A DNA stretch of 64,000 nucleotides from a virus. Below, in pieces: positions 1 to 64,000 of the stretch; positions within the stretch are counted from its first letter, which is position 1, and each line of letters starts with the position of its first letter. Below the pieces are notes generated by a model. The model ran no database searches, was not told where the DNA came from, and was given only the letters and a program-made list of their open reading frames with translations. The stretch lies in IMG/VR virus record IMGVR_UViG_3300002334_000292. One strand, 5' to 3'. The position numbers were made by a program, and so were the translations under genes.

Positions 1-29
1 GTTGCAAAAATGCGTCCGTACAAGTGAAA

Positions 30-106
30 GGTTCCGGTGTACACCATTTGACGGTTAGATGGTCCCGGTGTACACCATTTGACGGTTAAATGGTTCACCA
101 TTTGCC
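30..106. repeat. Two copies plus a partial third of a ~30-bp direct repeat, each with the 10-bp palindrome GGTGTACACC
   Basis: 30-60 and 61-91 are near-identical (ggtYccggtgtacaccatttgacggttaRat); 92-106 is a truncated copy. Confidence 0.6.
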
Positions 107-109
107 TAT

Positions 110-201
110 TGGAAGAGAGTATGGGATTTGAACCCATGAGACACACAATGGTCTATCAAGGTAGCAACCTGACGCCTTAAGCCTGACTCAGCCAACTCTC
201 C
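110..201 (-). tRNA. tRNA, type II (long variable arm); anticodon not resolved by eye
   Basis: Minus-sense 7-bp acceptor GGAGAGT/ACTCTCT, T-arm ATGGG-TTCAAAT-CCCAT, CCA encoded, variable hairpin AGAC/GTCT, 92 nt. Confidence 0.5.
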
Positions 202-205
202 ATAT

Positions 206-295
206 AAGATGATGTAGGATTTGAACCTACGGTCCCCCGCAGGGGACTCCGATCACTACTGACCGGTGCTTTAAACCAGACTCAGCCAATCATCT
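206..295 (-). tRNA. tRNA, type II (long variable arm GTCCCC-TGC-GGGGGAC); anticodon loop irregular
   Basis: Perfect acceptor AGATGAT/ATCATCT, T-arm GTAGG-TTCAAAT-CCTAC; anticodon stem CCGGTC/GATCGG with a 6-8 nt loop. Confidence 0.5.
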
Positions 296-447
296 TAATT
301 CAATTTAACTGATACGAATCCTTTTTCGTTCAGCTCGGCAACCAGTTCGCGTCCACGTATTACTGCAGCTTTTGCTTCTGGTGTTGCATCCGTAGTTTCC
401 ACTTGGCGCTCGAAAGCAAGGAATTCTAATTTTGATAATACGGTCAT
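295..447 (-). CDS. small hypothetical protein (~50 aa, MTVLSKLEFLAFERQ...)
   Basis: Open frame with GGAGG 9 nt upstream of ATG; not in the supplied track, which lists a different frame at 305-499. Confidence 0.4.
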   Translation of the reverse strand: MTVLSKLEFLAFERQVETTDATPEAKAAVIRGRELVAELNEKGFVSVKLN

Positions 448-572
448 ATTGTTGCCTCCACAATACACTAGCTCGGTTTGTGTCGCCTGTAGGCAACATT
501 ATAAATCGTCTTTAATGGAGTGTTACGTGGTGCACCATACCATTAAAGCAGAATTAGTGTCAGAAGTAACCT

Positions 573-600
573 GCCACTTCTGACACTTTGTGCCGGGTGT
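573..600 (-). terminator. Perfect 10-bp inverted repeat hairpin (TGTCAGAAGT...ACTTCTGACA), possible processing or terminator element
   Basis: Seen in sequence; the downstream U-run on the minus sense is weak. Confidence 0.25.
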
Positions 601-633
601 GGGCGCTTAGTGGGTCAAAATTGACCGGTTATA

Positions 634-720
634 ATGGAAGAGAGCTGAGGTCCCGCCCCCCATACCCGTTAAGGCACCTTTGGTTTTCAAGGCCAAGTCA
701 CACCTCGTGCGATTAACTCT
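634..720 (-). pseudogene. tRNA-like element, paralog of the tRNA at 110-201, lacking a canonical T-loop (possible pseudo-tRNA)
   Basis: Same acceptor ends GGAGAGT...CTCTCTTCCA as the 110-201 tRNA; internal arms do not fold canonically. Confidence 0.3.
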
Positions 721-727
721 CCGTATT

Positions 728-804
728 TGGAAGACCGGGTGGGATTTGAACCCACGAATGACGGATTAAAAGTCCGCTCTCTTAGACCACTTGAGTACCG
801 GTCC
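728..804 (-). tRNA. tRNA-Lys (anticodon UUU)
   Basis: Acceptor GGACCGG/CCGGTCT, D-stem CTC/GAG, anticodon stem GCGGA/TCCGT with loop CTTTTAA, T-arm GTGGG-TTCAAAT-CCCAC, CCA encoded. Confidence 0.75.
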
Positions 805-925
805 AAATGTAATAATTAGAAGTCCGTAGACGTTGGGAGCTACCCTGCCATCACATGTTAATTCATGTGCTTGTCGTATTCCATCACAGAACAGTGGACC
901 CGGATCATCGCGGAAGCATGTATTT

Positions 926-1001
926 TGGTGTCAATGGGAGTGTTTGAGACTCCGACCTTACCCGTATGAAGAGCATGCTCTACACTCTGAGCTACACTGA
1001 C
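926..1001 (-). tRNA. tRNA with CAU anticodon (Met, or Ile2 via lysidine)
   Basis: Acceptor GTCAGTG/CATTGAC, D-stem GCTC/GAGC, anticodon loop TTCATAC, CCA encoded; T-loop CTCAAAC is atypical. Confidence 0.55.
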
Positions 1002-1010
1002 ATATTCAAT

Positions 1011-1077
1011 TTGAGAGTGACGGAATCGAACCATCCTCGGTTGGCCAACCTGCTAGCCTGTACCAACAGGACTCTCA
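1011..1077 (-). pseudogene. tRNA-like element (67 nt) with canonical T-arm and acceptor but no recognisable anticodon arm
   Basis: Perfect acceptor TGAGAGT/ACTCTCA and T-arm GATGG-TTCGATT-CCGTC; internal region forms CCTGT-TGGT-ACAGG and GGTTGG/CCAACC palindromes instead of D and anticodon arms. Confidence 0.35.
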
Positions 1078-1082
1078 AAACT

Positions 1083-1162
1083 TGGTAGCGGGTGTTGGAT
1101 TTGAACCAACGATTTCCGATTTATGAGACCGGTGAGATTAGACCAGACTTCTCCAACCCGCA
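1083..1162 (-). tRNA. tRNA-Met (anticodon CAU), possibly initiator-like
   Basis: Acceptor TGCGGGT/ACCCGCT with a 1-72 mismatch, D-stem GAGA/TCTC, anticodon stem CCGGT/ATCGG with loop CTCATAA, T-arm GTTGG-TTCAAAT-CCAAC, CCA encoded. Confidence 0.65.
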
Positions 1163-1246
1163 ATAATTACTTACATGTTCATAAGTTGTAAAGAGATACT
1201 TGTCAACTTAAATATGGTCTAGTTTTAAAGGTCTAGTAACTTGATT

Positions 1247-1322
1247 TGGTTGTAAGTGCTGGACTCGAACCAGCGACCTGAGAATTATCGGTTCCCTGCT
1301 CTACCAACTGAGCTAACCTACA
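1247..1322 (-). tRNA. tRNA-Ile (anticodon GAU), with C33
   Basis: Acceptor TGTAGGT/ACTTACA, D-arm GCTC-AGTTGGTA-GAGC, anticodon loop CCGATAA, T-arm GCTGG-TTCGAGT-CCAGC, CCA encoded. Confidence 0.6.
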
Positions 1323-1449
1323 AAATTATGTGCGCACCGGTGATATTGGTTAACCACAAACTTCCCACTTGTATTAGCGTGGGTGCTATCATTTCAGCTT
1401 CGGTGCTATACCAGTCAAAGATTGAGGCCTTTAACCGGTAATTCTTAAT

Positions 1450-1525
1450 TGGCAGGAGGGGAAGGAATCGAACCCTCGACACGCGGGTTTGGAATCCGCT
1501 GCTCTACACACTGAGCTACACTCCT
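1450..1525 (-). tRNA. tRNA-Trp (anticodon CCA)
   Basis: Acceptor AGGAGTG/CCCTCCT, discriminator G, anticodon loop TTCCAAA, T-arm GAGGG-TTCGATT-CCTTC, CCA encoded. Confidence 0.7.
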
Positions 1526-1535
1526 ATATTTGTTT

Positions 1536-1605
1536 GTGGGCGGAGTGGAATTGAACCACTGTCTCCGGGGGTGTTTCGGCGATCTTCCAATTGATCTACT
1601 CGCCC
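1536..1605 (-). pseudogene. tRNA-like element (~70 nt) with D-arm and T-arm but no foldable anticodon stem
   Basis: GGGCGAG-TA-GATC-AATTGGAA-GATC, T-arm AGTGG-TTCAATT-CCACT; all 5-bp/7-nt anticodon registers fail, leaving only CCG/CGG with a 9-nt loop. Confidence 0.35.
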
Positions 1606-1609
1606 ATAT

Positions 1610-1685
1610 TGGTGGATAAGAAGGGGATCGAACCCTTAACCTCCGAATTGCAAATCCGGCGCTCTCCCATTTGAGCTACAAACCC
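1610..1685 (-). tRNA. tRNA-Ala (anticodon UGC)
   Basis: G3:U70 wobble and A73 (the Ala identity elements), anticodon stem CCGGA/TTCGG with loop TTTGCAA, T-arm AAGGG-TTCGATC-CCCTT, CCA encoded; two acceptor mismatches. Confidence 0.65.
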
Positions 1686-1696
1686 GTTGTCTTTAA

Positions 1697-1813
1697 GGTA
1701 GAATAAATTCAGGATTAGCTGATGCTGTTTCTACCGGAATTATTGCGCCAAGCTGTATAGCCGAGGCGATGAGTATCATTGAAATAAGTATCAGCCAACG
1801 TGCGTTTTTCATA
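1697..1813 (-). CDS. small hydrophobic peptide (38 aa, MKNARWLILISMILIASAIQLGAIIPVETASANPEFILP) nested in the tRNA cluster
   Basis: ORF with AGGAAA 8 nt upstream; signal-peptide or TM-like N-terminus; below the track threshold. Confidence 0.35.
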
Positions 1814-1826
1814 TTCATTTCCTTTT

Positions 1827-1901
1827 TGGTGCTAGAACCTGGATTCGAACCAAGACTTTAGTAGTTATGAGCTACTGGCTCTACCATTAAGCTACACTAG
1901 C
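1827..1901 (-). tRNA. tRNA with CAU anticodon (third CAU species; Met or Ile2)
   Basis: Acceptor GCTAGTG/TTCTAGC, D-stem GCTT/GAGC, perfect anticodon stem AGTAG/CTACT with loop CTCATAA, T-arm CTTGG-TTCGAAT-CCAGG, CCA encoded. Confidence 0.6.
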
Positions 1902-1979
1902 TAATATTCACACCCGGCAGCTTGAGCTGCTCCATTCATATCCACCGGTGATGTGCCCGGTGTGTTAACTTGGCAGCTA

Positions 1980-2054
1980 CGGCAGGAATCGAACCTGCGC
2001 TTCGCGCATTAACAGTGCGTTGACTTACCTCTTGCCTACATAGCTATATCCATA
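1980..2054 (-). tRNA. tRNA-Asn (anticodon GUU)
   Basis: Acceptor AGCTATG/CGTAGCT, discriminator G, anticodon loop CTGTTAA, T-arm GCAGG-TTCGATT-CCTGC, CCA encoded. Confidence 0.6.
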
Positions 2055-2195
2055 AATACATCCAATAATATCCAATACCCTCGTGCATCAAGCACTCTAA
2101 CGACACGTTCTCGACATCATCTTACCTTTCCTGATAAGGCAGGGGATAAGTAGGGGCCTTCCAGCAGATGCATGACCGGCTGAGAGGGGATTCAA

Positions 2196-2245
2196 ATTTT
2201 GTTTGGGAGAGTGCTAGATCGAACCAGCTACCGAAATCAGACTAC
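2196..2245 (-). pseudogene. tRNA 3'-half fragment (T-arm-like GCTGG-TTCGAT-CTAGC plus ACTCTCC acceptor-like tail) with no matching 5' half
   Basis: 3' tail resembles that of the 110-201 tRNA; no complementary 5' acceptor strand upstream; sits just downstream of the stop of the 2249-2608 gene. Confidence 0.25.
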
Positions 2246-2248
2246 AAC

Positions 2249-2608
2249 TTAAAAAGTTTGTTCGTCCGCCTTATACTTACCATTGCCCGGATTCGAACTA
2301 GGTTTAGCAGGTGCCTTCGGCGAGTAATTGGCTTCAACGTCTTGCCAATTAGTTCCTGCAGTTACAAGGCAACTCATTCCAGTTGGTATGGTTACGACTA
2401 CAGTGAACGTTCCAGCTTTCGAAGCAAATACTTCAACCATTGTGCCTTTGGGAGTCAGACCACGATGCACAGCAACTTCGTTATATTGTTTTTCGAGAGT
2501 TGATGCAATCAGATCGTGAGTACCGCAAGTTGGCGCAGCGGTTGCTGGAGTCACAGACAACATAATCATGGACAGAGCAATGGTAGCTATGATCGATAGA
2601 ATTTTCAT
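2249..2608 (-). CDS. secreted hypothetical protein (N-terminal signal peptide MKILSIIATIALSMIMLSVTPATA)
   Basis: 119-aa ORF with AAAGGA RBS and an AxA signal-peptidase site. Confidence 0.6.
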   Translation of the reverse strand: MKILSIIATIALSMIMLSVTPATAAPTCGTHDLIASTLEKQYNEVAVHRGLTPKGTMVEVFASKAGTFTVVVTIPTGMSCLVTAGTNWQDVEANYSPKAPAKPSSNPGNGKYKADEQTF

Positions 2609-2829
2609 TTTCGTGTCCTTTTGCGTCTGTGTTTAGTCCTCCGAGTCGGAAGACGTTTGATATTGATCGTCACGTTGTTGTAGCGATCAGTTATGATTTC
2701 ATGAGACGAACCGTTGTGAATTACGACGACACGTTCATTGGGTCCCATATTAATGCTGGACCTGGCGTAGGCTGCACTATAGCATCCGGTTAATAGGATA
2801 GTCAACAGAATTGTTTTAAAAATTCGCAT
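2605..2829 (-). CDS. small lipoprotein (lipobox LLTGC); start re-picked at the internal Met
   Basis: MRIFKTILLTILLTGC with GGAG 10 nt upstream; 4-nt overlap with the downstream gene. Confidence 0.5.
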   Translation of the reverse strand: MRIFKTILLTILLTGCYSAAYARSSINMGPNERVVVIHNGSSHEIITDRYNNVTINIKRLPTRRTKHRRKRTRK

Positions 2830-3186
2830 TTCTTCTCCATTTGTTGTTTCGCATAGGCAGGGAGCCAAGTTTCTCCCAGGAAGCAAGTAATGAATCTCAG
2901 CTCCGGCTTATTCCTCAGGTCATTAACTCCTAAGAGAACAATACACCCGCCATTTCTTTGAGTTGCGGGACCTTCCTATTCCTATGATGGACTCCGTGAC
3001 GTAAAATTGCCTCGCGATGGCTCCACAGATAATCGGTATCAAGCGATTATGTCGGCACCTCTGGGTGATTACCAGAAGTGTTTAGCCTTAGGGAACACCG
3101 ATTTACTAGTGGCTAATTTACCGTCCGGCGCTCTCCATTATACTAAACTTAAAGAGCAACAATCCAAACTGAATTTGTAGGGAGGT

Positions 3187-3345
3187 TCTTTCCACCTCCC
3201 GAAGTCAGCCCAAGCGCGACCAAGGGCATTTGTTCAATTGTCTATCGAGGGTTACTCTTCCACCCACAAGTCACGCCAATTAAGGTGACGAGGCTATTTG
3301 CCGGTTGCTCTCCACCGAACGTAAGTCACACGAAGTTTAGCTGCA
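3187..3345. repeat. Three ~55-bp repeat units, each a hairpin with loop TnCTCTTCC followed by AAGTCA(N2)CC, inside a 1.4-kb non-coding region
   Basis: GGGAGG-ttctttcca-CCTCCC, GGGT-tactcttcc-ACCC and CGGT-tgctctcc-ACCG, each followed by aagtca. Confidence 0.5.
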
Positions 3346-4275
3346 TCGTGTATTAGCATCGGAGGGTGTGCTTATTACCGGCTAGTTTTGTCTGCTTCGC
3401 ACGCTCTCTCGTGTAGCATACGCCCTGCCGGGCTGAGTTAGCGGCTCCGAATTCAAGCGACCGTTTCCAGAGTTGCCGCTATCTCCATCAGATATCTTCT
3501 TTTTAGAGGGACGTTTATCCTTTTCCGTCCGGCATCCGTGGGAGGATGGTCGAGCGGTCTTTGTGGTCAAGGTGCTGAGCTTTCGCTCTGCCGTTGTTTT
3601 CAGCTCTAGTTATCACACGTTAAGAGACGCGCGCCTATAAGTTTCGTTCGCTTACCGTTCCTAGACTATTGTCATGATAGGAAACCTTGATATTCTGGTC
3701 GGACAAGTAGGGGATTCTCCTACCATCGCATGCATGCCCTATCAGGGAGGGTTTGCCCGTTAACTGGCACCGAGGCGAGGTCGTAACCCTCTCTCTTGAC
3801 TTACTGAGCACCCGACTTTTGATCGTCGGTTCTGTTTCAGTCCGTAATCTGTATCTGCAGATCACTCGGTATAATTTATGAAGATTTCTGTTTCCAGGTC
3901 CTTTTCCATCTTCGAACCCATTCCATGGTAACTATGGTTGACGCTTACGCGGCAATTGCAAGTTCCATTTCAATTTTTACGTTATCATTTGCATTTAACG
4001 TGTGCGTTCTCGCCATAATCAAAGACAACTCAATATCATTCACAACCAGTCGATCCTATTTCATCCCCATCATAAACACACTCAATTTTCTCATCCTGCT
4101 GATACAGGGTAGTTACGAAAACCGGTCAGCGGGTATCAGCCAGCTTAGAGTGTGTTTGTGGTGGAGATGCTGGGTACTGCCCCCAGGTCCTAGTCTGCTA
4201 TCTACACTTAGCTTGTTACCGAAGTAACGCGCTTTGATTTATCCGTTATACGTGAAGGAAATCAGGGAGTCAACA

Positions 4276-4638
4276 CTAATTTTCAATTTTTATTGGTTTT
4301 CTCAATCCCAAAGGGATGCGTTCGAAGACATGCTGGCAGATAGTTTCACCCGTATCGTCGTCGTACCAATTGATGGTGTGCTTGGCATCGGTGATGTAAT
4401 CCGCACCGATTATTTTCCAGCCAACGTCCAGTACCAGCCGGGGCATTGTAGGCGCGCCCCGCCGCTGCTCAAGATAATCAAAACTGTGATTCAAAATTAC
4501 TACTCTCAGTTTTGTGCGAGAGAACATGGAATTCTTCATGGCAATTTGTACGTCACGAAGACACATCGGCGCGCGGATCGTCATGACCTGCTTGGACCAA
4601 TTTATGCTGATATTATCAGCCAGATTTTTTAGGGACAT
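4276..4638 (-). CDS. hypothetical protein (start taken at the internal Met MSLKNLADN)
   Basis: Track ORF 4276-4716 overlaps the upstream gene; trimmed to the first ATG after that gene's stop. Confidence 0.4.
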   Translation of the reverse strand: MSLKNLADNISINWSKQVMTIRAPMCLRDVQIAMKNSMFSRTKLRVVILNHSFDYLEQRRGAPTMPRLVLDVGWKIIGADYITDAKHTINWYDDDTGETICQHVFERIPLGLRKPIKIEN

Positions 4639-4963
4639 GTATTTTCTTCTTGGCTGGTTTGATAATATTGCTTTCCGGCTCTTCATCCGAATCATCTCTG
4701 ACAGAGATTTCTTCATTGATGACAGCAGTCATGATTGCGACTGGTGGATGTTGTCCGCCTGGTGTCTGCATGCGGAATGCGATTGCCCCACCTTCAAGGA
4801 TTGCTTTAATGTCTTCGGTTTCCGGTTTCCATAGTGATGTTGTGGTGCCACTGACATTATCGAAGAACACATGCAGATCACCATAATCTTTTGGGTCTTC
4901 CGAATTTGGAAGTACGGCACCGATAATTTTTCGGTTGGCTTGTTTAAATTCAATTGGTCTCAT
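4616..4963 (-). CDS. hypothetical protein with acidic C-terminal region
   Basis: 115-aa ORF with plausible composition. Confidence 0.5.
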   Translation of the reverse strand: MRPIEFKQANRKIIGAVLPNSEDPKDYGDLHVFFDNVSGTTTSLWKPETEDIKAILEGGAIAFRMQTPGGQHPPVAIMTAVINEEISVRDDSDEEPESNIIKPAKKKIHVPKKSG

Positions 4964-5102
4964 GAGAGATTCCCATCTTTGTCTGTAATTTTAATTCTTG
5001 GACGACATCCGTACCACCAGTATTCCCAACGAGGAATCCAAATGCACACACGCCCAAATTGCGCTTCCCAACTCGTGGCACCGCGTCTGAACCAAATCCA
5101 GA

Positions 5103-5259
5103 TCATATGCGGCTGCGCGACTGGCGCAGGATTACGGCGAACGCAATCAATATAGCACCGGTTGATATCGCAGAGAGGGTAAGACCATCTTGAACTGCAA
5201 TGTGTACCTGCGAATTCATCAGTTCGATTCCGGCTACGATTTGATTTGCAATATCCATC
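5103..5259 (-). CDS. small membrane protein (~51 aa, one TM helix), translationally coupled to the ligase gene
   Basis: TGATGG stop/start overlap with the ligase stop; hydrophobic stretch LSAISTGAILIAFAVIL. Confidence 0.4.
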
Positions 5260-6478
5260 AGTCGTCTCTCTTTCCTTTGTGGAATTTGGTGCCGCGCGGA
5301 AACCGGGGCATTCCATCTGGGGTTGGGTGGAAGTAATTGACGGTGATCTCGCCGCCGATGTAATCGTCTGCATTTTCCAGAAGGTCCTTGCAGACTGGCA
5401 TGCTACCAACAACGCCTCCTTTGAAGACAGTCAAGTTGCCTTCACCATCAAAACCTTTCAATTTTTCGTCGAAATACAGATCAGGGTCCATCGTGAAGAG
5501 CACGCGCTTCGCATGTCCAGCCCAGTTACCTTTACCTTCTTCAAATCCAACTAAGATGAACTCACCGTCGATGAATTCCTTACGCTTCATTAGTGACCAA
5601 GAGCGGGTATTTGCATATGGCATATTAGTACGAACCATCTGTCCTTCGTAACCTGCGTCGAGGTATGTGATGTACGCGGCGTCAATATCGGACTCACGGC
5701 GCATCTGCTTTGTTACAACCTGTTTGATATGTGGATGTGGTAACCCTTTTCCGAATACTGTATCCATCATAATACCAATGCTCATAACGCGAGTATAGGT
5801 ACCCACATCTGGAGCTACCGGTGTGAAGATATCATAAATGTGATACTGAACCAGCGCTTTTGATTTTGCCAGATCGTCTTCGGTTGGCTTCAATTTTTTA
5901 ACCATTGATGTGATTTGATTGAAGTCATCTTTCAGTTCGTGATTGTATAGCTCACCATCCAATACCATTTCAGATGTTTTGAACAGAGGTTTTAGAGATT
6001 CAGCAATATGCGGAACACCGACCAGTGCTTTGCCGGTGCGTGTCCAAAGGGTGACTTCGCCATCAACCATCTTTGCGATACAACGAATACCATCGAGTTT
6101 CGGTTGAGAGAATACCCCAGCTTCAAAATCCAAAGTCTTCTTCGGATTCTTCACAAAGTCAGAATACTTCTGCGCCAGCATCGGTTTGAAGATCGTCACA
6201 GTATCGAGATCGTTCTCATCCCAGACGTAACCTTTATCGAGGTTGACTTCGTACTTGGCATCAACTTCGGCAGCGGTTTGCGTGACCTCAGTCGTGGCGT
6301 TTGCTTTGCCGACATTCTTCGGCTCGCATTCAGTCCAACCGGTTGTGATTTGCTTGCCATCTGCCAGACCGGATACGGTGCGGTGGGCTTTGCCATCGGC
6401 GCGAATTTCCATGAGCCAGATGCGGGTCTTGCCCTTGGTGTCGCGCTTGTATAGGAGTTTACCTTCGTGCTGTGACAT
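5258..6478 (-). CDS. ATP-dependent DNA ligase
   Basis: KLDGIRC (motif I, KxDGxR), MVLDGELY (motif III), EGQMVR (motif IV), motifs V/VI; AAGGAAAG RBS. Confidence 0.85.
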   Translation of the reverse strand: MSQHEGKLLYKRDTKGKTRIWLMEIRADGKAHRTVSGLADGKQITTGWTECEPKNVGKANATTEVTQTAAEVDAKYEVNLDKGYVWDENDLDTVTIFKPMLAQKYSDFVKNPKKTLDFEAGVFSQPKLDGIRCIAKMVDGEVTLWTRTGKALVGVPHIAESLKPLFKTSEMVLDGELYNHELKDDFNQITSMVKKLKPTEDDLAKSKALVQYHIYDIFTPVAPDVGTYTRVMSIGIMMDTVFGKGLPHPHIKQVVTKQMRRESDIDAAYITYLDAGYEGQMVRTNMPYANTRSWSLMKRKEFIDGEFILVGFEEGKGNWAGHAKRVLFTMDPDLYFDEKLKGFDGEGNLTVFKGGVVGSMPVCKDLLENADDYIGGEITVNYFHPTPDGMPRFPRGTKFHKGKRDD

Positions 6479-9165
6479 TAAACTTTCCTTGCTGTGATTG
6501 TTGGGACGCCATTGGCGTCAAATGTTTCGAAGTCGAATACCCATTCGTTGTACAGGGCAGATTCGTCGCCGGGAGTATGCAGTTCAATTTTCTGCACGGT
6601 GTGTTTTGGATAAAAGGTATCGACATCATCTTCAACGTCGATGTACCCACATTCAAGAATATGTTCAACATGATCCATGGCAGCAGCATCGATGCGAAAC
6701 AGATCGGTGAACACTTTGTCTTCGCCACCGCTGATGAATGTTTTGACCTTATGCCAGCCATCATCAATGCCACCGAAGTAAACTTCGATCTTTCCAGTGA
6801 TTTCGAAAGTGTCTGGCGCATCGCCATATCTAACATGCACCGAACAAACACGGCAGTAGTCTTCACCGACATTGTTGTCAGGTCCATTGATATATTCACC
6901 GACCATCCAGCCATTGTCGATGATGCCATGTGCAAAATTGTCTGCTTGCTCGCGCGTTTCGAAGGAGCGCAGATAATCTTTTGGTTCATCTCCGCCAGTA
7001 TCAACGAGAGCCCGGACAGTCGAGTCTCCCTTTTTTAGAAAAAATTCAGTTTCTTTATCCAGAGCAGCTGATTTTGATTTATCACTGATGCCTACTTGAC
7101 CAGTTTCGACCGGCTCAATAAACGTCATGCAGAATCCTGCATATTTCTCGCTTGCTGGTGTGACATCAATTTCAACAACTTCTTGCTGTTCAAGGTCATA
7201 ACCATTTTGCGTAATTGATCGTGCAAAACCCAAAGCATCATCTTGGGTGTCGTGATAATCCTTCACTGTAATATTACCCAAAATCTTGCTTTTGATTACT
7301 GATTTGGTCACCCATACCTCTGCATCATCAGCATCAATGTCTGCTGCCATAGTTTTCTGCAGCGTCTCATTGATGGAGTCGATCAGTTCTTGGCGCAGTT
7401 CATAGAGGTCGCCGCCACCGCCTTCTTTGCCCAGACCAACTTTGATTGATTTGACTTCATCGGTGATGGTTACGTGTGGGCGGATGCCCTCCAGCCAGTT
7501 TCCTTTGCTGTCCAGAAACTGGTAGGTTTTGTCAGATAGGATTGTGGTGCATGTTTTATCGCTGATCATTGCGTCAATAATCTGCCGGGCGTGGTCGGCG
7601 ACGAATCCTTCATACATCTCGGTGAAGAGTTCCTGAGGCCAATTAGGATCGCTCCGCTGGCGCTCGGCTTCTTCGGCAGATAGGCAGCAAGTCGCCATAT
7701 CACTATTGAGTGTCTGCTGCGAGAAATTTTTCATTGGCTTAGGGTAGCGCGCAAAATCTGGAAATGTAACAGCGTTCCAGCTGATGCCTTCACGCACATA
7801 ATCCATCTCTCCGGCGCAGAAGTGTCCGACCTCAAGCTTAGTCGGTTTTATGTTTAGCATCTTTGTTAGCCAAGCATCTGAGTCTTCATTATAAGCACGA
7901 AACTGCTCGGCAGTGATAGGGCACGAAACTGTGACGCCACATTTTGTCTCAATGGTCAGTTCGAAAATCAGATCGGGCGTAACAGATGAAAATATCGCAC
8001 ACCTGGACGGATCAGTCCTTAGTGCCTCTTCTAACGTACAACTCACTGACGATCCAACTATGTCGGAGAGACATTTGATTGGTGGGAGTTCAATATCAAG
8101 TAGTGAGACTGTTTTGTATTCGCTTGGATCGATAGAAGGTTTCTGCCAATCAAACATCCATCCACACAGCAGAGATGCATCGATATCAAGGCAAGGATTT
8201 TTCGCCTTCTTCGCATCAAAGAACCAGCCGCAATCGAGAACATGTTGTGGGAAATAGTCAGCGAACATTTCAATTGCATGACGCTGGTCGGAAGAGAAGC
8301 CTTTGCTCGGCTCATCAAAATTCAAGTTGCTTTTGCTTTTCAATTCAGTTCGGGCAACTGTGCCACCGGCGTCGAATAAGTCCTGCATAGTTTGGAAGCC
8401 GTAGAAGTACATGCTCTTTTCACCATCAACTTCGAACTCGCCGTATCCGAGTACACCGGCTTTGTCATAGAGATCACTGGCGACAAATTTTTCCCAGTCT
8501 TTACCGTCTGCTGGGTGAAGGCCAAAGTGTGGTTCGTATGGAGTGAGTGCTTTTTTGATCTGCCAGATTTGTGCCAGGATTTCAAAGCCCATTGGATCAA
8601 TATCATCCGCTGCAAAAGCTTCGAGGTCTTCAAGCAGATCGAGTGCTTGGTCCCAGTTATCGAGATCGGCGAGATCGTTATTGTTTCGCAGGTCGGCAAT
8701 TACCTGATCGACGAAGCGCGTCAGAAACATTTCCTGTTGTTTAGGCCCGGTAAACGGTTGGATATTTTCCAATAGGTGATTGTAGGCTCTTGATCCAGTA
8801 AACCAACGAGCGGCAAATTCACCCAAAGAGAGATTTTCAGCATTCGGCGTCAGTTGGCGCATAATCAAATAGATATCTGTCATCATTTTTGTTGCATACA
8901 TTGCCTTCTGTTTTGCCGTTACCATTGTAAGCGGATTACGTTTTGGCGAAATGATGTTGAGGTATTTGTTGATAATGTGATTCATGTCTTTACCTTCTTT
9001 CGACTCAGGTGCGTTGATGTAAATGGAAGGAAATTCGTCTCGCCTATGCATAACGTATTTGTACAGAGAGTTCTCGGCAAACGGCGTCAATACGCTTTGG
9101 GTTTTCATCTGTTCGAGAATTGAGGGCATGTAAATATGCCATAGATGTGGTGGGAGCAGCGCCAT
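6478..9165 (-). CDS. large hypothetical protein (895 aa), function not recognised
   Basis: Long ORF with no P-loop or polymerase motifs identifiable by eye. Confidence 0.7.
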   Translation of the reverse strand: MALLPPHLWHIYMPSILEQMKTQSVLTPFAENSLYKYVMHRRDEFPSIYINAPESKEGKDMNHIINKYLNIISPKRNPLTMVTAKQKAMYATKMMTDIYLIMRQLTPNAENLSLGEFAARWFTGSRAYNHLLENIQPFTGPKQQEMFLTRFVDQVIADLRNNNDLADLDNWDQALDLLEDLEAFAADDIDPMGFEILAQIWQIKKALTPYEPHFGLHPADGKDWEKFVASDLYDKAGVLGYGEFEVDGEKSMYFYGFQTMQDLFDAGGTVARTELKSKSNLNFDEPSKGFSSDQRHAIEMFADYFPQHVLDCGWFFDAKKAKNPCLDIDASLLCGWMFDWQKPSIDPSEYKTVSLLDIELPPIKCLSDIVGSSVSCTLEEALRTDPSRCAIFSSVTPDLIFELTIETKCGVTVSCPITAEQFRAYNEDSDAWLTKMLNIKPTKLEVGHFCAGEMDYVREGISWNAVTFPDFARYPKPMKNFSQQTLNSDMATCCLSAEEAERQRSDPNWPQELFTEMYEGFVADHARQIIDAMISDKTCTTILSDKTYQFLDSKGNWLEGIRPHVTITDEVKSIKVGLGKEGGGGDLYELRQELIDSINETLQKTMAADIDADDAEVWVTKSVIKSKILGNITVKDYHDTQDDALGFARSITQNGYDLEQQEVVEIDVTPASEKYAGFCMTFIEPVETGQVGISDKSKSAALDKETEFFLKKGDSTVRALVDTGGDEPKDYLRSFETREQADNFAHGIIDNGWMVGEYINGPDNNVGEDYCRVCSVHVRYGDAPDTFEITGKIEVYFGGIDDGWHKVKTFISGGEDKVFTDLFRIDAAAMDHVEHILECGYIDVEDDVDTFYPKHTVQKIELHTPGDESALYNEWVFDFETFDANGVPTITARKV

Positions 9166-9284
9166 CAGATTACGCCTCGTGCAGAAAGGAAGTGTGCGGC
9201 TACGGCAATTATAGTAAAAGCCAACAGTCCCTTAAATAGAAAATACCAAGGGCTCTCAGGTGGTCGATCATGTTGTGGCGTCAT
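9163..9284 (-). CDS. small membrane protein (~39 aa) overlapping the start of the 895-aa gene (TGATG)
   Basis: GGAG RBS and a hydrophobic core; below the track threshold. Confidence 0.3.
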
Positions 9285-9457
9285 TGTGGCTCCATAGGAA
9301 AACGTTCATTGGACCCTATGTAGGATATTGTGTCAGATGTGTCAATACAATTTAAAAGAAAAAGGCTCGACTAAGGTCACGTTTCGCGCGGGAGGTGGAG
9401 GTTACAGTTTCCCTCTCGCGCATTTCGTAGACTTTAATCAAGCCAAGGTGTCCGGTA

Positions 9458-11188
9458 TTATGTCCGGTTTTTATCTTGCTGATCTCTCACGAGTTTTCCC
9501 TGTAGATTTACCCCGGAATCATTGGAGTTAGGGTCGTTCGGGCTTTTGGTCAATTGCATTTTCTCCGCATTTGCTGCAGCGATTACGGCGGTTTTCTCCG
9601 CTTCTTTGGCCGCTTCTTTGGCTTTTTCTTCCTCCGCCTCGCGATCAAGCTTGGCTTCATCGGTCTCATGTTCGCGAGATTTTTCAGCTTCTTCTACCTG
9701 TTGCTGTGACTTGGCATCAGGGAAACCTTTTGCTTTTGCATCAACATCAGGGTTGTTCGGGAAGGACGCGGTTGATTTAAGAAGTTTCTTAAACTCGGCA
9801 ATTTCCAGCCAGTCAGGGATAACTTCGGCTTTCTTCATGTAATCAAAGAGCACTTCGATTGGAAGGATGCCATCGGCGTACATGCTTTGGATCGCACGGA
9901 ATTCCCGGGCGGCAACCTCTTTTAGCATGAAGTCTTTGTTGAATTCAATCGAAATCTTCATAGCCGCTGTCTTGTTCATGCTATCCCATTCAGCCCAGAG
10001 GCGTAGGATGTCAGTGAACGCTTCGTCAAGGCTCAAAGTCACTTCGAATAGAAGGGCTTGTTCGTTCCGGTCTTTCATGTTGACCTGGTTGTCAGATTCA
10101 GCCGTTGCCTGCACTTCCACACCAATCATGCGTCCCCCGAGGCTGGCGATGTGCCCTTGCTTCGTTTGGATCGCACTCTCCAAGAATTTCAGTCCATGCC
10201 CATTAAATTCCATTAATCCAGCTTTTTCACCGGATGGAAGCTCCCAAACACGGTCAGGCCCCAGTTCATATGTGTTTGTTTGGTCAGCAGAGGCTTTTGA
10301 CGCCCAAAATATAGGGAAGCCAGTGTAATAGCGCCCATGCTCCAGCTGAGCGTATGAGCGGTAGTGGGAAATGTTCATCGCTGCGATATCAAGCATCGGA
10401 GAGCGCTGCATATCCCATGGACCGGCTGTTGGTCCGATGATTTTGAATGGAATTCTTTTAAACTTCACGCCTCGTTTCGTTGGGACCTTCACTTCATCAG
10501 GGTCACCGTCGATATTTGGATATGTGGCTCCTTCTGCGAGCGTGCGATAAACTTCCTGCCTGTAAGTGCCGTTTGAAAGCATCAACACGCGGAATACCAC
10601 CTGATATGTGCGCGTATTGATTTCAGAAGTAGTTTCGATTTCTTCCATCTCCATCAACACGACTTTTGTCAGCTGTTCTCGTCCATTCACCACCTCAGAT
10701 TCCCAGTCGATGATTGATTCAGCAACGTACATGCAGAGATATGGGTCTCCACCATCGCTGGCATCAATCAAAACGCCTACACGTCCCATTTGAAGGACCT
10801 CCCGAGCTACTTCTTGTGTGAAGGAGCGCAGGCTCTGACCTTTTTTGGTGATTACATTGATTTTTTCTTTAAATGTCTTTGGTAGATCGTCGATTACTGG
10901 ATTTCTGCGAAAAATTGTACCCGATAAGGCTCCAACGGTACGCGCGACCATATTGAAGTATGTGGCGTTCTCGTTGTAGAGGGTGTATTGCTCGCTATCC
11001 ATGCCAGCCATTGCCGGTAGAAGCTCGATACCACGTTCTTTCACTGCGCGCTCGCCTTCGTAGGCATTGCGGATCATGCGCCAATCATCTTCGTAGTAGT
11101 GCACGTCTGGATGGGCCCAAGTCGGATAAGACGTGATGAGTGCTTCAATTTTAGCTTTTTTGTTGCCTGAGGGTGAGTATAGCGCCAT
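9458..11188 (-). CDS. hypothetical 576-aa protein with highly charged coiled-coil C-terminus (portal protein is one possibility, unsupported)
   Basis: Long ORF; C-terminal 100 aa is E/K/A-rich. Confidence 0.65.
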   Translation of the reverse strand: MALYSPSGNKKAKIEALITSYPTWAHPDVHYYEDDWRMIRNAYEGERAVKERGIELLPAMAGMDSEQYTLYNENATYFNMVARTVGALSGTIFRRNPVIDDLPKTFKEKINVITKKGQSLRSFTQEVAREVLQMGRVGVLIDASDGGDPYLCMYVAESIIDWESEVVNGREQLTKVVLMEMEEIETTSEINTRTYQVVFRVLMLSNGTYRQEVYRTLAEGATYPNIDGDPDEVKVPTKRGVKFKRIPFKIIGPTAGPWDMQRSPMLDIAAMNISHYRSYAQLEHGRYYTGFPIFWASKASADQTNTYELGPDRVWELPSGEKAGLMEFNGHGLKFLESAIQTKQGHIASLGGRMIGVEVQATAESDNQVNMKDRNEQALLFEVTLSLDEAFTDILRLWAEWDSMNKTAAMKISIEFNKDFMLKEVAAREFRAIQSMYADGILPIEVLFDYMKKAEVIPDWLEIAEFKKLLKSTASFPNNPDVDAKAKGFPDAKSQQQVEEAEKSREHETDEAKLDREAEEEKAKEAAKEAEKTAVIAAANAEKMQLTKSPNDPNSNDSGVNLQGKLVRDQQDKNRT

Positions 11189-11445
11189 TTGTGCGAATCC
11201 ATGTCTATGAATGAGTTAGGCGAATTGTCCATTAACCATAGCGAAAAGTCAAGTTTTTAATATAGTGGCTCAAACAATTTTTATGCAAAATATTTAATTT
11301 TAGAGGTAAGGGGTCGGCGTTTTTAAAGGGGTACTCCCCCCCTGTAGCTACATGAGAAGTGAAACTTTAAAAACTGATTCATTTGTTTTACAGTGAGGGG
11401 CGCGTTAACCATACCCCAGGGGGTACCCCCGCTTGGGTCCCCCGT

Positions 11446-11470
11446 TAACCTTAATAAATAAGGTTAACAA
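11446..11470. promoter_or_regulatory. Palindromic operator-like site GTTAACCTTA-N5-TAAGGTTAAC (copy 1)
   Basis: Perfect 10-bp inverted arms around a 5-bp spacer; same site recurs at 16126 and 17205. Confidence 0.55.
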
Positions 11471-11915
11471 ATGTGGTCAACAAACATGGTTAATTTTGTG
11501 TTAATTTGAGGACGGATGCTGCGTGTATTAGTTAAGATTCATTCCTAATTTTTTATTAATATTTTGGAGGGGGTGGGGGTACTCCCTTATATAAAAATAA
11601 TCATATGGTTAAGGCGTGGCTCATCAATATGTTGATGTGTTCCAGGCTCTGCCCATGTACACGCATGCAGTATGGCGCTCATCTACACATGATGTGCATG
11701 CACATGTGTATGTGCAGCCATGCCCCCTAATAGAGGGCTCATATATGGGCTCATACAACGGGGCTCATATGGGCAGGGTAGCAGGGGCAGGCATGTGCAT
11801 GTGATAGACAATAGCTCTATGCTAATGCGATATCATATATGCAGGGTATCAGGTGAATGTGTGGCTCATAGCCAAGGCTCGCACTATTCCATATATCACA
11901 TGTGCAATGGGACAG

Positions 11916-11948
11916 GCCCGCATATGGTGAGAGTCCATATGCGGGCCT
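11916..11948. repeat. Perfect 13-bp inverted repeat hairpin (GGCCCGCATATGG...CCATATGCGGGCC) in a repeat-rich non-coding region
   Basis: Seen in sequence; followed by tandem GGGCCTATATAGAGGGGTGCT x2 at 11952-11997. Confidence 0.5.
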
Positions 11949-12000
11949 GCCGGGAGGGCCTATATAGAGGGGTGCTATATGGGCCTATATAGAGGGGTGC

Positions 12001-12660
12001 TTATGCGCGCTCCCCTGTATCGTCGAATTCATAAGCGTTCGCAATAATCGACTCTATGATTTGTTCGTCGGAATTTTCGTAATCATAGGCATCTTCAAGG
12101 CGTTTATAAATCCAATCGGCAAAATCGCGCATTAGTTGCCCGACTGATTCGGCGGCATCTTCTAAATCGCGATTTCCCCAAAGGTCAACAGAATCTGACA
12201 AATCAGTTTCGACTGTCATGCAACCAGAATGATAATAATGATTCGAGCTATGGCGCATGGTCGCATTGAGCGAATAGAAAAACTCTTTTTGGACTTCCTG
12301 CAATTCAGTTGCGATTCGGATTAGTTCGGAATCAGTTCCGCCAGTCTCATCTGTTATCGCTTTGATAGCGCCTTTTTTATAGGAATATTCGCCCTCAAAA
12401 CATGCACCATCGCCTTGGCTGGCAAAACCGGAAAAGTAAATAATTGGTTCTTGTCTCGTTTCGCCACTCATTAGCGGAATAGTGTGAGTCGATAATTCAA
12501 TTCCCAATAGAAAGGCCATGCGCGCCGCATCCTCTAGAACATACTCACTGTAGTACATATCGCCAGCGCATGCAGCTCTATACCAGTCAATCGCCTTTTG
12601 CTTTGCAGCGTCTGACAATTCATGATATTTGTAAACCCATTTTGATTTTAATTGTGCCAT
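12001..12660 (-). CDS. acidic hypothetical protein (219 aa)
   Basis: D/E-rich ORF; first gene of a 12-gene minus-strand island of small genes. Confidence 0.6.
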   Translation of the reverse strand: MAQLKSKWVYKYHELSDAAKQKAIDWYRAACAGDMYYSEYVLEDAARMAFLLGIELSTHTIPLMSGETRQEPIIYFSGFASQGDGACFEGEYSYKKGAIKAITDETGGTDSELIRIATELQEVQKEFFYSLNATMRHSSNHYYHSGCMTVETDLSDSVDLWGNRDLEDAAESVGQLMRDFADWIYKRLEDAYDYENSDEQIIESIIANAYEFDDTGERA

Positions 12661-12672
12661 TTTTTGACTCCC

Positions 12673-12870
12673 TTATTTTAGATCAATTGTGTGAACTTGT
12701 GAATCACTGAAATCTTTTGTTTCAATGTCCCGGGCAAACTTAAATAATCCAGCCGCAATTTTTCGCGCCTCTTTTGGCGTCAAGTAAATCGTTTCACCAT
12801 CGCCCAAATAAATAGCAACGGTATTGTGAAAACGATGTAAGCTGCCTCTTGTGAAAGTTGATTTTTGCAT
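12673..12870 (-). CDS. small hypothetical protein
   Basis: 65-aa ORF. Confidence 0.4.
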   Translation of the reverse strand: MQKSTFTRGSLHRFHNTVAIYLGDGETIYLTPKEARKIAAGLFKFARDIETKDFSDSQVHTIDLK

Positions 12871-12881
12871 TAGCTCTACTC

Positions 12882-13436
12882 CTACATAAAATAGATTTGG
12901 CTATCATCGCCCAAATACATATCCACATTGCCCGACTTATTAGCCGCTTCACTAAGCGAGTCGGCGGCATCACTGGCATATGTTTCAATAAAACCACGAT
13001 CCCAAAAGCCTACGCCATGACCGCAACGGGTAAACCAAAAGTCACGCCCTGCTTGCGCTTCGTCATAATCGCCCCAATTGTCTGAACCATTCCATTTTGA
13101 ACCTAAAACCCTATCCAGATTGATTTGGTTTTCTTTCCAAAATTTGTCAGTTTCTTTGATAATATCTTGCAGCGCATTATCAGACAAATTATCAATTCCA
13201 AACGATTCTGGAATTTCGCCACATGACCAGTCACAACCCCATTGAGGGCAATAAGGCAAATCATCATCGCCCGACTCTAGTTCAGTCTCACAATTAGGGC
13301 ATGGATCGCCTTCGCCGTTACCTGCTTCATCTGGTCGCGGAGCAGTGAAGAAAGCGCATTCAATATAACCTTGTGCGAATTCTGACAAATCAGTATATTT
13401 TGATTCCATTACACCATTCAATTGAAATTGTGGCAT
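12882..13436 (-). CDS. acidic Cys-rich hypothetical protein (CPNCE...CPQWGCDWSCGE)
   Basis: 184-aa ORF with a possible metal-binding Cys cluster. Confidence 0.55.
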   Translation of the reverse strand: MPQFQLNGVMESKYTDLSEFAQGYIECAFFTAPRPDEAGNGEGDPCPNCETELESGDDDLPYCPQWGCDWSCGEIPESFGIDNLSDNALQDIIKETDKFWKENQINLDRVLGSKWNGSDNWGDYDEAQAGRDFWFTRCGHGVGFWDRGFIETYASDAADSLSEAANKSGNVDMYLGDDSQIYFM

Positions 13437-13460
13437 GTGATAAACTCCCTATTGATCGAC

Positions 13461-13664
13461 TTACTTAGTCCAGCGAAAATTGCGAGTAAGCGCGCGGTTT
13501 GATTGCATGTTGCGTTTAGTTGCAACACGTCTTGCAGCATCGCTAACAAAAGCATCCATTTCGGCGTTGTGTTCAACAACATTAAACTTTGCAGAAACAT
13601 AATCGATTTTCTGGTTCTTGTCTGTTGTTGTTGTATGCGCTACGATTTTTTTAGTTCCAAACAT
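13461..13664 (-). CDS. small basic hypothetical protein
   Basis: 67-aa ORF preceded by the conserved 5' leader (13685-13725). Confidence 0.5.
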   Translation of the reverse strand: MFGTKKIVAHTTTTDKNQKIDYVSAKFNVVEHNAEMDAFVSDAARRVATKRNMQSNRALTRNFRWTK

Positions 13665-13684
13665 TTTTTTATTCCCTGTTGTTG

Positions 13685-13725
13685 TTCCGATAAGATGAAT
13701 ATAACATTCAAACCTTACCAGAACG
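13685..13725 (-). promoter_or_regulatory. Conserved ~40-bp promoter / 5'-leader element (TTGAATGYTATATTCATCTTATCGGAACAACAA) shared by three genes in the island
   Basis: Near-identical copies at 13685-13725 and 14588-14628, with a degenerate copy at about 14990-15030, each just upstream of a minus-strand start codon. Confidence 0.5.
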
Positions 13726-13748
13726 TTAACAAAGCCAGGTTTTTTATT

Positions 13749-14372
13749 TTATTTTGTCAAAACTTCCAAAGTGCGATTCAATGCATCTTTTCTCATATCT
13801 AAAAGAAACGTCCCTTGATATACGCAATCCATAACCAATTGCGAGAATGTTGCGCCAAGTGGTGAATTGAATTTCTTGTTATCGCTGGACATGCACGGCA
13901 ATTGGTCCAGAATAACCAAAGGCGGAATCAAGCCGCAAATAATAAATGCCGCTGCAATTTCCCATGATAAATCCATACCACCGCCAGAAAGCGCAAGGTA
14001 ATAATCATCGCCTACTTGCACCAATGAAACGCAACCTACTTCATTTGCAAGCTCGGTTGCAATTTCTTCAAGGTCACGATGGTTGCCCGGTAGCTCAATT
14101 TTATAGCTCCAGTATGTTGCTGGATAGTAACCGTCTAGCCATTCGTCATAGGCGGATGTGTTCATAAAACGTTCTGTTGCATCCTCTAGCGTCATGTTTG
14201 ACTCATAATCGCTGAAATGGTCGCCTAAAATATCAGTTGTGATATTTGGCATGATCACGTTGACGCTATGGCGTTGCCAGATATCCGTCCAGTCAACATG
14301 CTCACCACGATTCCAAAAAGAAGTTTTAGCAAGATTGTCCGTTGCGAATGTTTCGAGTCTTGAATCTGTCAT
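13749..14372 (-). CDS. hypothetical protein (207 aa)
   Basis: ORF. Confidence 0.55.
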   Translation of the reverse strand: MTDSRLETFATDNLAKTSFWNRGEHVDWTDIWQRHSVNVIMPNITTDILGDHFSDYESNMTLEDATERFMNTSAYDEWLDGYYPATYWSYKIELPGNHRDLEEIATELANEVGCVSLVQVGDDYYLALSGGGMDLSWEIAAAFIICGLIPPLVILDQLPCMSSDNKKFNSPLGATFSQLVMDCVYQGTFLLDMRKDALNRTLEVLTK

Positions 14373-14385
14373 TTGTTTAGTTCCC

Positions 14386-14568
14386 TTAAAATGATTTGTT
14401 TACAAGATAAACCAGTGTTGCAAGAACACCATCCATTGAATTATTCGGGCCTATTGCCACGATTACCAAAAAGGCAAGAATCACAACTAACGGTTTAAAG
14501 CTTGGCGCTAATTCATGCACTGCTACCAGTACACCAAAAGCGATAAATAGTAAAATTGCTAGTTCCAT
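14386..14568 (-). CDS. small membrane protein (two TM helices; start at internal Met MELAILLF)
   Basis: Hydrophobic ORF preceded by the conserved leader copy. Confidence 0.45.
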   Translation of the reverse strand: MELAILLFIAFGVLVAVHELAPSFKPLVVILAFLVIVAIGPNNSMDGVLATLVYLVNKSF

Positions 14569-14629
14569 AATCTTGCCTCGTTTTGTTGTTCCGATAAGAT
14601 GAATATAGCATTCAAATCTTACCAAAGGG

Positions 14630-14974
14630 TTAAGAAAATAATATTTCTTCACCACCGCCTTTGATACGATGAACTTTATGCATATCAAAGCAACGCATGC
14701 GGTTAAAATCAGTCAAGCCTGTTTCGTTGTTGTGTTCATACAAGTTGTACAGTTGTGGGTTGTTCGCCTTGCGTGTTGCAATCTGGCGTTTGCCTTTCTC
14801 TGTTGCTTTGTCGCCCTTGGCTGCATTCTTGACAGCCTTTGGATTGAAAACCATTGTGCGCATATCGCCATTCTTCTTTTTGAAGAATACGCTCACAAAT
14901 TTTGCGCCTTGCTTATCGATAAAAGAAAGAATTTCGGCGCGCTTGGCGTCCTGTTGTTCTGGTGTCAAAATCAT
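14630..14974 (-). CDS. basic hypothetical protein (114 aa)
   Basis: ORF preceded by a degenerate copy of the conserved leader. Confidence 0.5.
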   Translation of the reverse strand: MILTPEQQDAKRAEILSFIDKQGAKFVSVFFKKKNGDMRTMVFNPKAVKNAAKGDKATEKGKRQIATRKANNPQLYNLYEHNNETGLTDFNRMRCFDMHKVHRIKGGGEEILFS

Positions 14975-15035
14975 AATGTTGTTTCCTGTTGTTGTTTCGA
15001 TGGTTAGAATTTAGCATTGAGGTATTAACAAAAGG

Positions 15036-15215
15036 CTAATGATTAGCCCAATAATGCGCTTTTACCCATGGCCTTGCCGCCTCAATTGATTCAGCTATAT
15101 GAATCACTTTTCCTTTGAATTCGACAACAATATCCATAAACGAATTATGACTCATGCCATAACCACGTTTAAACATTAGTTGATCAAATTCGTGACATTG
15201 TACTTCATTTAACAT
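15036..15215 (-). CDS. small hypothetical protein (59 aa)
   Basis: ORF with GAAGG RBS; just below the track length threshold. Confidence 0.35.
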   Translation of the reverse strand: MLNEVQCHEFDQLMFKRGYGMSHNSFMDIVVEFKGKVIHIAESIEAARPWVKAHYWANH

Positions 15216-15218
15216 GAA

Positions 15219-15419
15219 TTAGCCTTCTACTTTAAAATGCTGTTTCGGTTCTTGCGCATCTGACTTTGTTTTCTCGCCTCCCGAAGGCGCGCCAGTGATA
15301 CAAATTGTATAGCCTTCAATTGTCTTGAAGTGAAATACACATTTATGCGAATTGATAGACGAATCGGCAAGCGCAACACTTGGCGCAATTACTAGTAGTG
15401 CAATTAAAAGATTTCTCAT
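15219..15419 (-). CDS. small secreted protein (signal peptide MRNLLIALLVIAPSVALA)
   Basis: ORF; 4-nt overlaps link this and the next two genes. Confidence 0.5.
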   Translation of the reverse strand: MRNLLIALLVIAPSVALADSSINSHKCVFHFKTIEGYTICITGAPSGGEKTKSDAQEPKQHFKVEG

Positions 15420-15619
15420 GTTGTTTTCTTTAGGTTTGGGTTTCTAAATAGACGCCCGGCAATGAAACCGGATTCGTAGTCTGCAATCTGGTATTTGTTC
15501 CAAGTGTCTGGAATGTCATACCACGATGTTTTTAAGGCTAGTTTATAGCCTCGCATATATAATTTATTTCCCACATTTGCAGGATCAAAATCTCTTGATA
15601 ATTTGCAGGAGTCATTCAT
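15416..15619 (-). CDS. small hypothetical protein
   Basis: ORF with ATGA overlaps on both sides. Confidence 0.45.
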   Translation of the reverse strand: MNDSCKLSRDFDPANVGNKLYMRGYKLALKTSWYDIPDTWNKYQIADYESGFIAGRLFRNPNLKKTT

Positions 15620-15864
15620 ACCCTTGACTCCCTTGCATCAGCAAAACCTAAACGGTAAAGCGTTTTTTCCTCCGGGTTGTATAAATGACTCGGGCTTGAA
15701 AGTTTATCCCATGCATAGCCCTTGTTAAAGCCTTCCATATAGAAACGGCTATCGCAATAATCTGGGTTCATGCATTCTTCTGCTGGTCTAATTCGTCGTT
15801 TCATGTTCACATCCAGGTTTTGTTTCGTTGCATTATACATAGTCGTTATTTTCTTAGAACACAA
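15616..15864 (-). CDS. small Cys-containing hypothetical protein
   Basis: ORF. Confidence 0.45.
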   Translation of the reverse strand: MCSKKITTMYNATKQNLDVNMKRRIRPAEECMNPDYCDSRFYMEGFNKGYAWDKLSSPSHLYNPEEKTLYRLGFADARESRV

Positions 15865-15920
15865 GCCGATTCGTTTTAGTTGGTTTATAGAGCGTTAATG
15901 TTCAGAAAAAATTTTACCTA

Positions 15921-16077
15921 GCACATAAAAGTTGCGTGTGAATTTTTTCGAGTGCATAAAAGTTGCGTGTGAATTTTTTCGAATACATAAAAGTTGCGTG
16001 TGAATTTTTTGCCGGTTCAAAATTTTCGTGTGGAAATTTTCCACTCACATAAAAATCGGTCTGTCAATTTTTCGACC
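15921..16077. repeat. Iteron-like tandem repeats: three ~32-bp copies (CATAAAAGTTGCGTGTGAATTTTTTCGA) plus degenerate copies
   Basis: 15921-15953, 15954-15985 and 15986-16015 nearly identical; a degenerate copy at 16046-16077. Confidence 0.65.
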
Positions 16078-16099
16078 AACAAAATTTTGGTATGGTTAA

Positions 16100-16360
16100 T
16101 TTTCCGTTAACGTAATTTCACACGTTAACCTTAATTCGTAAGGTTAACAAATGTTTAATTTTGCAAAACGTTAACCTTAATAATTATGATGAACATTGGT
16201 TAACGATTGACAACAAATCGTTTCCAGACTAAGTTAACAAAAGATGAAATTCACATTTCGTTAACCTTAACGAATCGTTAACTGGTTAACGTTAAGATTT
16301 TGTTAACCACGTTTTTTAACGATTTGTTAACCATCTTTTTTCACCAAGTCCGTTAACCAT
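16100..16360. repeat. Dense array of ~12 GTTAAC(C) motifs, including the palindromic operator GTTAACCTTA-N5-TAAGGTTAAC at 16126-16150
   Basis: Irregular spacing of 10-30 bp; not CRISPR-like. Confidence 0.6.
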
Positions 16361-16481
16361 GCTGCACGCAGAAACACGGCGAGCCGCAAAAAGCCGTCAA
16401 GCAGAAAAATTTCTTCTTCCGCGCTGCGCGCCGAGAGCTCGCCAAGCAAGCAAGCATGAAATCTTTTTTCTTTCTTTCAGC

Positions 16482-16781
16482 TCAAGCCGGATTACTCCTC
16501 AACTCATCCTCTATCACTGCTGAGCTATCCAGTGCAGCCGTACAGCATTGACCCAAAACAAACTCAAAATTCTCCTGATCGAAATGCCTTGAAGCGTCCT
16601 GAATATAATTTGATCTGTCAAATAATTCCTTGGCGATTTCTTGCTGCTTTAATCTGTACCCATAGAGTGGCATCACTTTTCTATTTTTGACATGCCACAG
16701 CTTTTTCCACCAGTGCTGTTTCTTTGCGTCGATGGTTTGCATTCGATCATATTCTTCAATTGATTTACCTAAGATTTGCAT
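16482..16781 (-). CDS. hypothetical protein (99 aa)
   Basis: ORF. Confidence 0.5.
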   Translation of the reverse strand: MQILGKSIEEYDRMQTIDAKKQHWWKKLWHVKNRKVMPLYGYRLKQQEIAKELFDRSNYIQDASRHFDQENFEFVLGQCCTAALDSSAVIEDELRSNPA

Positions 16782-17204
16782 GAATTTTAAATAGCATATA
16801 TGCCCCCTGGGAGCAAGCGTGAACCGATTCCTAATTCTGGTTTTCGATCAATAGACCCACCCCATGTTTGAAACTCGCAGGGTCCCTACTGCCTCCTAAA
16901 ATGTGTGGTGTGGGCATAACACACATGTGTTTTGAGTTCTCATTTGTATTTAACCGTTTTGTTAAGGAGTTCTAAGAAAATGTGCAAACTCTTAGATCAA
17001 AAATAAAGACAAGCAAAATCAGTAACTTAGAGGATTAGTTCTAAGAAAATGACAGTGCTTGTTCTAAGGAAATCACGGGATTTTGTGTGGTATGTCAGTT
17101 ACCACAGAGATATACAATTGGATTTGTGGTTAATTTTCATGTCAAGTAAAATCGTTTGTTAAGGTTAATAGTAGATTTTCGCCGGGGAAAAAATCGTTTG
17201 TTAA

Positions 17205-17229
17205 CCCTACTAATTAAGGTTAACAAACA
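17205..17229. promoter_or_regulatory. Third copy of the palindromic operator (GTTAACCCTA-N5-TAAGGTTAAC, one mismatch)
   Basis: Seen in sequence, just downstream of the terminase large gene. Confidence 0.45.
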
Positions 17230-17243
17230 CGAAAATCTCGCTG

Positions 17244-18974
17244 CTATTTAGAGGCGTCGAGGATCGCTTGTGCTACGGGATGGAGCTCTTTTCCCTCTCT
17301 CTTGGCCAGGATATCTTCTCCAATTCTCTTGATGATATCTTTTTTTACCCCAGATGTGTCAGCGCCTCCGCGCTTCATTTTCTTGGTGGTGCCAGAAATC
17401 TTAACCTTAACATGATTTAGGTATTGACTTGTCATGTCTACTGAGTCGTCATTTTTCCCGAAAGGAAATGAAACAAGTTCTAATTCATAGTCAGGTAACC
17501 ACTCAGCACGCACCGGTAGGTTCACTAACCCTCCCTCAATCATTGGGGTGGCACCATCCATACGGAACTCTTTGGAGTTGTTGTTGGTACTGATTGCAAT
17601 CACTGGATGTGGTCCTTGACCCTTGCCTTGTGTCTGAATGTATTGGGTCCCTGATCCTTTGTCTTCCACCAACACAGCATCAACATTCCATGCCGTACCA
17701 ACAGTGTTTATTGTTTTGACAAGCTCATTGAATTCTAATTTTTCTCTCTTGATGTAGGCGAGGTAATGCTGTCCATCCTTGGTCTCAATCCACACACCAA
17801 TTGATGTGAAATCCGCACGCTCATTTTTCTTGTTGGCTGTATCTACTGACAGCAATATTTTCTTCCATTCTCTTCTATCTGGCAATCTTTCGTATCGACC
17901 GAACCAAGAAAGATTTATCACGTTGCCTTCTTCATCCACAGGGTTGCCCATGTACAGAGAATTCCAATCTCGTGATTCGAGAGTAGCTTTCAAGTTCATC
18001 AAAATTTCGTATGTGTAGAAATCAGGCCATAGCGGTTCGTTCAATTTCCTTCCCATTGGATCATTTTCTTCATCGATACATATTGCTGGCACGTTGATGA
18101 TATTCCAAGGAAGGCCTCTACCCTCTTTATTCATATCTTCAATACGTGCTGCAAGATCATCATTGTTCCACCGCGTCATAATCAAAAATAGCGGAGCATG
18201 TGGGAGTAGTCTGGTTGTGAAATCAGCAGAGAACCAGTCCCATACTTCTTGACGTGTTGTAGGGCTCTCTGCATCTTTTCTCAATGCGAATGGATCATCA
18301 ATACCGGCACAACTAGCACGGAAGCCAGCGATGCCCACGCCCACGCCTTTTGTATAATATTTAGCACCGGTTGTGACCGCCCATGTTCCAGCAGCTTTGG
18401 TATCTTTTGTCAGTTCGACATCTGGAAATACATCTCTGTACCTTTGACTATCCACCATCGCTCTGGTTGGTTTACCAAATTCGCTTTCGCAGAATGCCTG
18501 GGTGTGTCCCCCTTGAAGATATTTATGTCTTGGGTTTCTTCCTATATACCACGATGGAAAGCGCCGTGATCCGTACTCTGACTTTGCATGTCCCGGAGCC
18601 ATGGAAATTGACATTCTCATGAAGCCTTCTTCCCGGCGCTCCATCTTCATAAGCTGTTCACATAGCCAGACGTGGTGGTCGGCTGGTGGTTCATCCGGTA
18701 CCATATATTCAGCATAGGCAGTGAGATCGTTTGGTGCCAGCAATTTTAGATGGTCCATGTAGCCTTTCTCAGTTGTGGCATGCATTTGTTCGAGAGCTTT
18801 CAACTGCCCTGTAACAGAAGACGTACCCAGGAGTGTAGTTAACTTTTCTGTTAAGTACGCATCTGGTTTCAATTTTTTGTAGAGACAATCTTCAAGGTGA
18901 TCTTTTTGATCTGCGAGCGTTTTGATCGCGCCTCGAATGATCTTTCTCTGATCATGGGGAAGTGGTTGTACCAT
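17244..18974 (-). CDS. terminase large subunit
   Basis: Walker-A-like APGHAKSE, IMTRWNNDDLA ATPase coupling motif, C-terminal RNaseH-like nuclease aspartates (SVDTANKK...VLVEDKGSG). Confidence 0.75.
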   Translation of the reverse strand: MVQPLPHDQRKIIRGAIKTLADQKDHLEDCLYKKLKPDAYLTEKLTTLLGTSSVTGQLKALEQMHATTEKGYMDHLKLLAPNDLTAYAEYMVPDEPPADHHVWLCEQLMKMERREEGFMRMSISMAPGHAKSEYGSRRFPSWYIGRNPRHKYLQGGHTQAFCESEFGKPTRAMVDSQRYRDVFPDVELTKDTKAAGTWAVTTGAKYYTKGVGVGIAGFRASCAGIDDPFALRKDAESPTTRQEVWDWFSADFTTRLLPHAPLFLIMTRWNNDDLAARIEDMNKEGRGLPWNIINVPAICIDEENDPMGRKLNEPLWPDFYTYEILMNLKATLESRDWNSLYMGNPVDEEGNVINLSWFGRYERLPDRREWKKILLSVDTANKKNERADFTSIGVWIETKDGQHYLAYIKREKLEFNELVKTINTVGTAWNVDAVLVEDKGSGTQYIQTQGKGQGPHPVIAISTNNNSKEFRMDGATPMIEGGLVNLPVRAEWLPDYELELVSFPFGKNDDSVDMTSQYLNHVKVKISGTTKKMKRGGADTSGVKKDIIKRIGEDILAKREGKELHPVAQAILDASK

Positions 18975-19573
18975 TATTCAGTTGCATCTTTCAAATCTGC
19001 ATCCTCAGTAAAACCAATGTCGTCTGCAGCTACGATGTTTACTTTTGGTTTCTGACTCATCTCTCTCGCGAAATCTAATATCATTCCAATGGATGTGGTA
19101 TCTGGTAGTTTGTTGTCGTTTCGTCTTCCATCAGGGTCCCGAGTTGTTCCTTCTTCCAGCACAGCCCAGAGCATAGCAATCGCTTTGTTCGATGCAGATA
19201 TCTGTCCAACTTCTTGAGCCAGCACAACGTTGTGCATCAGGTGGGCGAGAAGATATGTTTTTGTGATTTTGAGTTCTTGGATCGCTGTGATTGTATCCAC
19301 GTCACCAATTTCATTCGCTTGGTGCATGATCAGAGCATGGCGGTTCTGTGCCATTGACTTTTGCAACCACACTATGCGCTGTTTTACTTCTGGATAATTT
19401 GCTGTACGAGATGCCCCTGAACCTGTCTGTGAAAATCCGGCACCGATGTATGCTGGAGCCTGCTCCATACCCACAGATAAATTCTGCGCATACATTTCGT
19501 GGCGTGCGTTCGCTAATGGTACCTCTGGTAAAGGGAGTTGTTTCGGTCTATTTGGTGTTTTAGCATTACTCAT
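18974..19573 (-). CDS. putative terminase small subunit (by position only)
   Basis: 199-aa ORF directly upstream of, and overlapping (ATGA), the terminase large gene. Confidence 0.35.
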   Translation of the reverse strand: MSNAKTPNRPKQLPLPEVPLANARHEMYAQNLSVGMEQAPAYIGAGFSQTGSGASRTANYPEVKQRIVWLQKSMAQNRHALIMHQANEIGDVDTITAIQELKITKTYLLAHLMHNVVLAQEVGQISASNKAIAMLWAVLEEGTTRDPDGRRNDNKLPDTTSIGMILDFAREMSQKPKVNIVAADDIGFTEDADLKDATE

Positions 19574-19650
19574 GAGATATCCAGTGCCGGGTTGTTACCG
19601 ATGGATTATCGCAAAATTAACCATGTTTGTAAAGATTTTGTTGGAATGGC

Positions 19651-20184
19651 TCAGCTCTCAAAGCGTTTTAAAGGCCCTCTAAGCCGTATTCCATGTGATA
19701 AGAGACCAAAGAGCGCGATCATAGCCGCTTCCGCCCTACCATCATCTTTTACCCGTTTGAACGTCTCTTCAAAGTCAGGGAAGAGCTTCATTGCTAGATT
19801 TCGGGCCCCTGTCTTACTCGCTGGGCATCCCATCTTCGACTTCCATGACTGTGGGCGCGTTCTAAAGAGTTCGACATCTGACGCCATCATCACCCCCCGC
19901 ACCAATCCGTACCGGTCGCCAAAATTGAATGCGCCTACGTGTCCATCATGTGGCATCGACCAGACATCCTCAATGTAAGCAACGACATCGCCTTCTGGAG
20001 GGAGCATATTATAGATCGCTCGACCATCCACTTCATTTCTCTTCTTTGACTTTCCTACCGGGATCATGGGCATGTCATGAATATCCATCACTAATGTATT
20101 TGGATTGATGAACGCCAGCGCACCGTGTGCTCCCGGATCGATACCAATGAATGTGGGTTTTGTTTCCATGTTGTAGTTAACCAT
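19651..20184 (-). CDS. RuvC-like Holliday junction resolvase
   Basis: N-terminal FIGIDPGAHGALAF matches the RuvC/YqgF fold signature. Confidence 0.6.
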   Translation of the reverse strand: MVNYNMETKPTFIGIDPGAHGALAFINPNTLVMDIHDMPMIPVGKSKKRNEVDGRAIYNMLPPEGDVVAYIEDVWSMPHDGHVGAFNFGDRYGLVRGVMMASDVELFRTRPQSWKSKMGCPASKTGARNLAMKLFPDFEETFKRVKDDGRAEAAMIALFGLLSHGIRLRGPLKRFES

Positions 20185-20199
20185 GATGAGGGAAATAAA

Positions 20200-20880
20200 G
20201 CAACAATTTACTCAGAATCATATTTGACACAGATAAATGGCTGAAAACTCCCATTTCGAAAGAGTTGTGTCAATTATCAGTGCCGTGTGTCAAGAAAAAA
20301 CACGATTTCTAACACGATTTTCTGAGAAATTTATCAAGGGGATCGGGAGAAAACTCCCCTTTCTTATACCTTTTTTAATTTATATATAAAGAATACATAA
20401 TAATGATGGTAATGTACTACATTGCTATTAGGGAATAATATTATTTAAGACAAACGTAGACAGACAAGTAAATAAAATTACTCTCTATATAGGCGTTTTG
20501 GGTCGATATTTGATTATTTGGTTTTTAACGCCCTCTTTGGGGCTCAGTAAGGTTTCTTCTCTCAAATAAGGCTGAATATCTGACACAAATCTGTGTTTTT
20601 CGATGTACGCCTTGTTTATTTCAGGCACATAATGCTCTAAGCAGTGCCTAAAACCTCAATCGGAGAGCAATCGCTCAATCCAGGAGAAGAGGACAAATCA
20701 CAACACATTAGGGTTGCTTAACGGATTCGTCCTAACAATCAGCCTGACACATAGACAGCCCCTCGTCAAGGATTATTTACGAACGGCTCAAAGAAAAATT
20801 AACCATAACAATCATTTCAGTTTTACATCCACTCAAACCAATGTTACATGAGATGCAATGACTGTTTACAAAAGGCTACA
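20200..20880. promoter_or_regulatory. AT-rich divergent intergenic region at the minus-to-plus strand switch
   Basis: No ORFs; AT-rich; divergent gene starts at 20184 (-) and 20884 (+). Confidence 0.5.
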
Positions 20881-20883
20881 AAT

Positions 20884-21420
20884 ATGACTGACAAAGAGAT
20901 AATTGACCAGCTAATCAAAGAGTATCTCAGCATCGTTTCTGCTTACGATCAGGTTGCGTTGGTTAAACCCGAACTCTTATATATGCCACAACACGGCCCA
21001 CAACACCTGAAAGATTCATTACAATTGGTTCAGGGAAAGAATGATTTGGAGACCGTGCTCAAGCGCTATAATAGATCAGTCACTCAATTAAACAAGCGTC
21101 TTCATTCAGCCAATAAACCGCGCAGCAGTCACGTTGCGTTCATAGACATTGTTTCATTGCGTAAACATTATGATGGCACCAACCGATACAACCTCTCGAA
21201 CAACTCTTATGTGGACACTGTAATTTCTGCGATCCAAAAACACATCCCGGCACCGAAACTAAAAGCTTTCGACAATCTCGTGGAGCAAGCGCGCATTGGT
21301 GAGTACATGCAGCAGCGCGTTCCCAACGGCACACTCAAAGATTTTGACCTGCTGATTACCAACGCCGAGGAATGGCGAAAACACACGATCCGTGAAAAAC
21401 ACAAAGCGAGCAAAGCATGA
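20884..21420 (+). CDS. hypothetical protein (start at MTDKEII, AAAGG RBS)
   Basis: ORF. Confidence 0.5.
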   Translation: MTDKEIIDQLIKEYLSIVSAYDQVALVKPELLYMPQHGPQHLKDSLQLVQGKNDLETVLKRYNRSVTQLNKRLHSANKPRSSHVAFIDIVSLRKHYDGTNRYNLSNNSYVDTVISAIQKHIPAPKLKAFDNLVEQARIGEYMQQRVPNGTLKDFDLLITNAEEWRKHTIREKHKASKA

Positions 21421-21713
21421 AAGTCCTAAAGAAACCACTCCCCTTCCAAGTCGAAGTGCACTGCACTGGCAAAGGTAACGAGAAATCAGGTTGTGGCGCG
21501 CTACTGCTCGTCGACCGGGATGATCTGCGTTATTTCTCACCACGAGAGACCACGTTTCATATTCCCTCTGAACAAGTGGTTGTAGGTTGTCCTGAATGTG
21601 GACACTCAACCGATCTGGAGCCAGCCCAATACCCGCACCGCCATACATCTCTTACTCCATGGTCAAGGCAATGGCGAGAAAACAATCGAAACTTTGCAAA
21701 AGGATCAGAATAA
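21417..21713 (+). CDS. small Cys-containing (zinc-ribbon-like) hypothetical protein
   Basis: ATGA overlap with the upstream gene; CxxxxxxC...CxxC. Confidence 0.45.
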   Translation: MKVLKKPLPFQVEVHCTGKGNEKSGCGALLLVDRDDLRYFSPRETTFHIPSEQVVVGCPECGHSTDLEPAQYPHRHTSLTPWSRQWRENNRNFAKGSE

Positions 21714-21916
21714 TGTTCATCGTATGGAACGCAAATAAAACCGAAGGCTTTGTCACCGACGACCGCACCGATGCTAATGAAGCAATGACTGGCGAACACG
21801 GCGTTATGGGTTGCCCACTTGCCGAGCGGTTCTACGAATTGTATGGCGAAGGCGGCGAATGCATAAAACAATTCATCCCAGAATTGGAAAACCTAAAAGA
21901 CATCAACAAATCATAA
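21714..21916 (+). CDS. small hypothetical protein
   Basis: TAATG overlap with the upstream gene. Confidence 0.4.
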
Positions 21917-21932
21917 ACACAGGAATAAAAAT

Positions 21933-22928
21933 ATGACAACATACATCCAATGTGAATGTGGTAACGAGAACGATCCGACGATGGAATCTGAATGTGGGTA
22001 TTGCGGCGAGCCGGTAGGTCCTGCAAACAAAGTCTACGTTGCAAAGAAATTCAACAAAGACCACCAGCACATCATCAGCCGGGCAAACGTATTCATCGAA
22101 GAGTATCGCAAGCAGGGTTACAAATTGTCTCTGCGCCAGCTGTATTACCGCTTCATTGCGAAAGCTTGGTTGCCAAACACTGAGCAATCATACAAACGCC
22201 TTGGCAGCATCATTACGGACGCGCGCCTTGCAGGTGAAATTCCGTTCGACCGTATCGAAGATCGTGGACGCAAATGTAAATTACCATACAACAATGACGA
22301 GCCAGCCAGTGTTCTCGATGGTATTGAATATGCCTATTCCGAAGATCGCTGGGCAACTCAAGACACCTACGTGGAAGTCTGGGTTGAGAAAGATGCTCTG
22401 TCAAATGTGATCGAGCGACCATGCAACACTTGGGATGTTCCGTACATGGCCTGTAAAGGATACATGTCTGCCTCTGCGCAGTGGGACGCTGGCAACCGAT
22501 TTAAAGCTGCCGAAGCAGAAGGCAAGCGTACCGTCTTGATTCACCTTGGCGATCACGATCCATCTGGCATCGACATGACAAGAGACAACCAAGTGCGCGT
22601 CTCCATGTTTTCCGAATGTGAGGTTGAAATCCGCCGCATCGCCATGAACATGGATCAGATTGAGAAGTACAGTCCGCCACCCAACCCAACAAAAGTAACC
22701 GATAGTCGTGCGAAAGCCTACATGCGAGAATTTGGTGATACCTCTTGGGAACTCGACGCACTGACTCCATCCGTCATTAGCGATCTGATCTCATCTGAAA
22801 TCAAAAGCTTCATCGACTTCGAAGCATGGAATGCAGCCGGTGAGATTGAGCGTGAGAACCGTGAGATGCTTGCCAAGATCAGCGACAACGCACAGGCTGT
22901 GTTGGATTTCGTATCTGAAAACTTCTAA
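21933..22928 (+). CDS. Zinc-ribbon + Toprim protein with Spo11/TopoVI-A-type motifs (putative DNA-cleaving enzyme)
   Basis: N-terminal CxC-x11-CxxC; RQLYYRF (candidate 5Y-CAP catalytic Tyr); Toprim VEKDA and GDHDPSGIDM (type IIB style, not DnaG EGxxD/DxDxAG). Confidence 0.5.
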   Translation: MTTYIQCECGNENDPTMESECGYCGEPVGPANKVYVAKKFNKDHQHIISRANVFIEEYRKQGYKLSLRQLYYRFIAKAWLPNTEQSYKRLGSIITDARLAGEIPFDRIEDRGRKCKLPYNNDEPASVLDGIEYAYSEDRWATQDTYVEVWVEKDALSNVIERPCNTWDVPYMACKGYMSASAQWDAGNRFKAAEAEGKRTVLIHLGDHDPSGIDMTRDNQVRVSMFSECEVEIRRIAMNMDQIEKYSPPPNPTKVTDSRAKAYMREFGDTSWELDALTPSVISDLISSEIKSFIDFEAWNAAGEIERENREMLAKISDNAQAVLDFVSENF

Positions 22929-22947
22929 ACAAACGACAGGAAACAAT

Positions 22948-23568
22948 ATGACTCACTCACTCACTCATCTCGTACTCACCATTCCATATAAGGAAGTGCA
23001 TAAAGAAGCCACCAAGGAAAGCAAAATGCGCGCGGCAATCTCCCGGGCGTTCGGGGAAACAATTGGACGCTGCAATTGGAAACGAGATTTGGTTTTCACA
23101 ATCACGCCGGAGCAGTACACCCACTTCCTGATGTTGATGAACGACATCTATGATTTAATTCCCAAGTGGCTCGTCCAGGTGCGTAACAGAGATGACATGC
23201 CAAGGCAAAGAAAAATCTGCAATGCGACCAAATATAGAAATAAAGGTATTAGGGGTTGCAGTAGCCGATCAACGCCATCCTATCTGTCATTCTTATTGCG
23301 AGCGCCAGCACAAAACTTCAATGGCACCGAGGCACATCATGCGCCGATAATGATTAATATGGTTAAGAATGTATTCAAAATTGACATTGAAGAAGAGCAA
23401 AACGATATCGTAATTCACTGCCGACCGGATCAGTTTGCCGCATATCTGCTTGCTCGCAAAGATGAGGCTTTTGTCGATAAGATCATAAATATGCAACTCG
23501 AAGAAATTACCTCCGAGCAGCTGAATGGAACAATGCAATTCGATTGCACCCAGAAAGATGTACAATGA
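22948..23568 (+). CDS. hypothetical protein
   Basis: ORF with AGGAAA RBS. Confidence 0.5.
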   Translation: MTHSLTHLVLTIPYKEVHKEATKESKMRAAISRAFGETIGRCNWKRDLVFTITPEQYTHFLMLMNDIYDLIPKWLVQVRNRDDMPRQRKICNATKYRNKGIRGCSSRSTPSYLSFLLRAPAQNFNGTEAHHAPIMINMVKNVFKIDIEEEQNDIVIHCRPDQFAAYLLARKDEAFVDKIINMQLEEITSEQLNGTMQFDCTQKDVQ

Positions 23569-23996
23569 TCAAGAAACTCAGAGCAAAGGTAGACGCCTTG
23601 GAATATGAGTTGTCACAGGCAATCGGCGTAGAAATGATCGACAACATACGCGCTCAGCTGAATGAAGCCAAGCATGAACGCGATCATTATGAAGATGCGC
23701 TGGACGTAGAGGTTGAAAAAGACTGCTCGACGGCATCAGACATCTTGGATAAAGTACAAGAAGACAGCCGGAATTCAATGTACACTCAAGCTAATCGCCG
23801 CGATCTTTTGATCGAGTATATCGCCAATGCTTTAGGCGCTGTTAGAGAAGAAACAGTTGCCGCCATGGATGATATGCATGACCTGCAACCCTTCATGACA
23901 GAAGCTCAAAAAATTGCTGACCTTGACATAGGTAACATGTCTGTGCGAGATATAGCATCGAAACTCAAAGCGGCACACGCTAAGGAAAAAGCATGA
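23565..23996 (+). CDS. coiled-coil hypothetical protein
   Basis: ATGA overlap. Confidence 0.45.
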   Translation: MIKKLRAKVDALEYELSQAIGVEMIDNIRAQLNEAKHERDHYEDALDVEVEKDCSTASDILDKVQEDSRNSMYTQANRRDLLIEYIANALGAVREETVAAMDDMHDLQPFMTEAQKIADLDIGNMSVRDIASKLKAAHAKEKA

Positions 23997-24859
23997 CCAC
24001 AACAGAATATGAAAATTTAAAATCTCAGGTACACGATGGGCTATCCAATGTTGAGCATAAGATAAAAGGCAACGCGCCGTACAAAGAGAAGCTTGACGCA
24101 GCTACAAAATTGGTAGCCGCCCGGCAAGCGCTGGAGACATACAAAAAATGTGCCCCGCCGATGCACGAAGACGCTGCTGCTTTTGAAAGATTAGCTACCG
24201 AAGATGTAGATCGCAAAGCTGATAAGATTGTCGCGCGCCGAGCAAAATTCGCCCGGGATATTGACTCGGTTGCTCTACCCAGCTTGAAAAATTTTGACAG
24301 CATTGCAAGTCTCCTTGGCATTAAAGATTCGAACTATACCAGCGAGACCGGCAACGCCCTGCATACGTCAATCAACTTCATGATGATCTGCAAATACATT
24401 GCTGTGATGGAAGAAAACTATGACGCATTGCTTGATCAGCAATCATCGCACAACCGCGAGCATTATCTCCCGGATCGTGAGCCCAATGATTTTGAGGTTA
24501 TTCAAAAAGAGATGGCTGAAACATTCAATCCCATGGTCAAATTTCAGGCAGTCGAGGAAAGTAAAAGCATCACACAACGCTGCAAAGAAACACTCGACAT
24601 ACACCGCAAAGAAGATTGGTCTGTCTATCTAAAACAGGCGCGACTGATCTCATATCTGCAGATCACCGATGTATCTGTAAACGGGATTGCCAAGCGACTC
24701 AAATACCTGGCTGAGCAGAGAGACGATCTCACTACCGGAGTCGTGCCACCAGCAAAAGTGACTGAATCCAGCGGCACCACGCACATCATCACAGAGACGG
24801 TGGACAAGAATACGATCATCATGAATGGACGTAAAACGGATGGAGGATCATCGATATGA
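23993..24859 (+). CDS. hypothetical protein (288 aa)
   Basis: ATGA overlap. Confidence 0.55.
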   Translation: MTTTEYENLKSQVHDGLSNVEHKIKGNAPYKEKLDAATKLVAARQALETYKKCAPPMHEDAAAFERLATEDVDRKADKIVARRAKFARDIDSVALPSLKNFDSIASLLGIKDSNYTSETGNALHTSINFMMICKYIAVMEENYDALLDQQSSHNREHYLPDREPNDFEVIQKEMAETFNPMVKFQAVEESKSITQRCKETLDIHRKEDWSVYLKQARLISYLQITDVSVNGIAKRLKYLAEQRDDLTTGVVPPAKVTESSGTTHIITETVDKNTIIMNGRKTDGGSSI

Positions 24860-25218
24860 TTCAATTCCTAAAACGCATCCGAGCAGTGGGTAACCCATTC
24901 CGAAATCCATTCCGCAACTGGCGTGAGATCACACTACGCCAAGTTTGGCGCTTCGTCTGGTTCTGGGCTAAAGCATTAGCCATTGGAGCAGTCGTCATGT
25001 GGCTATGGAGCGTGTTTGAGGAAAGTATCGAACAACAGAAAGCGCGCGAACGTGCCGGACCTCAAGTTGGGCAGATATTGATCATCAAACCGTTCAATGA
25101 ACTGGGCAGAGTGGAAAGAATTGAATGCTCTGTGAGGCCCTGCCTCTATTACATCTTGATGAAAGGTGGAGTGGAGCGCGCAATTACCGGGGACGAAATA
25201 ATCAGAAACGCAGGTTGA
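24856..25218 (+). CDS. membrane protein, paralog A (TM helix plus IIKPFNELGRVE motif)
   Basis: Shares the KPFNELG(R/V)VE motif and architecture with the next gene. Confidence 0.5.
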   Translation: MIQFLKRIRAVGNPFRNPFRNWREITLRQVWRFVWFWAKALAIGAVVMWLWSVFEESIEQQKARERAGPQVGQILIIKPFNELGRVERIECSVRPCLYYILMKGGVERAITGDEIIRNAG

Positions 25219-25224
25219 GAATCA

Positions 25225-25512
25225 ATGACTTCGAAGGTAAAAATAATTTTGTGCATTATTGCATTGGTCGGTGGTCTCGTTATTTTCAACATACGCCAGA
25301 CCGAACTAGCATTGGAAGCTTCGGTGCCATATCGCATGGGTGACATGATAGAATACAAACCGTTCAATGAACTGGGCGTGGTCGAAGATGTATGGTGTGC
25401 AGTTAGCACTGAGCGTTGCTTTCTTAAATTAACCATACGAGAAGGTAGACAGGTGACAATCGCCGTTGAGAATGTTACTAAAACAATAATAAAAATTGGA
25501 GACCGCAAATGA
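25225..25512 (+). CDS. membrane protein, paralog B (TM helix plus EYKPFNELGVVE motif)
   Basis: Tandem paralog of 24856-25218. Confidence 0.5.
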   Translation: MTSKVKIILCIIALVGGLVIFNIRQTELALEASVPYRMGDMIEYKPFNELGVVEDVWCAVSTERCFLKLTIREGRQVTIAVENVTKTIIKIGDRK

Positions 25513-25751
25513 TTCCTGCCAGAGCTGCAGAAATAGCTGATGCTGTGCGAGGCACATGCAAAGCCCTGTATCAAGTTGAAAGCAAAGACTTTGATGATGC
25601 CGGGGAAGAGCTGATGCAAGTGAAAGGCTTACCTGAGGCATTCGACGCCTTGGTGATGTGCTGCGAGGAATGCGAGTGGTGGGTGGACACCCATGAAATC
25701 TCCGACCGGCAATTCTGCCATGAGTGCGAAGACAATTCAGATACGGAGTAA
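25509..25751 (+). CDS. small acidic Cys-rich (putative Zn-binding) protein
   Basis: CCEECEWW...CHECE. Confidence 0.45.
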   Translation: MIPARAAEIADAVRGTCKALYQVESKDFDDAGEELMQVKGLPEAFDALVMCCEECEWWVDTHEISDRQFCHECEDNSDTE

Positions 25752-25754
25752 GAA

Positions 25755-26113
25755 TGACCAAGCAAATCATGACCGACGACGAAATTGAATCCAGAGTGAC
25801 ATCAATTGTTTCCACCCCATATGGTGAGAACTCACTCAAAGGCGCACAGATTTTGACCATCCGCAAAGTGGCAACAAATATTCTGGTGCATCAGCGCAAC
25901 GCCTATCAGGATTACATCTCTGATCTGGAGCGCCGGTTAAAGCAAGCAGAAGATAGGGCCGATGTATATCAAGATGCCTACAGAAGACTCCCACCAAATA
26001 CAAAAGGGTTGTCGTATTATCTCCTGCTATATTTGACGATCTGCGCTGCAATGTTTGTGGCGTTCATTTCTTTCGTACCATATAGAACATTTATGGATTG
26101 GATTACAGTATAA
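25755..26113 (+). CDS. hypothetical protein with C-terminal TM segment
   Basis: ORF with GGAG RBS. Confidence 0.45.
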
Positions 26114-26179
26114 GAGGCAATTCACCACGCCAAACTTAGTAAAACAATACAATCATTTCGACGTTTATTAGGAGTCAAC

Positions 26180-26398
26180 ATGAAGCTACCAAAAACAGAA
26201 AACCTGATAAACAACTTTCTGAATGTGTTTATCGTTGTGGGCTCGCTCATAGCCGGTGGTATCTGGTGGGCTGTGATCGACCAGAAAAATGCCGAGCGCC
26301 AAGCAAATTATGATGCTCAGCTTATGCAGAATGCCGAGCGCTCAATGAACATTTACATTGACGCCTTAGGCAAAGGAGAATCCAATGGGAATGATTGA
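26180..26398 (+). CDS. small membrane protein
   Basis: ORF. Confidence 0.4.
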   Translation: MKLPKTENLINNFLNVFIVVGSLIAGGIWWAVIDQKNAERQANYDAQLMQNAERSMNIYIDALGKGESNGND

Positions 26399-26567
26399 AG
26401 ACGGAATTCGCGATCTATATGAAGACGCATCGGTAGAGCGAGTGAAAAAACTCGCCGGTGACCGCATGGCGCATGCTATCCGGCACAAGCTGAACGAAGG
26501 CATGAGCCTTGACGATCTGCGCGCCCTCATGAGCAAAGTACGCTCGGCAATCAAGAGGCAGACATAA
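26385..26567 (+). CDS. small hypothetical protein
   Basis: ORF. Confidence 0.35.
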   Translation: MGMIEDGIRDLYEDASVERVKKLAGDRMAHAIRHKLNEGMSLDDLRALMSKVRSAIKRQT

Positions 26568-26992
26568 TGATAATTTTTGATTTAGATGGCACACTTGCCT
26601 TAAACGAACATCGACAACACTTTGTCAAAGGACCGAAGGGCGACCGTGATTGGGATGGCTTCTTCGACGCCTGTGGTCAAGATGAACCTAATGCGCCTAT
26701 CATTGATACCTTGAAAATATTGATTGAAAACCATCACGTTGAAATCTGGACAGGGCGCATTGAAAGAGTGAAGGTGAAGACAAAAATCTGGTTGCGCAAT
26801 CAAGGTCTCGGACGTGTTCCACTTCGGATGCGCCCAGAGGGTGAGCACTGCCCGGACACTGAACTCAAGCAGCGCTGGATCGATGAAGCATCACTCAATA
26901 TAACAATGGCGTTTGATGATCGAGATTCTGTCGTCGCAATGTGGCGTGCGAACGGTATTGTCTGCTGCCAAGTGGCACCGGGGAATTTCTGA
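26567..26992 (+). CDS. HAD-superfamily phosphatase (putative nucleotidase)
   Basis: N-terminal FDLDGTL (HAD motif I). Confidence 0.6.
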   Translation: MIIFDLDGTLALNEHRQHFVKGPKGDRDWDGFFDACGQDEPNAPIIDTLKILIENHHVEIWTGRIERVKVKTKIWLRNQGLGRVPLRMRPEGEHCPDTELKQRWIDEASLNITMAFDDRDSVVAMWRANGIVCCQVAPGNF

Positions 26993-27291
26993 TGCACATC
27001 AAATGGACAATGCGCCTCGGCGTTCCTCACAAATCGTATATCAAAACTCACCACCGTATTATCCAACAACGTGCTGTTTGGGACGACAAAGAAAGTATAT
27101 ACATCTTGTCTGGCTGGGGATTTCCGAGTGACTTTTTACTAAAAACGATATCCCTGATCCCACAGTATTTGGAAATACGAATGCCTTTTGGACAGGACAG
27201 CTATGTGTTTGGAACTTACCGGACAGATGGCGACATGCCGATCCGCTGCCCACACGACCGAGCAATCAACCACTTTCACTGCAACCTTTAG
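26992..27291 (+). CDS. hypothetical protein
   Basis: TGATG overlap. Confidence 0.4.
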   Translation: MHIKWTMRLGVPHKSYIKTHHRIIQQRAVWDDKESIYILSGWGFPSDFLLKTISLIPQYLEIRMPFGQDSYVFGTYRTDGDMPIRCPHDRAINHFHCNL

Positions 27292-27299
27292 GAACAAAC

Positions 27300-27587
27300 A
27301 TGGACATTGAATTCCCAACACTTGTTGAAATGATGGCGCGCAACCTTTGCGAATCCGCTGGTAAAGACCCCAACCACGGCGAGCCCGGAAATTGTCCTGT
27401 CTATCCAGGCATGGATGAGAAAAAGTATTTGAACGCCGACTACGAATCAGAGTTCAATAAAGACCCAAATGATTCGAAGTATCCACCGGACGATTTTTAC
27501 AATGGTGACACGATCTGCTATGAGTGGCGCAATCATATTTTTGCCGCGCAGAACTTGCTTGTTCTGTTCCAAAAAATGAATAGCTAA
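27300..27587 (+). CDS. hypothetical protein
   Basis: ORF. Confidence 0.45.
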   Translation: MDIEFPTLVEMMARNLCESAGKDPNHGEPGNCPVYPGMDEKKYLNADYESEFNKDPNDSKYPPDDFYNGDTICYEWRNHIFAAQNLLVLFQKMNS

Positions 27588-27865
27588 TGATCGATCTGCC
27601 AGACTATCTGCTGTATTCTCTGTCAGTATTCGTCAGCTTTGTTGCCGTGGCGCTGAAAGGATTCCAGCACAAGAACGTGATTGGCGACCACATGAAGTCG
27701 ATCTTCTTCACGTCCTATTTGATGGCGGCGTTCGATGTGTGGGCAGTTAGCTTAATCGTATTAGGAGGCTGGCCTATCGCTCTGACCTCGGGCACCGGCG
27801 CAGCATTTGGCATGGTCTTCGCTGTAAAATTTCACAACAAAATGTATAAGAAAGAAAGCTCATGA
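27587..27865 (+). CDS. membrane protein (2-3 TM helices)
   Basis: TAATG overlap. Confidence 0.45.
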   Translation: MIDLPDYLLYSLSVFVSFVAVALKGFQHKNVIGDHMKSIFFTSYLMAAFDVWAVSLIVLGGWPIALTSGTGAAFGMVFAVKFHNKMYKKESS

Positions 27866-28131
27866 CAAAAATGGAAACACCACTAAAACGGTATCCTGTA
27901 AAAGAAACCACCCGCGCTAAAATGGATAGCAATTTCCGCTTAGTGCCACAACATGATGGTGGCTATCAAGTGCAGGCTGTTCGAAGATCAGGAGGGGATA
28001 AAAGAATTCTCAAAACAAGAGACGTTTGCAGGGTAGCAACACCAGAAGAATTTCAGATTGTTGTCAATAATCTGAGCCGACCTGTACTGCACTTCATTAT
28101 ACCGCCGAGAGATGTAGACAATGAATCCTAA
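27862..28131 (+). CDS. hypothetical protein
   Basis: ORF. Confidence 0.4.
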   Translation: MTKMETPLKRYPVKETTRAKMDSNFRLVPQHDGGYQVQAVRRSGGDKRILKTRDVCRVATPEEFQIVVNNLSRPVLHFIIPPRDVDNES

Positions 28132-28576
28132 TAGACGCTCATTCTTTGGCATGATGGCGGCTGCGCCATTGATAGCCAAGACCGCTGCAGAAGACGCTGC
28201 TAAGAAATTGGCTGGCATCAATCAGCGAGGACTCACATCCAGAGTTTTTGTTGGTAATGGTTTCGCCGAATCCCTCGGATCAGATTCTCTACCATTCACT
28301 GAACGATTCAGTATTTCAAAATTGGTTCAGAAATATCTGCTTAAAAATGGACTGCCGGAGTGGAAGAAAACGGAAATAAGAGAAGGCGCAATGCAGGTCT
28401 ACAGCTTGAACGCCAACATTGCTGCCATGCGCAGCCCATCCCTTGTAGGCAAAGTACACATGCAGAGAAAAGTGAATTACAAAGAGGAAGTGGATGCCCT
28501 CTACAGACGATTTGCTGAAATGTCTATTGAAGGGCAGAAAGAGCGCTTCAAGAAGAAATTCAACTTCCATCTATGA
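28121..28576 (+). CDS. exported protein with twin-arginine (Tat)-like signal (NRRSFFGMMAAAPLIAKTAA)
   Basis: RR-SFF motif followed by a hydrophobic stretch and AxA. Confidence 0.5.
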   Translation: MNPNRRSFFGMMAAAPLIAKTAAEDAAKKLAGINQRGLTSRVFVGNGFAESLGSDSLPFTERFSISKLVQKYLLKNGLPEWKKTEIREGAMQVYSLNANIAAMRSPSLVGKVHMQRKVNYKEEVDALYRRFAEMSIEGQKERFKKKFNFHL

Positions 28577-28788
28577 ACACAAAATGCATCATCTGTGGCA
28601 CTCCGCGACCCACCGACGAAACCGATCCTCTTTATTGGGTCCAGGTTTCTAAGACCCAAATGGTTGACGGAGTGTGGAGAAACCTCTATGTAGAGGGAAT
28701 AGACCTGTATCTTTGTGGCATCGAATGCTCGGCGGCGCAGGTCAAACAAACGAATCAATATGGAGACCGAGATGAAACTTCTGGCTGA
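28573..28788 (+). CDS. small zinc-ribbon protein (CIICG...CGIEC)
   Basis: ORF. Confidence 0.4.
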   Translation: MNTKCIICGTPRPTDETDPLYWVQVSKTQMVDGVWRNLYVEGIDLYLCGIECSAAQVKQTNQYGDRDETSG

Positions 28789-28880
28789 TTATGAAAAGTT
28801 ACATACCGAATTATATGAAAAACTTGCTCGCGCCGTTCAACTACATAATGATCTTCGCAAAAAAGCCAGAGAGGGCTGAC

Positions 28881-29264
28881 ATGAAATCCATTGACATAAA
28901 AACAGTAGCCAAACTCATTCACAACATCGAGCAGCTAGAAAAAGCGCTGCTGCAGATACGTGATGCCACACCAAATGGTTATAGTATCAGGTATGGCGGA
29001 TATGAATTTAATCCAGCTTTCGCCTTCAATCATTTTGGCGGCGGAAATAATGACCATGACGACATGTTCCGGCGCGTCGATTGCCTGTTCAATGAATACC
29101 TCTATGACTTGAAGCGCGCTCGCATTATTGAACTTGATTCACTGGGCGTAGAATACGTCAAAGATGAAGCACACGGAGACGAAGAAGAAATAGATGATGA
29201 GGACGATAATCTACAACCTTCGGATTTTGTTATGGGACCTGATGGTCCAATAGGAGGCATGTGA
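28881..29264 (+). CDS. acidic hypothetical protein (start ambiguous; 28791 is the alternative)
   Basis: GAGG RBS before 28881; a possible 35-aa upstream ORF at 28771-28878. Confidence 0.4.
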   Translation: MKSIDIKTVAKLIHNIEQLEKALLQIRDATPNGYSIRYGGYEFNPAFAFNHFGGGNNDHDDMFRRVDCLFNEYLYDLKRARIIELDSLGVEYVKDEAHGDEEEIDDEDDNLQPSDFVMGPDGPIGGM

Positions 29265-29440
29265 TGTGGCGCCGCGAATACTCAGTCGAAGAAATAGACA
29301 AGGCGATCAAGGACTGCCGAGACAACGGTGAAAAGCCATATGGTTTCCTTGACTACGCCGATCTACGAACCGGCAAATATCGGTATGAATATTTCCTACC
29401 TTCCGATTAACCACGTTCCAGTGTTTTGCTTGTGTTCTAA

Positions 29441-29470
29441 GAAAATAACGTCTATATGGTATGTAAGAAA
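29441..29470 (+). promoter_or_regulatory. Conserved promoter-like motif TTCTAAGAAAATAACGTCTATAT (copy 1)
   Basis: TTGTGT-N17-TATATG sigma70-like spacing; similar motifs at 30009, 48368 and twice near 16966-17075. Confidence 0.45.
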
Positions 29471-29489
29471 CAAACACAAGGAAACGCAT

Positions 29490-29693
29490 ATGAACGCTGT
29501 GACACATCAACCCGGACGTAGAATTGAAAGCGTAATTTATGAGACCGGACCATATCGCACCGACATGTGTGGCAAGACAATGCCAATGTCTTTACATCTA
29601 ACCAGCGAGAAAATCTCTCATGGTCTTGTCAGCCGGTTGCATAAATATGCATCTGAGCGCATGACAGAATCCGGTCTGCAGATGGCGGGTTAA
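29490..29693 (+). CDS. small hypothetical protein
   Basis: ORF. Confidence 0.35.
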   Translation: MNAVTHQPGRRIESVIYETGPYRTDMCGKTMPMSLHLTSEKISHGLVSRLHKYASERMTESGLQMAG

Positions 29694-29717
29694 TTCAAAC
29701 AACAATAAGGAATCCCT

Positions 29718-29987
29718 ATGACAAACCAACTTTCAGATTTTGACCTAGCCGATATTGAATCGGCGTTCAACGGAAAAATGATTGCATTCACACCTGTTTT
29801 TGATGGCTCTCTCGGAGTAGCTGTTGCCAATGAGAAAGGCTACAGTCCTATCGGCAAGAACATGTATCTTGCCGACGATGATCGGTACGACACGGCATCT
29901 ACAGAAGCCGACCGGCTTAATGAAAAACTTGGGCTAACTGACGAAGTGGCTACCAAGATCATCATCACCACGATGTTCGCTGGTTAA
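29718..29987 (+). CDS. hypothetical protein
   Basis: ORF. Confidence 0.45.
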   Translation: MTNQLSDFDLADIESAFNGKMIAFTPVFDGSLGVAVANEKGYSPIGKNMYLADDDRYDTASTEADRLNEKLGLTDEVATKIIITTMFAG

Positions 29988-30008
29988 CCATACCAGCCAC
30001 TTCCGCTT

Positions 30009-30036
30009 GCTTCTAAGAAAATAACGGTTATATTGA
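30009..30036 (+). promoter_or_regulatory. Conserved promoter-like motif TTCTAAGAAAATAACGGTTATATT (copy 2)
   Basis: TTGCTT-N16-TATATT. Confidence 0.45.
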
Positions 30037-30063
30037 GTTCATCGAAACAAGGAGAATTCAAAA

Positions 30064-30291
30064 ATGACAAACGTTACAACAAACGAATCAGGCGGAAAAG
30101 GCAAACGGTTTAAATGGACTATCGAAATTTCTGTTGATGAGATTTGGGTTGCTGACGGTTTTGATATGACCGACGACCGCGCGACCGAAATGATGCTCAC
30201 CGAACTTTGTTGGGCTGGAGGACACGAGGTATCAGCCAAGGTCCTTGAAACACCGAAACCAGAACGTATCAGAAAAGCTCAGGGAGGGTAA
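30064..30291 (+). CDS. hypothetical protein
   Basis: ORF. Confidence 0.45.
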   Translation: MTNVTTNESGGKGKRFKWTIEISVDEIWVADGFDMTDDRATEMMLTELCWAGGHEVSAKVLETPKPERIRKAQGG

Positions 30292-30300
30292 AAAACCCAC

Positions 30301-30642
30301 ATGAACGACAAATTACTTATCGCACTGCTTCAAGAAGTATCAGTGACAGACATGTACATGGCTTTGGAAGCAACCGCCAACCAAGCGTGTAAAACAGCCG
30401 ATGAATTGTTTACTCAAGCCGAGATTTCTGCATATGAGAACGCGGAAAAAGCCGGTGTCAACCATGATGATATTTTTGAAAAAGAGAAAAATTGGCAGGG
30501 GTGGCACACAACACATGCTCACATCATTGAAAAATATGCTGATCGGGACACGTTAGAATTCGCAAAAGCTTTTGAAAGGCGTTGCGCAGATATCAGTCTT
30601 ATGCAAACATTTCTGGAGAAGCTTGCAGCAGGTAATGTTTAA
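30301..30642 (+). CDS. hypothetical protein
   Basis: ORF. Confidence 0.45.
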   Translation: MNDKLLIALLQEVSVTDMYMALEATANQACKTADELFTQAEISAYENAEKAGVNHDDIFEKEKNWQGWHTTHAHIIEKYADRDTLEFAKAFERRCADISLMQTFLEKLAAGNV

Positions 30643-30989
30643 TGATCTTCTACCATAATGGGCGATCCGACTTTTTCACCATGAAGGCTGGCGTTCTCGC
30701 CAGTCTAAAAACGCACAACGAAAAGTACGACGAAAAATTGCATATGATGTCGATCAAGAATCGCGAAGAAATCGTGGCTCTTCTCAATTACATTTGCATG
30801 CGGCATACGAAGGCCGAACCTGCACCATTCAGCGCTGGCATTCAATCTCCGCTCGGTGGAACGTTTGAACCCAAGCACACCGATGATGAAGACATACCCG
30901 ATTGCGTACCCGATTTTATCCGCAAAGCAATGGGTCATATTTCACGCGCCGAGAGCGCAAAACTTCGAGAGGAAAAAACTGATGTTTAA
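30642..30989 (+). CDS. hypothetical protein
   Basis: ORF. Confidence 0.45.
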   Translation: MIFYHNGRSDFFTMKAGVLASLKTHNEKYDEKLHMMSIKNREEIVALLNYICMRHTKAEPAPFSAGIQSPLGGTFEPKHTDDEDIPDCVPDFIRKAMGHISRAESAKLREEKTDV

Positions 30990-31082
30990 ATGGACAACTT
31001 ATGCCATCGTTATTTCATTCACAATTTGGGGTTGTTTATATGCAATACCCACTGCAGTGCAGACGCTAGGAGGCGTAAACTA

Positions 31083-31268
31083 ATGGCGAAGACTAGAAAA
31101 AGAGTGACCATGCTTGTCACAGTATCCGTACCGGTTGGGCGCACTGCTGCCTTTGCTCGCAAAGAGGTGAAAGAACTCATCAGCGAAGGCGCTGGTTATT
31201 ACACCTACGCCGGTGAAGAAGTTAAATGCATCAGCGCTCGCCCGATGCCAAGACAGAGGGTCTGGTAA
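31083..31268 (+). CDS. small hypothetical protein
   Basis: TAATG overlap; small TM ORFs flank it at 30982-31083 and 31268-31387. Confidence 0.35.
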   Translation: MAKTRKRVTMLVTVSVPVGRTAAFARKEVKELISEGAGYYTYAGEEVKCISARPMPRQRVW

Positions 31269-31539
31269 TGTTTCAGGGCTTAGGTAAAGATATAGATAAG
31301 ATGCTCTGGACGTTTGGTATCGCCATTGGTTTAGTTGTCTTTGGCATTGCTTTTGGTGCAGGATATGCAACGGCGGTATGGCTATGACTACACCTTCCGG
31401 CAGACACTCCTACAGCCCACCGGCAATACAGGAAGTCAATAGATTATGTCGACGCGGCGTTAAGCCACCATTAACCTACGTTGACTTATCTGATATTGAA
31501 TCCCGAATACTTGCGCATTATTTAAACCCGGAGAAAACC

Positions 31540-32571
31540 ATGAAATACGATCTTCATTCAGCTTTAGACGAAATCAGGAAAACCACTTTCAGCGATGATG
31601 CCGGTAAACTACTGTCTTACAATAATGCCTTCAACTGGATTGAAGAGCAGGATACGCTGGACAGCAAACGCATTTCAGAATTATCCGGTAAAGATGCTCA
31701 GATCAGAGACATGCAAAAATTGCTCGAAGAAAAAGAGGTGCTTAACGGCACCCTTATGGAATACGCCGAAGAGCAGCAGAGCGAAGATATCGAAGACGCA
31801 AATGAACTGATTGCACTACGTAAGCAAGCTGCTGACGATGCCGAAAGAATCCGTCATCTGATCGCAGATAAGCAAAATCTCCAAGATCATATTTTGATGT
31901 TTGGCAAAGCTAATCCCGATCTGGCTGATCTGATGCGAAAATCAGATCAGTACGATACACTATTGCGCCAACATGATGAGTTGGAAAAGTGCCGGACCAA
32001 TCAAGGTCACACTATTGCACTAATGCGGGAACGAGCCGATGAACATGAGAAGAAGATGGAGACGGCGGAGCTAGTTGCTGCCAATCTCAGACTAGCTCTG
32101 GTAGAGGAAGCGCGCGATGCCTCCTCCTACAAAGATAGTTATGCAAAATCAAATGATGCGTACTCCGCCGCCGTGAAAACGAGAGAGCATGCCCTTGACA
32201 CCGTGGCACGTCAGGAAGACATAATTTACACTCAAAAAGAGGAAATTGAGGGTCAGAATATAAGAATTGAAACGCTGAATCAAACTAAGAAAAAAATGAG
32301 TCAGCAGATATATTCTTTGGATCGTAAACACGAACAGTTTACAAGAAACACAGGATTTGTCACCGGAAGATCGGATCATACGATCAAAAATGAAAGTGCT
32401 TCGCCAAGTCTTAGCACTTATGGATCAAGCACTCATCTTAATAACAACAAACCGATGAGCATCAAGCTAGCAATACATCAAATGAAGAACAGTCTCGCAA
32501 TGCAGGGCTATAATCATTATCGTTTTCTTGACGATCCTGCATTCAAATGGTTGGAGGAAAAGTATGGGTAA
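31540..32571 (+). CDS. coiled-coil protein (start at MKYDLHS, GGAG RBS; track start 31378)
   Basis: Long alpha-helical, charge-rich ORF. Confidence 0.45.
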   Translation: MKYDLHSALDEIRKTTFSDDAGKLLSYNNAFNWIEEQDTLDSKRISELSGKDAQIRDMQKLLEEKEVLNGTLMEYAEEQQSEDIEDANELIALRKQAADDAERIRHLIADKQNLQDHILMFGKANPDLADLMRKSDQYDTLLRQHDELEKCRTNQGHTIALMRERADEHEKKMETAELVAANLRLALVEEARDASSYKDSYAKSNDAYSAAVKTREHALDTVARQEDIIYTQKEEIEGQNIRIETLNQTKKKMSQQIYSLDRKHEQFTRNTGFVTGRSDHTIKNESASPSLSTYGSSTHLNNNKPMSIKLAIHQMKNSLAMQGYNHYRFLDDPAFKWLEEKYG

Positions 32572-32782
32572 TTACAAAGCCAAAATAGACGATTTGGTAA
32601 AAGAGAACAAGAGACTTAAAACTCTTTTGGGACTGACTGAACTTTCTCAAAGTGCCCTTCTACATAAATTGCAGAACGTGCAGCGTGTCAGTAAGAGTCG
32701 CATGGTGAGACTGAATGCAGCGAAAAAAGAAATAGCTGAACTCAATGATGATATTGACTGCATCTATTTTCACTACACCTGA
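32564..32782 (+). CDS. small coiled-coil protein
   Basis: ORF. Confidence 0.35.
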   Translation: MGNYKAKIDDLVKENKRLKTLLGLTELSQSALLHKLQNVQRVSKSRMVRLNAAKKEIAELNDDIDCIYFHYT

Positions 32783-32884
32783 TTGCAATCTAGGTTAACT
32801 ATAAAATCAGCTAATCCTTTACATCAGGACTAATACCGGCTAATACCGGACACACTGAAACTAAAATCTAACCAAGGAATTTTT

Positions 32885-33781
32885 ATGAAGAACATTATCA
32901 AAATTGCTCTCGTCATGGCTATGGGCAGTATGCTCTCTGGCTGCTTCTTCGGAGAGAAGGTGCAAGTACCACCAGCCTTTGAAGGCAAGGTGCTTACTCA
33001 AAATGGTTATCTGCCTGAGGCTTACCCTCCTTCGACATTTCGTCTGGCAAATTGCTGGACTATGTTCGGTGGTGTATGCGATGAGCTTGTGTTGATCGAA
33101 AAAAGCGACACCGGCATCAAAGAATCCTTTACGGTATTCATGCCGCGTAACCAGCTTGAAATGACTTTCGATCTGCGCATGACTGCATCAATCGTCGATG
33201 GCAAAACCGATGCTATTCTGGCGCGAGTTAAAACATCGCTTGTTGACGGACGAAAAACCGTAACCTTCGAACAAGTTTATAACACATATGCCAAGCCGAT
33301 CATCCGCGATGCTGTTCGGGCAGTCGTTGCTAAGTATACTATTGATGAAGTTGCTTCGTCTCGTGATGCTGTCAACGAAAAAATCCGTGAACGTCTTACA
33401 AAAGTATTGGCGAATACTCCAATCGGTTTCAAAACTGCCGGTTTAGGAAAGGTCAACTACCCCGCTATTATTCTCAAGAAAAAAGAAGAAGCGGAAAATC
33501 GTCGGATCGAAATCGAGCAGGAAGCTGCTACCAAGCAGATCATGCTGATCAAACTCCAGACAAAACTGGAAGCCGCAAAAGCCAGTCGCGCAATTCGTCG
33601 CGAGAAAGCTCAGGCTGCTGCCGAAGAAAATGAAATCGCTGCTAAATCCATTACTGAAAAGTATTTGCAGTATAAGCGGTTGGAAGTTCTTCACGAGTTG
33701 GCTAAATCCGGTGCTACTACGTTCGTACCGTTTGAAGCACTTGGCACGGTTGGTCTTTCCAATAAGGTTCTGAACCGATGA
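32885..33781 (+). CDS. SPFH (band-7/prohibitin)-domain lipoprotein
   Basis: Lipobox MLSGC; SPFH core followed by a long A/E/K-rich coiled coil. Confidence 0.6.
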   Translation: MKNIIKIALVMAMGSMLSGCFFGEKVQVPPAFEGKVLTQNGYLPEAYPPSTFRLANCWTMFGGVCDELVLIEKSDTGIKESFTVFMPRNQLEMTFDLRMTASIVDGKTDAILARVKTSLVDGRKTVTFEQVYNTYAKPIIRDAVRAVVAKYTIDEVASSRDAVNEKIRERLTKVLANTPIGFKTAGLGKVNYPAIILKKKEEAENRRIEIEQEAATKQIMLIKLQTKLEAAKASRAIRREKAQAAAEENEIAAKSITEKYLQYKRLEVLHELAKSGATTFVPFEALGTVGLSNKVLNR

Positions 33782-34107
33782 GCATTGAATTTCTCGGACT
33801 CAACTTCCTATTAGCCCTCATGAAAATATTTGGGCTGATAGGGGTAGTGATTACCCTCTTCTTAATGGCGATGGCGCGCGCGACGAAACTGAACGCTGTA
33901 TTGTGCGTGATTGCTTTGATCGTATTGATTGTAGGCTTTACAGCCAAAAATAATGTGCGTATTGTAATCGACGATGGAGTTCGCCCATCACCGGTGATGC
34001 AATTGCAGAGCCAAGGCGAGATCAAGAGCCTCGCTCCGTCTCGTCCAACAGATGCACAGCGCGAAGAGCGTAATGCCGAAGAGTATGACTCGACCGGCAA
34101 AAATTAA
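33778..34107 (+). CDS. NfeD-like membrane protein, partner of the SPFH protein
   Basis: Two TM helices plus a short C-terminal domain; ATGA coupling to the SPFH gene. Confidence 0.45.
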   Translation: MSIEFLGLNFLLALMKIFGLIGVVITLFLMAMARATKLNAVLCVIALIVLIVGFTAKNNVRIVIDDGVRPSPVMQLQSQGEIKSLAPSRPTDAQREERNAEEYDSTGKN

Positions 34108-34163
34108 ACACAACATGCCTAGATCAAAATGGTTTGGGCATGTCCTCATTCAAAGGCAACAGC

Positions 34164-34682
34164 ATGAACATCACCGACAAAGCCACCATCCATCGTCAAG
34201 CAAATGCAATCACTCGCCGTGACGGAATTATTGCCGGGTTGCGCGAAGACCTTGCCCGGCAAGAAGTGGAAATTGATTCCGCAAATGGAATCAACGAAGC
34301 TTTGGAAGAAGAGTTAGCGGAAACAAAATGTATTCTTGCTGAAATGAATCAAGAAAAAGAGATCGCCCTTGATAAAGGAAGACGACTCTATCAGCATAAC
34401 AAAGATTTGTGCAAGGCGCTTAAACCATTCGCGCGCGGGCACATTCTAGTATCGTGTGCAAAATCATATTTAGCAACAGCATGCTGCTCACCTTTTGGAA
34501 GACCGGAACATGTACCGCTAATCCCACATTTTGAGGGAAATGCACTTTATTCTTTCGCCGATCTAAAGCATGCATACGCTGTGTACGATGGCGAAATCAC
34601 ATTCGAAAATGGCTGGGAGCCCTTGGCTAAATCCGGCTTCCCTTACAAAGATGAATCCATCAGAGGTACAAGCAATGAGTAG
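34164..34682 (+). CDS. hypothetical protein (track start at 34134 is TTG; AAAGG RBS before the ATG at 34164)
   Basis: ORF. Confidence 0.45.
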   Translation: MNITDKATIHRQANAITRRDGIIAGLREDLARQEVEIDSANGINEALEEELAETKCILAEMNQEKEIALDKGRRLYQHNKDLCKALKPFARGHILVSCAKSYLATACCSPFGRPEHVPLIPHFEGNALYSFADLKHAYAVYDGEITFENGWEPLAKSGFPYKDESIRGTSNE

Positions 34683-34932
34683 ACGGTACAAAATATGTGG
34701 ACCAACTTCTAGTGGAAATTTCTTTGTTTCTTATCATGTGTGGGGACCGTTCTGGAAAAAGTCTATTATGGATGGCTGGTACTATCCACGGCAATATGAC
34801 AGTTTTGCTACAGCAGAAATATATCTTAAAACTCAGCGCAAACAAGACGCAGTAATTGATGAGGCAGTTGCAGACGCAAAAATAAAAAAAGCACAACGAA
34901 GAAAAGATTACAAATGTCAGGAAATAAAATGA
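34674..34932 (+). CDS. hypothetical protein
   Basis: ORF. Confidence 0.4.
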
Positions 34933-35936
34933 GCAAGCAAACTCTCGGCGTCTTCATCGGACGCTTCCAACCATTTCACGCCGGTCATCTGGAAACAACC
35001 AGACAGGCGCTGGAGCTTTTTGATAAAGTGATTATCATTATTGGCTCGGCGGACGTACCGGCAACAACTAAAAATCCTTTGGATATAGAGGCGCGCTCAG
35101 CAATTATTACAGCAGCATTCACCACTGAGGAATTAGCACGTATCCACATCACCCGCGCAGACGACCATGACTACCAGCCAGGGCGCTGGATTGAACAGAT
35201 CAAAATTCTGGTAGAGTGGACTCATTCACCCGACCAGTGGGACATCACGCTGGTAGGACATCACAAAGATGAATCTTCATCTTATCTGGACTGGTTTCCA
35301 AATTGGAACTTCTACGAGTCTGAAAATTTCGATGGCATGGGTGCTACGACAATCCGTGATCAGTTTTTCAATGGCAGTTCACAATTTATTTCTCCGAATT
35401 TCTTCTGCAACGAAAAACATCGGGCAGAAGTGTTTGATCGGATGACGCCACTGGCAGATATTCTCAGACCGGAATGGTGCCTAATTCACGAATATGAGAG
35501 CATTTGGGGTAAAGGGCCTCACAGGACCGCTGACGCGCTTGTCGAGTGCAACGGTCATATCCTACTGATTGAACGCGGCCAAGCGCCCGGCAAAGGTCTT
35601 CTGGCGTTTCCCGGAGGCTTTCTGGAAAAAGGCGAGAGATTAATTGATGCTTCTATCCGAGAATTGATGGAAGAGACTAATATTGGTATCACAAAAAGTG
35701 AACTAATTGACTCTGCTTCACTTCCAATTGTGTTCGATGCCAAAAATCGCGATCCGCGCAGTTGGAATATCTCTGGGTTGACACATTTCAAAATTACGGC
35801 TACGACTTTACCAGACGTACACCCAGCAGACGATGCGGCAAAAACAAGCTGGTATCCAATCACCATGATGCATGGTAAAGGAAAATTATTCTTTGCGGAC
35901 CACTATCGAATTATTCAGAAACTTCTAAACGTTTAG
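34929..35936 (+). CDS. natV: Bifunctional NMN adenylyltransferase / Nudix hydrolase
   Basis: GRFQPFHAGH (HxGH nucleotidyltransferase motif) and Nudix box GGFLEKGERLIDASIRELMEETNIG. Confidence 0.8.
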   Translation: MSKQTLGVFIGRFQPFHAGHLETTRQALELFDKVIIIIGSADVPATTKNPLDIEARSAIITAAFTTEELARIHITRADDHDYQPGRWIEQIKILVEWTHSPDQWDITLVGHHKDESSSYLDWFPNWNFYESENFDGMGATTIRDQFFNGSSQFISPNFFCNEKHRAEVFDRMTPLADILRPEWCLIHEYESIWGKGPHRTADALVECNGHILLIERGQAPGKGLLAFPGGFLEKGERLIDASIRELMEETNIGITKSELIDSASLPIVFDAKNRDPRSWNISGLTHFKITATTLPDVHPADDAAKTSWYPITMMHGKGKLFFADHYRIIQKLLNV

Positions 35937-35944
35937 GAAATAAC

Positions 35945-36343
35945 ATGCCAGTCAATAAACAGAATATTGATATCTTGATAGACATCCTAAAAGATGAAGA
36001 AGTATTTTTTGATATGGCAGATTATCAAATCTATACATCGCCATCTTCATGCGGAACAGCTTCATGCGGAACAGCTTCCTGCCTATGTGGGCATATTAAT
36101 TATATATTGAACGGAGGTAAAATGGAACCTCAGGATTGGGGTAGACATAGTACAGCAAATAAGTTCTTGGGAATCTCGGACAGCGAAGGTAGGCTGTTAT
36201 TTTTACCGGAAGAGAAGGTCATGCCAGACATATATGGCGGCGATCTTTCACTTCAAAGAAAACTGGCGATAAATACATTACTGCATCTTAAAGAGACTGG
36301 CGAAGTTAACTGGTCTGATGCTAATCAAAAAATCGGAGCATAA
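35945..36343 (+). CDS. hypothetical protein with internal 15-bp tandem duplication (SCGTASCGTASC)
   Basis: ORF. Confidence 0.45.
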   Translation: MPVNKQNIDILIDILKDEEVFFDMADYQIYTSPSSCGTASCGTASCLCGHINYILNGGKMEPQDWGRHSTANKFLGISDSEGRLLFLPEEKVMPDIYGGDLSLQRKLAINTLLHLKETGEVNWSDANQKIGA

Positions 36344-36344
36344 C

Positions 36345-37751
36345 ATGACAGCCAATATTATTCTCGACACCGACAGCTACAAGCAAAGTCACCATCTGCA
36401 GGACCCACCCGGTACCACGCACAAATCGTTCTACATCACGGCGCGGGGAAACCCGGACACTGATTGTGAAGTTGCATTTCTGGGGCTGCAGCCGTACATC
36501 GAAAATATGCGCATCAACGCACAGAATATTGAAGAAGCGCAAGACGTTATTCCGAAGCACATCCCCGGGCTGGAATTCAATTTCGATGGCTGGCAAACAA
36601 TCCTCAATGAATTCGATGGCTTTCTTCCTATCGCCATTGATGCGCTGCCGGAAGGAACTGTTGTCGAACGTGGTACACCGATGTTGCAGACGCACAACAC
36701 CGATCCTCGTTTTCCTTGGCTCTGTGGGCATCAGGAAACTCGTATGCTCCGTTCGATCTGGTATCCATCTACGGTTGGTACCAAATCTCGTGGCTACAGG
36801 AGATTGATCGAAGAAGCTCTCCGCAAAACAGGTGGCGATGTTGACTCCGCTGTATTCAAGCTCCACGATTTCGGTGCGCGCGGCGTATCATCTCGTGAAT
36901 CTTCTGCCATCGGCGGCTGGGCGCATCTCACCAGTTTTCAAGGTACGGATACAATGATGGCGCTGCTACATGCTCGCCAATATTACAATTGTGATATGGC
37001 TGGATTTTCCATACCGGCGTCCGAACACTCAACAATGGCCTGTTGGGGTGAAGGGCGAGAGGTCGAAGCATACCGTCACATGCTGGAGACTTTTGGTCAC
37101 ACGATGTTTGGCACCGTCTCAGACACATGGGATATTGAAAACGCCTGTACAAATGTTTGGGGCAACACGCTCAGAGATGAAGTTATTGCAATTCTTGGTC
37201 AGCTTGTCGTCCGCCCCGACTCTGGCGCAGTAATCCCAATGGTGCTAGATTGTTTGGATCGCCTCGGTGTCCAGTTTGGTATTACCTTCAACAATGATGG
37301 CTTCAAAATGCTGCACGATAAAGTGCGGTTGATCCAAGGTGATGGACTTGACGATACTTCTTTACCCCTCCTGATTGGTGCTATTGCTGATGCATTGTGG
37401 TCACTCGATAATACTGCATTTGGTATGGGTGGCGGTCTGCTGCAGAAGCACAATCGTGATGATTATAAATGGGCGATGAAATGTAATGCTATCTCATATG
37501 GTGATGAGGTCTGGCATGGAGTCAACAAAGAACCAAAATCTGATCCAGGCAAAGCGTCTGCAAAAGGCAGAGCCTGGGTGAGCCAAGAAAATCATGTCTG
37601 GTATTCCAGCAGACATCAGCTATTAAGTTTTGAGGAAGATACAAATCCGGTCTTTCCTAATGCGCTCATCACTCATTATGTCAATGGCTTCACAACCATC
37701 GACGGTGACATGGAAGCTATTCGTGAAAGGGTTGCTCAAGATGTCAGATAA
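36345..37751 (+). CDS. nadV: Nicotinamide phosphoribosyltransferase
   Basis: N-terminal ILDTDSYK, HDFGARG, VRPDSGA motifs; GGAG RBS. Confidence 0.85.
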   Translation: MTANIILDTDSYKQSHHLQDPPGTTHKSFYITARGNPDTDCEVAFLGLQPYIENMRINAQNIEEAQDVIPKHIPGLEFNFDGWQTILNEFDGFLPIAIDALPEGTVVERGTPMLQTHNTDPRFPWLCGHQETRMLRSIWYPSTVGTKSRGYRRLIEEALRKTGGDVDSAVFKLHDFGARGVSSRESSAIGGWAHLTSFQGTDTMMALLHARQYYNCDMAGFSIPASEHSTMACWGEGREVEAYRHMLETFGHTMFGTVSDTWDIENACTNVWGNTLRDEVIAILGQLVVRPDSGAVIPMVLDCLDRLGVQFGITFNNDGFKMLHDKVRLIQGDGLDDTSLPLLIGAIADALWSLDNTAFGMGGGLLQKHNRDDYKWAMKCNAISYGDEVWHGVNKEPKSDPGKASAKGRAWVSQENHVWYSSRHQLLSFEEDTNPVFPNALITHYVNGFTTIDGDMEAIRERVAQDVR

Positions 37752-38184
37752 AACATCAAAAGTACATGTGGTGGATTTCGAAGGATTCCCACACGAAATA
37801 GTTGTTCATGTTGCAAACATAACTGTAATGGAAACTCAAACCGTCAGAGGTTTCGCATATGCGCAGATGCTGGCTGAGAAAACGCAAAGAGAAGCTGGCT
37901 GGTATGATGGCAAGGAATTCAGCTTCCCTGAAACCACGGCTTTGATCCATTCAGAACTGTCTGAGGCGCTGGAGGCAGATCGTAAAAATCTCATGGATGA
38001 TAAACTCCCGCACCGTCACGGCATTGAAGGAGAATGGGCAGATGCGTTTATCCGCATGCTGGCTGCTGGAGGTAAACAAGGATACAATCTTGGCGCTACG
38101 GTTGTCGAGAAAAACCGGTACAATATGGATCGTGCCGATCACAAAAAAGAAAACCGGGACAAGGCCGGTGGAAAGAGCTACTGA
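37740..38184 (+). CDS. MazG-like nucleoside triphosphate pyrophosphohydrolase
   Basis: All-alpha ELSEALEA...EGEWADAFIRML acidic EExxE/D pattern. Confidence 0.5.
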
Positions 38185-38186
38185 TA

Positions 38187-38464
38187 TGTCAAAAATTACA
38201 CCTGGATCGACCGAAAGAATCTTGCCAGACGCAGAGATGGATCGCATGTATGATTCGATCGGTCGCCCTGCAACTACCAATCAGTTTACCGGTAGAAACC
38301 ATTTCATCACCGGCGATCAAGCCGAGAAAGATGCACTGGAGAAATCGCCGTACTGGTTTGCTTCCTACAATCTCCTTGACGACCGCACGATGTATCGTGT
38401 GAACGGCGAAGGCTTGGAAGCTCTGGCTCTGTACATCCTTGAATTGGATGAACCACATGTTTAA
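38187..38464 (+). CDS. hypothetical protein
   Basis: ORF. Confidence 0.4.
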
Positions 38465-38981
38465 GTTTGCTTCTCTTGGACAATACCTGCACACGAAATA
38501 CATGCCAGAATTATTAGCACACTGTGCAGACTCACCAAGCCGAGAACTCGACGCCCATATTGCTGCATCGGTGCTGCGATCTGATCCTAATTACGCATCA
38601 GAAATGACTAACGATCCAGACATGTATGCTAAGACCAGAGAGAACCCAAAAGATCGCGAGACAAATGATGGGTGCTACGAGGGTGAGTTTTGGACATGCA
38701 GTAACCAAGGCACTTTTATTGTACCGGCACCAAAATTCACAACTGATGCCGATGCAGCGCTGGCACTGGTCGAGCGGATGCTCCCAGACAAATCCAGACA
38801 CCATCGCATAATTTTACAGCGCAGCATGTGGCCGGAAGGCGATTATGGATGCAACTGGCAATGCGTAATTAGAGCGCATGCCGAAGATGGTCAAACGAGA
38901 TATGGATCAACCATGGGTCTGGCGCTTATGTCAAGCCTGTTCACCTTCTTACTAAAATTGGAGAATGAAAATGAAAAATGA
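38448..38981 (+). CDS. hypothetical protein
   Basis: ORF. Confidence 0.45.
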   Translation: MNHMFKFASLGQYLHTKYMPELLAHCADSPSRELDAHIAASVLRSDPNYASEMTNDPDMYAKTRENPKDRETNDGCYEGEFWTCSNQGTFIVPAPKFTTDADAALALVERMLPDKSRHHRIILQRSMWPEGDYGCNWQCVIRAHAEDGQTRYGSTMGLALMSSLFTFLLKLENENEK

Positions 38982-39528
38982 AATAACTCAAATGATGGAC
39001 ACAGTATTCAACTATGGCGTAAATAAAGCGCGGCTTCAAGCTGGCTTGGAAAACAAGACAAATCAAATCAATGACTTCAAGGCTTGCATGCAAATTCTAA
39101 AAGACAATCACAACAACGAGATGCAGGTCAGGGGGCAAGAGTTTGATGAGATGTCTAAGCGCATGGTCGCTGACACAGATAAAACTCATACAAAATTGGC
39201 AAACGATAACGATGCTCTGGATGATAAAATCCGGCATTTGAAAAACCTACTGATTGAAATTAGTTGCCCAGATGTAAGTAGGACAGCGGCTGTACCCGTA
39301 ACACTGGCGCGCGAAGGTCTGAGAGAACTTCTCGACGTTGACTATCTTGATTACCGAGCAGAGGCTGTGGAGCCCGAATTAGCAGATGATCAAGATTATG
39401 ACGACGATCCTAATCCAGGTTATGAAGGTGAAGAAGCGCAAGTACCGCAGAAAAAACAGAGCAAAGCTGAATACTTCGCAGAGAAGAAACGCTTGGCTGA
39501 TAAAAGCGTATCGCCGACCGGAAAGTAA
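38971..39528 (+). CDS. acidic coiled-coil hypothetical protein
   Basis: ORF. Confidence 0.45.
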   Translation: MKNEITQMMDTVFNYGVNKARLQAGLENKTNQINDFKACMQILKDNHNNEMQVRGQEFDEMSKRMVADTDKTHTKLANDNDALDDKIRHLKNLLIEISCPDVSRTAAVPVTLAREGLRELLDVDYLDYRAEAVEPELADDQDYDDDPNPGYEGEEAQVPQKKQSKAEYFAEKKRLADKSVSPTGK

Positions 39529-39589
39529 ACCTATAGGTTGACATTCCACGCCTAAAAGTAAACCTATAGTTATACAAATGGAGACGATA

Positions 39590-40132
39590 ATGACACACGA
39601 AACCAGACATGTAATGATCGACATCGAAACGCTTGGGACACAACCTGGCTCGGTTATCATTCAAATTGGGGCCAAGCGCTTTGATCCTCGCACCGGCTAT
39701 GTTTTTGTTAGAGATTTCGAGATGGGCATTGATCCAAATTACCCACCATCGCTCAACGCTATTATTGATGCAGAGACTTTGAAATGGTGGCTGCAGCAAG
39801 ACCCTAAAGTTCTGGCTAAAGTCATGTCCGGCACTCATAATATTGTCAATGGCATGCGTGGTCTTTCTGAATATTGTTCCGGTTGCACTCATTTTTGGGC
39901 TAAGTCACCAGACTTCGACATGGGTCTTCTGGGTTATTTTTATGGAAAGTATTACACATCAACGCCTTGGACATACAAGAATAGAATGGATGTGCGAACT
40001 GTGCTTGAAATGGCAGATGTAACACAGCCACCGGCAGTGACTCCACATGACGCCGTGTCCGATTGTGAGGCTCAAATCATAGGAGTGTTGACAGCTTACG
40101 AAAAATGCGGTAAGACTGTCGTACTCGCCTAG
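39590..40132 (+). CDS. DEDDh 3'-5' exonuclease (DnaQ-like)
   Basis: MIDIETLG (Exo I) and HDAVSDC (Exo III His-Asp). Confidence 0.6.
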   Translation: MTHETRHVMIDIETLGTQPGSVIIQIGAKRFDPRTGYVFVRDFEMGIDPNYPPSLNAIIDAETLKWWLQQDPKVLAKVMSGTHNIVNGMRGLSEYCSGCTHFWAKSPDFDMGLLGYFYGKYYTSTPWTYKNRMDVRTVLEMADVTQPPAVTPHDAVSDCEAQIIGVLTAYEKCGKTVVLA

Positions 40133-40340
40133 CAATAGGCACTTCAAACAGTGAGAAAACTTCACACCAACAAAGGAGACGCCCTGATGAAGAGCTAATC
40201 CAATCCCAATGAGAAACAAAACACACAGTAGCAAATAATACGAATTAATAAATTGACAGAACCTCGGTACGAGAAATCGCATCGGGGTTTTTGTTTGACT
40301 TAACGTCCATAAAGGTGTATGCAGAAGAAAAGGAATCAAT

Positions 40341-40634
40341 ATGAAAATAACTCAGCAAGGATCAAGAACAAACGTCACTATGACGTTTTCAAATGGGTAC
40401 AGCGTCAGTCTGACATCAGGCCACCGTGTAGGCTTGGAAGATTTTGGAATCATCTGGGCTGCATATTGGTCTGCAATCGACACCACCACAATCTCAGTTA
40501 ATGAGTGGATGTATGATGATGAAGCTACTAAGTTTCTTGATTACATGAGCAAACTGGAGCCAGTCAATAATACTGTTGACAGTAAAGAATATATCGACGC
40601 AGACATCATCAAAATTTTTGGAGGCAATGGATGA
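40341..40634 (+). CDS. hypothetical protein
   Basis: ORF with AAGGA RBS. Confidence 0.45.
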   Translation: MKITQQGSRTNVTMTFSNGYSVSLTSGHRVGLEDFGIIWAAYWSAIDTTTISVNEWMYDDEATKFLDYMSKLEPVNNTVDSKEYIDADIIKIFGGNG

Positions 40635-42046
40635 ACATCACCGGCAGACATTTAATCGAATGGGGTTTCAACCCCGGTCCATTGTTTCCTGTTATGTTGG
40701 CATATGCCAATCAGCAGACGTACATTGACGAGCGCAGTCTTGAAGGCATCAAAAACTTACTTTTGGCACAGGATGAATTCATTCCTGTACCAAAACTTGA
40801 GCTGAAACCTCTCAGCCTTGATCCCCTTGCCAATGTGACTTTCAACATCCTAACAACTGCTGGATGCGAATACGACCTAGATAACCTCTTGGCTGTAGAA
40901 AAAATCATGGGCAAACTCATGCGTACTCCGGTCGCCACTCGCGCAACTGTATTACCTGACGCCTGTCCTACTGGACCTAATTCAATGCCGGTTGGCACTG
41001 TTGTGGAAAGCCCACACATTCATCCCGGTTGGCACAGTGCCGATATCTGCTGCTCTATGTTCTTGACTGAGTACAAAAACGTAACCCCTGCTATCCTATT
41101 GGATGCGGTGAGTGATGCTGTGCATTTCGGCCCCGGTGGTCCAGACAGATATCGCATGACTGATGAATTGTTGGAAGCGTTCATGGGGAATTCATTCCTG
41201 AATGATCCACATATGTTGGACCTTGCAAACCGCCATCTTGGCAGTTCTGGCGATGGAAACCATTTTGCCTCGGTTGGCACTATGCAATCTAGCGGCAACA
41301 CTACTCTTGTAACTCACTCTGGTTCTCGCGGCCCTGGCGCTCGCCTATATAAAATTGGCATGAAGGCAGCTCAGAAATACACCAAGTCTATTTCTCCGGC
41401 TACCCATAAATCAAATGCTTGGATTGACTCTGAAAGCGCAGAAGGTATTGAATACTGGAAAGCTCTGCAGATCATGCGCGACTGGACTAAATTGAATCAT
41501 ACTTTGATTCATGCAAGTTCTAGTTATCGCGCTATGGCTAAGGCTAATAATATACGTACTGTTAACCGCTTCTGGAACGAACACAATTTCGTATTCAAGC
41601 GCAATGGCATGTTTCTGCATGGCAAAGGTGCGACTCCAGCCTTCGACGGTTGGGCAGATGATGCTAAAATGTTCACCATCATACCATTAAACGCCGCTGA
41701 GCCGATTCTAATCACTCGTGGCAGCGACAACCCTGATGCCCTTGGATTCGCTCCACACGGCGCAGGCAGGCTGATTTCACGCGCCCAGCACAAAAGAGAC
41801 CTAGTAGCCGTTGGTATCTCTGACGCGCAGGCTTTCGAAGAAGAAACTCGTGATATCGATATGAGGTTCTGGTCCGGCGAAGCTGACGTGACTGAGCTAC
41901 CATCCGCCTATAAAAATGCGTCGATGATCCGTGAAGGTATCAAAAAGTATGAGCTTGCACAGATCGTAGACCAAGTGTTGCCGTATGGATGCATCATGGG
42001 TGGTGTGTTCGATTGGCGAAATTATGCTAACGAGCAATTCAGCTAA
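40631..42046 (+). CDS. rtcB: RtcB-family RNA ligase
   Basis: GSSGDGNHFASVG, THSGSRGPGARLY, APHGAGR motifs; GGAGG RBS. Confidence 0.85.
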   Translation: MNITGRHLIEWGFNPGPLFPVMLAYANQQTYIDERSLEGIKNLLLAQDEFIPVPKLELKPLSLDPLANVTFNILTTAGCEYDLDNLLAVEKIMGKLMRTPVATRATVLPDACPTGPNSMPVGTVVESPHIHPGWHSADICCSMFLTEYKNVTPAILLDAVSDAVHFGPGGPDRYRMTDELLEAFMGNSFLNDPHMLDLANRHLGSSGDGNHFASVGTMQSSGNTTLVTHSGSRGPGARLYKIGMKAAQKYTKSISPATHKSNAWIDSESAEGIEYWKALQIMRDWTKLNHTLIHASSSYRAMAKANNIRTVNRFWNEHNFVFKRNGMFLHGKGATPAFDGWADDAKMFTIIPLNAAEPILITRGSDNPDALGFAPHGAGRLISRAQHKRDLVAVGISDAQAFEEETRDIDMRFWSGEADVTELPSAYKNASMIREGIKKYELAQIVDQVLPYGCIMGGVFDWRNYANEQFS

Positions 42047-42064
42047 ACAAATTGGAGTTTATAA

Positions 42065-42754
42065 ATGAAAAAACCATCGACAAGAGCTGATGGACTCGCT
42101 CGTGATATGATCGAAGGACGCCCAACGCGCCAGAGCAATCCATCTTCCTTGATGGAGTATGTTCGGAGCGGAGGTGACAAAGAACGCCTTGGCGGTGTAC
42201 TGGATCAGTTAGAGCAAGAGAAATCTGTACAGCCGACAACTGCCAAAATGACGATTGAGAAACTTATTGATTTGTGTAATACCACAAACGAACTTATTGA
42301 AGAAGCACTTTACGGCAGTGAAGAAGGCTATGCATGTACACGAACCGATGGCGAAGGAAACATATGCAAAGGTTTATTGGAATATTATCCTGATCATCCA
42401 GAGATGGGATGTTCATGCCACATAAACCCACCTTGCTCTTACTGCACCGATCAGCATTTAGAATGCCCGAAATGTGGATGGAAAGAAGAGTCAATTATTC
42501 ACATTATAAATGATCATGTAGTGTCAGTTAATAAAGACACCGGTGTGCTTACCAGCCATGGTCGGCGCAAGCTGGATAACACAAAAATCGATTATTATAT
42601 CAACTCCCACAGTAATTCATCTCAGATATGCGAAGGCGTATATCCTAAAGGGACAACACGAGCCGAAGTCTTAAAAAAAGTTGATGGCACTTTTGGGGGA
42701 AGATGGGAAAGTTTTGGCAACGGCAAATTTAAATTTATCGCGTACACTGATTAG
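42065..42754 (+). CDS. Cys-rich hypothetical protein (CSCHINPPCSYCTDQHLECPKCG)
   Basis: ORF with GGAG RBS. Confidence 0.5.
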   Translation: MKKPSTRADGLARDMIEGRPTRQSNPSSLMEYVRSGGDKERLGGVLDQLEQEKSVQPTTAKMTIEKLIDLCNTTNELIEEALYGSEEGYACTRTDGEGNICKGLLEYYPDHPEMGCSCHINPPCSYCTDQHLECPKCGWKEESIIHIINDHVVSVNKDTGVLTSHGRRKLDNTKIDYYINSHSNSSQICEGVYPKGTTRAEVLKKVDGTFGGRWESFGNGKFKFIAYTD

Positions 42755-42946
42755 GAGCATGCCATGAAATATACTATGAAGAAAAAAGAGCCACTAAACA
42801 CAAAAATATGGCACCGATGGTTTGCATGGCATCCTGTGATCACTCGACAGAATACTATTACATGGCTATCCTTTGTCTGCCGGAAACAAGAGTTCTGGCG
42901 TGGCGGTAGATGCTGGCACTATTCAAATACTGATGATTGAGGATTT

Positions 42947-43022
42947 TGGAGACATAGGTGGGAATCGAACCCACATGTGAAGATTTGCAGTCAACTGCGC
43001 TTACCGTTTCCGCCACTATGTC
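42947..43022 (-). tRNA. Solitary tRNA-like gene (possibly Cys-GCA) with two U-U mismatches in the anticodon stem
   Basis: Perfect acceptor GACATAG/CTATGTC, T-arm GTGGG-TTCGATT-CCCAC, CCA encoded; abuts the stop of the GGQ gene. Confidence 0.45.
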
Positions 43023-43374
43023 ATATTGTTTCTGTCCAGTTACCTGTGTCAGGATCGATAATCTCGACTTTTGTCTGGCGCAGCTGTTTATCAACTTTTG
43101 CATCCAGTCCATCGTACAACCCAAGTCTCTTGGCTGTCTCGATCTTATGCCATGCCTTGAATATGCCTGTGGCAGACATGCGCCTGAACGCTTCCATTTT
43201 GTTTCTGAGCTGAGACCGATGCTCTTCACAATTACCAACAGCACCAGAATCGATGTGAGTACACCGAACTGCGCTATCAGTTTTGTTACGCTTTTGACCA
43301 CCTTTGCCGGAACCTCGATAGAAGTCCCAGCGGCAGTCTTTAGCAGTTACAGAAAATAGAAGTTCTTTAGCCAT
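43021..43374 (-). CDS. GGQ-motif release-factor-domain protein (ArfB/PrfH-like peptidyl-tRNA hydrolase)
   Basis: GSGKGGQKRNKTDSAVRCTH matches the class I release factor GGQ loop; ~117 aa. Confidence 0.7.
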   Translation of the reverse strand: MAKELLFSVTAKDCRWDFYRGSGKGGQKRNKTDSAVRCTHIDSGAVGNCEEHRSQLRNKMEAFRRMSATGIFKAWHKIETAKRLGLYDGLDAKVDKQLRQTKVEIIDPDTGNWTETI

Positions 43375-43757
43375 TACGCTGCGCGGACCATAGGATCGGC
43401 GCATGAAGCAAAGTCACTAAGACGTTTTGCATTCTTGCGAGCGCGCTTGGCATGTGCCGCATTGATGCGTCCCTGATGCAGCTCGGCATTTTGCGCCGGA
43501 GACAAACAGGTGGGGTGAGCATAAATGATTGGAGGTCCGCCCCAGCGAGCAATCTTTTTCAGATGATCTGCAAAGACTGGCAGAAATCTATCTCGAAAAC
43601 CTTTGCGCTTCTGAACTGAAACGCGAGAGGTATTCACGGCGTCCATCATTGCGGCGAGGAAGCCATTTGAATATGGATTTGTGCGTTGAGGTACGCCAAG
43701 TGCAGCTGCTGCGCCGGATGACATAACAGCGTTTTTGAGGGATTTCAGTAGTGACAT
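43374..43757 (-). CDS. hypothetical protein, translationally coupled (TAATG) to the GGQ gene
   Basis: ORF. Confidence 0.5.
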   Translation of the reverse strand: MSLLKSLKNAVMSSGAAAALGVPQRTNPYSNGFLAAMMDAVNTSRVSVQKRKGFRDRFLPVFADHLKKIARWGGPPIIYAHPTCLSPAQNAELHQGRINAAHAKRARKNAKRLSDFASCADPMVRAA

Positions 43758-43797
43758 TTATTTCTCCTGTCGAGGTTAATATTACCCGAACATAGAG

Positions 43798-44028
43798 TTA
43801 ATCACTCTTTCTGTCAAGGTTGCTATCGAATGGGATGCAAGTGATATTCACTTCATTGATAAATGGTGGCTTGAAGCGAATCACTTCTGCAGCCACCCTC
43901 CGACATATATCCATAGAAGGAAAATTGCGTGGACTGAAATCCTGCTGATATTTGTCGTTGAGCATTAGCCCAGCTTCGCCATAAATCATGCCGACCAGTA
44001 CAAAGACTGTCATTGTTACGCCTGTCAT
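43798..44028 (-). CDS. small membrane protein
   Basis: ORF. Confidence 0.4.
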   Translation of the reverse strand: MTGVTMTVFVLVGMIYGEAGLMLNDKYQQDFSPRNFPSMDICRRVAAEVIRFKPPFINEVNITCIPFDSNLDRKSD

Positions 44029-44549
44029 TTCGATCTCCTTATCATCGCCCTGACACGAGCCAGAACTTTCGGTTTACCAGCAATGCTGATGTGATTTGCG
44101 TTCTTCACTACGATAACGGTACCACGATTTAGTGGTCTACCAATGGGATCGTCGGTGATAAAATTGTCTACGAAGCGAGGCACCCTGGAAACCACAGGGG
44201 ATTTCGGCGCGTCGATGATGGCGAGATAGTCGATCTTGATTCCCTCTGCTGCCAACCGGCGCGAGAGCTTCGCTGCAGCGGTACCACCGAGCGAGTGACC
44301 AATGATTATGAGTGGGCGATGGAGTATACCGGCTTCACTTCTTTTTATGATGTCATTGTAGATGCGATTACCGGCATGCCGTGTGTAAACCTTCGCGCCA
44401 ACTTTTGATGAAAGAGATTTTAACCCATGACCAAAAGAAGAGCCGCCAAGCCCCATGATTGCATATGATGGTTTTGCAGGATTATATTCTGACGTGGTTG
44501 TGCAACCAGCCATGAATATGAGAATAAAAATGAGAAGTAGTTTACGCAT
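44025..44549 (-). CDS. lipoprotein with alpha/beta-hydrolase (esterase/lipase) GHSLGG motif
   Basis: Lipobox FMAGC; GxSxG nucleophile elbow. Confidence 0.55.
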   Translation of the reverse strand: MRKLLLIFILIFMAGCTTTSEYNPAKPSYAIMGLGGSSFGHGLKSLSSKVGAKVYTRHAGNRIYNDIIKRSEAGILHRPLIIIGHSLGGTAAAKLSRRLAAEGIKIDYLAIIDAPKSPVVSRVPRFVDNFITDDPIGRPLNRGTVIVVKNANHISIAGKPKVLARVRAMIRRSK

Positions 44550-44672
44550 ATCGTCACCTTTTTATGGGAGCGCAGAGGCAGGAACAACAACAAACCCGCC
44601 TCCGGCTCAACCTATAGCGAAGTCACAGGGGAATGAACTCCGCTAATAAGGTAACATTTTTTCAAAGAATCT

Positions 44673-45032
44673 TCAAGAATTCTTTGCTAATATCTTCAAA
44701 CGTATGTCGATCCACTCCATTAATTGTGGAAGAGTTATGCAACCGGCACCGCCAGCGACAATTTCTCCGCCCCTAAATAGAACGAAACTGGGAGCAAATT
44801 TGCAATCATATGTGATCCCAAGGTCTTTGTCTTCATCCAAATCGGAGTATAAAAACAAACACTTATCGCCAATCTTCTTTTCGGCGTTATCAAGAATGAT
44901 ATCAAATTTGTTGCAGGGACCAGCCCATTCAGTCACAAAAGTCAGAAGAATTAAATCATCTGCCTTCTGAGCCTGGAGTAATTTTGCAAATTCATCGCAA
45001 AGGACGAATGAGAGTTGATCTGGTTTCTGCAT
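44673..45032 (-). CDS. thioredoxin-fold protein (WAGPC, monothiol variant of WCGPC)
   Basis: Motif seen. Confidence 0.5.
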   Translation of the reverse strand: MQKPDQLSFVLCDEFAKLLQAQKADDLILLTFVTEWAGPCNKFDIILDNAEKKIGDKCLFLYSDLDEDKDLGITYDCKFAPSFVLFRGGEIVAGGAGCITLPQLMEWIDIRLKILAKNS

Positions 45033-45053
45033 TAAATTCTCCGTGCCCTATAT

Positions 45054-48000
45054 CTAAGCCACTTCTTGCTCGTCGTCAAGCCATGTTTCAGCAAAGATTG
45101 AAGGATGGTTAACTCTCATTTCAGAGAGTGGAGGAAAGACGTAGCACCAGATCGGATTGGCATATGATGCTACGCGCCTTCGAGAAGTGACAACATCTTC
45201 GAAAGTCTGATTCATATATTTCTTGCACTCTTTAATGAAAGAAGTATGTGGATTAGATCGAGTATTATGTTTCCACCACGCATGCATAACACTGTGGGGC
45301 ACCAGAGTTTCCTCGTCTTCTGAGAAAACAATCTCATCCAAATCATCGGCGTACTGCGAAGAAGGAAGGGCCTCTCCTTGATAAAGCGCATCGTCCAACC
45401 ATTTTTCCCAGTGAGGCTTGTTCTGAGAAATCTGTTCGTGGAGCCAAGGAGTGACTGGCGGCTTGAAGAAATAAGCTTTCCACCCTTCTTTCGGCTCAGG
45501 CCAATTTGTTAAAATGTGCATGAGTTTACCGTACCCATCTTCATTCAACATTTGATCCATTAGGGCTCCGAAATGTTCTGGATTACCACAAAGAGTTGAG
45601 AGGCATTTCAGCACAAAGAAGCGGCGTTCATCTTTGGTCGCTGGAACAACGAAGCCAGCATTTGCCGTGCAAGCAAAACGTCGATAGTTTGGAATTTCCA
45701 TATCATCGACACCCTTCAATTTGAGAGTGAATGAATTGCTGGTGATTGCATCTTTGAGGTTTGCTTCTACTGTGCGGTCGCCACCCCAGAATGCTTCTGT
45801 CATGACAACGAGCAATTTGTTTTCGACGCGCGCATTGAAGTGACCAAACACTGTTTTCATATCGGCGGTTTTCATTCCATATGGATGTAGTAAAATATTT
45901 GCAAATATTTCTTCCATGACAATAGATTTACCACAACCTTTATCTCCGTGAATTACGATTGCGCAACCCGGGATACCCTCCGGCACCTGAATGATATGGG
46001 CAAACCAAGACATAAAGAAGTCATACCATACATCATTTGAGTGACACATATTTTCATAGATGTGATCAAGCAGCATGTCACAATTGCCATCTTCTTTTTC
46101 TTCAACGGCAAATCCGTTCCAAAGATTATAGGTCTTTCCCAGACCGTCAACATCATCTTTCATAATATTTCCTCCGCTTGGATCAAAAACCAGAGACGAA
46201 TATTCGCGCCGATCTGCCCAGTCAAGCCACACATCTGCAGCATTCTTTTGTATTGTATTGCCTTGAGCAACATCAAATACGTCAAGCATTTTATTGCGGT
46301 GACGGATATTAAAATCGTATGGCACCATTGTGGTGATAGAGTTTTTTGCAGGATCGCGCCGATAGGCTTTGTCGTACATTATGATCGTGCGCCCGTTCAT
46401 AGTGACCATTGCATGACGTTCATTCATGATGCGCAAATTCTGTTTGACTTCTTTGTCGTAACGCTTATCAGCGGTGCCAAATTCTTCCTCGGCCAACTGC
46501 TTAATCACATCCTTTACCTGCTTCGCAACAGTCCGCTTACCGAAGCCACTATTATCGGAGATTTGAGACACATGCAGATCATTCATGGCAGAAGATAACT
46601 CCAATCCAATCAAGCGCTTAATAGCGTCGATCAGGGCAGCTTCTTTCTTTTCAGGCATGTCAGAAATAAGTGATAGAAAATCCTGATAGTCCTCGGATAG
46701 GTTGTCGAATTCGTCTTTTGATACATTCAGATTACCAATTTTTTCTGTGTAGAGACCTGAGTCTTCAATCTCTGTTTCTTCGTCGAGCAAATCAGACAAA
46801 CTATTTGCCGAGCCAGAGCCATCCAAGCCGGGGACGAATTCCATAAGCTCGTCAAACTCTATGCCCTCGTCATGCAGGAATGAATCCAAATGCATGGAAT
46901 ACTTGTATCCTTTGCAGCTGGTATGCATGCAGTGGATAAAGGCTGTGTCGTATTGTTCCCCGGCGTCAGCTACACAGAATCCAGTCTTGTCATTCGGATC
47001 GGAATGCCCACCAATGAAGGTGCATTCAAATGTACCTTTGCCAGCCTTTTCCTCGGAATGCTTGACACCGTAGGTTTCCCAAAATTCATAGGCAAGAAAG
47101 TTTTTGCCATGCTTTTTGAGGAAGCCTTCTACGCGCTTGTCATGAAAATCGTAATCGAAATAATCACCCTCTTCATCGCCGCCAGAACTCATCGCTTCTT
47201 GATCCAGCCATTCATTGCCGGTCATTTTTATGTAGCCAGATGGGTTGCCATCTTTGATAGACATCAAGTCCAGCAACTCGCCATTAATCAAATGGGATTC
47301 AAATGGAGCATCTTCTTTGTGGCGTCCACGATAAAACAACCGAGAGACATCGGTGCAAGAAGCATCAAATTCAATTTTCAGCTGCTGCGCTACCCCGGCG
47401 TACTTCTTAGCCCAAATAGCAAAGCCCTCATCTTGTGAGCCAGCGACCTCTCCCGGGAGAAAGGGCTCATACAAAGGGAACACCGCTCGGTATTTATCCA
47501 TAGGACTATGACTCACAACAGCCACGCGCCCATAGCGAGTCGACTCCAGCGAGACTTCGAATTTGTCAAGAACCCCGGGGTGATATTTTTTCTCTTCAAG
47601 CAGATATTTACGCACATCATCAGCGTCGATATCATTCTCATCTTTGTCCAACTTCAATTTCATTTTGATAGTCTTGAGAAGAATATTTTCCTCGGTATTG
47701 CCATGCGAGTTGGAAGTGTATACGAGAGCAAATAGATCATTTTCTTTGATCCGTTCAATCATTTTGTCGATGGGAAATCCGTTGTCGATGTCGAGAGATA
47801 TGAAGTTCATTTCGACCATTGCTTTTTTCAAACGCTGGATGCGATCTTCGGCTAAACACCCCTGTAGAAATGACAGGCCATCCTTCGTCCCTACTTCATG
47901 CACAAGGTTGCCAGCAAGGAATTCGAAGAAGGTGAATTCTTGTGTACGCCAATTTTTGTCTTTGGAATTTCGCCCGATAGAAATGGTGACTTTATCCTGC

Positions 48001-48071
48001 ATCCATTCTGGGAACTCATTTGAATTTTTGCCGAAGCCGTGAAAGATTGCGTGATCAATACCTGATGTCAT
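45054..48071 (-). CDS. DNA primase/helicase (P4/D5-type with SF3 P-loop)
   Basis: Walker A IHGDKGCGKS, Walker B LLVVMTE; 1005 aa. Confidence 0.75.
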   Translation of the reverse strand: MTSGIDHAIFHGFGKNSNEFPEWMQDKVTISIGRNSKDKNWRTQEFTFFEFLAGNLVHEVGTKDGLSFLQGCLAEDRIQRLKKAMVEMNFISLDIDNGFPIDKMIERIKENDLFALVYTSNSHGNTEENILLKTIKMKLKLDKDENDIDADDVRKYLLEEKKYHPGVLDKFEVSLESTRYGRVAVVSHSPMDKYRAVFPLYEPFLPGEVAGSQDEGFAIWAKKYAGVAQQLKIEFDASCTDVSRLFYRGRHKEDAPFESHLINGELLDLMSIKDGNPSGYIKMTGNEWLDQEAMSSGGDEEGDYFDYDFHDKRVEGFLKKHGKNFLAYEFWETYGVKHSEEKAGKGTFECTFIGGHSDPNDKTGFCVADAGEQYDTAFIHCMHTSCKGYKYSMHLDSFLHDEGIEFDELMEFVPGLDGSGSANSLSDLLDEETEIEDSGLYTEKIGNLNVSKDEFDNLSEDYQDFLSLISDMPEKKEAALIDAIKRLIGLELSSAMNDLHVSQISDNSGFGKRTVAKQVKDVIKQLAEEEFGTADKRYDKEVKQNLRIMNERHAMVTMNGRTIIMYDKAYRRDPAKNSITTMVPYDFNIRHRNKMLDVFDVAQGNTIQKNAADVWLDWADRREYSSLVFDPSGGNIMKDDVDGLGKTYNLWNGFAVEEKEDGNCDMLLDHIYENMCHSNDVWYDFFMSWFAHIIQVPEGIPGCAIVIHGDKGCGKSIVMEEIFANILLHPYGMKTADMKTVFGHFNARVENKLLVVMTEAFWGGDRTVEANLKDAITSNSFTLKLKGVDDMEIPNYRRFACTANAGFVVPATKDERRFFVLKCLSTLCGNPEHFGALMDQMLNEDGYGKLMHILTNWPEPKEGWKAYFFKPPVTPWLHEQISQNKPHWEKWLDDALYQGEALPSSQYADDLDEIVFSEDEETLVPHSVMHAWWKHNTRSNPHTSFIKECKKYMNQTFEDVVTSRRRVASYANPIWCYVFPPLSEMRVNHPSIFAETWLDDEQEVA

Positions 48072-48196
48072 AAAAACCTACTTACGTTCAAAATCTGATA
48101 CTGGGATATACCACGCAAAATTAACTATGACAAGAAAAAACTTGCAACGGTTTCAACTTTCTTGCTATAAAGTAAGCTGAAATTAAGGATTTATTA

Positions 48197-48373
48197 TGGC
48201 TAAAGCATTTACTAACCCCAACTTAGAATGCCTATGCGCGCGCGTCCCAATAGACAAGTCGATGCTGATTGTTACCAAAGAACGCCGCCTCGTTGCAGCG
48301 TTCCATAAAGATTGCCCGGAACATGGCTGGAAAGAAACAATCCCTAAGAATGCGGTCGTCATCGTCCGTTAAC
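48197..48373 (+). CDS. small hypothetical protein (58 aa)
   Basis: AAGGA RBS; TTGCAA-N18-TATAAA promoter-like sequence upstream. Confidence 0.35.
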
Positions 48374-48398
48374 CATTCTAAGAAAATAACGTTGTATT
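48368..48398 (+). promoter_or_regulatory. Conserved motif copy 3: TTCTAAGAA-N12-TTCTTAGAA perfect inverted repeat
   Basis: Seen in sequence. Confidence 0.45.
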
Positions 48399-48455
48399 CT
48401 TAGAACATTAATCCTAGATTGAGAGGGAGTTACTACCACTTACTAGGAGTTACTA

Positions 48456-49043
48456 ATGACAATCAAACGTGCAAAAGTTTTGACAGACAAACAATTCAGC
48501 AAACTGATGAAGCACCTCGCGGAGGGATTAAACCCAGAGCGCGACCATGTGATGTTTGCTCTCTCATTTAAGTGCGGACTGCGCGCACAGGAGATTGCCG
48601 GGTTGAACTGGATTGACGTGACGGACGCCGAGGGGAACATCTACAAGCCGGATACAATGATCGAGTTGCCCCACTCAATTACGAAAGGCTCCGTGACAGA
48701 GGGTAAAATCATCATGCACAAGTTGGTATATAACACATTGAAGAATCTGCGCAAAGCAAATTTGTCTGAATTTCTTATGCCAGCGCCACGCTCACCTTCT
48801 GGGCGCATGTCCACAAACAACGTGACAGTTTATATGCATGCCGTGTTCAAGAAGCTCGGTTATGTTGGCTGCTCCAGCCACTCCGGGCGGCGCACGTTTG
48901 GCACAAAGTTGGCGCGTATTGCCAACAAGCAAGGAGGCTCTTTCGTGGATGTGAAAGATTTACTCCGCCACAAAGACATTCGAACGACACGAGCATATGT
49001 TGATTCTAGTGACACGCAGAAGAAGATGATTGCCGCAATATAA
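48456..49043 (+). CDS. tyrosine recombinase (catalytic domain only, 195 aa)
   Basis: Box I LRAQEIAGL, HSGRRTFGT (HxxR), C-terminal LLRHKDIRTTRAYVD with candidate Tyr. Confidence 0.6.
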   Translation: MTIKRAKVLTDKQFSKLMKHLAEGLNPERDHVMFALSFKCGLRAQEIAGLNWIDVTDAEGNIYKPDTMIELPHSITKGSVTEGKIIMHKLVYNTLKNLRKANLSEFLMPAPRSPSGRMSTNNVTVYMHAVFKKLGYVGCSSHSGRRTFGTKLARIANKQGGSFVDVKDLLRHKDIRTTRAYVDSSDTQKKMIAAI

Positions 49044-49123
49044 TTGGTAAACAAAAATAGTTAACATGCTTGACTTAATGGTTGGTTGTGTGCAATATGC
49101 GCGCAACCGATTAGGAGTCTATC

Positions 49124-49615
49124 ATGAATTTAGAAGACATGCACATAGCAGACGACCTACACAATGCCAAACTATTGAATCACATAGCAGATGATCGAAT
49201 TGCGGTAAGAGATTTACTTGATCTGTATATTGGACCAGTCATTGGCTATGGAGTTTCCCGCACTGTCTTTCATGATTTCTTAGATAGCAACTGTGTTCTA
49301 AAATACGACCATGATGATCAACATGCGAATGTGCGTGAATGGGCTATATGGGAAGAATTACGAGACGCGCCGAGATATGCAAAATGGTTGGCTCCATGCA
49401 TGCGGATATCACCATGCGGTAAATGGCTCATCCAGAAAATGACTACGCCAGTTGATAAATGGCCTAAGAAAATTCCCAAATTTATAAACGCCGATACTAA
49501 GCGAGGAAACTTTGGCCTTCTCGATGGGCAATTGGTATGCCATGATTATGCTTATTTGAGCGTAATGCGCCACAACGAAAATCTCCTGAAACTAACTGAC
49601 GTGAAATGGTGGTGA
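49124..49615 (+). CDS. hypothetical protein
   Basis: ORF. Confidence 0.45.
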   Translation: MNLEDMHIADDLHNAKLLNHIADDRIAVRDLLDLYIGPVIGYGVSRTVFHDFLDSNCVLKYDHDDQHANVREWAIWEELRDAPRYAKWLAPCMRISPCGKWLIQKMTTPVDKWPKKIPKFINADTKRGNFGLLDGQLVCHDYAYLSVMRHNENLLKLTDVKWW

Positions 49616-51381
49616 GAATTGAACACGCCGGTGGCGGAAGATATATTGCCTACATATCCCTAGAACAGCGACACGAATTTAAACGCGCTGGCTGGATTTG
49701 GGATAGCGTTATCAAAAAATGGACAACAGTAAAAATCAGCCTTGCTGCAGAGTGGGCTGATTTTGCTGTTGGAGATGCGCGTCCACTTCTCCAAGCATAT
49801 AAAGACGGACTGTCCGGCGCTGTCGCTGACTCCATGGCGCACGATGCCGATATAGGTGTGCCTTCACCCGAAGGTTTAGATTACGCCCCATTCCAACGAG
49901 CCGGTATTTCATATGCCCTGCAGCGTAAAGACACACTAATTGCTGATCCACCGGGCACCGGCAAGACCATACAAGCAATCGGGATCAACAACGCAATTGG
50001 CGCGCGCAATGTCCTTGTCCTCTGCCCTGCATACTTAAAACTCAATTGGAAAAGAGAATACGAAAGATGGGATACGCATGGGCGCTCCGTGGGGATCGTC
50101 ACGACAGTTCAGCAGGATAAGCTAGACAAAGATGGCAATGTCATGCGCAAAGAGTCCAAGATTAAAGGGCGTCTTGGTGCAAAAATAAAAGAGACTGTTC
50201 TGGTGTATCCAGATACTGACGTTGTGATAATCAATGATGCTCTCATGGAACGATGCCAGCAATACATCAAGAATAAGATGTGGGATTCATTTATCGCAGA
50301 TGAGTGCGAGGCATACAAAAATCCAAAAGCAGCAAGATCGCAGCAGGTATGGGGTGGAGGTTATGGAAAGAAGCGCATACCTCCAGTTGCATCCAAGCGG
50401 CGCACATTTTTGACCGGCACACCACTTAATAAAAATCCTTTAGACATGTGGGTATACTGCAAGCATTTTGATCCGAGAGGCCTCGGTTCGAACTGGCGCA
50501 CATATATGTTCAGATATTGCGATGCCTACGAAAGTGACTTTGGCCTTGACGTAACTGGATCATCAAATCTTGAAGAATTGAACTTCAAGATGAGAGAAGC
50601 CTTCATGGTGCGCCGGGACAAAATCGACATCATGCATGAGCTGCCACCGAAGCGCAGAGAGATTATCATGTTAGCCGATGATGGCATTCTTGATAAGGTC
50701 AACCGAGAAGTGAATAAAATTGCCGACCTTCTTGATGAGTTCAAGGAGATGGTTGGAGCAATCGATTTAGATGATCAGCAAGAGACACTTGACGCTATGC
50801 TGACATTATTCCCGGAAGACTTGGAAGGTAAAAGCTACGCCGAAATAGCTGGGCTTATGACCAACAAGCAAGCTGCAGCGTTTGACGAAATATCACTTGT
50901 TAGAAAAGCCCTGGCTGTCGCGAAAGTACCGATGGTCAAGGAGCATGTGAGCAAATTGGTTGAGTTCGGCGAGAAAGTAATCGTCTTTGCGCATCACAAT
51001 GATGTGGCCGATGCATTGAGAAAACACTTCCCTGACTTCGCATTTATTTCCGGCAAAGTACCAGCAATGAAACGCCAAGCACAAGTGGACAGACTTCAAG
51101 ACGATCCAGATTGCCCGGGCATAATCTGCACAATTGGCTCCGGTGGCGTAGGGTTTACAATGACCGCCGCGCGTTATGTGGTGTTCTCAGAAATGACTTG
51201 GCTCCCTACACAAATGGAGCAAGCAGAGGATAGGGCATGGCGCTGGGGACAGGATAATAATGTTGTTGCTCAATACCTTGTAGTGAATGGTTCGCTCGAC
51301 GCAAGGTTCATGGAATTACTAGTAGAACGCATGGATATTATCGAGAGAGCGTTGTCAGCTAAAAAAGCTAAGAAGGGTTGA
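49606..51381 (+). CDS. SNF2-family helicase
   Basis: GTGKT (motif I), DECE (motif II), LTGTPLNKNPLD (motif III), QAEDRAWRWGQ (motif VI). Confidence 0.8.
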   Translation: MVVRIEHAGGGRYIAYISLEQRHEFKRAGWIWDSVIKKWTTVKISLAAEWADFAVGDARPLLQAYKDGLSGAVADSMAHDADIGVPSPEGLDYAPFQRAGISYALQRKDTLIADPPGTGKTIQAIGINNAIGARNVLVLCPAYLKLNWKREYERWDTHGRSVGIVTTVQQDKLDKDGNVMRKESKIKGRLGAKIKETVLVYPDTDVVIINDALMERCQQYIKNKMWDSFIADECEAYKNPKAARSQQVWGGGYGKKRIPPVASKRRTFLTGTPLNKNPLDMWVYCKHFDPRGLGSNWRTYMFRYCDAYESDFGLDVTGSSNLEELNFKMREAFMVRRDKIDIMHELPPKRREIIMLADDGILDKVNREVNKIADLLDEFKEMVGAIDLDDQQETLDAMLTLFPEDLEGKSYAEIAGLMTNKQAAAFDEISLVRKALAVAKVPMVKEHVSKLVEFGEKVIVFAHHNDVADALRKHFPDFAFISGKVPAMKRQAQVDRLQDDPDCPGIICTIGSGGVGFTMTAARYVVFSEMTWLPTQMEQAEDRAWRWGQDNNVVAQYLVVNGSLDARFMELLVERMDIIERALSAKKAKKG

Positions 51382-51438
51382 CACTGGTTAACAGAAATAG
51401 TAAATAGAGATGATTAATGTCAGACGGAAGGTTTTCAA

Positions 51439-52101
51439 ATGACAAAGAGTATCGACACAAGATTGAATTTTCGCACAGTAACGCAACTCATCGAATTAGA
51501 TGAATTTGATGTCACAAAGGTCAGTATTTTAGACATAGCAGAAGGCCTCTGCAAAGCCAACCGATACTCAGGTCAATATGAAGGCGACCATATGTGTTCT
51601 GTCGCACAACATTCCGTTCATGTCTCTATGATGATCGAGCAGGAGATGTCCGATCCACGCGCTGGGTCTTTCCATACCGCCGATTACGAACGTAAACACA
51701 TCGACTGCATGGCGATGATGGGCTTGATCCACGATGGGTCCGAAGCTTACATGGGCGACATGGCAACGCCTTTCAAAAAGAAAATGCCGGACTTTCAAAT
51801 CATTGAAGAACAATTTCAAAACGCAATCTACGAAAGATATCTCGGCAAGGTGCTGACTGAGGAAGAAGAAAATCTTCTCAAGTTGTATGATTTCCGAGTG
51901 TTTAATATGGAGTGCCGTGCGCTCATGCGTCCGTGCGTTGATGATCAAAACATCATTGGAACAATGTTCGCCGGTGAAACATTCGAAACAACTTTCGGTC
52001 ATCGTGTTGCCTGGTGGGATATCCCGCTCGCTCGCACCAGATTTCTCGAACGGTATGTTGATCTATCAAACCGTTTAAACATTCTGGCGGACGCAGCATA
52101 A
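51439..52101 (+). CDS. HD-domain phosphohydrolase (putative dNMP nucleotidase)
   Basis: H...HD...D pattern (HSVHVSM...LIHDGSEAYMGD). Confidence 0.55.
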   Translation: MTKSIDTRLNFRTVTQLIELDEFDVTKVSILDIAEGLCKANRYSGQYEGDHMCSVAQHSVHVSMMIEQEMSDPRAGSFHTADYERKHIDCMAMMGLIHDGSEAYMGDMATPFKKKMPDFQIIEEQFQNAIYERYLGKVLTEEEENLLKLYDFRVFNMECRALMRPCVDDQNIIGTMFAGETFETTFGHRVAWWDIPLARTRFLERYVDLSNRLNILADAA

Positions 52102-52706
52102 TGTCACAAATTCCTAATACAGACCCAGCAATGTCGAAGTCCAATTTCGACCGCATCGACAATGACTTTTATCCAACGCCAAGTTGGATAACTAAGAATG
52201 CTATTATGATCATGGAAGATGAAATGATCCTGCGCTCCGATGATTTGATTTGGGAATGTGCAGACGGTCAAGGGCATATATCCGATGTGTTTAAGAAGCA
52301 CGGATACAATGTGCTTCAAACAGACTTAAACCCTCAATTAGAAGGCGTTGCTACTTCTGACTTTCTGAAAGAATATAAGACGTATCACTCAGGCATGATT
52401 TTTACCAATCCACCCTACGGACCGCTTGCGGAGGAATTCATCCGGCATGCGTTGAAATTGATGAAGGGCTGTCAAGGTAAAGTGGGAATGATACTCAGGA
52501 ATGAATTTGATTGTGGCAAAAACCGTATGGATATTTTCTCGCATCATCCGGCATTTCGTGCTAAAATAGTTCTCACGACTCGCCCAAGATGGATCGAAGG
52601 CACTACAGGTAGCCCTCGCCACAACTTCTCAATATTCATTTGGGATTGGGCGCACACAGGCCCAGCAGAATTATTTTACATGAACAAAAATTCAGACTTA
52701 AACTAG
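52101..52706 (+). CDS. DNA N6-adenine/N4-cytosine methyltransferase (NPPY)
   Basis: FTNPPYG motif IV and DFYPTP; TAATG overlap. Confidence 0.6.
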   Translation: MSQIPNTDPAMSKSNFDRIDNDFYPTPSWITKNAIMIMEDEMILRSDDLIWECADGQGHISDVFKKHGYNVLQTDLNPQLEGVATSDFLKEYKTYHSGMIFTNPPYGPLAEEFIRHALKLMKGCQGKVGMILRNEFDCGKNRMDIFSHHPAFRAKIVLTTRPRWIEGTTGSPRHNFSIFIWDWAHTGPAELFYMNKNSDLN

Positions 52707-52720
52707 CAGGACTCTCCCCA

Positions 52721-54367
52721 ATGACCAAGAAAAACAAAAAGACACCACAGTACGATTTTGCCAACATGACATACGGAGAGTTTCAAGACCTCTATGAAAA
52801 ATATGGTTCGGAGCGCAAGACGGTGAAAGCCCTCGGCATCAAACGCACCACTCTCCAGAACTATAAAAAATCAGCATACAAAAGAATGTTCACGGCACAG
52901 CGCATGGAAGATGCCACAATCATCTTGCCGACCGATCAGGTCCAGGTTTTTATCCTCTCCGCCGCGCAAGACTCTTCAAAAGTCCACAAAGGTTTCTTGA
53001 AAAACATCGAAGCGTATGCCCAGCACCGCAACGCTGAAATCATGATCGCTGGTTACACCTACAACAAATCAATGTTCGAGGATCATTCAAAAGCTGCTGG
53101 CGTTTATGAAAGCTGCCTTGGACCATACCTGATTTCAGATCGCGTGATGTTCGGTGAAGACCTGATGTTCTGCGCCGAGGTGAACACGCTGCCAACGGCT
53201 GTCAATCCACTATCTGGCATGGCTACATATACCGGTCAGGCATCTGGAGTGTTCCCACATGCAAAGTATCATCTGGATTCAATCCCCGTTGACAAAGAAT
53301 CTAATACCAAGATCATCCAGACCACCGGCACCATGACGTACCCGAATTATGTGCAGAAGAAAGCCGGTCAGAAAGCCGAACACTATCACGAAATTGGTGC
53401 CTCGGTTGTCGAGCTACTTCCTGATGGTCGTTTCTTCGTGCGCCACATTGCTGCTGGCAAGAACGGTGATTTCCAAGACCTTGGCTACAAAGTTGAATCT
53501 GGCAAGGTCACCGAAGGGCATCGCGTTATGGCGGTCACTTGGGGTGACATTCACCACGAGAAGAAAGACGATGTGATCAATTATGCATGTTGGGGCGTAG
53601 GACCTGATATTGGTTCTCCTTACCTCACCATGGCAGACGAACTGCGCCCTGAATTCAGTTTCATTCACGACATCATCGACTTCAAACCGCGCAACCACCA
53701 CAACATCAAAGACCCTCATTTCATGTACGAGATGCACATCAGGGGTGAAGCGAACGTCGAAGATACTCTGGCAGAGGCAGCGGATTTCCTCCACAGCATT
53801 TGTCACCCAGATACGAAGACCGTTGTTGTCCAATCAAATCACGATCTGGCACTGATGACCTGGCTGAAAACTGCCGACTACCGGATCGATCCAGAGAATG
53901 CCGAGTTCTTCTTGCGCACCCAAGCAGAGGTGTATTCTGCCATCAAAGCCAACAACAAAGATTTCCAAGTATTGGCTTGGGCATTCTACCGGTCTTGTGC
54001 TGATCTGAATGTAAAATGGTTGGTCGAAGATGAATCATTCACCATTGCCAATGGCATCCAATGTGGTTGCCATGGACATCTTGGAGCCAATGGTTCTAGA
54101 GGTAACCCTATGCAGTTCTCTCGTACTGGCCGCCGAAGTAATACTGCACATACCCACTCAGCTACTGTTAGAGATGGCGCATGGGTAGCCGGTGTATCTG
54201 GCTCTTTAGATATGGGTTATAACAAAGGTTTATCTAGCTGGTCTCATTCTCACATTATTACTTTGCAAACAGGTAAGCGGCAAATGGTTACACAGTATCC
54301 AGACGGTCTTTGGTGCGCCGATGCACTGCAAGACGCATTACAAACAGATTGGCCTCAGTATGGATAG
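52721..54367 (+). CDS. calcineurin-like metallophosphoesterase (possible nuclease)
   Basis: GDIHHE, SNHD, GCHGH, HTHS motifs; start re-picked at the ATG at 52721. Confidence 0.5.
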   Translation: MTKKNKKTPQYDFANMTYGEFQDLYEKYGSERKTVKALGIKRTTLQNYKKSAYKRMFTAQRMEDATIILPTDQVQVFILSAAQDSSKVHKGFLKNIEAYAQHRNAEIMIAGYTYNKSMFEDHSKAAGVYESCLGPYLISDRVMFGEDLMFCAEVNTLPTAVNPLSGMATYTGQASGVFPHAKYHLDSIPVDKESNTKIIQTTGTMTYPNYVQKKAGQKAEHYHEIGASVVELLPDGRFFVRHIAAGKNGDFQDLGYKVESGKVTEGHRVMAVTWGDIHHEKKDDVINYACWGVGPDIGSPYLTMADELRPEFSFIHDIIDFKPRNHHNIKDPHFMYEMHIRGEANVEDTLAEAADFLHSICHPDTKTVVVQSNHDLALMTWLKTADYRIDPENAEFFLRTQAEVYSAIKANNKDFQVLAWAFYRSCADLNVKWLVEDESFTIANGIQCGCHGHLGANGSRGNPMQFSRTGRRSNTAHTHSATVRDGAWVAGVSGSLDMGYNKGLSSWSHSHIITLQTGKRQMVTQYPDGLWCADALQDALQTDWPQYG

Positions 54368-54665
54368 ATTATTTAAATTATTCTCTTTCGAAAAGAAGCC
54401 AGAACCAGAAGTTTTCGTTAGAAGGCTCGGTGTTATTCTGGTAATCCCTAACTATTCTATGGTTAGTACAGCCGCACGTTTTTGGAAAAGCAACGGTAAC
54501 AACAGAGGTTTTTTCCGTGTTGTAACTCCTCGCACATCAGTGATTGGATTGAGAGCAGATGTAATAATCAATCTGGCTCAGAAAACTGAAAGAAACAAAG
54601 ACTGGTTTCGCTATGATCTAGCAACGAGACTTGCCCCTAATGGATTATTTTTGGACCTAGCATAA
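54360..54665 (+). CDS. hypothetical protein
   Basis: ORF overlapping the upstream stop. Confidence 0.4.
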   Translation: MDRLFKLFSFEKKPEPEVFVRRLGVILVIPNYSMVSTAARFWKSNGNNRGFFRVVTPRTSVIGLRADVIINLAQKTERNKDWFRYDLATRLAPNGLFLDLA

Positions 54666-56860
54666 TGGCAAAACGCGAACTGCAGACTCTGATCTTCGAT
54701 ATCGAAAGTGATGGTCTGCTCCCGACAATGACGAAAATCCACTGCTTAGCTATCCGCGAGTATGAGACTGGACAGGTGTGGCGTTTTCGTAAAAACAAAA
54801 AAGAAGATACCATCGCAAAAGGTATCACCATGCTCCAGAAAGCCAAAGTGCTTGTTGGGCAGAACATCATTGATTTTGATATCCCAGCCATTCAATTAGT
54901 TTTTCCAGACTTTGATCCTGTTGGATTAATCGAAGACACACTGGTTTATGTACGGTTGCTTTTTGCCAATCAGAAAGACAAAGATTTTGAACCATGGCGC
55001 AGAGGTAAACACCCCGGCAACTTAATTGGTCACCAGTCGTTGGATGCATGGGGCCATCGCCTTGGGCTGCACAAAGGTGATTACAAAAAAGAGATGGAAG
55101 CAAAAGCTAAAGCTCTTGGGCTCACTGACAAAGAGGAAATCAGTTTCTTTGTTTGGGGTGAGTGGAATCAGAATATGGACGATTATTGCCTCGGCGACAT
55201 TGATGTCAATACGAAACTATGGACGCATTGTCTTGCGCAAAGATTCCCACAAGGACCAATTGATTTTGAGCATGAGTTTCACGAATTTGCGTGTAAGCTA
55301 TCTGCTGACGGTTTCCCATTTGACATTGCGCGTGCCAAAGTCTTGGCAGAGGAATTGATTGCTGATTCTGACGTACTTGTTGAGCAAGCAAAAGAATTTT
55401 ATGGAAGATGGTTTGCCCCGGGCAGAAAACACATAATTGAAATGCTCTGGGACGATCCTGACGGAAAGAACGCCAAGAAGACATATGAAAAACCTCGCAC
55501 CGAATATGGTGAAGACAGGTCCCGTTCGATCTGGGCAGAGGTTGACGTATCAAAACGCACAACAGCGTACAAATCCCTTTACACCAAGCGCACAAATAAA
55601 AAGACCGGCGTGGAAAAAGTCACTATGAACTATGACAAGTTCGAGGACGCATTTGTTTCTAAGGTACAGATCAAAGATTTCAAACCAACATCTCGCCAAA
55701 TGATTGTGGATCGCTTCACAACTATTTATGGATGGGAGCCGAAAGAATTTACCGATGGCGGCGCTCCATCTGTCAATGATGATGTGTTACAAAATCTGAT
55801 CGGTATAATCCCAATGGCAGAAGAGCTGGCGGAAATTTTCTACCTATCAAAACGTGTGGGTATGATTGCCACCGGACCAAATGCTTGGCTCAATCAAGTG
55901 GGAGAAGATGGGGCGATCCACCATAGATTGAATGGGGGTGGAACTATTTCCGGGCGTTGTTCTCACTCATTCCCAAATGTTGGGCAGGTACCAAAAGTCA
56001 AGCTTGCTAAAGTCTTTGATGTGAACGGAGAGGTAAACACAAAATTCATTTCCGGCGATGGCACTATATCTCCACTCGTCTTTGATGCTGATGGTGAATA
56101 TAAGAAGAATGCTATCTTAACTGGACGCAACGGTGATCATGGCTGGGACTGCCGCCGACTATTCTATACGCCACCTGGCTGGGTGCAGGTAGGCTGCGAT
56201 CTGTCTGGTATCGAATTGCGCTGCTTGGCATCACTAGCTGCACCCTATGACAATGGCTATTTGATTGACCAAATATTGAATGGGGATATTCACACTGCGA
56301 ATCAACACGCTGCCGGATTGCCAACCCGGGACATGGCTAAGACATTTATTTACGCTCTGGTGTACGGCGCTGGCGATGTGAAGATTGGATCGATTGTTGA
56401 TCCACTCGCCGACGAAGAAACACAAAGAGCAAGAGGCAAGGAACTAAAAGAAAGCTTCTTTAGCAAGCTGCCCGGACTTGCCGCTGCTGTGAAAATGATT
56501 AAACGTGAAGCCAAACGAGGCTGGATCGAAGGACTTGACGGTCGCCGATTATTTGTCCGCTCACCTCACTCAGCACTAAATCTTAGACTGCAATCTGATG
56601 GAGCCGTACTAGCAAAACGGTGGACCTTGATTGCCATCGACAAACTGCTCGACGCTGGACATCAATGGGGTTGGGATGGCGATTTTGTATTCATGGCATT
56701 CGTACACGATGAACACCAAACAGCTGTGAAACCACACCTGAGAGATTACATGAAAGAACTGATGGTGCAATCAGCAAAAGAAGCTGGAGAATTCTATAAT
56801 TTCGGAATGGAAGTGGCTGCAGAGTCAAAACACGGCATAAATTGGAGCGAATGTCACTAA
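54665..56860 (+). CDS. Family A (T7-like) DNA polymerase with 3'-5' exonuclease domain
   Basis: Exo I FDIESDG; motif A DLSGIELR; motif B RDMAKTFIYALVYGAG; motif C VHDE. Confidence 0.9.
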   Translation: MAKRELQTLIFDIESDGLLPTMTKIHCLAIREYETGQVWRFRKNKKEDTIAKGITMLQKAKVLVGQNIIDFDIPAIQLVFPDFDPVGLIEDTLVYVRLLFANQKDKDFEPWRRGKHPGNLIGHQSLDAWGHRLGLHKGDYKKEMEAKAKALGLTDKEEISFFVWGEWNQNMDDYCLGDIDVNTKLWTHCLAQRFPQGPIDFEHEFHEFACKLSADGFPFDIARAKVLAEELIADSDVLVEQAKEFYGRWFAPGRKHIIEMLWDDPDGKNAKKTYEKPRTEYGEDRSRSIWAEVDVSKRTTAYKSLYTKRTNKKTGVEKVTMNYDKFEDAFVSKVQIKDFKPTSRQMIVDRFTTIYGWEPKEFTDGGAPSVNDDVLQNLIGIIPMAEELAEIFYLSKRVGMIATGPNAWLNQVGEDGAIHHRLNGGGTISGRCSHSFPNVGQVPKVKLAKVFDVNGEVNTKFISGDGTISPLVFDADGEYKKNAILTGRNGDHGWDCRRLFYTPPGWVQVGCDLSGIELRCLASLAAPYDNGYLIDQILNGDIHTANQHAAGLPTRDMAKTFIYALVYGAGDVKIGSIVDPLADEETQRARGKELKESFFSKLPGLAAAVKMIKREAKRGWIEGLDGRRLFVRSPHSALNLRLQSDGAVLAKRWTLIAIDKLLDAGHQWGWDGDFVFMAFVHDEHQTAVKPHLRDYMKELMVQSAKEAGEFYNFGMEVAAESKHGINWSECH

Positions 56861-56933
56861 TTTATCCATTTGCCTGTTGACATCTGTTAACTATTAATGT
56901 TAAACACCCTTATTAACCTTTTAAGGCTTGAAT

Positions 56934-57602
56934 ATGACGCAAAAATCTTATCTAGTTTTCGATACGGAGACAACAGGTGCAGCATGTAAAGACGATTTTA
57001 CATACGAAGGCGCAGACGCTCCAGTTCAATTCTATGGTGGGCTATTCATTCCGCCAAAAGACCTATCGGAATGGTTTAAGATCGATGGAAAAAATTTGAT
57101 CCCAACCGGTGAGATGCGCGCGCAGCAAGAATTCAATATGCTGATCTGCGTACACAAAGGTAAGAAAGTACATCCAGGCGCTCTAAAAGTACACGGCATC
57201 ACTGACGAGGTTGCCAACAAGTATGGCATGAGTACGTCAAATGCTGCCCACATTATTTCTGACATGATCAATGTCGCAGATGTCGCAGTCGCACATAATA
57301 TTGATTTCGACCGGCGCATTATTAATCACCTGATGTACCGCGAAGGTTTAATCAACGGCGAAGATTTTAAAGTAGGCATATGGGAAGATACTGAGATGTA
57401 TTGCACCATGCGCAGCCTCGAAAATGTCTGCAAAATCCCCGGAAGAAATGGTTATAAATGGCCTAAGCTTATCGAAGCATATCGCCACTTTTTCAACAAA
57501 GACTTTGAAGGTGATGCTCACGATGCATCTGCCGACTCAATCGCCTGTGCAGAGATTTTCTTTGCCAAAATGTTCTTGGAGCAACAAGATGGTTCAGCTT
57601 AA
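56934..57602 (+). CDS. DnaQ-like DEDDh 3'-5' exonuclease
   Basis: FDTETTG, AHNIDFD, HDASADS; the track start is TTG, re-picked to the ATG at 56934. Confidence 0.65.
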   Translation: MTQKSYLVFDTETTGAACKDDFTYEGADAPVQFYGGLFIPPKDLSEWFKIDGKNLIPTGEMRAQQEFNMLICVHKGKKVHPGALKVHGITDEVANKYGMSTSNAAHIISDMINVADVAVAHNIDFDRRIINHLMYREGLINGEDFKVGIWEDTEMYCTMRSLENVCKIPGRNGYKWPKLIEAYRHFFNKDFEGDAHDASADSIACAEIFFAKMFLEQQDGSA

Positions 57603-58647
57603 TTTTGAAGATATGTTCGACAGCTATGTTGCAAGTAATCAAAAAACATGGGCGCATGATCGCTCTAAAACAATCGGTGCATCTGAAATGTTTGCTTGCA
57701 TCCGCAAAGTAGGCTTGGACAAACGCGCCGAAGAATTCGGCTACGAAGTTGATGAAGGGCACGAAGATAATTGGGGTGCCATGGAACGTGGTAATTTGAT
57801 AGAAGATCATTGGGTTGTGCCAGTTCTCGATCATGCTCTTCCACAGGGTGTTGGCTTTCTATTTGCTGGCGATGATCAAAAAACATTCATTGATGGGATC
57901 GTGTCGGCAACACCAGATGGACTATTGGTCGATCTGAAAAAAGATGCTCTGGCGCATTACGGCATTGACGATATAAAATCAGATTGTGTTGGTTTTGAAA
58001 TCAAATCAATTGATCCTCGCGTCACGCTTTCAGATGCAAAATTGATCCACAGTGGTCAGGCCCAGATGCAGATGGACTTGGTGCGTAAAAACACAGAGTT
58101 CAAGCCGAACTTCACAATCATCCTATATGTGGATGCGTCTTTTTTGAACGACATGAAAGTGTTCATCGTTGAGTACGATCCAAATATTCCAAAAGCCGGA
58201 AGACAGCGCGCAGAGAAAATCTTCAACGTGGAGTCACTTGCCGAGCTACAACCAGAAGGTAAATTGGGGAACGACTGCCAGTATTGTAAATGGAGGTATG
58301 CTTGCGCCGACATCAGCGGAGATGCCATCCCAACAGAAACCAAAGCGCACGATGTTGATCCAGAACTTATGGATCGCATTGCTGATCTGGTTGATAAAGA
58401 GCGCCAAGCTGCCGAGTATGAAAAAGGTGCAAAAGAAGATAAAGAGTTGCTGCGAGCAAATATTAAGCAAGCCCTCATAGAAGCTGATGTGCGAATCTTG
58501 GGTGACGAACGATTTAAAGTCACATGGACCATGCAGAAAGGCCGCACGACTTTTGATAAAGCAGCAGCTATTGCAGCCGGTCTCGAACTAGATGGTTTTT
58601 CAAAAACCGGACCAGGTTTCGAAAAAATGACGATCAAAAAACTTTAA
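57589..58647 (+). CDS. YqaJ/lambda-exonuclease-like PD-(D/E)XK recombination exonuclease
   Basis: TIGASEMF, PDGLLVD, FEIKSI (D...ExK); GGAG RBS. Confidence 0.55.
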   Translation: MVQLNFEDMFDSYVASNQKTWAHDRSKTIGASEMFACIRKVGLDKRAEEFGYEVDEGHEDNWGAMERGNLIEDHWVVPVLDHALPQGVGFLFAGDDQKTFIDGIVSATPDGLLVDLKKDALAHYGIDDIKSDCVGFEIKSIDPRVTLSDAKLIHSGQAQMQMDLVRKNTEFKPNFTIILYVDASFLNDMKVFIVEYDPNIPKAGRQRAEKIFNVESLAELQPEGKLGNDCQYCKWRYACADISGDAIPTETKAHDVDPELMDRIADLVDKERQAAEYEKGAKEDKELLRANIKQALIEADVRILGDERFKVTWTMQKGRTTFDKAAAIAAGLELDGFSKTGPGFEKMTIKKL

Positions 58648-58842
58648 GGAAGCAACATGTTTGGAATAGTGAATGTGCAATGTCAGATGTTTTGGCTAGA
58701 CAAAGACTGTTCCTATACTGAAAGCTTCGACAAAAAATTAGGGCTTATGGATATCTGGTTGTTTATCGGTCCCCTACTAATTCAAATAACCAGAAAAATG
58801 AGCATTGAACAATTTAATGCCACAACCGATCAGGAGTAAAAT

Positions 58843-59826
58843 ATGACCGGAAAAGAAGTAAGTACAATCGTATCAGCAGAAGACGCAGGTAGCGCGCTAC
58901 TCGCCTCTCTGAATCAAGGCGTAAATCCATGGGCTGACATGCTCAAAGATTTGGGCGATTTCTTTGGTGCCTTCATGAAGCTCAGTGGCCAGACCGGTGA
59001 GATCACATACAAAGATGGCGAAAAAGAAATCGATATCGAAACACCGGCTCGATTTTGGGTGAACGTTCCTTCAATGACCTACGGCTACAATTGCTGGGTT
59101 GGTGGTGAACGTGTTGACTCTGAATCCGACCTCTGGGTTAACAAGCACACGCTGAAATCCAAAAAAGAGCTTGCGGACCACGGCCCGTATGACGAAGAAG
59201 AAAATGAAGGCTGGCAGGAATTTTACGGTCTGCATCTGATTCATGAAAATGAAGATGGCGAAGATGTGAAACTTTCCTACAACGCAGCAAGCGGAAGTGC
59301 CAAGCGCGCAGTCCGCATGTTCATGAAGTCCTATGCTGAACAAGTTCGTCAGCAAATGACCGAAGGCGGCGAATTGCCGGTACCGTGCATTGAGATTACG
59401 GTGACGAAATTCAAAACCAAAGCGAAGAAAATTATCTTCCCTCCTAACTTTGAAATTGTCAATTGGGCAGATGCATCTGAATTTGCCGAAGACTTTGCAA
59501 TGGGTCAGGACGACGACGATAATTACGAAGAAGATGATCGCACCGAAGCCAGTGGCAGCGGAGAGGATGATTCTTCGAACTACGACCAAAATGAAAACGA
59601 TGATGTAACTGACATCGATCCTGATACCGGTGAGCCGGTTGATGAATCCAAAGGTGAAAAAGAAGCAGAGAAACCTGCCGAAAAACCTAAGGGTCGTGGA
59701 CGTGGCGGACGTGCTTCAACAAAGGCTAAATCAACCTCGAAGCACGAGGGTCCTCAAGATGAGGCTCCGAAAGAAAAACCTAAGGCGTCACGCGGTCGCG
59801 GACGCGGACGTGGTAAAGCGAAGTAA
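58843..59826 (+). CDS. putative ssDNA-binding / annealing protein (acidic region plus C-terminal RGG tail)
   Basis: Sits downstream of the exonuclease; DDDDNYEEDD acidic block then RGRGGR...RGRGRGRG. Confidence 0.4.
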   Translation: MTGKEVSTIVSAEDAGSALLASLNQGVNPWADMLKDLGDFFGAFMKLSGQTGEITYKDGEKEIDIETPARFWVNVPSMTYGYNCWVGGERVDSESDLWVNKHTLKSKKELADHGPYDEEENEGWQEFYGLHLIHENEDGEDVKLSYNAASGSAKRAVRMFMKSYAEQVRQQMTEGGELPVPCIEITVTKFKTKAKKIIFPPNFEIVNWADASEFAEDFAMGQDDDDNYEEDDRTEASGSGEDDSSNYDQNENDDVTDIDPDTGEPVDESKGEKEAEKPAEKPKGRGRGGRASTKAKSTSKHEGPQDEAPKEKPKASRGRGRGRGKAK

Positions 59827-59900
59827 TTAATCGCTCTACATATGAAAAAGTTTCGGGCTGCGATAGTGTGGCCCGAAACATCTTCAAGCTTAGGAATATT

Positions 59901-61253
59901 ATGACCGACATCACTTTATCAGATATGCAATGGGACGCAGTGAAGGCCGCAAAAAAATGGTTCGACGTATCTATCCCGGGTAAGTCTGATTCATTCTATT
60001 TAGCCGGACTTGCTGGATCAGGTAAGAGTACAGTTCTCCCTGACATAGTAGACTACCTCGGCATTGATCCGACCGATGTAGAATTTCTTGCACCCACCGG
60101 GCGCGCGGCGCGAGTTATGACAAAGAAATTACGAGTACAGTTCGGGCGCACCGCACTGGCAACAACAATTCACAAATCAATTTACATCCCGAGCCATACA
60201 GAAGTTGATAGGCTCTTAAAATTGGTCGAGCAGCTGCAACATTACATCATCAACGAGCCAGGCGCAGAACTAAAGCAGCCGATTGCTGGTACACTTTTAC
60301 CTGACGTAGCTCTGGCAGCAATAAGTAAGCGGCTGGACTCTGCCTACGGAGATGATCAACATTCTATGCCTCACTTCATGGTCAACATGGAGAGCAAGCT
60401 GAGAGAACGCCGCCTCATTATCTGTGACGAAGCGTCAATGGTTGGTTCTCGTGTCGCTGCCGATTTGAAGAGTTTTGGTATCCCGATCCTTGCTCTGGGT
60501 GATCCCGGGCAGTTGCCTCCAGTGAGAGATACTGCTGGATTATCTGATGGTGAGCCAGATTTCTTTCTATCCGAAATACACCGGCAAGCAGCCGACAATC
60601 CAATCATCAGAATAGCCCACCAATTACGCAAAGGCATCTATCCACAATATGGACATTATGATGGGCTCGTGCATGTTGTGACGCCGCAAGACGACGAATG
60701 GACCGTAAACCCAGATTATAATGGTCAGGTGATTGCCGGTACCCACAAGAAACGTTTCATTCTGACGGATAAAATTCGTAAGTCTATGGGATTTACATCT
60801 GATGGTCCAATGGAAGATGAACTGTTGATCGTCAAGAAGAATTCAAAACGCCATCCCGATCTTGTAAATGGTACGCCGGTCTGGTGTACGAAAAGCTCTG
60901 GTGCTGATGAAGATGGCTCACTGACATCTGGCTACTCAACTATGGATTTGTCTATCGAAGATGAAGACACAGGATTGAAATATGATGTCACTGCCGTTCA
61001 GGGATTATTCGAGGAACAACAGTTTCACAAAAAAGGCAAGCATACATGCAGCGGTCAGGCAAATCATTTTGCTAAAGTGAAACATGAACACGTCGAGTTT
61101 GGTTGGGTGATCACCGGTCATTCATCACAGGGATCACAGTGGGAAAATGTAATCGTACATGACGAGAGTCAGGTATTCCGTGAAGCTGCGCACAAGTGGG
61201 CTTATACCTGCTGCACACGCGCCGAAAAAGAACTCGTTTGGGTTATGAGATAG
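59901..61253 (+). CDS. Dda/RecD-like SF1 helicase
   Basis: GLAGSGKST, ICDEASMV, LGDPGQLPPV, ITGHSSQGSQW, YTCCTRAEKEL; track GTG start replaced by the ATG at 59901. Confidence 0.8.
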   Translation: MTDITLSDMQWDAVKAAKKWFDVSIPGKSDSFYLAGLAGSGKSTVLPDIVDYLGIDPTDVEFLAPTGRAARVMTKKLRVQFGRTALATTIHKSIYIPSHTEVDRLLKLVEQLQHYIINEPGAELKQPIAGTLLPDVALAAISKRLDSAYGDDQHSMPHFMVNMESKLRERRLIICDEASMVGSRVAADLKSFGIPILALGDPGQLPPVRDTAGLSDGEPDFFLSEIHRQAADNPIIRIAHQLRKGIYPQYGHYDGLVHVVTPQDDEWTVNPDYNGQVIAGTHKKRFILTDKIRKSMGFTSDGPMEDELLIVKKNSKRHPDLVNGTPVWCTKSSGADEDGSLTSGYSTMDLSIEDEDTGLKYDVTAVQGLFEEQQFHKKGKHTCSGQANHFAKVKHEHVEFGWVITGHSSQGSQWENVIVHDESQVFREAAHKWAYTCCTRAEKELVWVMR

Positions 61254-61262
61254 GAGAATTCT

Positions 61263-61847
61263 ATGACTAAGATTATTGCAATTTGCGGATTCAAAGGTTC
61301 AGGCAAAGATGAGGTAGCCAAGCGCCTTCCTGATGCATATGTGAATTTAAAGTTTGCCGGACCATTGAAAGATATGATCCGTGTTCTCTTTGAAGCTCAG
61401 GGAATGTCCGGCGTAGAGCTGGAGCGATATATCGAAGGAGATATGAAGGAAATACCATCCGAGTATCTGAATGGCAAGACATCGCGCGAAGCCCAACAAA
61501 CCATTGGAACTGAATGGGGTCGCGATTTGATATCTCCGACACTCTGGGCTGACATTTTGGAGCGTAGTTGCGAGCATCACGATTTCGTTGTCGTCACTGA
61601 CATGCGCTTTCCGAATGAATTTGAACTGATGGAACGCTTGGGCGCAATAACGGTCAGGGTCGAGCGCGCCGGGCAAAACAGCAATGAATTTTCTGATCAC
61701 CCATCAGAGAGATATATCAGCACATTCGATGTCGGATACGTCATTGACAATGATGGGTCTTTGGATGATCTCGACAAGAAAGTCAGCGAGCTGCTGACTG
61801 ATGTTCAACGCGAAGAAGACTTCGCTAACGGCGGGAATTACAACTAA
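61263..61847 (+). CDS. deoxynucleoside monophosphate kinase
   Basis: P-loop ICGFKGSGKD and VVTDMRFPNE. Confidence 0.7.
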   Translation: MTKIIAICGFKGSGKDEVAKRLPDAYVNLKFAGPLKDMIRVLFEAQGMSGVELERYIEGDMKEIPSEYLNGKTSREAQQTIGTEWGRDLISPTLWADILERSCEHHDFVVVTDMRFPNEFELMERLGAITVRVERAGQNSNEFSDHPSERYISTFDVGYVIDNDGSLDDLDKKVSELLTDVQREEDFANGGNYN

Positions 61848-61848
61848 T

Positions 61849-62808
61849 ATGACCATTACAGCCAAAGTAATTGCACACTCAACCCATCCCGGTTGCCCGG
61901 ACATCATTACGATGGAGCTTTCATATAATCGCTTCATCCACGCAGAATTCATGACTCATCGTGAGTTCTCACGCAACGCCTCATCATCGCGCGCCATTCC
62001 AGCTGCTCGTCAGCTGCAGATGATTCTTGATGATACTGCTAAACCAGAAGTGTGGGGATCGAACAAACCTGGCATGCAGGCTGGCGCTGAGTTGACTGGA
62101 ATGAAACTTTGGGCTGCAAAGAAATTGTGGGGCATGGCTGCGCGGATCAATGTTGGGCTGGCGCGAGCAATGAATCGTCTCGGCGTACATAAGCAGATCG
62201 TCAACCGTATCTGCGAACCATATGCTCACATCAAGGTGGTGGTTACATCTACCAACTGGTCGAACTTCTTGGCTCTTAGAGACCACCCGGACGCCCAGCC
62301 TGAGATCGCAATCTTGGCGCGCGCCATTCGCAGCGCTTTGGAAGCGCCACATGAGATATTGAAGCTGACACAATATGGCTGGCATCTCCCATATGTTACT
62401 GATGCTGATTTCCAACTCATTAATAATTACATCTTACATGTCAATGAACATGGTGGAAGTACAGTAACTGACACACCCCTAACTATTGCTTTAAGAATTT
62501 CTGTAGCTAGATGCGCTCGCGTCAGTTATTTTGTTTTTGGAGACTCTAATATGCTACCAACTGTTGAGTCAGACCTTGCACTTTATTTTAAGTTGGTTGG
62601 TGGCTATCCTCTGCACGCAAGCCCGGCAGAGCATCAGGCAAGTCCGATACCACCATTATTCCAAAAAGCCAATGGTGGTGTTGATGTGACTGGAAATCTT
62701 CGCGGATGGAAACAGTATCGCAAAACCTTGATAGGTGAATCCGTGCTTGATCCAGAACAGTGGAAGCAAGACAAATTCACAAATTTCGCACACAACCCAG
62801 CAGAATAA
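61849..62808 (+). CDS. thyX: flavin-dependent thymidylate synthase
   Basis: FMTHREFSRNASSSRAIP resembles the ThyX RHR-x7-S signature. Confidence 0.65.
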   Translation: MTITAKVIAHSTHPGCPDIITMELSYNRFIHAEFMTHREFSRNASSSRAIPAARQLQMILDDTAKPEVWGSNKPGMQAGAELTGMKLWAAKKLWGMAARINVGLARAMNRLGVHKQIVNRICEPYAHIKVVVTSTNWSNFLALRDHPDAQPEIAILARAIRSALEAPHEILKLTQYGWHLPYVTDADFQLINNYILHVNEHGGSTVTDTPLTIALRISVARCARVSYFVFGDSNMLPTVESDLALYFKLVGGYPLHASPAEHQASPIPPLFQKANGGVDVTGNLRGWKQYRKTLIGESVLDPEQWKQDKFTNFAHNPAE

Positions 62809-62814
62809 ATTTTT

Positions 62815-63180
62815 ATGACCACAGAAAATCAAGAGGCGGTCGAACCGTCCAAAGAAGAATTACAGGAACTACGCGACGAGGGGCTTACCCGCGACGAGAT
62901 AGCTGCGATCTATGAGACTTCAACATCTCAGGTAAAACGATGGTTGGCGGATTACAAGATCGTGAAAACCATTACTCAGCCAAATATGAATCTGATACCG
63001 GCTGCAACCGAGAATCTTAATTGGGATGCTGGGATGCCGGTGATGGAGAGATGCAAATTTCGTCTCGGTGAGCGCATGACAGAAGATAGCAGAGGATACC
63101 GCCTTGACGGTCGCCCTACATCTTCCAAAGATTTGATATTAGCTGCTGGTCTACCCCTCGCAGACCGCGCACTGAGTTAG
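62815..63180 (+). CDS. hypothetical protein
   Basis: ORF. Confidence 0.4.
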   Translation: MTTENQEAVEPSKEELQELRDEGLTRDEIAAIYETSTSQVKRWLADYKIVKTITQPNMNLIPAATENLNWDAGMPVMERCKFRLGERMTEDSRGYRLDGRPTSSKDLILAAGLPLADRALS

Positions 63181-64000
63181 AGCTCTATTGAGTTCTTGAG
63201 ATAAACTAGTGCTTCGCTGATAATAGAGGGTCTTCACTTTTCTTTCCCACGCATAAATTAACAGTTCATGAATATCTTTGACCGGCGTATCTGGATGGAT
63301 CATCAGATTGATTGATTGCGACTGATCAATATAAGGGGCACGGTCGGCGGCTTGATCAATGATCGACATTTGCGACACTTCACCGAATGTTTTGAACACA
63401 TCTTTCTCATCTTGAGAGAGGAAGTGCAAATGTGACACCGATCCACCATTCATCAAAATCGATTTCCAAGTAGGTGCCGTGTTCCAGCCTTTGCTTTCCA
63501 ACAGAGCTTCCAAGAACTCGTTTTTTATAGGGAAATTGCCCTTGGCGAGCTTTTCGGTGTAATAATTGGAGTTTCTGGGCTCGATAGACTTTGAAACCTT
63601 ACCAAGGATGAACGAGGATGAGGTTGTAGGGGCAAGAGCCATTCTGGTAGCATTGCGGTAGCCGTAACCCTCTAAAACCTCTGGTTCACCAAATGAGAGG
63701 GCCAATTCTCTGCTCGCCTCTGCAGATTGCTCATTCAGCTGTATAAAGATGGTTTTGTTCAGAGCCCGGGCATATAGTCCGTCGAAAGCAAGCATATTGC
63801 TCTGCAGGTAAGAATGCCAGCCGAGCACACCAAGACCGACCGATCGGTGACGCTTTGCAAACCGGTGAGCGCAATCCATAAGGGGCACGCCCTCGGTTTT
63901 TTGAATGTACTCTTCCATCACGCTGTCCAGAAAATACATCATATTTCGGACAAGGTTGGTTTCTTTCCAATCGTCATAATAAAGGAGGTTCACCGAGGAC
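63151..64000 (-). CDS. nrdA: ribonucleotide reductase large subunit, C-terminal part (N-terminus lies beyond the window)
   Basis: C-terminal TLYYQRS (conserved Tyr-Tyr) and CAVCEG tail. Confidence 0.7.
   Translation of the reverse strand, partial: SSVNLLYYDDWKETNLVRNMMYFLDSVMEEYIQKTEGVPLMDCAHRFAKRHRSVGLGVLGWHSYLQSNMLAFDGLYARALNKTIFIQLNEQSAEASRELALSFGEPEVLEGYGYRNATRMALAPTTSSSFILGKVSKSIEPRNSNYYTEKLAKGNFPIKNEFLEALLESKGWNTAPTWKSILMNGGSVSHLHFLSQDEKDVFKTFGEVSQMSIIDQAADRAPYIDQSQSINLMIHPDTPVKDIHELLIYAWERKVKTLYYQRSTSLSQELNRALTQCAVCEG

Follow-up and report, generated by a model that had tools for sequence, protein, structure and literature searches.

A Mini-A protein with a predicted N-terminal zinc ribbon, related to Topo VI-A and Spo11, in a large aquatic-type phage

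The locus described here raises the question of how a phage comes to encode a protein resembling the A subunit of topoisomerase VI (Topo VI-A, Top6A) and Spo11 with no B subunit alongside, whether such a gene is new to phages, and what its product might do. The gene lies in a stretch of 64,000 nucleotides of viral DNA (IMG/VR record IMGVR_UViG_3300002334_000292), which we refer to as the window and which covers part of the phage genome. It is an open reading frame of 331 amino acids that starts with ATG and occupies positions 21933-22928 of the plus strand, stop codon included, and it is supported by a match to PHROG 6247, by homologues and by fold matches. Co-oriented genes are packed closely around it, with 21916 as the end of the upstream ORF and 22948 as the position of the next ATG.

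Several sequence features, all on the plus strand, can be followed along the protein. The N-terminus carries four cysteines (C7, C9, C21 and C24; 21951-22004) in a putative zinc-ribbon module spanning approximately residues 1-30, which is followed by a predicted winged-helix or truncated 5Y-CAP domain (about residues 40-135; 22050-22337) and a predicted Toprim domain (about residues 143-250; 22359-22682). The winged helix contains the RxxY/F-Y motif R68-Q-L-Y71-Y72 (22134-22148), in which Y72 is the predicted catalytic tyrosine and R68 a conserved arginine. Within the Toprim domain, E152 (22386-22388) of the VEKDA sequence is the predicted metal-site glutamate, and D207-H-D209-P-S-G212 (22551-22568) forms the predicted DxDxxG metal-binding motif. 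Towards the C-terminus follow the xWELDAL box S271-W-E273-L-D-A-L277 (22743-22763), a signature of the Mini-A family, and a pair of long helices (residues 296-318 and 320-330; 22818-22925) modelled with pLDDT values of at least 85, which may possibly serve in dimerisation. A first-pass annotation had listed C7-x-C9...C21-x2-C24, RQLYYRF, V151-E152-K-D-A and G206-D207-H-D209-P-S-G212-I-D-M, and we find each of these motifs in place; the S271-WELDAL-277 box was absent from that list. Taken as a set, the motifs in this frame are far above chance level.

A new member of the Mini-A family

The window protein adds a member to a viral family that is very abundant and has been described before. Mini-A proteins have been defined as stand-alone homologues of the Topo VI A subunit of approximately 300 amino acids, encoded by bacterial and archaeal viruses, with proteins of Pseudomonas phage NP1 and of a Listeria monocytogenes prophage among the reference members (Takahashi et al., NAR Genom Bioinform 2019/2020, PMC7671362). 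[quoted passage not shown] Residues 33-328 of the window protein match phrog_6247, annotated as 'DNA topoisomerase', with E=6e-106, and tblastn aligns residues 37-318 to NP1 (KX129925.1) at 42.8% identity (E=3e-68). Like published Mini-A proteins, it has a core of about 300 residues with a truncated 5Y-CAP and a Toprim domain, the RxxY/F-Y motif, the glutamate, DxDxxG and a literal WELDAL, and it is encoded by a virus with no B subunit beside the gene among the window ORFs scanned. Every trait used to define the family in print (homology, size, tyrosine motif, Toprim residues, WELDAL, lack of a B subunit and viral origin) is therefore found in this protein.

Homologues are widespread. Searching with tblastn recovered them in 85 deposited phage genomes, in every case below 60% identity, including Roseobacter phages RDJL Phi 1 and 2, Pseudanabaena phage Pam3, Xylella phages Sano and Salvo, Pseudomonas phages NP1 and PaMx25, Chi-like Salmonella phages and the archaeal virus HCIV-1. 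The deposited records name them 'hypothetical', 'DNA binding protein', 'DNA topoisomerase' or 'DNA topoisomerase VI'. At a cutoff of E<=1e-5, a database search gave no fewer than 7,998 homologous clusters, with matches down to E=1e-137 and the best non-identical one at 4e-137. When 1.84 billion cluster representatives (50% identity) were screened exhaustively with a profile, at least 11,308 scored E<=1e-3, of which 2,453 scored E<=1e-30. The first-pass annotation was therefore mistaken in setting the gene apart from standard phage genes, given the published family, its PHROG, the 85 phage genomes and the size of the cluster set. The discovery value of the locus is correspondingly small, because stand-alone Topo VI-A/Spo11-like phage proteins were named in 2019/2020 and are already included in annotation resources. 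What the searches do illustrate is the abundance of Mini-A, with none of the at least 11,308 clusters being covered by a Pfam model.

Conservation centres on the putative active site. In an alignment of 26 sequences, R68, Q69, L70, Y72, E152, D207, H208, D209, P210, S211, G212 and all residues from W272 to L277 are invariant, and W299 in the C-terminal helices is at least 90% conserved. Among the 120 closest clusters, the glutamate, DxDPxG and WELDA[LM] motifs each occur in all 120 and RQL[Y/F/H]Y occurs in 119. Loss of the paired tyrosines among homologues had been named in advance as an observation that would speak against a Topo VI-A-like enzyme; instead, the second tyrosine is present in 119 of 119 sequences, and the first position is occupied by tyrosine in 113, phenylalanine in four and histidine in two. 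Most relatives are 297-310 amino acids long.

The phage carrying the gene has its nearest relative in Microcystis phage Mwe-JY26, with 47-48% identity in TerL and PolA, and its terminase and polymerase are approximately 40% identical to those of large roseobacter, Sphingobium and CbK-like Caulobacter phages. A megablast search with positions 21000-24000 gave no match to deposited phages, so no close relative exists among them at the nucleotide level. Unlike the phages of 55-60 kb that dominate the Mini-A family, the window phage belongs to a different and larger lineage, and the locus accordingly adds an occurrence of Mini-A in a new, large aquatic-type phage lineage.

Kinship with Topo VI-A and Spo11

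Sequence searches with family models do not reveal this relationship. The first-pass annotation had proposed Pfam (TP6A_N, Toprim_4) as a check, but no Pfam family matched the window protein at E<=10, and none of 26 homologues yielded a TP6A_N or Toprim match; NCBIfam likewise gave no meaningful match for the window protein, and HMMER searches of PDB sequences, with either the single sequence or a profile, returned only noise and neither Top6A nor Spo11. In this respect the protein differs from Top6A (PDB 1D3Y, 2ZBK, 2Q2E and 9O0G), as genuine Top6A sequences carry PF04406, PF21180 and PF20768. The kinship to Topo VI-A is visible only by comparison of folds and of profiles.

An AlphaFold2 model built on the alignment (pLDDT 88.9, pTM 0.79) places a winged helix ahead of a Toprim domain, with strand beta1 (145-151) ending at E152 and beta3 (199-206) ending at D207. 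When the model was searched against the PDB with Foldseek, six Topo VI-A chains were the only matches below E=1e-3. The structural comparison suggested at the outset came out in favour of the original proposal, the top matches being Topo VI-A and Spo11 and not DnaG or T7 primase. Global TM-scores were modest (0.39-0.46), which we attribute to the presence of two hinged domains. A search of the viral fold collection BFVD was uninformative.

Profile comparison points in the same direction. Aligning a profile of 59 Top6A sequences to one of 158 Mini-A sequences with hhalign produced a single co-linear alignment of 196 columns with E=0.007 and a low hhalign probability, in which LSLRQLYY of Mini-A pairs with STLREIYY of Top6A, VWVEKDAL with IAIETGGM, and GDHDPSG with TDGDPWS. 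In this alignment, R68, Y72, E152, D207 and D209 correspond to R102, Y106, E202, D254 and D256 of M. mazei Top6A. Spo11 and M. mazei Top6A sequences were recovered from PDB alignments; against these single sequences the Mini-A profiles kept the motifs in register at E-values of 0.02-0.3 (0.2-0.3 for Spo11), which are not significant. The R68-Y72 motif aligns to RDIFY of Spo11 (Y135) and RELYY of M. mazei Top6A, E152 to VEKEA of Spo11 and IETGG of Top6A, and the DHDPSG motif to DADPYG and DGDPWS, respectively. The window protein is thus predicted to share with Topo VI-A and Spo11 a winged helix and a Toprim domain in which the catalytic tyrosine, the glutamate and DxD follow in the same order.

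These correspondences allow the predicted active site to be read against recent structural work. A 2026 cryo-EM study of the M. mazei enzyme showed that Y106 forms a 5'-phosphotyrosine link beside the metal site that E202, D254 and D256 form in the other subunit of the dimer, and that a salt-bridge clasp between R102 and E342 restrains cleavage, the E342Q variant cleaving far more readily (PMC13040014). The Mini-A authors take WELDAL as the box equivalent to the glutamate-bearing box of Top6A (PMC7671362). At this C-terminal position Top6A has KxEQQA where the window protein has WELDAL, and neither relaxed nor C-terminal-only hhalign runs aligned the two; because both alignments missed that register, we do not claim E273 as the counterpart of the clasp residue E342.

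The N-terminal zinc ribbon

The feature that distinguishes the window protein from published Mini-A is its N-terminal Cys4 module of approximately 30 residues. The first-pass annotation had described a CxC...CxxC ribbon at this position, and C7, C9, C21 and C24 are present as stated; the pattern C-x(1-4)-C-G-N-x-N-x(6-7)-C-x2-C recurs in 31 of the 120 closest clusters, which argues for a conserved module and against a chance scatter of cysteines. Searching 26 homologues with Pfam gave weak matches to Zn_ribbon_3 or Zn_Ribbon_1 in four and a RanBP match in one, and the AlphaFold2 model shows short beta strands in this region with pLDDT values of 73-79. We take the module to resemble the RanBP2-type consensus and infer that it binds zinc. 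The words 'zinc' and 'cysteine' do not appear in the paper describing Mini-A (PMC7671362).

Most of the family does without this module. Nearly all of the 150 best representatives at 50% identity start at profile position 29-31 and hence have no ribbon, and none of the six homologues from cultured phages whose N-terminal sequence was read carries it. When residues 1-72 were used as a tblastn query, the listed matches began at residues 25-39, with the exception of one read-through artefact. N-terminal matches in Serratia phage Smarc5, Clavibacter phage 33 and Xylophilus phage Lumi were rejected as ribbons, since they reflect tblastn reading through into upstream sequence. Proteins lacking the ribbon have a proper methionine 37-38 residues ahead of RQLYY and are consequently not truncated.

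When the core regions of 119 sequences are placed on a neighbour-joining tree, the distribution of the ribbon requires at least six gains or losses, and the window protein falls into the largest clade in which every member carries it (14 members). Judged by these sequence patterns, the ribbon is a real and conserved, yet evolutionarily labile, accessory module. It is an optional add-on that probably provides binding to nucleic acids or to a partner. This undescribed variant is a minor elaboration of the known family.

Genomic context and possible function

Approximately 60 window ORFs were scanned with PHROGs or Pfam at HMMER sensitivity, and none encoded a GHKL, Bergerat-fold or topoisomerase B protein; the earlier remark that no GHKL gene is nearby holds for this set. 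The window encodes the large and small terminase subunits, portal, DNA polymerase I, a primase-like protein and two helicases, as well as a ligase, a RecE-like exonuclease and a Holliday-junction resolvase. Mini-A occupies the fourth position in a block of plus-strand genes, most of them unknown, which runs divergently from the terminase module, has the appearance of an early region and lies approximately 20 kb from the replication block, so that a role in replication has no support from local context in this phage. Scans for promoters, terminators and repeats around the gene gave results at chance level.

The surroundings of the gene differ between relatives. In RDJL Phi 2 it adjoins the DNA polymerase gene, in PaMx25 it stands between ligase and Sak4 and close to a Cas4 exonuclease and a helicase, in SPN19 it adjoins ThyX, and on metagenomic contigs it is found near ligase, RNR and ThyX. 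An all-against-all BLAST of the flanking genes from eight loci (the window, three cultured phages and four metagenomic loci) identified no conserved neighbour. Two genes that stand side by side in locus L006 have homologues in L007 and L008 with the Mini-A gene between them, which indicates that Mini-A moves as a single gene.

We consider it likely that the window protein, taken as a whole, is a ribbon-bearing Mini-A that functions as a DNA cleavage-religation or DNA-breaking module and not as a true type II topoisomerase. If it works as Topo VI and Spo11 do, two copies would assemble on duplex DNA, where Y72 of one copy would attack the phosphodiester beside a Mg2+ ion held by E152, D207 and D209 of the other. 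The resulting covalent 5'-phosphotyrosyl link would leave a nick or a staggered double-strand break, either of which might be resealed. With the Top6B-docking part of 5Y-CAP missing and no GHKL B subunit among the ORFs scanned, we would not expect strand passage driven by ATP; lacking an ATPase gate, such a protein would most likely be limited to cleavage and religation or to breakage. In the phage, it might take part in DNA replication or recombination, for example by nicking or breaking the DNA to start replication intermediates or resolve them. This is the most likely biological role, because relatives of the gene lie among genes for polymerase, ligase, recombinase, exonuclease and nucleotide metabolism, and it is also the weakest step of the explanation. 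The first-pass annotation had raised host DNA attack, replication initiation and anti-defence as roles that such an enzyme might have. Replication initiation has been put forward as a hypothesis for small archaeal viruses (bioRxiv 10.1101/2021.07.29.453957), and reviews up to December 2024 term the role of Mini-A unexplored. We found no biochemical characterisation of any Mini-A protein in the published literature.

Archaeal Top6A requires the B subunit and ATP for cleavage, and a lone A-like subunit may therefore be inactive without a partner. Spo11, too, acts together with a Top6B-like protein and other accessory partners (PDB 8URQ/8URU; PMC11746154), whereas none is evident for the window protein. 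One alternative is that the protein is half of a true type II topoisomerase, pairing with a diverged phage 'Mini-B' or a host ATPase for ATP-dependent strand passage. Deposited names such as 'DNA topoisomerase' and 'DNA topoisomerase VI' would fit this reading, and a viral or host partner was left possible by the authors who defined Mini-A (PMC7671362); the window moreover holds only part of the phage genome and includes large ORFs without a family, of 895 amino acids (6478-9165) and 397 amino acids (31378-32571). However, the roughly 60 ORFs contain no GHKL or Bergerat-fold match, the eight loci share no neighbour while the position of the gene shifts between related contigs, and the Top6B-binding part of 5Y-CAP is missing (PMC7671362), Y72 following only about 40 residues after the ribbon as compared with Y106 in M. 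mazei Top6A. We therefore regard a topoisomerase half as improbable. Equally little weight falls on a Toprim nuclease akin to MksG/JetD (Wadjet) that would hydrolyse DNA with metal-activated water and no tyrosine intermediate and might, for example, degrade host or competitor DNA. MksG (PDB 8B7F) has no tyrosine in the domain equivalent to 5Y-CAP and is encoded in an SMC-like operon (PMC10123090), as part of MksBEFG/Wadjet plasmid defence. In contrast, Mini-A has kept the tyrosine and has no SMC-like neighbours. The PADLOC defence models, those of JetD/MksG type included, gave no matches at E<=10, and it is this result together with the invariance of Y72 that disfavours the nuclease.

Two further readings concern whether the predicted active site is used, and for what. 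By itself, Topo VI-A binds DNA but does not cut it, and some actinophage records label the homologues 'DNA binding protein', both of which would suit a catalytically dead protein that merely binds or bends DNA. Strict invariance of R68, Y72, E152, D207 and D209 over thousands of diverged sequences would then be hard to explain, and we hold this to be very improbable. A primase-like protein of the DnaG/T7 type, in which a zinc-binding domain and Toprim would serve primer synthesis, has next to no chance of being correct. The Toprim motifs are VEKDA and DHDPSG and not EGxxD and DxDxAG, in agreement with their original assignment to the Topo VI-A/Spo11 type; primases have nothing equivalent to the tyrosine motif of the winged helix, most family members have no zinc ribbon, and the phage encodes a separate primase-like protein at 45054-48071. 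Structural matches to primases span approximately 119-129 residues, in our reading the Toprim domain alone, and rank behind those to Topo VI-A and Spo11, with no primase rising above noise in Foldseek. On the basis of motifs, Foldseek results and structural ranking, identity as a DnaG-type primase was rejected. The proposal of a stand-alone Topo VI-A/Spo11-like protein, from which this analysis started, is borne out by the fold matches, the co-linear motifs, the ribbon and the lack of a detectable B subunit.

A bolder version of the preferred cleavage module, which appears rather unlikely, would make the ribbon-bearing Mini-A a self-sufficient, ATP-independent breaker and thus a viral counterpart of Spo11. 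The zinc ribbon would here direct the protein to particular DNA structures or sites, and the 5'-tyrosyl breaks would seed recombination-dependent replication of the phage or be inflicted on host or competitor DNA. We note beside this that the phage has its own RecE-like exonuclease, Holliday-junction resolvase, ligase and helicases. If true, the A-subunit module would work alone, which would bear on the origin of Topo VI and Spo11. More generally, Mini-A represents the simplest natural form of the module that makes meiotic DNA breaks, and whether it cleaves DNA by itself would inform models for the origin of Topo VI and Spo11 as well as for the control of cleavage. As a separate observation on the gene content of this phage, the window includes one gene pair for NAD salvage and another for RNA repair (Pnk and RtcB).

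Apparent mobility and architectures of Mini-A

The gene for Mini-A, the stand-alone viral Topo VI-A/Spo11-like family, seems to have moved on its own, by insertion or relocation of this one gene. Two genes that adjoin each other in one metagenomic relative (L006 2085-3292) have homologues on either side of Mini-A in two further contigs (L007 7643-9827 and L008 600-2729), and it is this separation of an otherwise adjacent pair that points to the movement of one gene. The family also has fused architectures beyond the zinc ribbon, given that several cluster representatives from the profile search, P0204, P0264, P0232 and P0142 among them, measure 375-680 aa and are thus far longer than usual, with the Mini-A core located either C-terminally or N-terminally.

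Cysteine motifs and a possible partner

Both zinc knuckles of the Mini-A protein in the window are encoded by near-identical 13-nt stretches recovered in a repeat scan, AATGTGAATGTGG at 21949-21961 and AATCTGAATGTGG at 21985-21997; their likeness probably stems simply from the E-C-G motif that recurs in the peptide. A 98-aa ORF located two genes upstream (21417-21713, plus strand) found no match in the PHROG scan and carries the cysteine pairs C16...C25 and C58-x2-C61. These pairs suggest a second small zinc-ribbon protein, putatively encoded in the same operon as Mini-A.

A diverged partner of Mini-A could in principle be concealed in an 895-aa ORF (6478-9165, minus strand) or a 397-aa ORF (31378-32571, plus strand), the sole sizeable family-less ORFs of the window able to do so; neither was matched in the PHROG or Pfam scans.

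Modification and nucleotide genes in Mini-A phages

Genes characteristic of pathways for DNA modification or unusual nucleotides occur in several phages that encode Mini-A. PAPS-reductase-like genes are present in phage SPN19 (2993-3679) and in contig L004 (2400-3230), and dATP/dGTP pyrophosphohydrolases (PF04447) in L006 (9297-9722) and L007 (14158-14556). L004 additionally encodes a ribonucleotide reductase large subunit of 1,140 aa (14401-17029), which contains intein-splicing and LAGLIDADG homing-endonuclease domains. Phage PaMx25, another carrier of Mini-A, is classified in the Queuovirinae.

NAD-salvage, RNA-repair and recombinase genes of the window

Two neighbouring plus-strand genes of the window belong to NAD salvage: a fusion of a cytidylyltransferase/NMN-adenylyltransferase with a Nudix domain (34914-35936; phrog_395, E=7e-60) and a nicotinamide phosphoribosyltransferase (36318-37751; phrog_448, E=2.5e-129). 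Together, they could regenerate NAD+ and thereby counter NAD-depleting host defences. A polynucleotide kinase (26567-26992; phrog_415, E=1e-35) and an RtcB-type RNA ligase (40631-42046; phrog_1075, E=5e-76), both likewise on the plus strand, constitute an RNA-repair pair; phages use such combinations of kinase and ligase for mending cleaved tRNAs.

The replication gene block of the window opens with a plus-strand gene for a tyrosine recombinase of the Phage_integrase family (48456-49043; Pfam PF00589, E=1e-17). At only 195 aa, the protein is too small to be a typical integrase, and one possibility is that it functions in the resolution of replication dimers.

Follow-up and report, generated by a model that had tools for sequence, protein, structure and literature searches.

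Among described systems, bacterial PrfH-RtcB2 places a GGQ hydrolase close to an RtcB-family RNA ligase; PrfH is about 200 aa long, and its ribosome-RNA recognition domain (RRD) reads the colicin E3 cut (PMC9304027, PMC9223846, PMC12829566). In phages, tRNAs, RNA ligases and a peptidyl-tRNA hydrolase have been regarded as a joint rescue toolkit (PMC7824862), and an RF-1-domain gene is a core coding sequence of Mycobacterium tRNA arrays (PMC5966550). The initial annotation of a 64,000-nt viral sequence (IMG/VR record IMGVR_UViG_3300002334_000292, here called the window) proposed a module coupled in the manner of PrfH/RtcB2, which, had it held, would have given phages a counterpart of the one ribosome-repair system so far known. 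Our evidence is against such coupling, although the gene identities held and some broad function in RNA repair or ribosome rescue is reasonable. RtcB, the GGQ protein and tRNA-Cys are separate, already-annotated phage accessory genes (Table 1). As the initial annotation stated, their combination had no characterised phage example in the literature searched.

Table 1. Features of the RtcB-GGQ region, with positions in the window.
Feature	Position	Strand	Basis or remark
Rv2179c-like 3'-5' exoribonuclease (DEDDh type)	39578..40132	+	PF16473 (E 2e-31), phrog_255 'exonuclease'
97-aa ORF	40341..40634	+	stop overlaps RtcB start by 4 nt
RtcB RNA ligase, 471 aa	40631..42046	+	PF01139, phrog_1075
Cys-rich protein, 229 aa	42065..42754	+	phrog_22771 (E 1.3e-43)
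58-aa small protein	42764..42940	+	homologues in phage loci L077, L087
tRNA-Cys(GCA), 76 nt, U73, encoded CCA	42947..43022	-	ARAGORN, Rfam
Stand-alone GGQ (RF-1 domain) protein, 117 aa	43021..43374	-	PF00472, phrog_3122
ORF127, 127 aa, TAATG-coupled to GGQ gene	43374..43757	-	sequence
Sigma-70-like site TTGACA-17-TATGTT	43789..43817	-	32 nt upstream of ORF127 start

The RtcB gene was full length, as first annotated. The PF01139 profile scored 105.3 bits (E 5.6e-30; gathering cut-off 27), and phrog_1075 'tRNA splicing ligase' covered residues 2-468 (E 4.8e-76). Residues D138, C141, N210-H211, H229, H318-N319, H376, R380 and R384 were invariant or nearly so among 17 relatives, and a profile built from these relatives matched P. 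horikoshii RtcB over residues 38-478 (E 1.5e-39). The catalytic residues aligned to P. horikoshii D95, C98, N202-H203, H234 and H404. Compared with the metal-binding Asp/Cys/His set and guanylylated His of the P. horikoshii enzyme (D95, C98, H203, H234, H329 and H404), the window residues D138, C141, H211, H229 and H376 align directly; H318-N319 forms an invariant HN motif where the automatic alignment was shifted or ambiguous (shorter hairpin). With its catalytic set intact, the window RtcB is, as read from its sequence, an RNA ligase predicted to join 3'-phosphate or 2',3'-cyclic-phosphate ends to 5'-OH ends. It scored 57.8 bits against the E. coli-type equivalog NF007153 (cut-off 407) and falls in a divergent clade of phage enzymes; the nearest relatives, at 40-47% identity, come from Rhizobium, Cellulophaga and Tenacibaculum phages.

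The exoribonuclease gene, 500 bp upstream of RtcB, is a context gene with no homologue beside RtcB across 80 related RtcB loci, and a homologue of the Cys-rich protein adjoined RtcB in 1/80 (L161). No Pfam match was found for the Cys-rich protein, and neither a Pfam nor a PHROG match for the 97-aa ORF. The 58-aa ORF had only weak PHROG matches; its homologues in other phages suggest that it is probably a real gene. ORF127 belonged to no recognised family: its sole match among 5.8 billion proteins was itself, and it was absent from 100 related loci. Accessory-type genes surround the region (NAMPT, NMNAT/Nudix, pyrophosphatase, exonuclease, thioredoxin). Megablast against 50,697 phage records returned no near-identical phage genome; no public contig could be assigned to the exact proteins, although identical ones occur in 7 JGI contigs.

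The GGQ protein (ORF 43374..43021, minus strand) carries GSGKGGQKRNKTDSAV, and the class I release factor GGQ loop that had been noticed in it was confirmed. PF00472 matched with 70.3 bits (cut-off 35; E 1.7e-19) at residues 17-78 of the submitted 127-aa ORF, equivalent to residues 7-68 of the 117-aa protein, and residues 9-125 of the same longer ORF matched phrog_3122 at profile positions 17-129 of 136 (E 8.1e-27). The 117-aa start is favoured over the 127-aa alternative because homologues begin at a shared MxKELLFSV. G25, G26 and Q27 were invariant in 42 homologues. Structure prediction (AF2, pLDDT 85.5) gave the fold of RF2/RF1 domain 3, with Foldseek similarity to the ribosome-bound factors at E 3e-6; Foldseek also returned the mtRF-R chain 7a5h_C, and the mtRF-R/C12orf65 profile matched residues 6-77 (E 4e-10). 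The protein is a predicted codon-independent peptidyl-tRNA hydrolase.

The protein is not a full release factor, and it is neither PrfH nor ArfB. Full class I release factors are about 350 aa long and have domains 1, 2 and 4 with the PxT/SPF codon-recognition motifs; at 117 aa the window protein scored 70.7 bits against prfB (cut-off 370) and 58.8 against prfA (cut-off 423), matching these models at positions around 217-284 only. The PrfH model TIGR03072 (IPR017509; cut-off 166.65) gave 56.2 bits, at positions 103-161 of 200 only, and in the window protein nothing precedes the GGQ domain. The ArfB model NF006718 (cut-off 100) gave 32.9 bits, at positions 11-40 only. The last 45 residues of the window protein have a net charge of 0 (family range -5 to +4), compared with presumably about +12 in E. 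coli ArfB. The protein thus has no codon-recognition domain, no RRD and no basic tail.

Its family is already known as phrog_3122, 'RF-1 domain peptide chain release factor'; no experimental test of these small phage proteins was found in the literature searched. Members are about 110-130 aa long with the motifs LLFSVTAKDC...GSGKGGQ...RCTH..SGAVG, all of which describe the window protein. Homologues numbered 586 in a large protein database and more than 513 in IMG/VR, forming about 150 or more clusters at 50% identity, every one of small proteins. In 185,579 species genomes, the best 80 of 526 matches included 3 that were near full length; the remaining bacterial loci among those 80 covered only the RF1/RF2 core (about residues 13-66, rarely to about 96). 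It is an almost exclusively phage-borne family.

The genes meet tightly at both ends of the GGQ frame. Upstream, the ORF127 stop TAA (43376-43374) overlaps the GGQ ATG (43374-43372) in a TAATG junction, in keeping with the translational coupling first proposed. Downstream, the neighbouring 'tRNA-like' gene proved to be a proper tRNA-Cys, called too cautiously before: RF00005 scored 53.7 bits on 42947-43022 (cut-off 29), ARAGORN assigned tRNA-Cys(gca), and in the sequence all 7 bp of the acceptor stem pair, the discriminator is U73 and the CCA end is encoded. It was correctly placed at the GGQ stop codon, but does not start after it; its 5' end (G43022) is base 2 of the UGA, giving a 2-nt overlap. 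Nine further tRNAs and an alpha-type tmRNA lie elsewhere in the window, agreeing with the estimate of about ten phage tRNAs. By analogy with relatives in phage tRNA arrays, the GGQ gene is probably co-transcribed with tRNA-Cys. The sigma-70-like site upstream of ORF127 is a possible promoter of an ORF127-GGQ-tRNA-Cys transcript, with position as the sole argument; it is the best such site in the region, where 10 were found and 8.9 expected by chance.

The tRNA beside the GGQ gene, annotated as solitary, is one case of a recurrent arrangement, which has been described for Mycobacterium tRNA arrays (PMC5966550). GGQ neighbourhoods were collected from 100 loci and de-duplicated to 62 non-redundant lineages. 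A tRNA or tmRNA lay within 10 kb of the GGQ gene in 26/62 lineages and at least 5 tRNAs in 12/62; a same-strand tRNA was found within 1 kb in 12/62 and within 100 bp in 9/62. Before de-duplication, the tRNAs within 1 kb shared the GGQ strand throughout the 100 loci, L044 excepted. In the control set of 80 RtcB loci, the corresponding counts were 23 (tRNA or tmRNA within 10 kb), 4 (at least 5 tRNAs), 6 (within 1 kb) and 1 (within 100 bp), so that the two sets differed for tRNAs within 100 bp (Fisher, p 0.0026) and for at least 5 tRNAs (p 0.014). Against random same-strand ORFs of its own locus, the GGQ gene abutted a tRNA 9 times where 4.3 were expected (z = 2.7). No sharp peak of tRNA density was seen beside the gene; the arrays were broad, with similar density over the first 5 kb. 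The remaining 36/62 lineages had no tRNA within 10 kb, and some close relatives belong to small phages that have no tRNA array. ORF clustering revealed no protein-coding neighbour within 3 kb common to more than 5/62 lineages. In EniyanLRS the GGQ gene overlaps that of an 'RNA binding protein'; this candidate partner was rejected, having no S4 or other Pfam domain.

In about nine lineages the GGQ stop codon fell -10 to +18 nt from a tRNA 5' end. Speculatively, RNase P cleavage at the tRNA-Cys 5' end could leave a stop-less GGQ mRNA, whose output would depend on tmRNA as that of ArfA does. However, equally tight ORF-tRNA junctions were usual for other ORFs of the same loci (GGQ 39%, others 32%), so this variant gains no specific support and autoregulation through non-stop mRNA was rejected as a GGQ-specific feature.

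RtcB was rarely a neighbour of the GGQ gene. It was found within about 10 kb in 3/62 lineages, namely the window, its closest relative and the cluster M mycobacteriophages, and no GGQ-family gene was present within 10 kb in the 80 loci of the closest RtcB relatives (0/80). A candidate near RtcB in L160 was rejected as a 75-aa RF-1-like ORF of a different family, without GGQ. The next-closest GGQ relatives (64-65% identity) had no RtcB nearby, and the cluster C mycobacteriophages, which among isolates form the largest group with the GGQ gene, gave no RtcB match. The window RtcB query reached RtcBs of 24-29% identity in a 2.3-Gb database; since it detects such distant members, RtcB negatives in small locus sets are meaningful. 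In the window the genes are convergent, as annotated, with 975 nt (annotated as about 1 kb) between their 3' ends; two ORFs and the tRNA intervene, showing that they do not form an operon. Both the one-operon layout and the conserved pairing of PrfH-RtcB2 were therefore absent. Lack of conservation of the pair in related phages is one of the outcomes that the initial annotation had named as refuting its proposal.

We consider it slightly more likely than not (about 0.55) that RtcB, the GGQ gene, and the tRNAs and tmRNA of the phage are independent accessory genes supporting translation during infection. The three genes would share an island of host-takeover and counter-defence genes. The GGQ protein, a predicted free-standing release-factor catalytic domain with a short helical and hairpin extension, would enter the A site of ribosomes unable to continue and hydrolyse peptidyl-tRNA without reading a codon, freeing ribosome and tRNA. 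RtcB would join 2',3'-cyclic-phosphate or 3'-phosphate ends to 5'-OH ends, with tRNAs cut by anticodon nucleases as its most plausible substrates, and the phage tRNAs and tmRNA would stand in for, or add to, those of the host. A shared emergency, such as cleaved tRNAs and jammed ribosomes, may call on both RtcB and the GGQ protein, but they are not an obligate pair, nor a ribosome-repair operon of the PrfH/RtcB2 type. Against this reading, the GGQ protein carries none of the known sensors of stalled ribosomes by which it would find its target and spare normal translation.

The two proteins, RtcB and GGQ, could instead cooperate in rescue and repair as PrfH and RtcB2 do: the first step would be release of the peptide by the GGQ protein from a ribosome jammed by cleaved rRNA or P-site tRNA, after which RtcB would reseal the RNA. 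The genes do lie less than 1 kb apart in the window, and loci L030-L032, which hold the closest known relatives of both (GGQ 67%, RtcB 56%), carry them 521 bp apart on one strand. The flanks of these loci are mostly unrelated to those of the window, a hint that joint transfer of the two genes can occur. Nanosmite, a cluster M mycobacteriophage, has a tRNA array followed by RtcB and, 5.1 kb on, by the RF-1 gene, all on one strand. The 3/62 exceeds the naive background, as RtcB is present in about 1% of phage records, but the preference of both genes for tRNA-rich phages confounds this excess. Weighed against the 59/62 GGQ lineages without RtcB inside 10 kb, the 80 RtcB loci without a GGQ-family gene, cluster C phages with the GGQ gene and no RtcB match, and a GGQ protein without the RRD by which PrfH reads the damaged decoding centre (PMC12829566), we regard a functional pair as unlikely. 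A broader reading, which we find similarly doubtful, sets the small GGQ proteins of phages apart as a release-factor class of their own, with neither a decoding domain or RRD nor a basic mRNA-channel tail, expressed from tRNA operons and clearing ribosomes jammed by defence-cut or depleted tRNAs; in the few lineages with RtcB nearby, the ligase would religate the freed tRNA halves.

It is improbable to a comparable degree that the GGQ protein acts on peptidyl-tRNA on the split 50S subunit in the style of mtRF-R/MTRES1, or otherwise recycles tRNAs locked as peptidyl-tRNA, keeping the small tRNA pool of the phage usable. The protein has no sensor of the decoding site or mRNA channel, it resembles mtRF-R in both profile and fold as given above, and its linkage to tRNA genes, like the Pth2-like hydrolase also held in cluster C tRNA arrays (PMC5966550), suits tRNA recycling. 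Yet RF2/RF1 domain 3 is nearer than mtRF-R in sequence and fold, a search for an S4-like or other conserved partner gene found none, and the present evidence fits 70S and 50S substrates alike. Less probable still is a host-shut-off or translation-modulating factor, causing premature release on host ribosomes or competing with host release and rescue factors rather than acting in general rescue. If it does not discriminate between substrates, a GGQ domain should cut elongation short, and in small tRNA-less phages the gene also lies among early or replication genes; indiscriminate release would, however, hurt phage translation as well, and the association with tRNA arrays and tmRNA suggests translation support.

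With the pairing set aside, what is left is a widespread phage-specific GGQ protein recurring inside phage tRNA arrays, of which the window adds a further example, its GGQ-tRNA junction being unusually compact. The means by which a GGQ domain on its own would pick stalled ribosomes, and any help that it may give in escape from tRNA-cleaving defences, bear on phage counter-defence at the level of translation.

Compared with PrfH-RtcB2 (PMC9304027, PMC9223846, PMC12829566), the window likewise has a GGQ hydrolase and an RtcB-family ligase in proximity with intact catalytic motifs, but its hydrolase consists of the GGQ domain only, the genes converge outside any operon, and the pairing is missing in 59/62 GGQ lineages and in 80/80 loci of RtcB relatives. 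Like ArfB (YaeJ)/ICT1, the window protein is small, with a GGQ domain, a C-terminal extension and no codon-recognition domain, and codon-independent peptidyl-tRNA hydrolysis would by analogy be its chemistry; unlike ArfB, it has no Lys/Arg-rich tail probing the empty mRNA channel and no ArfB-type insert in the GGQ domain, and its sequence is nearer RF1/RF2 domain 3. It shares a GGQ domain, a helical extension and the absence of a decoding domain with mtRF-R (C12orf65)/MTRES1, which act on split mitoribosomal large subunits, whereas no MTRES1/Hsp15/RqcP-like partner is nearby or conserved and the similarity to RF1/RF2 is stronger. The toolkits of jumbo phages (tRNAs, RtcB/Rnl ligases and PTH2; PMC7824862) are a proposed counter to translation-jamming host nucleases, as the window genes may be; the window hydrolase is a bacterial-type GGQ domain instead of PTH2, and a tmRNA is added. 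The phrog_3122 members, such as gp202 of Bxz1/Catera and gp140 of Nanosmite, do not differ from it in kind: they belong to the same family with 40-46% identity over the full length, equal length and the same invariant motifs. In cluster C phages the gene stands between DNA polymerase and UvsX, at a distance from both RtcB and the tRNA array, whereas in the window it lies end to end with tRNA-Cys and near RtcB.

The interval consisted of two convergent gene groups, with RtcB on the plus strand and the gene for the 117-aa GGQ protein on the minus strand. The layout described in the initial annotation (RtcB, the GGQ gene, a coupled upstream ORF and an adjacent tRNA) was confirmed. ORF127, directly upstream of the GGQ gene, was joined to it by the sequence TAATG. 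The tRNA was adjacent to the GGQ gene as described; however, it did not begin after the stop codon but overlapped it, the G and A of the UGA stop being the first two bases of tRNA-Cys(GCA). The acceptor stem of this tRNA was perfect over 7 bp, followed by U73 and an encoded CCA. Because sigma-70-like sites across the region were no more numerous than expected by chance, we only infer that ORF127, the GGQ gene and tRNA-Cys share one transcript.

Features of the RtcB/GGQ region and other features of the window
Feature	Position	Strand	Remarks
Nine-tRNA cluster	110-2045		Adjoins the tmRNA
tRNA, 92 nt	205-296	-	Four-base anticodon 'gtag' by ARAGORN
Alpha-type (permuted, two-piece) tmRNA, tag ANDNVKIEMELAIAA	3854-4268	-	39 kb from the GGQ gene
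NMNAT/Nudix	34914-35936	+	Just upstream of the RtcB/GGQ region
NAMPT	36318-37751	+	
MazG-like pyrophosphatase	37630-38184	+	
Rv2179c-like 3'-5' exoribonuclease	39578-40132	+	500 bp upstream of RtcB
97-aa ORF	40341-40634	+	No assigned function; overlaps RtcB start by 4 nt
RtcB, 471 aa	40631-42046	+	Pfam RtcB, phrog_1075
229-aa Cys-rich protein	42065-42754	+	phrog_22771
58-aa ORF	42764-42940	+	Downstream of the 229-aa protein gene
tRNA-Cys(GCA), 76 nt	43022-42947	-	
GGQ protein, 117 aa	43374-43021	-	
ORF127, 127 aa	43757-43374	-	TAA stop overlaps GGQ-gene ATG
Sigma-70-like site TTGACA-17-TATGTT	43817-43789	-	Best of the region; just upstream of ORF127

The alpha-type tmRNA points to an alphaproteobacterial host. 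A class II tRNA-Tyr(GUA) whose loop was mis-set is the probable identity of the 92-nt tRNA; a genuine 8-nt anticodon loop is less likely.

An RF-1 domain was confirmed in the GGQ protein, with a Pfam RF-1 score of 70 bits (cut-off 35) over residues 17-78 of the submitted 127-aa ORF, equivalent to residues 7-68 of the 117-aa protein. The proposed likeness to PrfH or ArfB did not hold up. Both curated full-length models stayed below their cut-offs (56 bits against 166.65 for PrfH, 33 against 100 for ArfB), as did RF2 (prfB; 71 against 370) and RF1 (prfA; 59 against 423), each matching the GGQ core alone, so that assignment to any of the four was rejected. When the PDB was searched with a profile of 42 homologues, domain 3 of RF2 and RF1 ranked first, followed by PrfH and mitochondrial mtRF-R, with ArfB far behind. 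The AlphaFold model (mean pLDDT 85.5) predicted the beta-sheet and helix of the GGQ domain, then two further helices and a small hairpin, and was matched by Foldseek to domain 3 of RF2/RF1 in ribosome complexes (E about 3e-6). The last 45 residues had a net charge of 0 (-5 to +4 across the family), against about +12 for E. coli ArfB over the same span. To our knowledge, every non-stop rescue factor described so far places a basic element in the mRNA channel; the GGQ protein has none. Also absent is the separate RNA-recognition domain of PrfH (PMC12829566). Besides GGQ, the family alignment was invariant at D13, C14, C38, H40, S43-G44-A45, G47, Q55, N58, F63, M66, F72, W75 and G85. At the positions of C14 and C38, canonical release factors carry Leu/Ile; D13, C14, C38 and H40 could pair for structural reasons, bind a metal or be redox-active.

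The GGQ family (phrog_3122) numbered 586 homologues in a set of 5.8 billion proteins, nearly all of 105-150 aa. At 50% identity, 67 clusters fell below E 1e-30 and about 150 were listed below 3e-26; all contained small proteins, and the match spanned most of the length in nearly all. IMG/VR held more than 513 relatives, and 255 phage records carried the family, including 206 Mycobacterium phages, where it is usually annotated as 'RF-1 domain peptide chain release factor'. Most isolates with the gene were cluster C mycobacteriophages, which carry it between DNA polymerase and UvsX. When 185,579 bacterial and archaeal species genomes were scanned, just three of the best 80 of 526 matching loci were near full-length, all on MAG contigs, and the other 77 were the host RF1/RF2 core, indicating that the small family can be regarded as essentially phage-specific. 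One phage contig (L016) carried two family genes 0.9 kb apart (10001-10348 and 11273-11620), with an 11-tRNA array about 4.4 kb upstream.

The recurrent neighbours of the GGQ gene were tRNA genes. Flanks of up to 10 kb per side were taken for 100 loci carrying GGQ relatives, and de-duplication at 85% identity of the GGQ protein left 62 lineages (window included). The 80 loci of the closest RtcB relatives served for comparison; since RtcB also acts in RNA repair, this contrast is conservative. A tRNA or tmRNA was found within 10 kb in 26/62 GGQ lineages and 23/80 RtcB loci, at least five tRNAs in that range in 12/62 and 4/80 (Fisher p = 0.014), a tRNA within 1 kb in 12/62 and 6/80, and a tRNA within 100 bp in 9/62 and 1/80 (p = 0.0026). 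Nine GGQ genes abutted a tRNA, against 4.3 expected for random same-strand ORFs drawn from each gene's own 20-kb neighbourhood (z = 2.7). Throughout the 100 loci before de-duplication, tRNAs within 1 kb lay on the GGQ strand, with a single exception (L044). Isotypes of the adjacent tRNAs varied (Lys, Pro, Val, Gln, Cys, Thr, Ser), and three lineages (loci L009-L011, L029 and L073) had a phage tmRNA within 10 kb. By contrast, no protein-coding neighbour was common to more than 5/62 lineages, and no relative of ORF127 was found among the 5.8 billion proteins. In Mycobacterium phage EniyanLRS (L102), a 76-aa 'RNA binding protein' gene (gp128, 4774-5004) shares 4 nt with the beginning of the RF-1 gene; its product matched no Pfam domain and did not resemble ORF127. 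The tRNA beside the GGQ gene, solitary in the initial annotation, is thus the window's form of a GGQ-tRNA unit that recurs across lineages. In one class of Mycobacterium tRNA arrays, an RF-1-domain gene is the core CDS, for which extra rescue capacity was suggested (PMC5966550).

In the window and in two other loci (L062, L069), the tRNA 5' end fell within the GGQ stop codon or upstream of it; in six further lineages it lay 0-18 nt past that codon. The loci with the 5' end within or directly at the stop codon included L059, L042 and L067. RNase P cleavage at the tRNA 5' end would leave the GGQ mRNA stop-less or with a terminal stop. Such an mRNA would resemble the control of ArfA and BrfA, which depends on tmRNA. 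However, junctions of 20 nt or less were found for 39% of GGQ genes and 32% of other ORFs in the same loci, and control specific to the GGQ gene was therefore rejected. Tight ORF-tRNA junctions are a general trait of compact phage tRNA regions, so they were not counted as evidence.

The RtcB assignment was upheld by a Pfam RtcB score of 105 bits (cut-off 27) and by phrog_1075, which spanned the whole protein. The catalytic residues were also in place: D110, C141, N210-H211, H229, H318-N319, H376, R380 and R384 were invariant in an alignment of 17 relatives, and D138 nearly so. The automatic alignment was shifted at the HN motif by a shorter hairpin, H318-N319 still being invariant. The profile of this alignment matched Pyrococcus horikoshii RtcB at E 1.5e-39, placing D138, C141, N210-H211, H229 and H376 on D95, C98, N202-H203, H234 and H404, which we take to be the metal ligands and guanylylated histidine of the published structures. 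The E. coli-type equivalog was not reached (58 against a cut-off of 407), and the closest isolates were Rhizobium, Cellulophaga and Tenacibaculum phages at 40-47% identity; judged by sequence, the protein is a member of a divergent phage clade. At residues 109-113 the clade reads PDACP in place of the PDxH of archaeal and bacterial RtcBs; Cys112 stands at the position of P. horikoshii His67, a replacement nearly invariant in the 17 relatives.

The initial annotation had joined RtcB and the GGQ protein in a module like PrfH-RtcB2, a pairing that was not found to be conserved. RtcB lay within about 10 kb of the GGQ gene in 3/62 lineages: the window, a metagenomic phage (L030-L032) in which RtcB begins 521 bp downstream on the same strand, and the cluster M mycobacteriophage Nanosmite, in which a single strand carries a 22-tRNA array, then RtcB and, after another 5.1 kb, the RF-1 gene. 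The window RtcB was a sensitive enough query, since RtcBs of 24-29% identity were recovered from a 2.3-Gb database. Reciprocally, none of the 80 loci of the closest RtcB relatives (40-53% identity) held a GGQ-family member. No RtcB was found in the flanks of GGQ relatives at 64-65% identity (L033, L034 and the P0003, P0007 and P0009 contigs), two of which belong to small phages (one with a T7-like replication module, one with a 36-kb genome). Cluster C phages were not among the RtcB matches; in an even sample of the 556 matches, all 21 Mycobacterium records were genomes of 51-82 kb. Together, these results show that the pair is largely not conserved. A weak GGQ match among the RtcB loci (IMG/VR contig L160, 6805-7032, plus strand) was rejected, being a 75-aa RF-1-like ORF without GGQ beside a DEDDh exonuclease, 3 kb upstream of RtcB; it may encode a non-catalytic release-factor-domain protein.

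True coupling of the GGQ protein with RtcB is nevertheless favoured by L030, which encodes the closest known relative of both window proteins (56% for RtcB, 67% for GGQ), although its flanks share only the MazG-like pyrophosphatase with the window. In that one lineage, the two genes may therefore have been inherited as a pair or have moved as one. The 3/62 count also exceeds a naive background, RtcB occurring in about 1% of phage records, a comparison confounded by the preference of both genes for tRNA-rich phages. Given the 3/62 and 0/80 counts, we consider coupling unlikely. The genes around RtcB and GGQ are of accessory types (NAMPT and NMNAT/Nudix, a predicted NAD+ salvage pair; pyrophosphatase; 3'-5' exoribonuclease; thioredoxin), and a shared island therefore fits their closeness better than a dedicated operon. 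The region 34914-38184 looks like a counter-defence and accessory island. In L030 and L033, homologues of the MazG-like pyrophosphatase were located 1-2 kb away from the GGQ gene; none of the 80 related loci showed an Rv2179c-like exoribonuclease close to RtcB.

In class I release factors and ArfB, the GGQ loop hydrolyses the ester bond of P-site peptidyl-tRNA in the peptidyl-transferase centre. The GGQ protein would hydrolyse P-site peptidyl-tRNA through the same loop, and release would be codon-independent because it has no decoding domain. Linkage of its gene to tRNA arrays and tmRNAs suggests that the protein is made along with phage tRNAs and keeps ribosomes and tRNAs cycling, the occasion being disturbed translation, as might be caused by anticodon nucleases or host RNA degradation. 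RtcB most plausibly reseals cleaved tRNAs. Action of the GGQ protein on split 50S subunits, in the manner of mtRF-R, is improbable, and a function as a host shut-off factor even more so. No experiments on the small phage family were found in the searchable literature.

Phage annotations already include the families of both proteins, and the link to tRNAs and the idea of a toolkit have been published. In jumbo phages, Iyer et al. described a toolkit of tRNAs, RtcB or Rnl ligases and the peptidyl-tRNA hydrolase PTH2 (PMC7824862). Its logic is that proposed here, with the hydrolase being PTH2 in those phages and a GGQ domain in the window.
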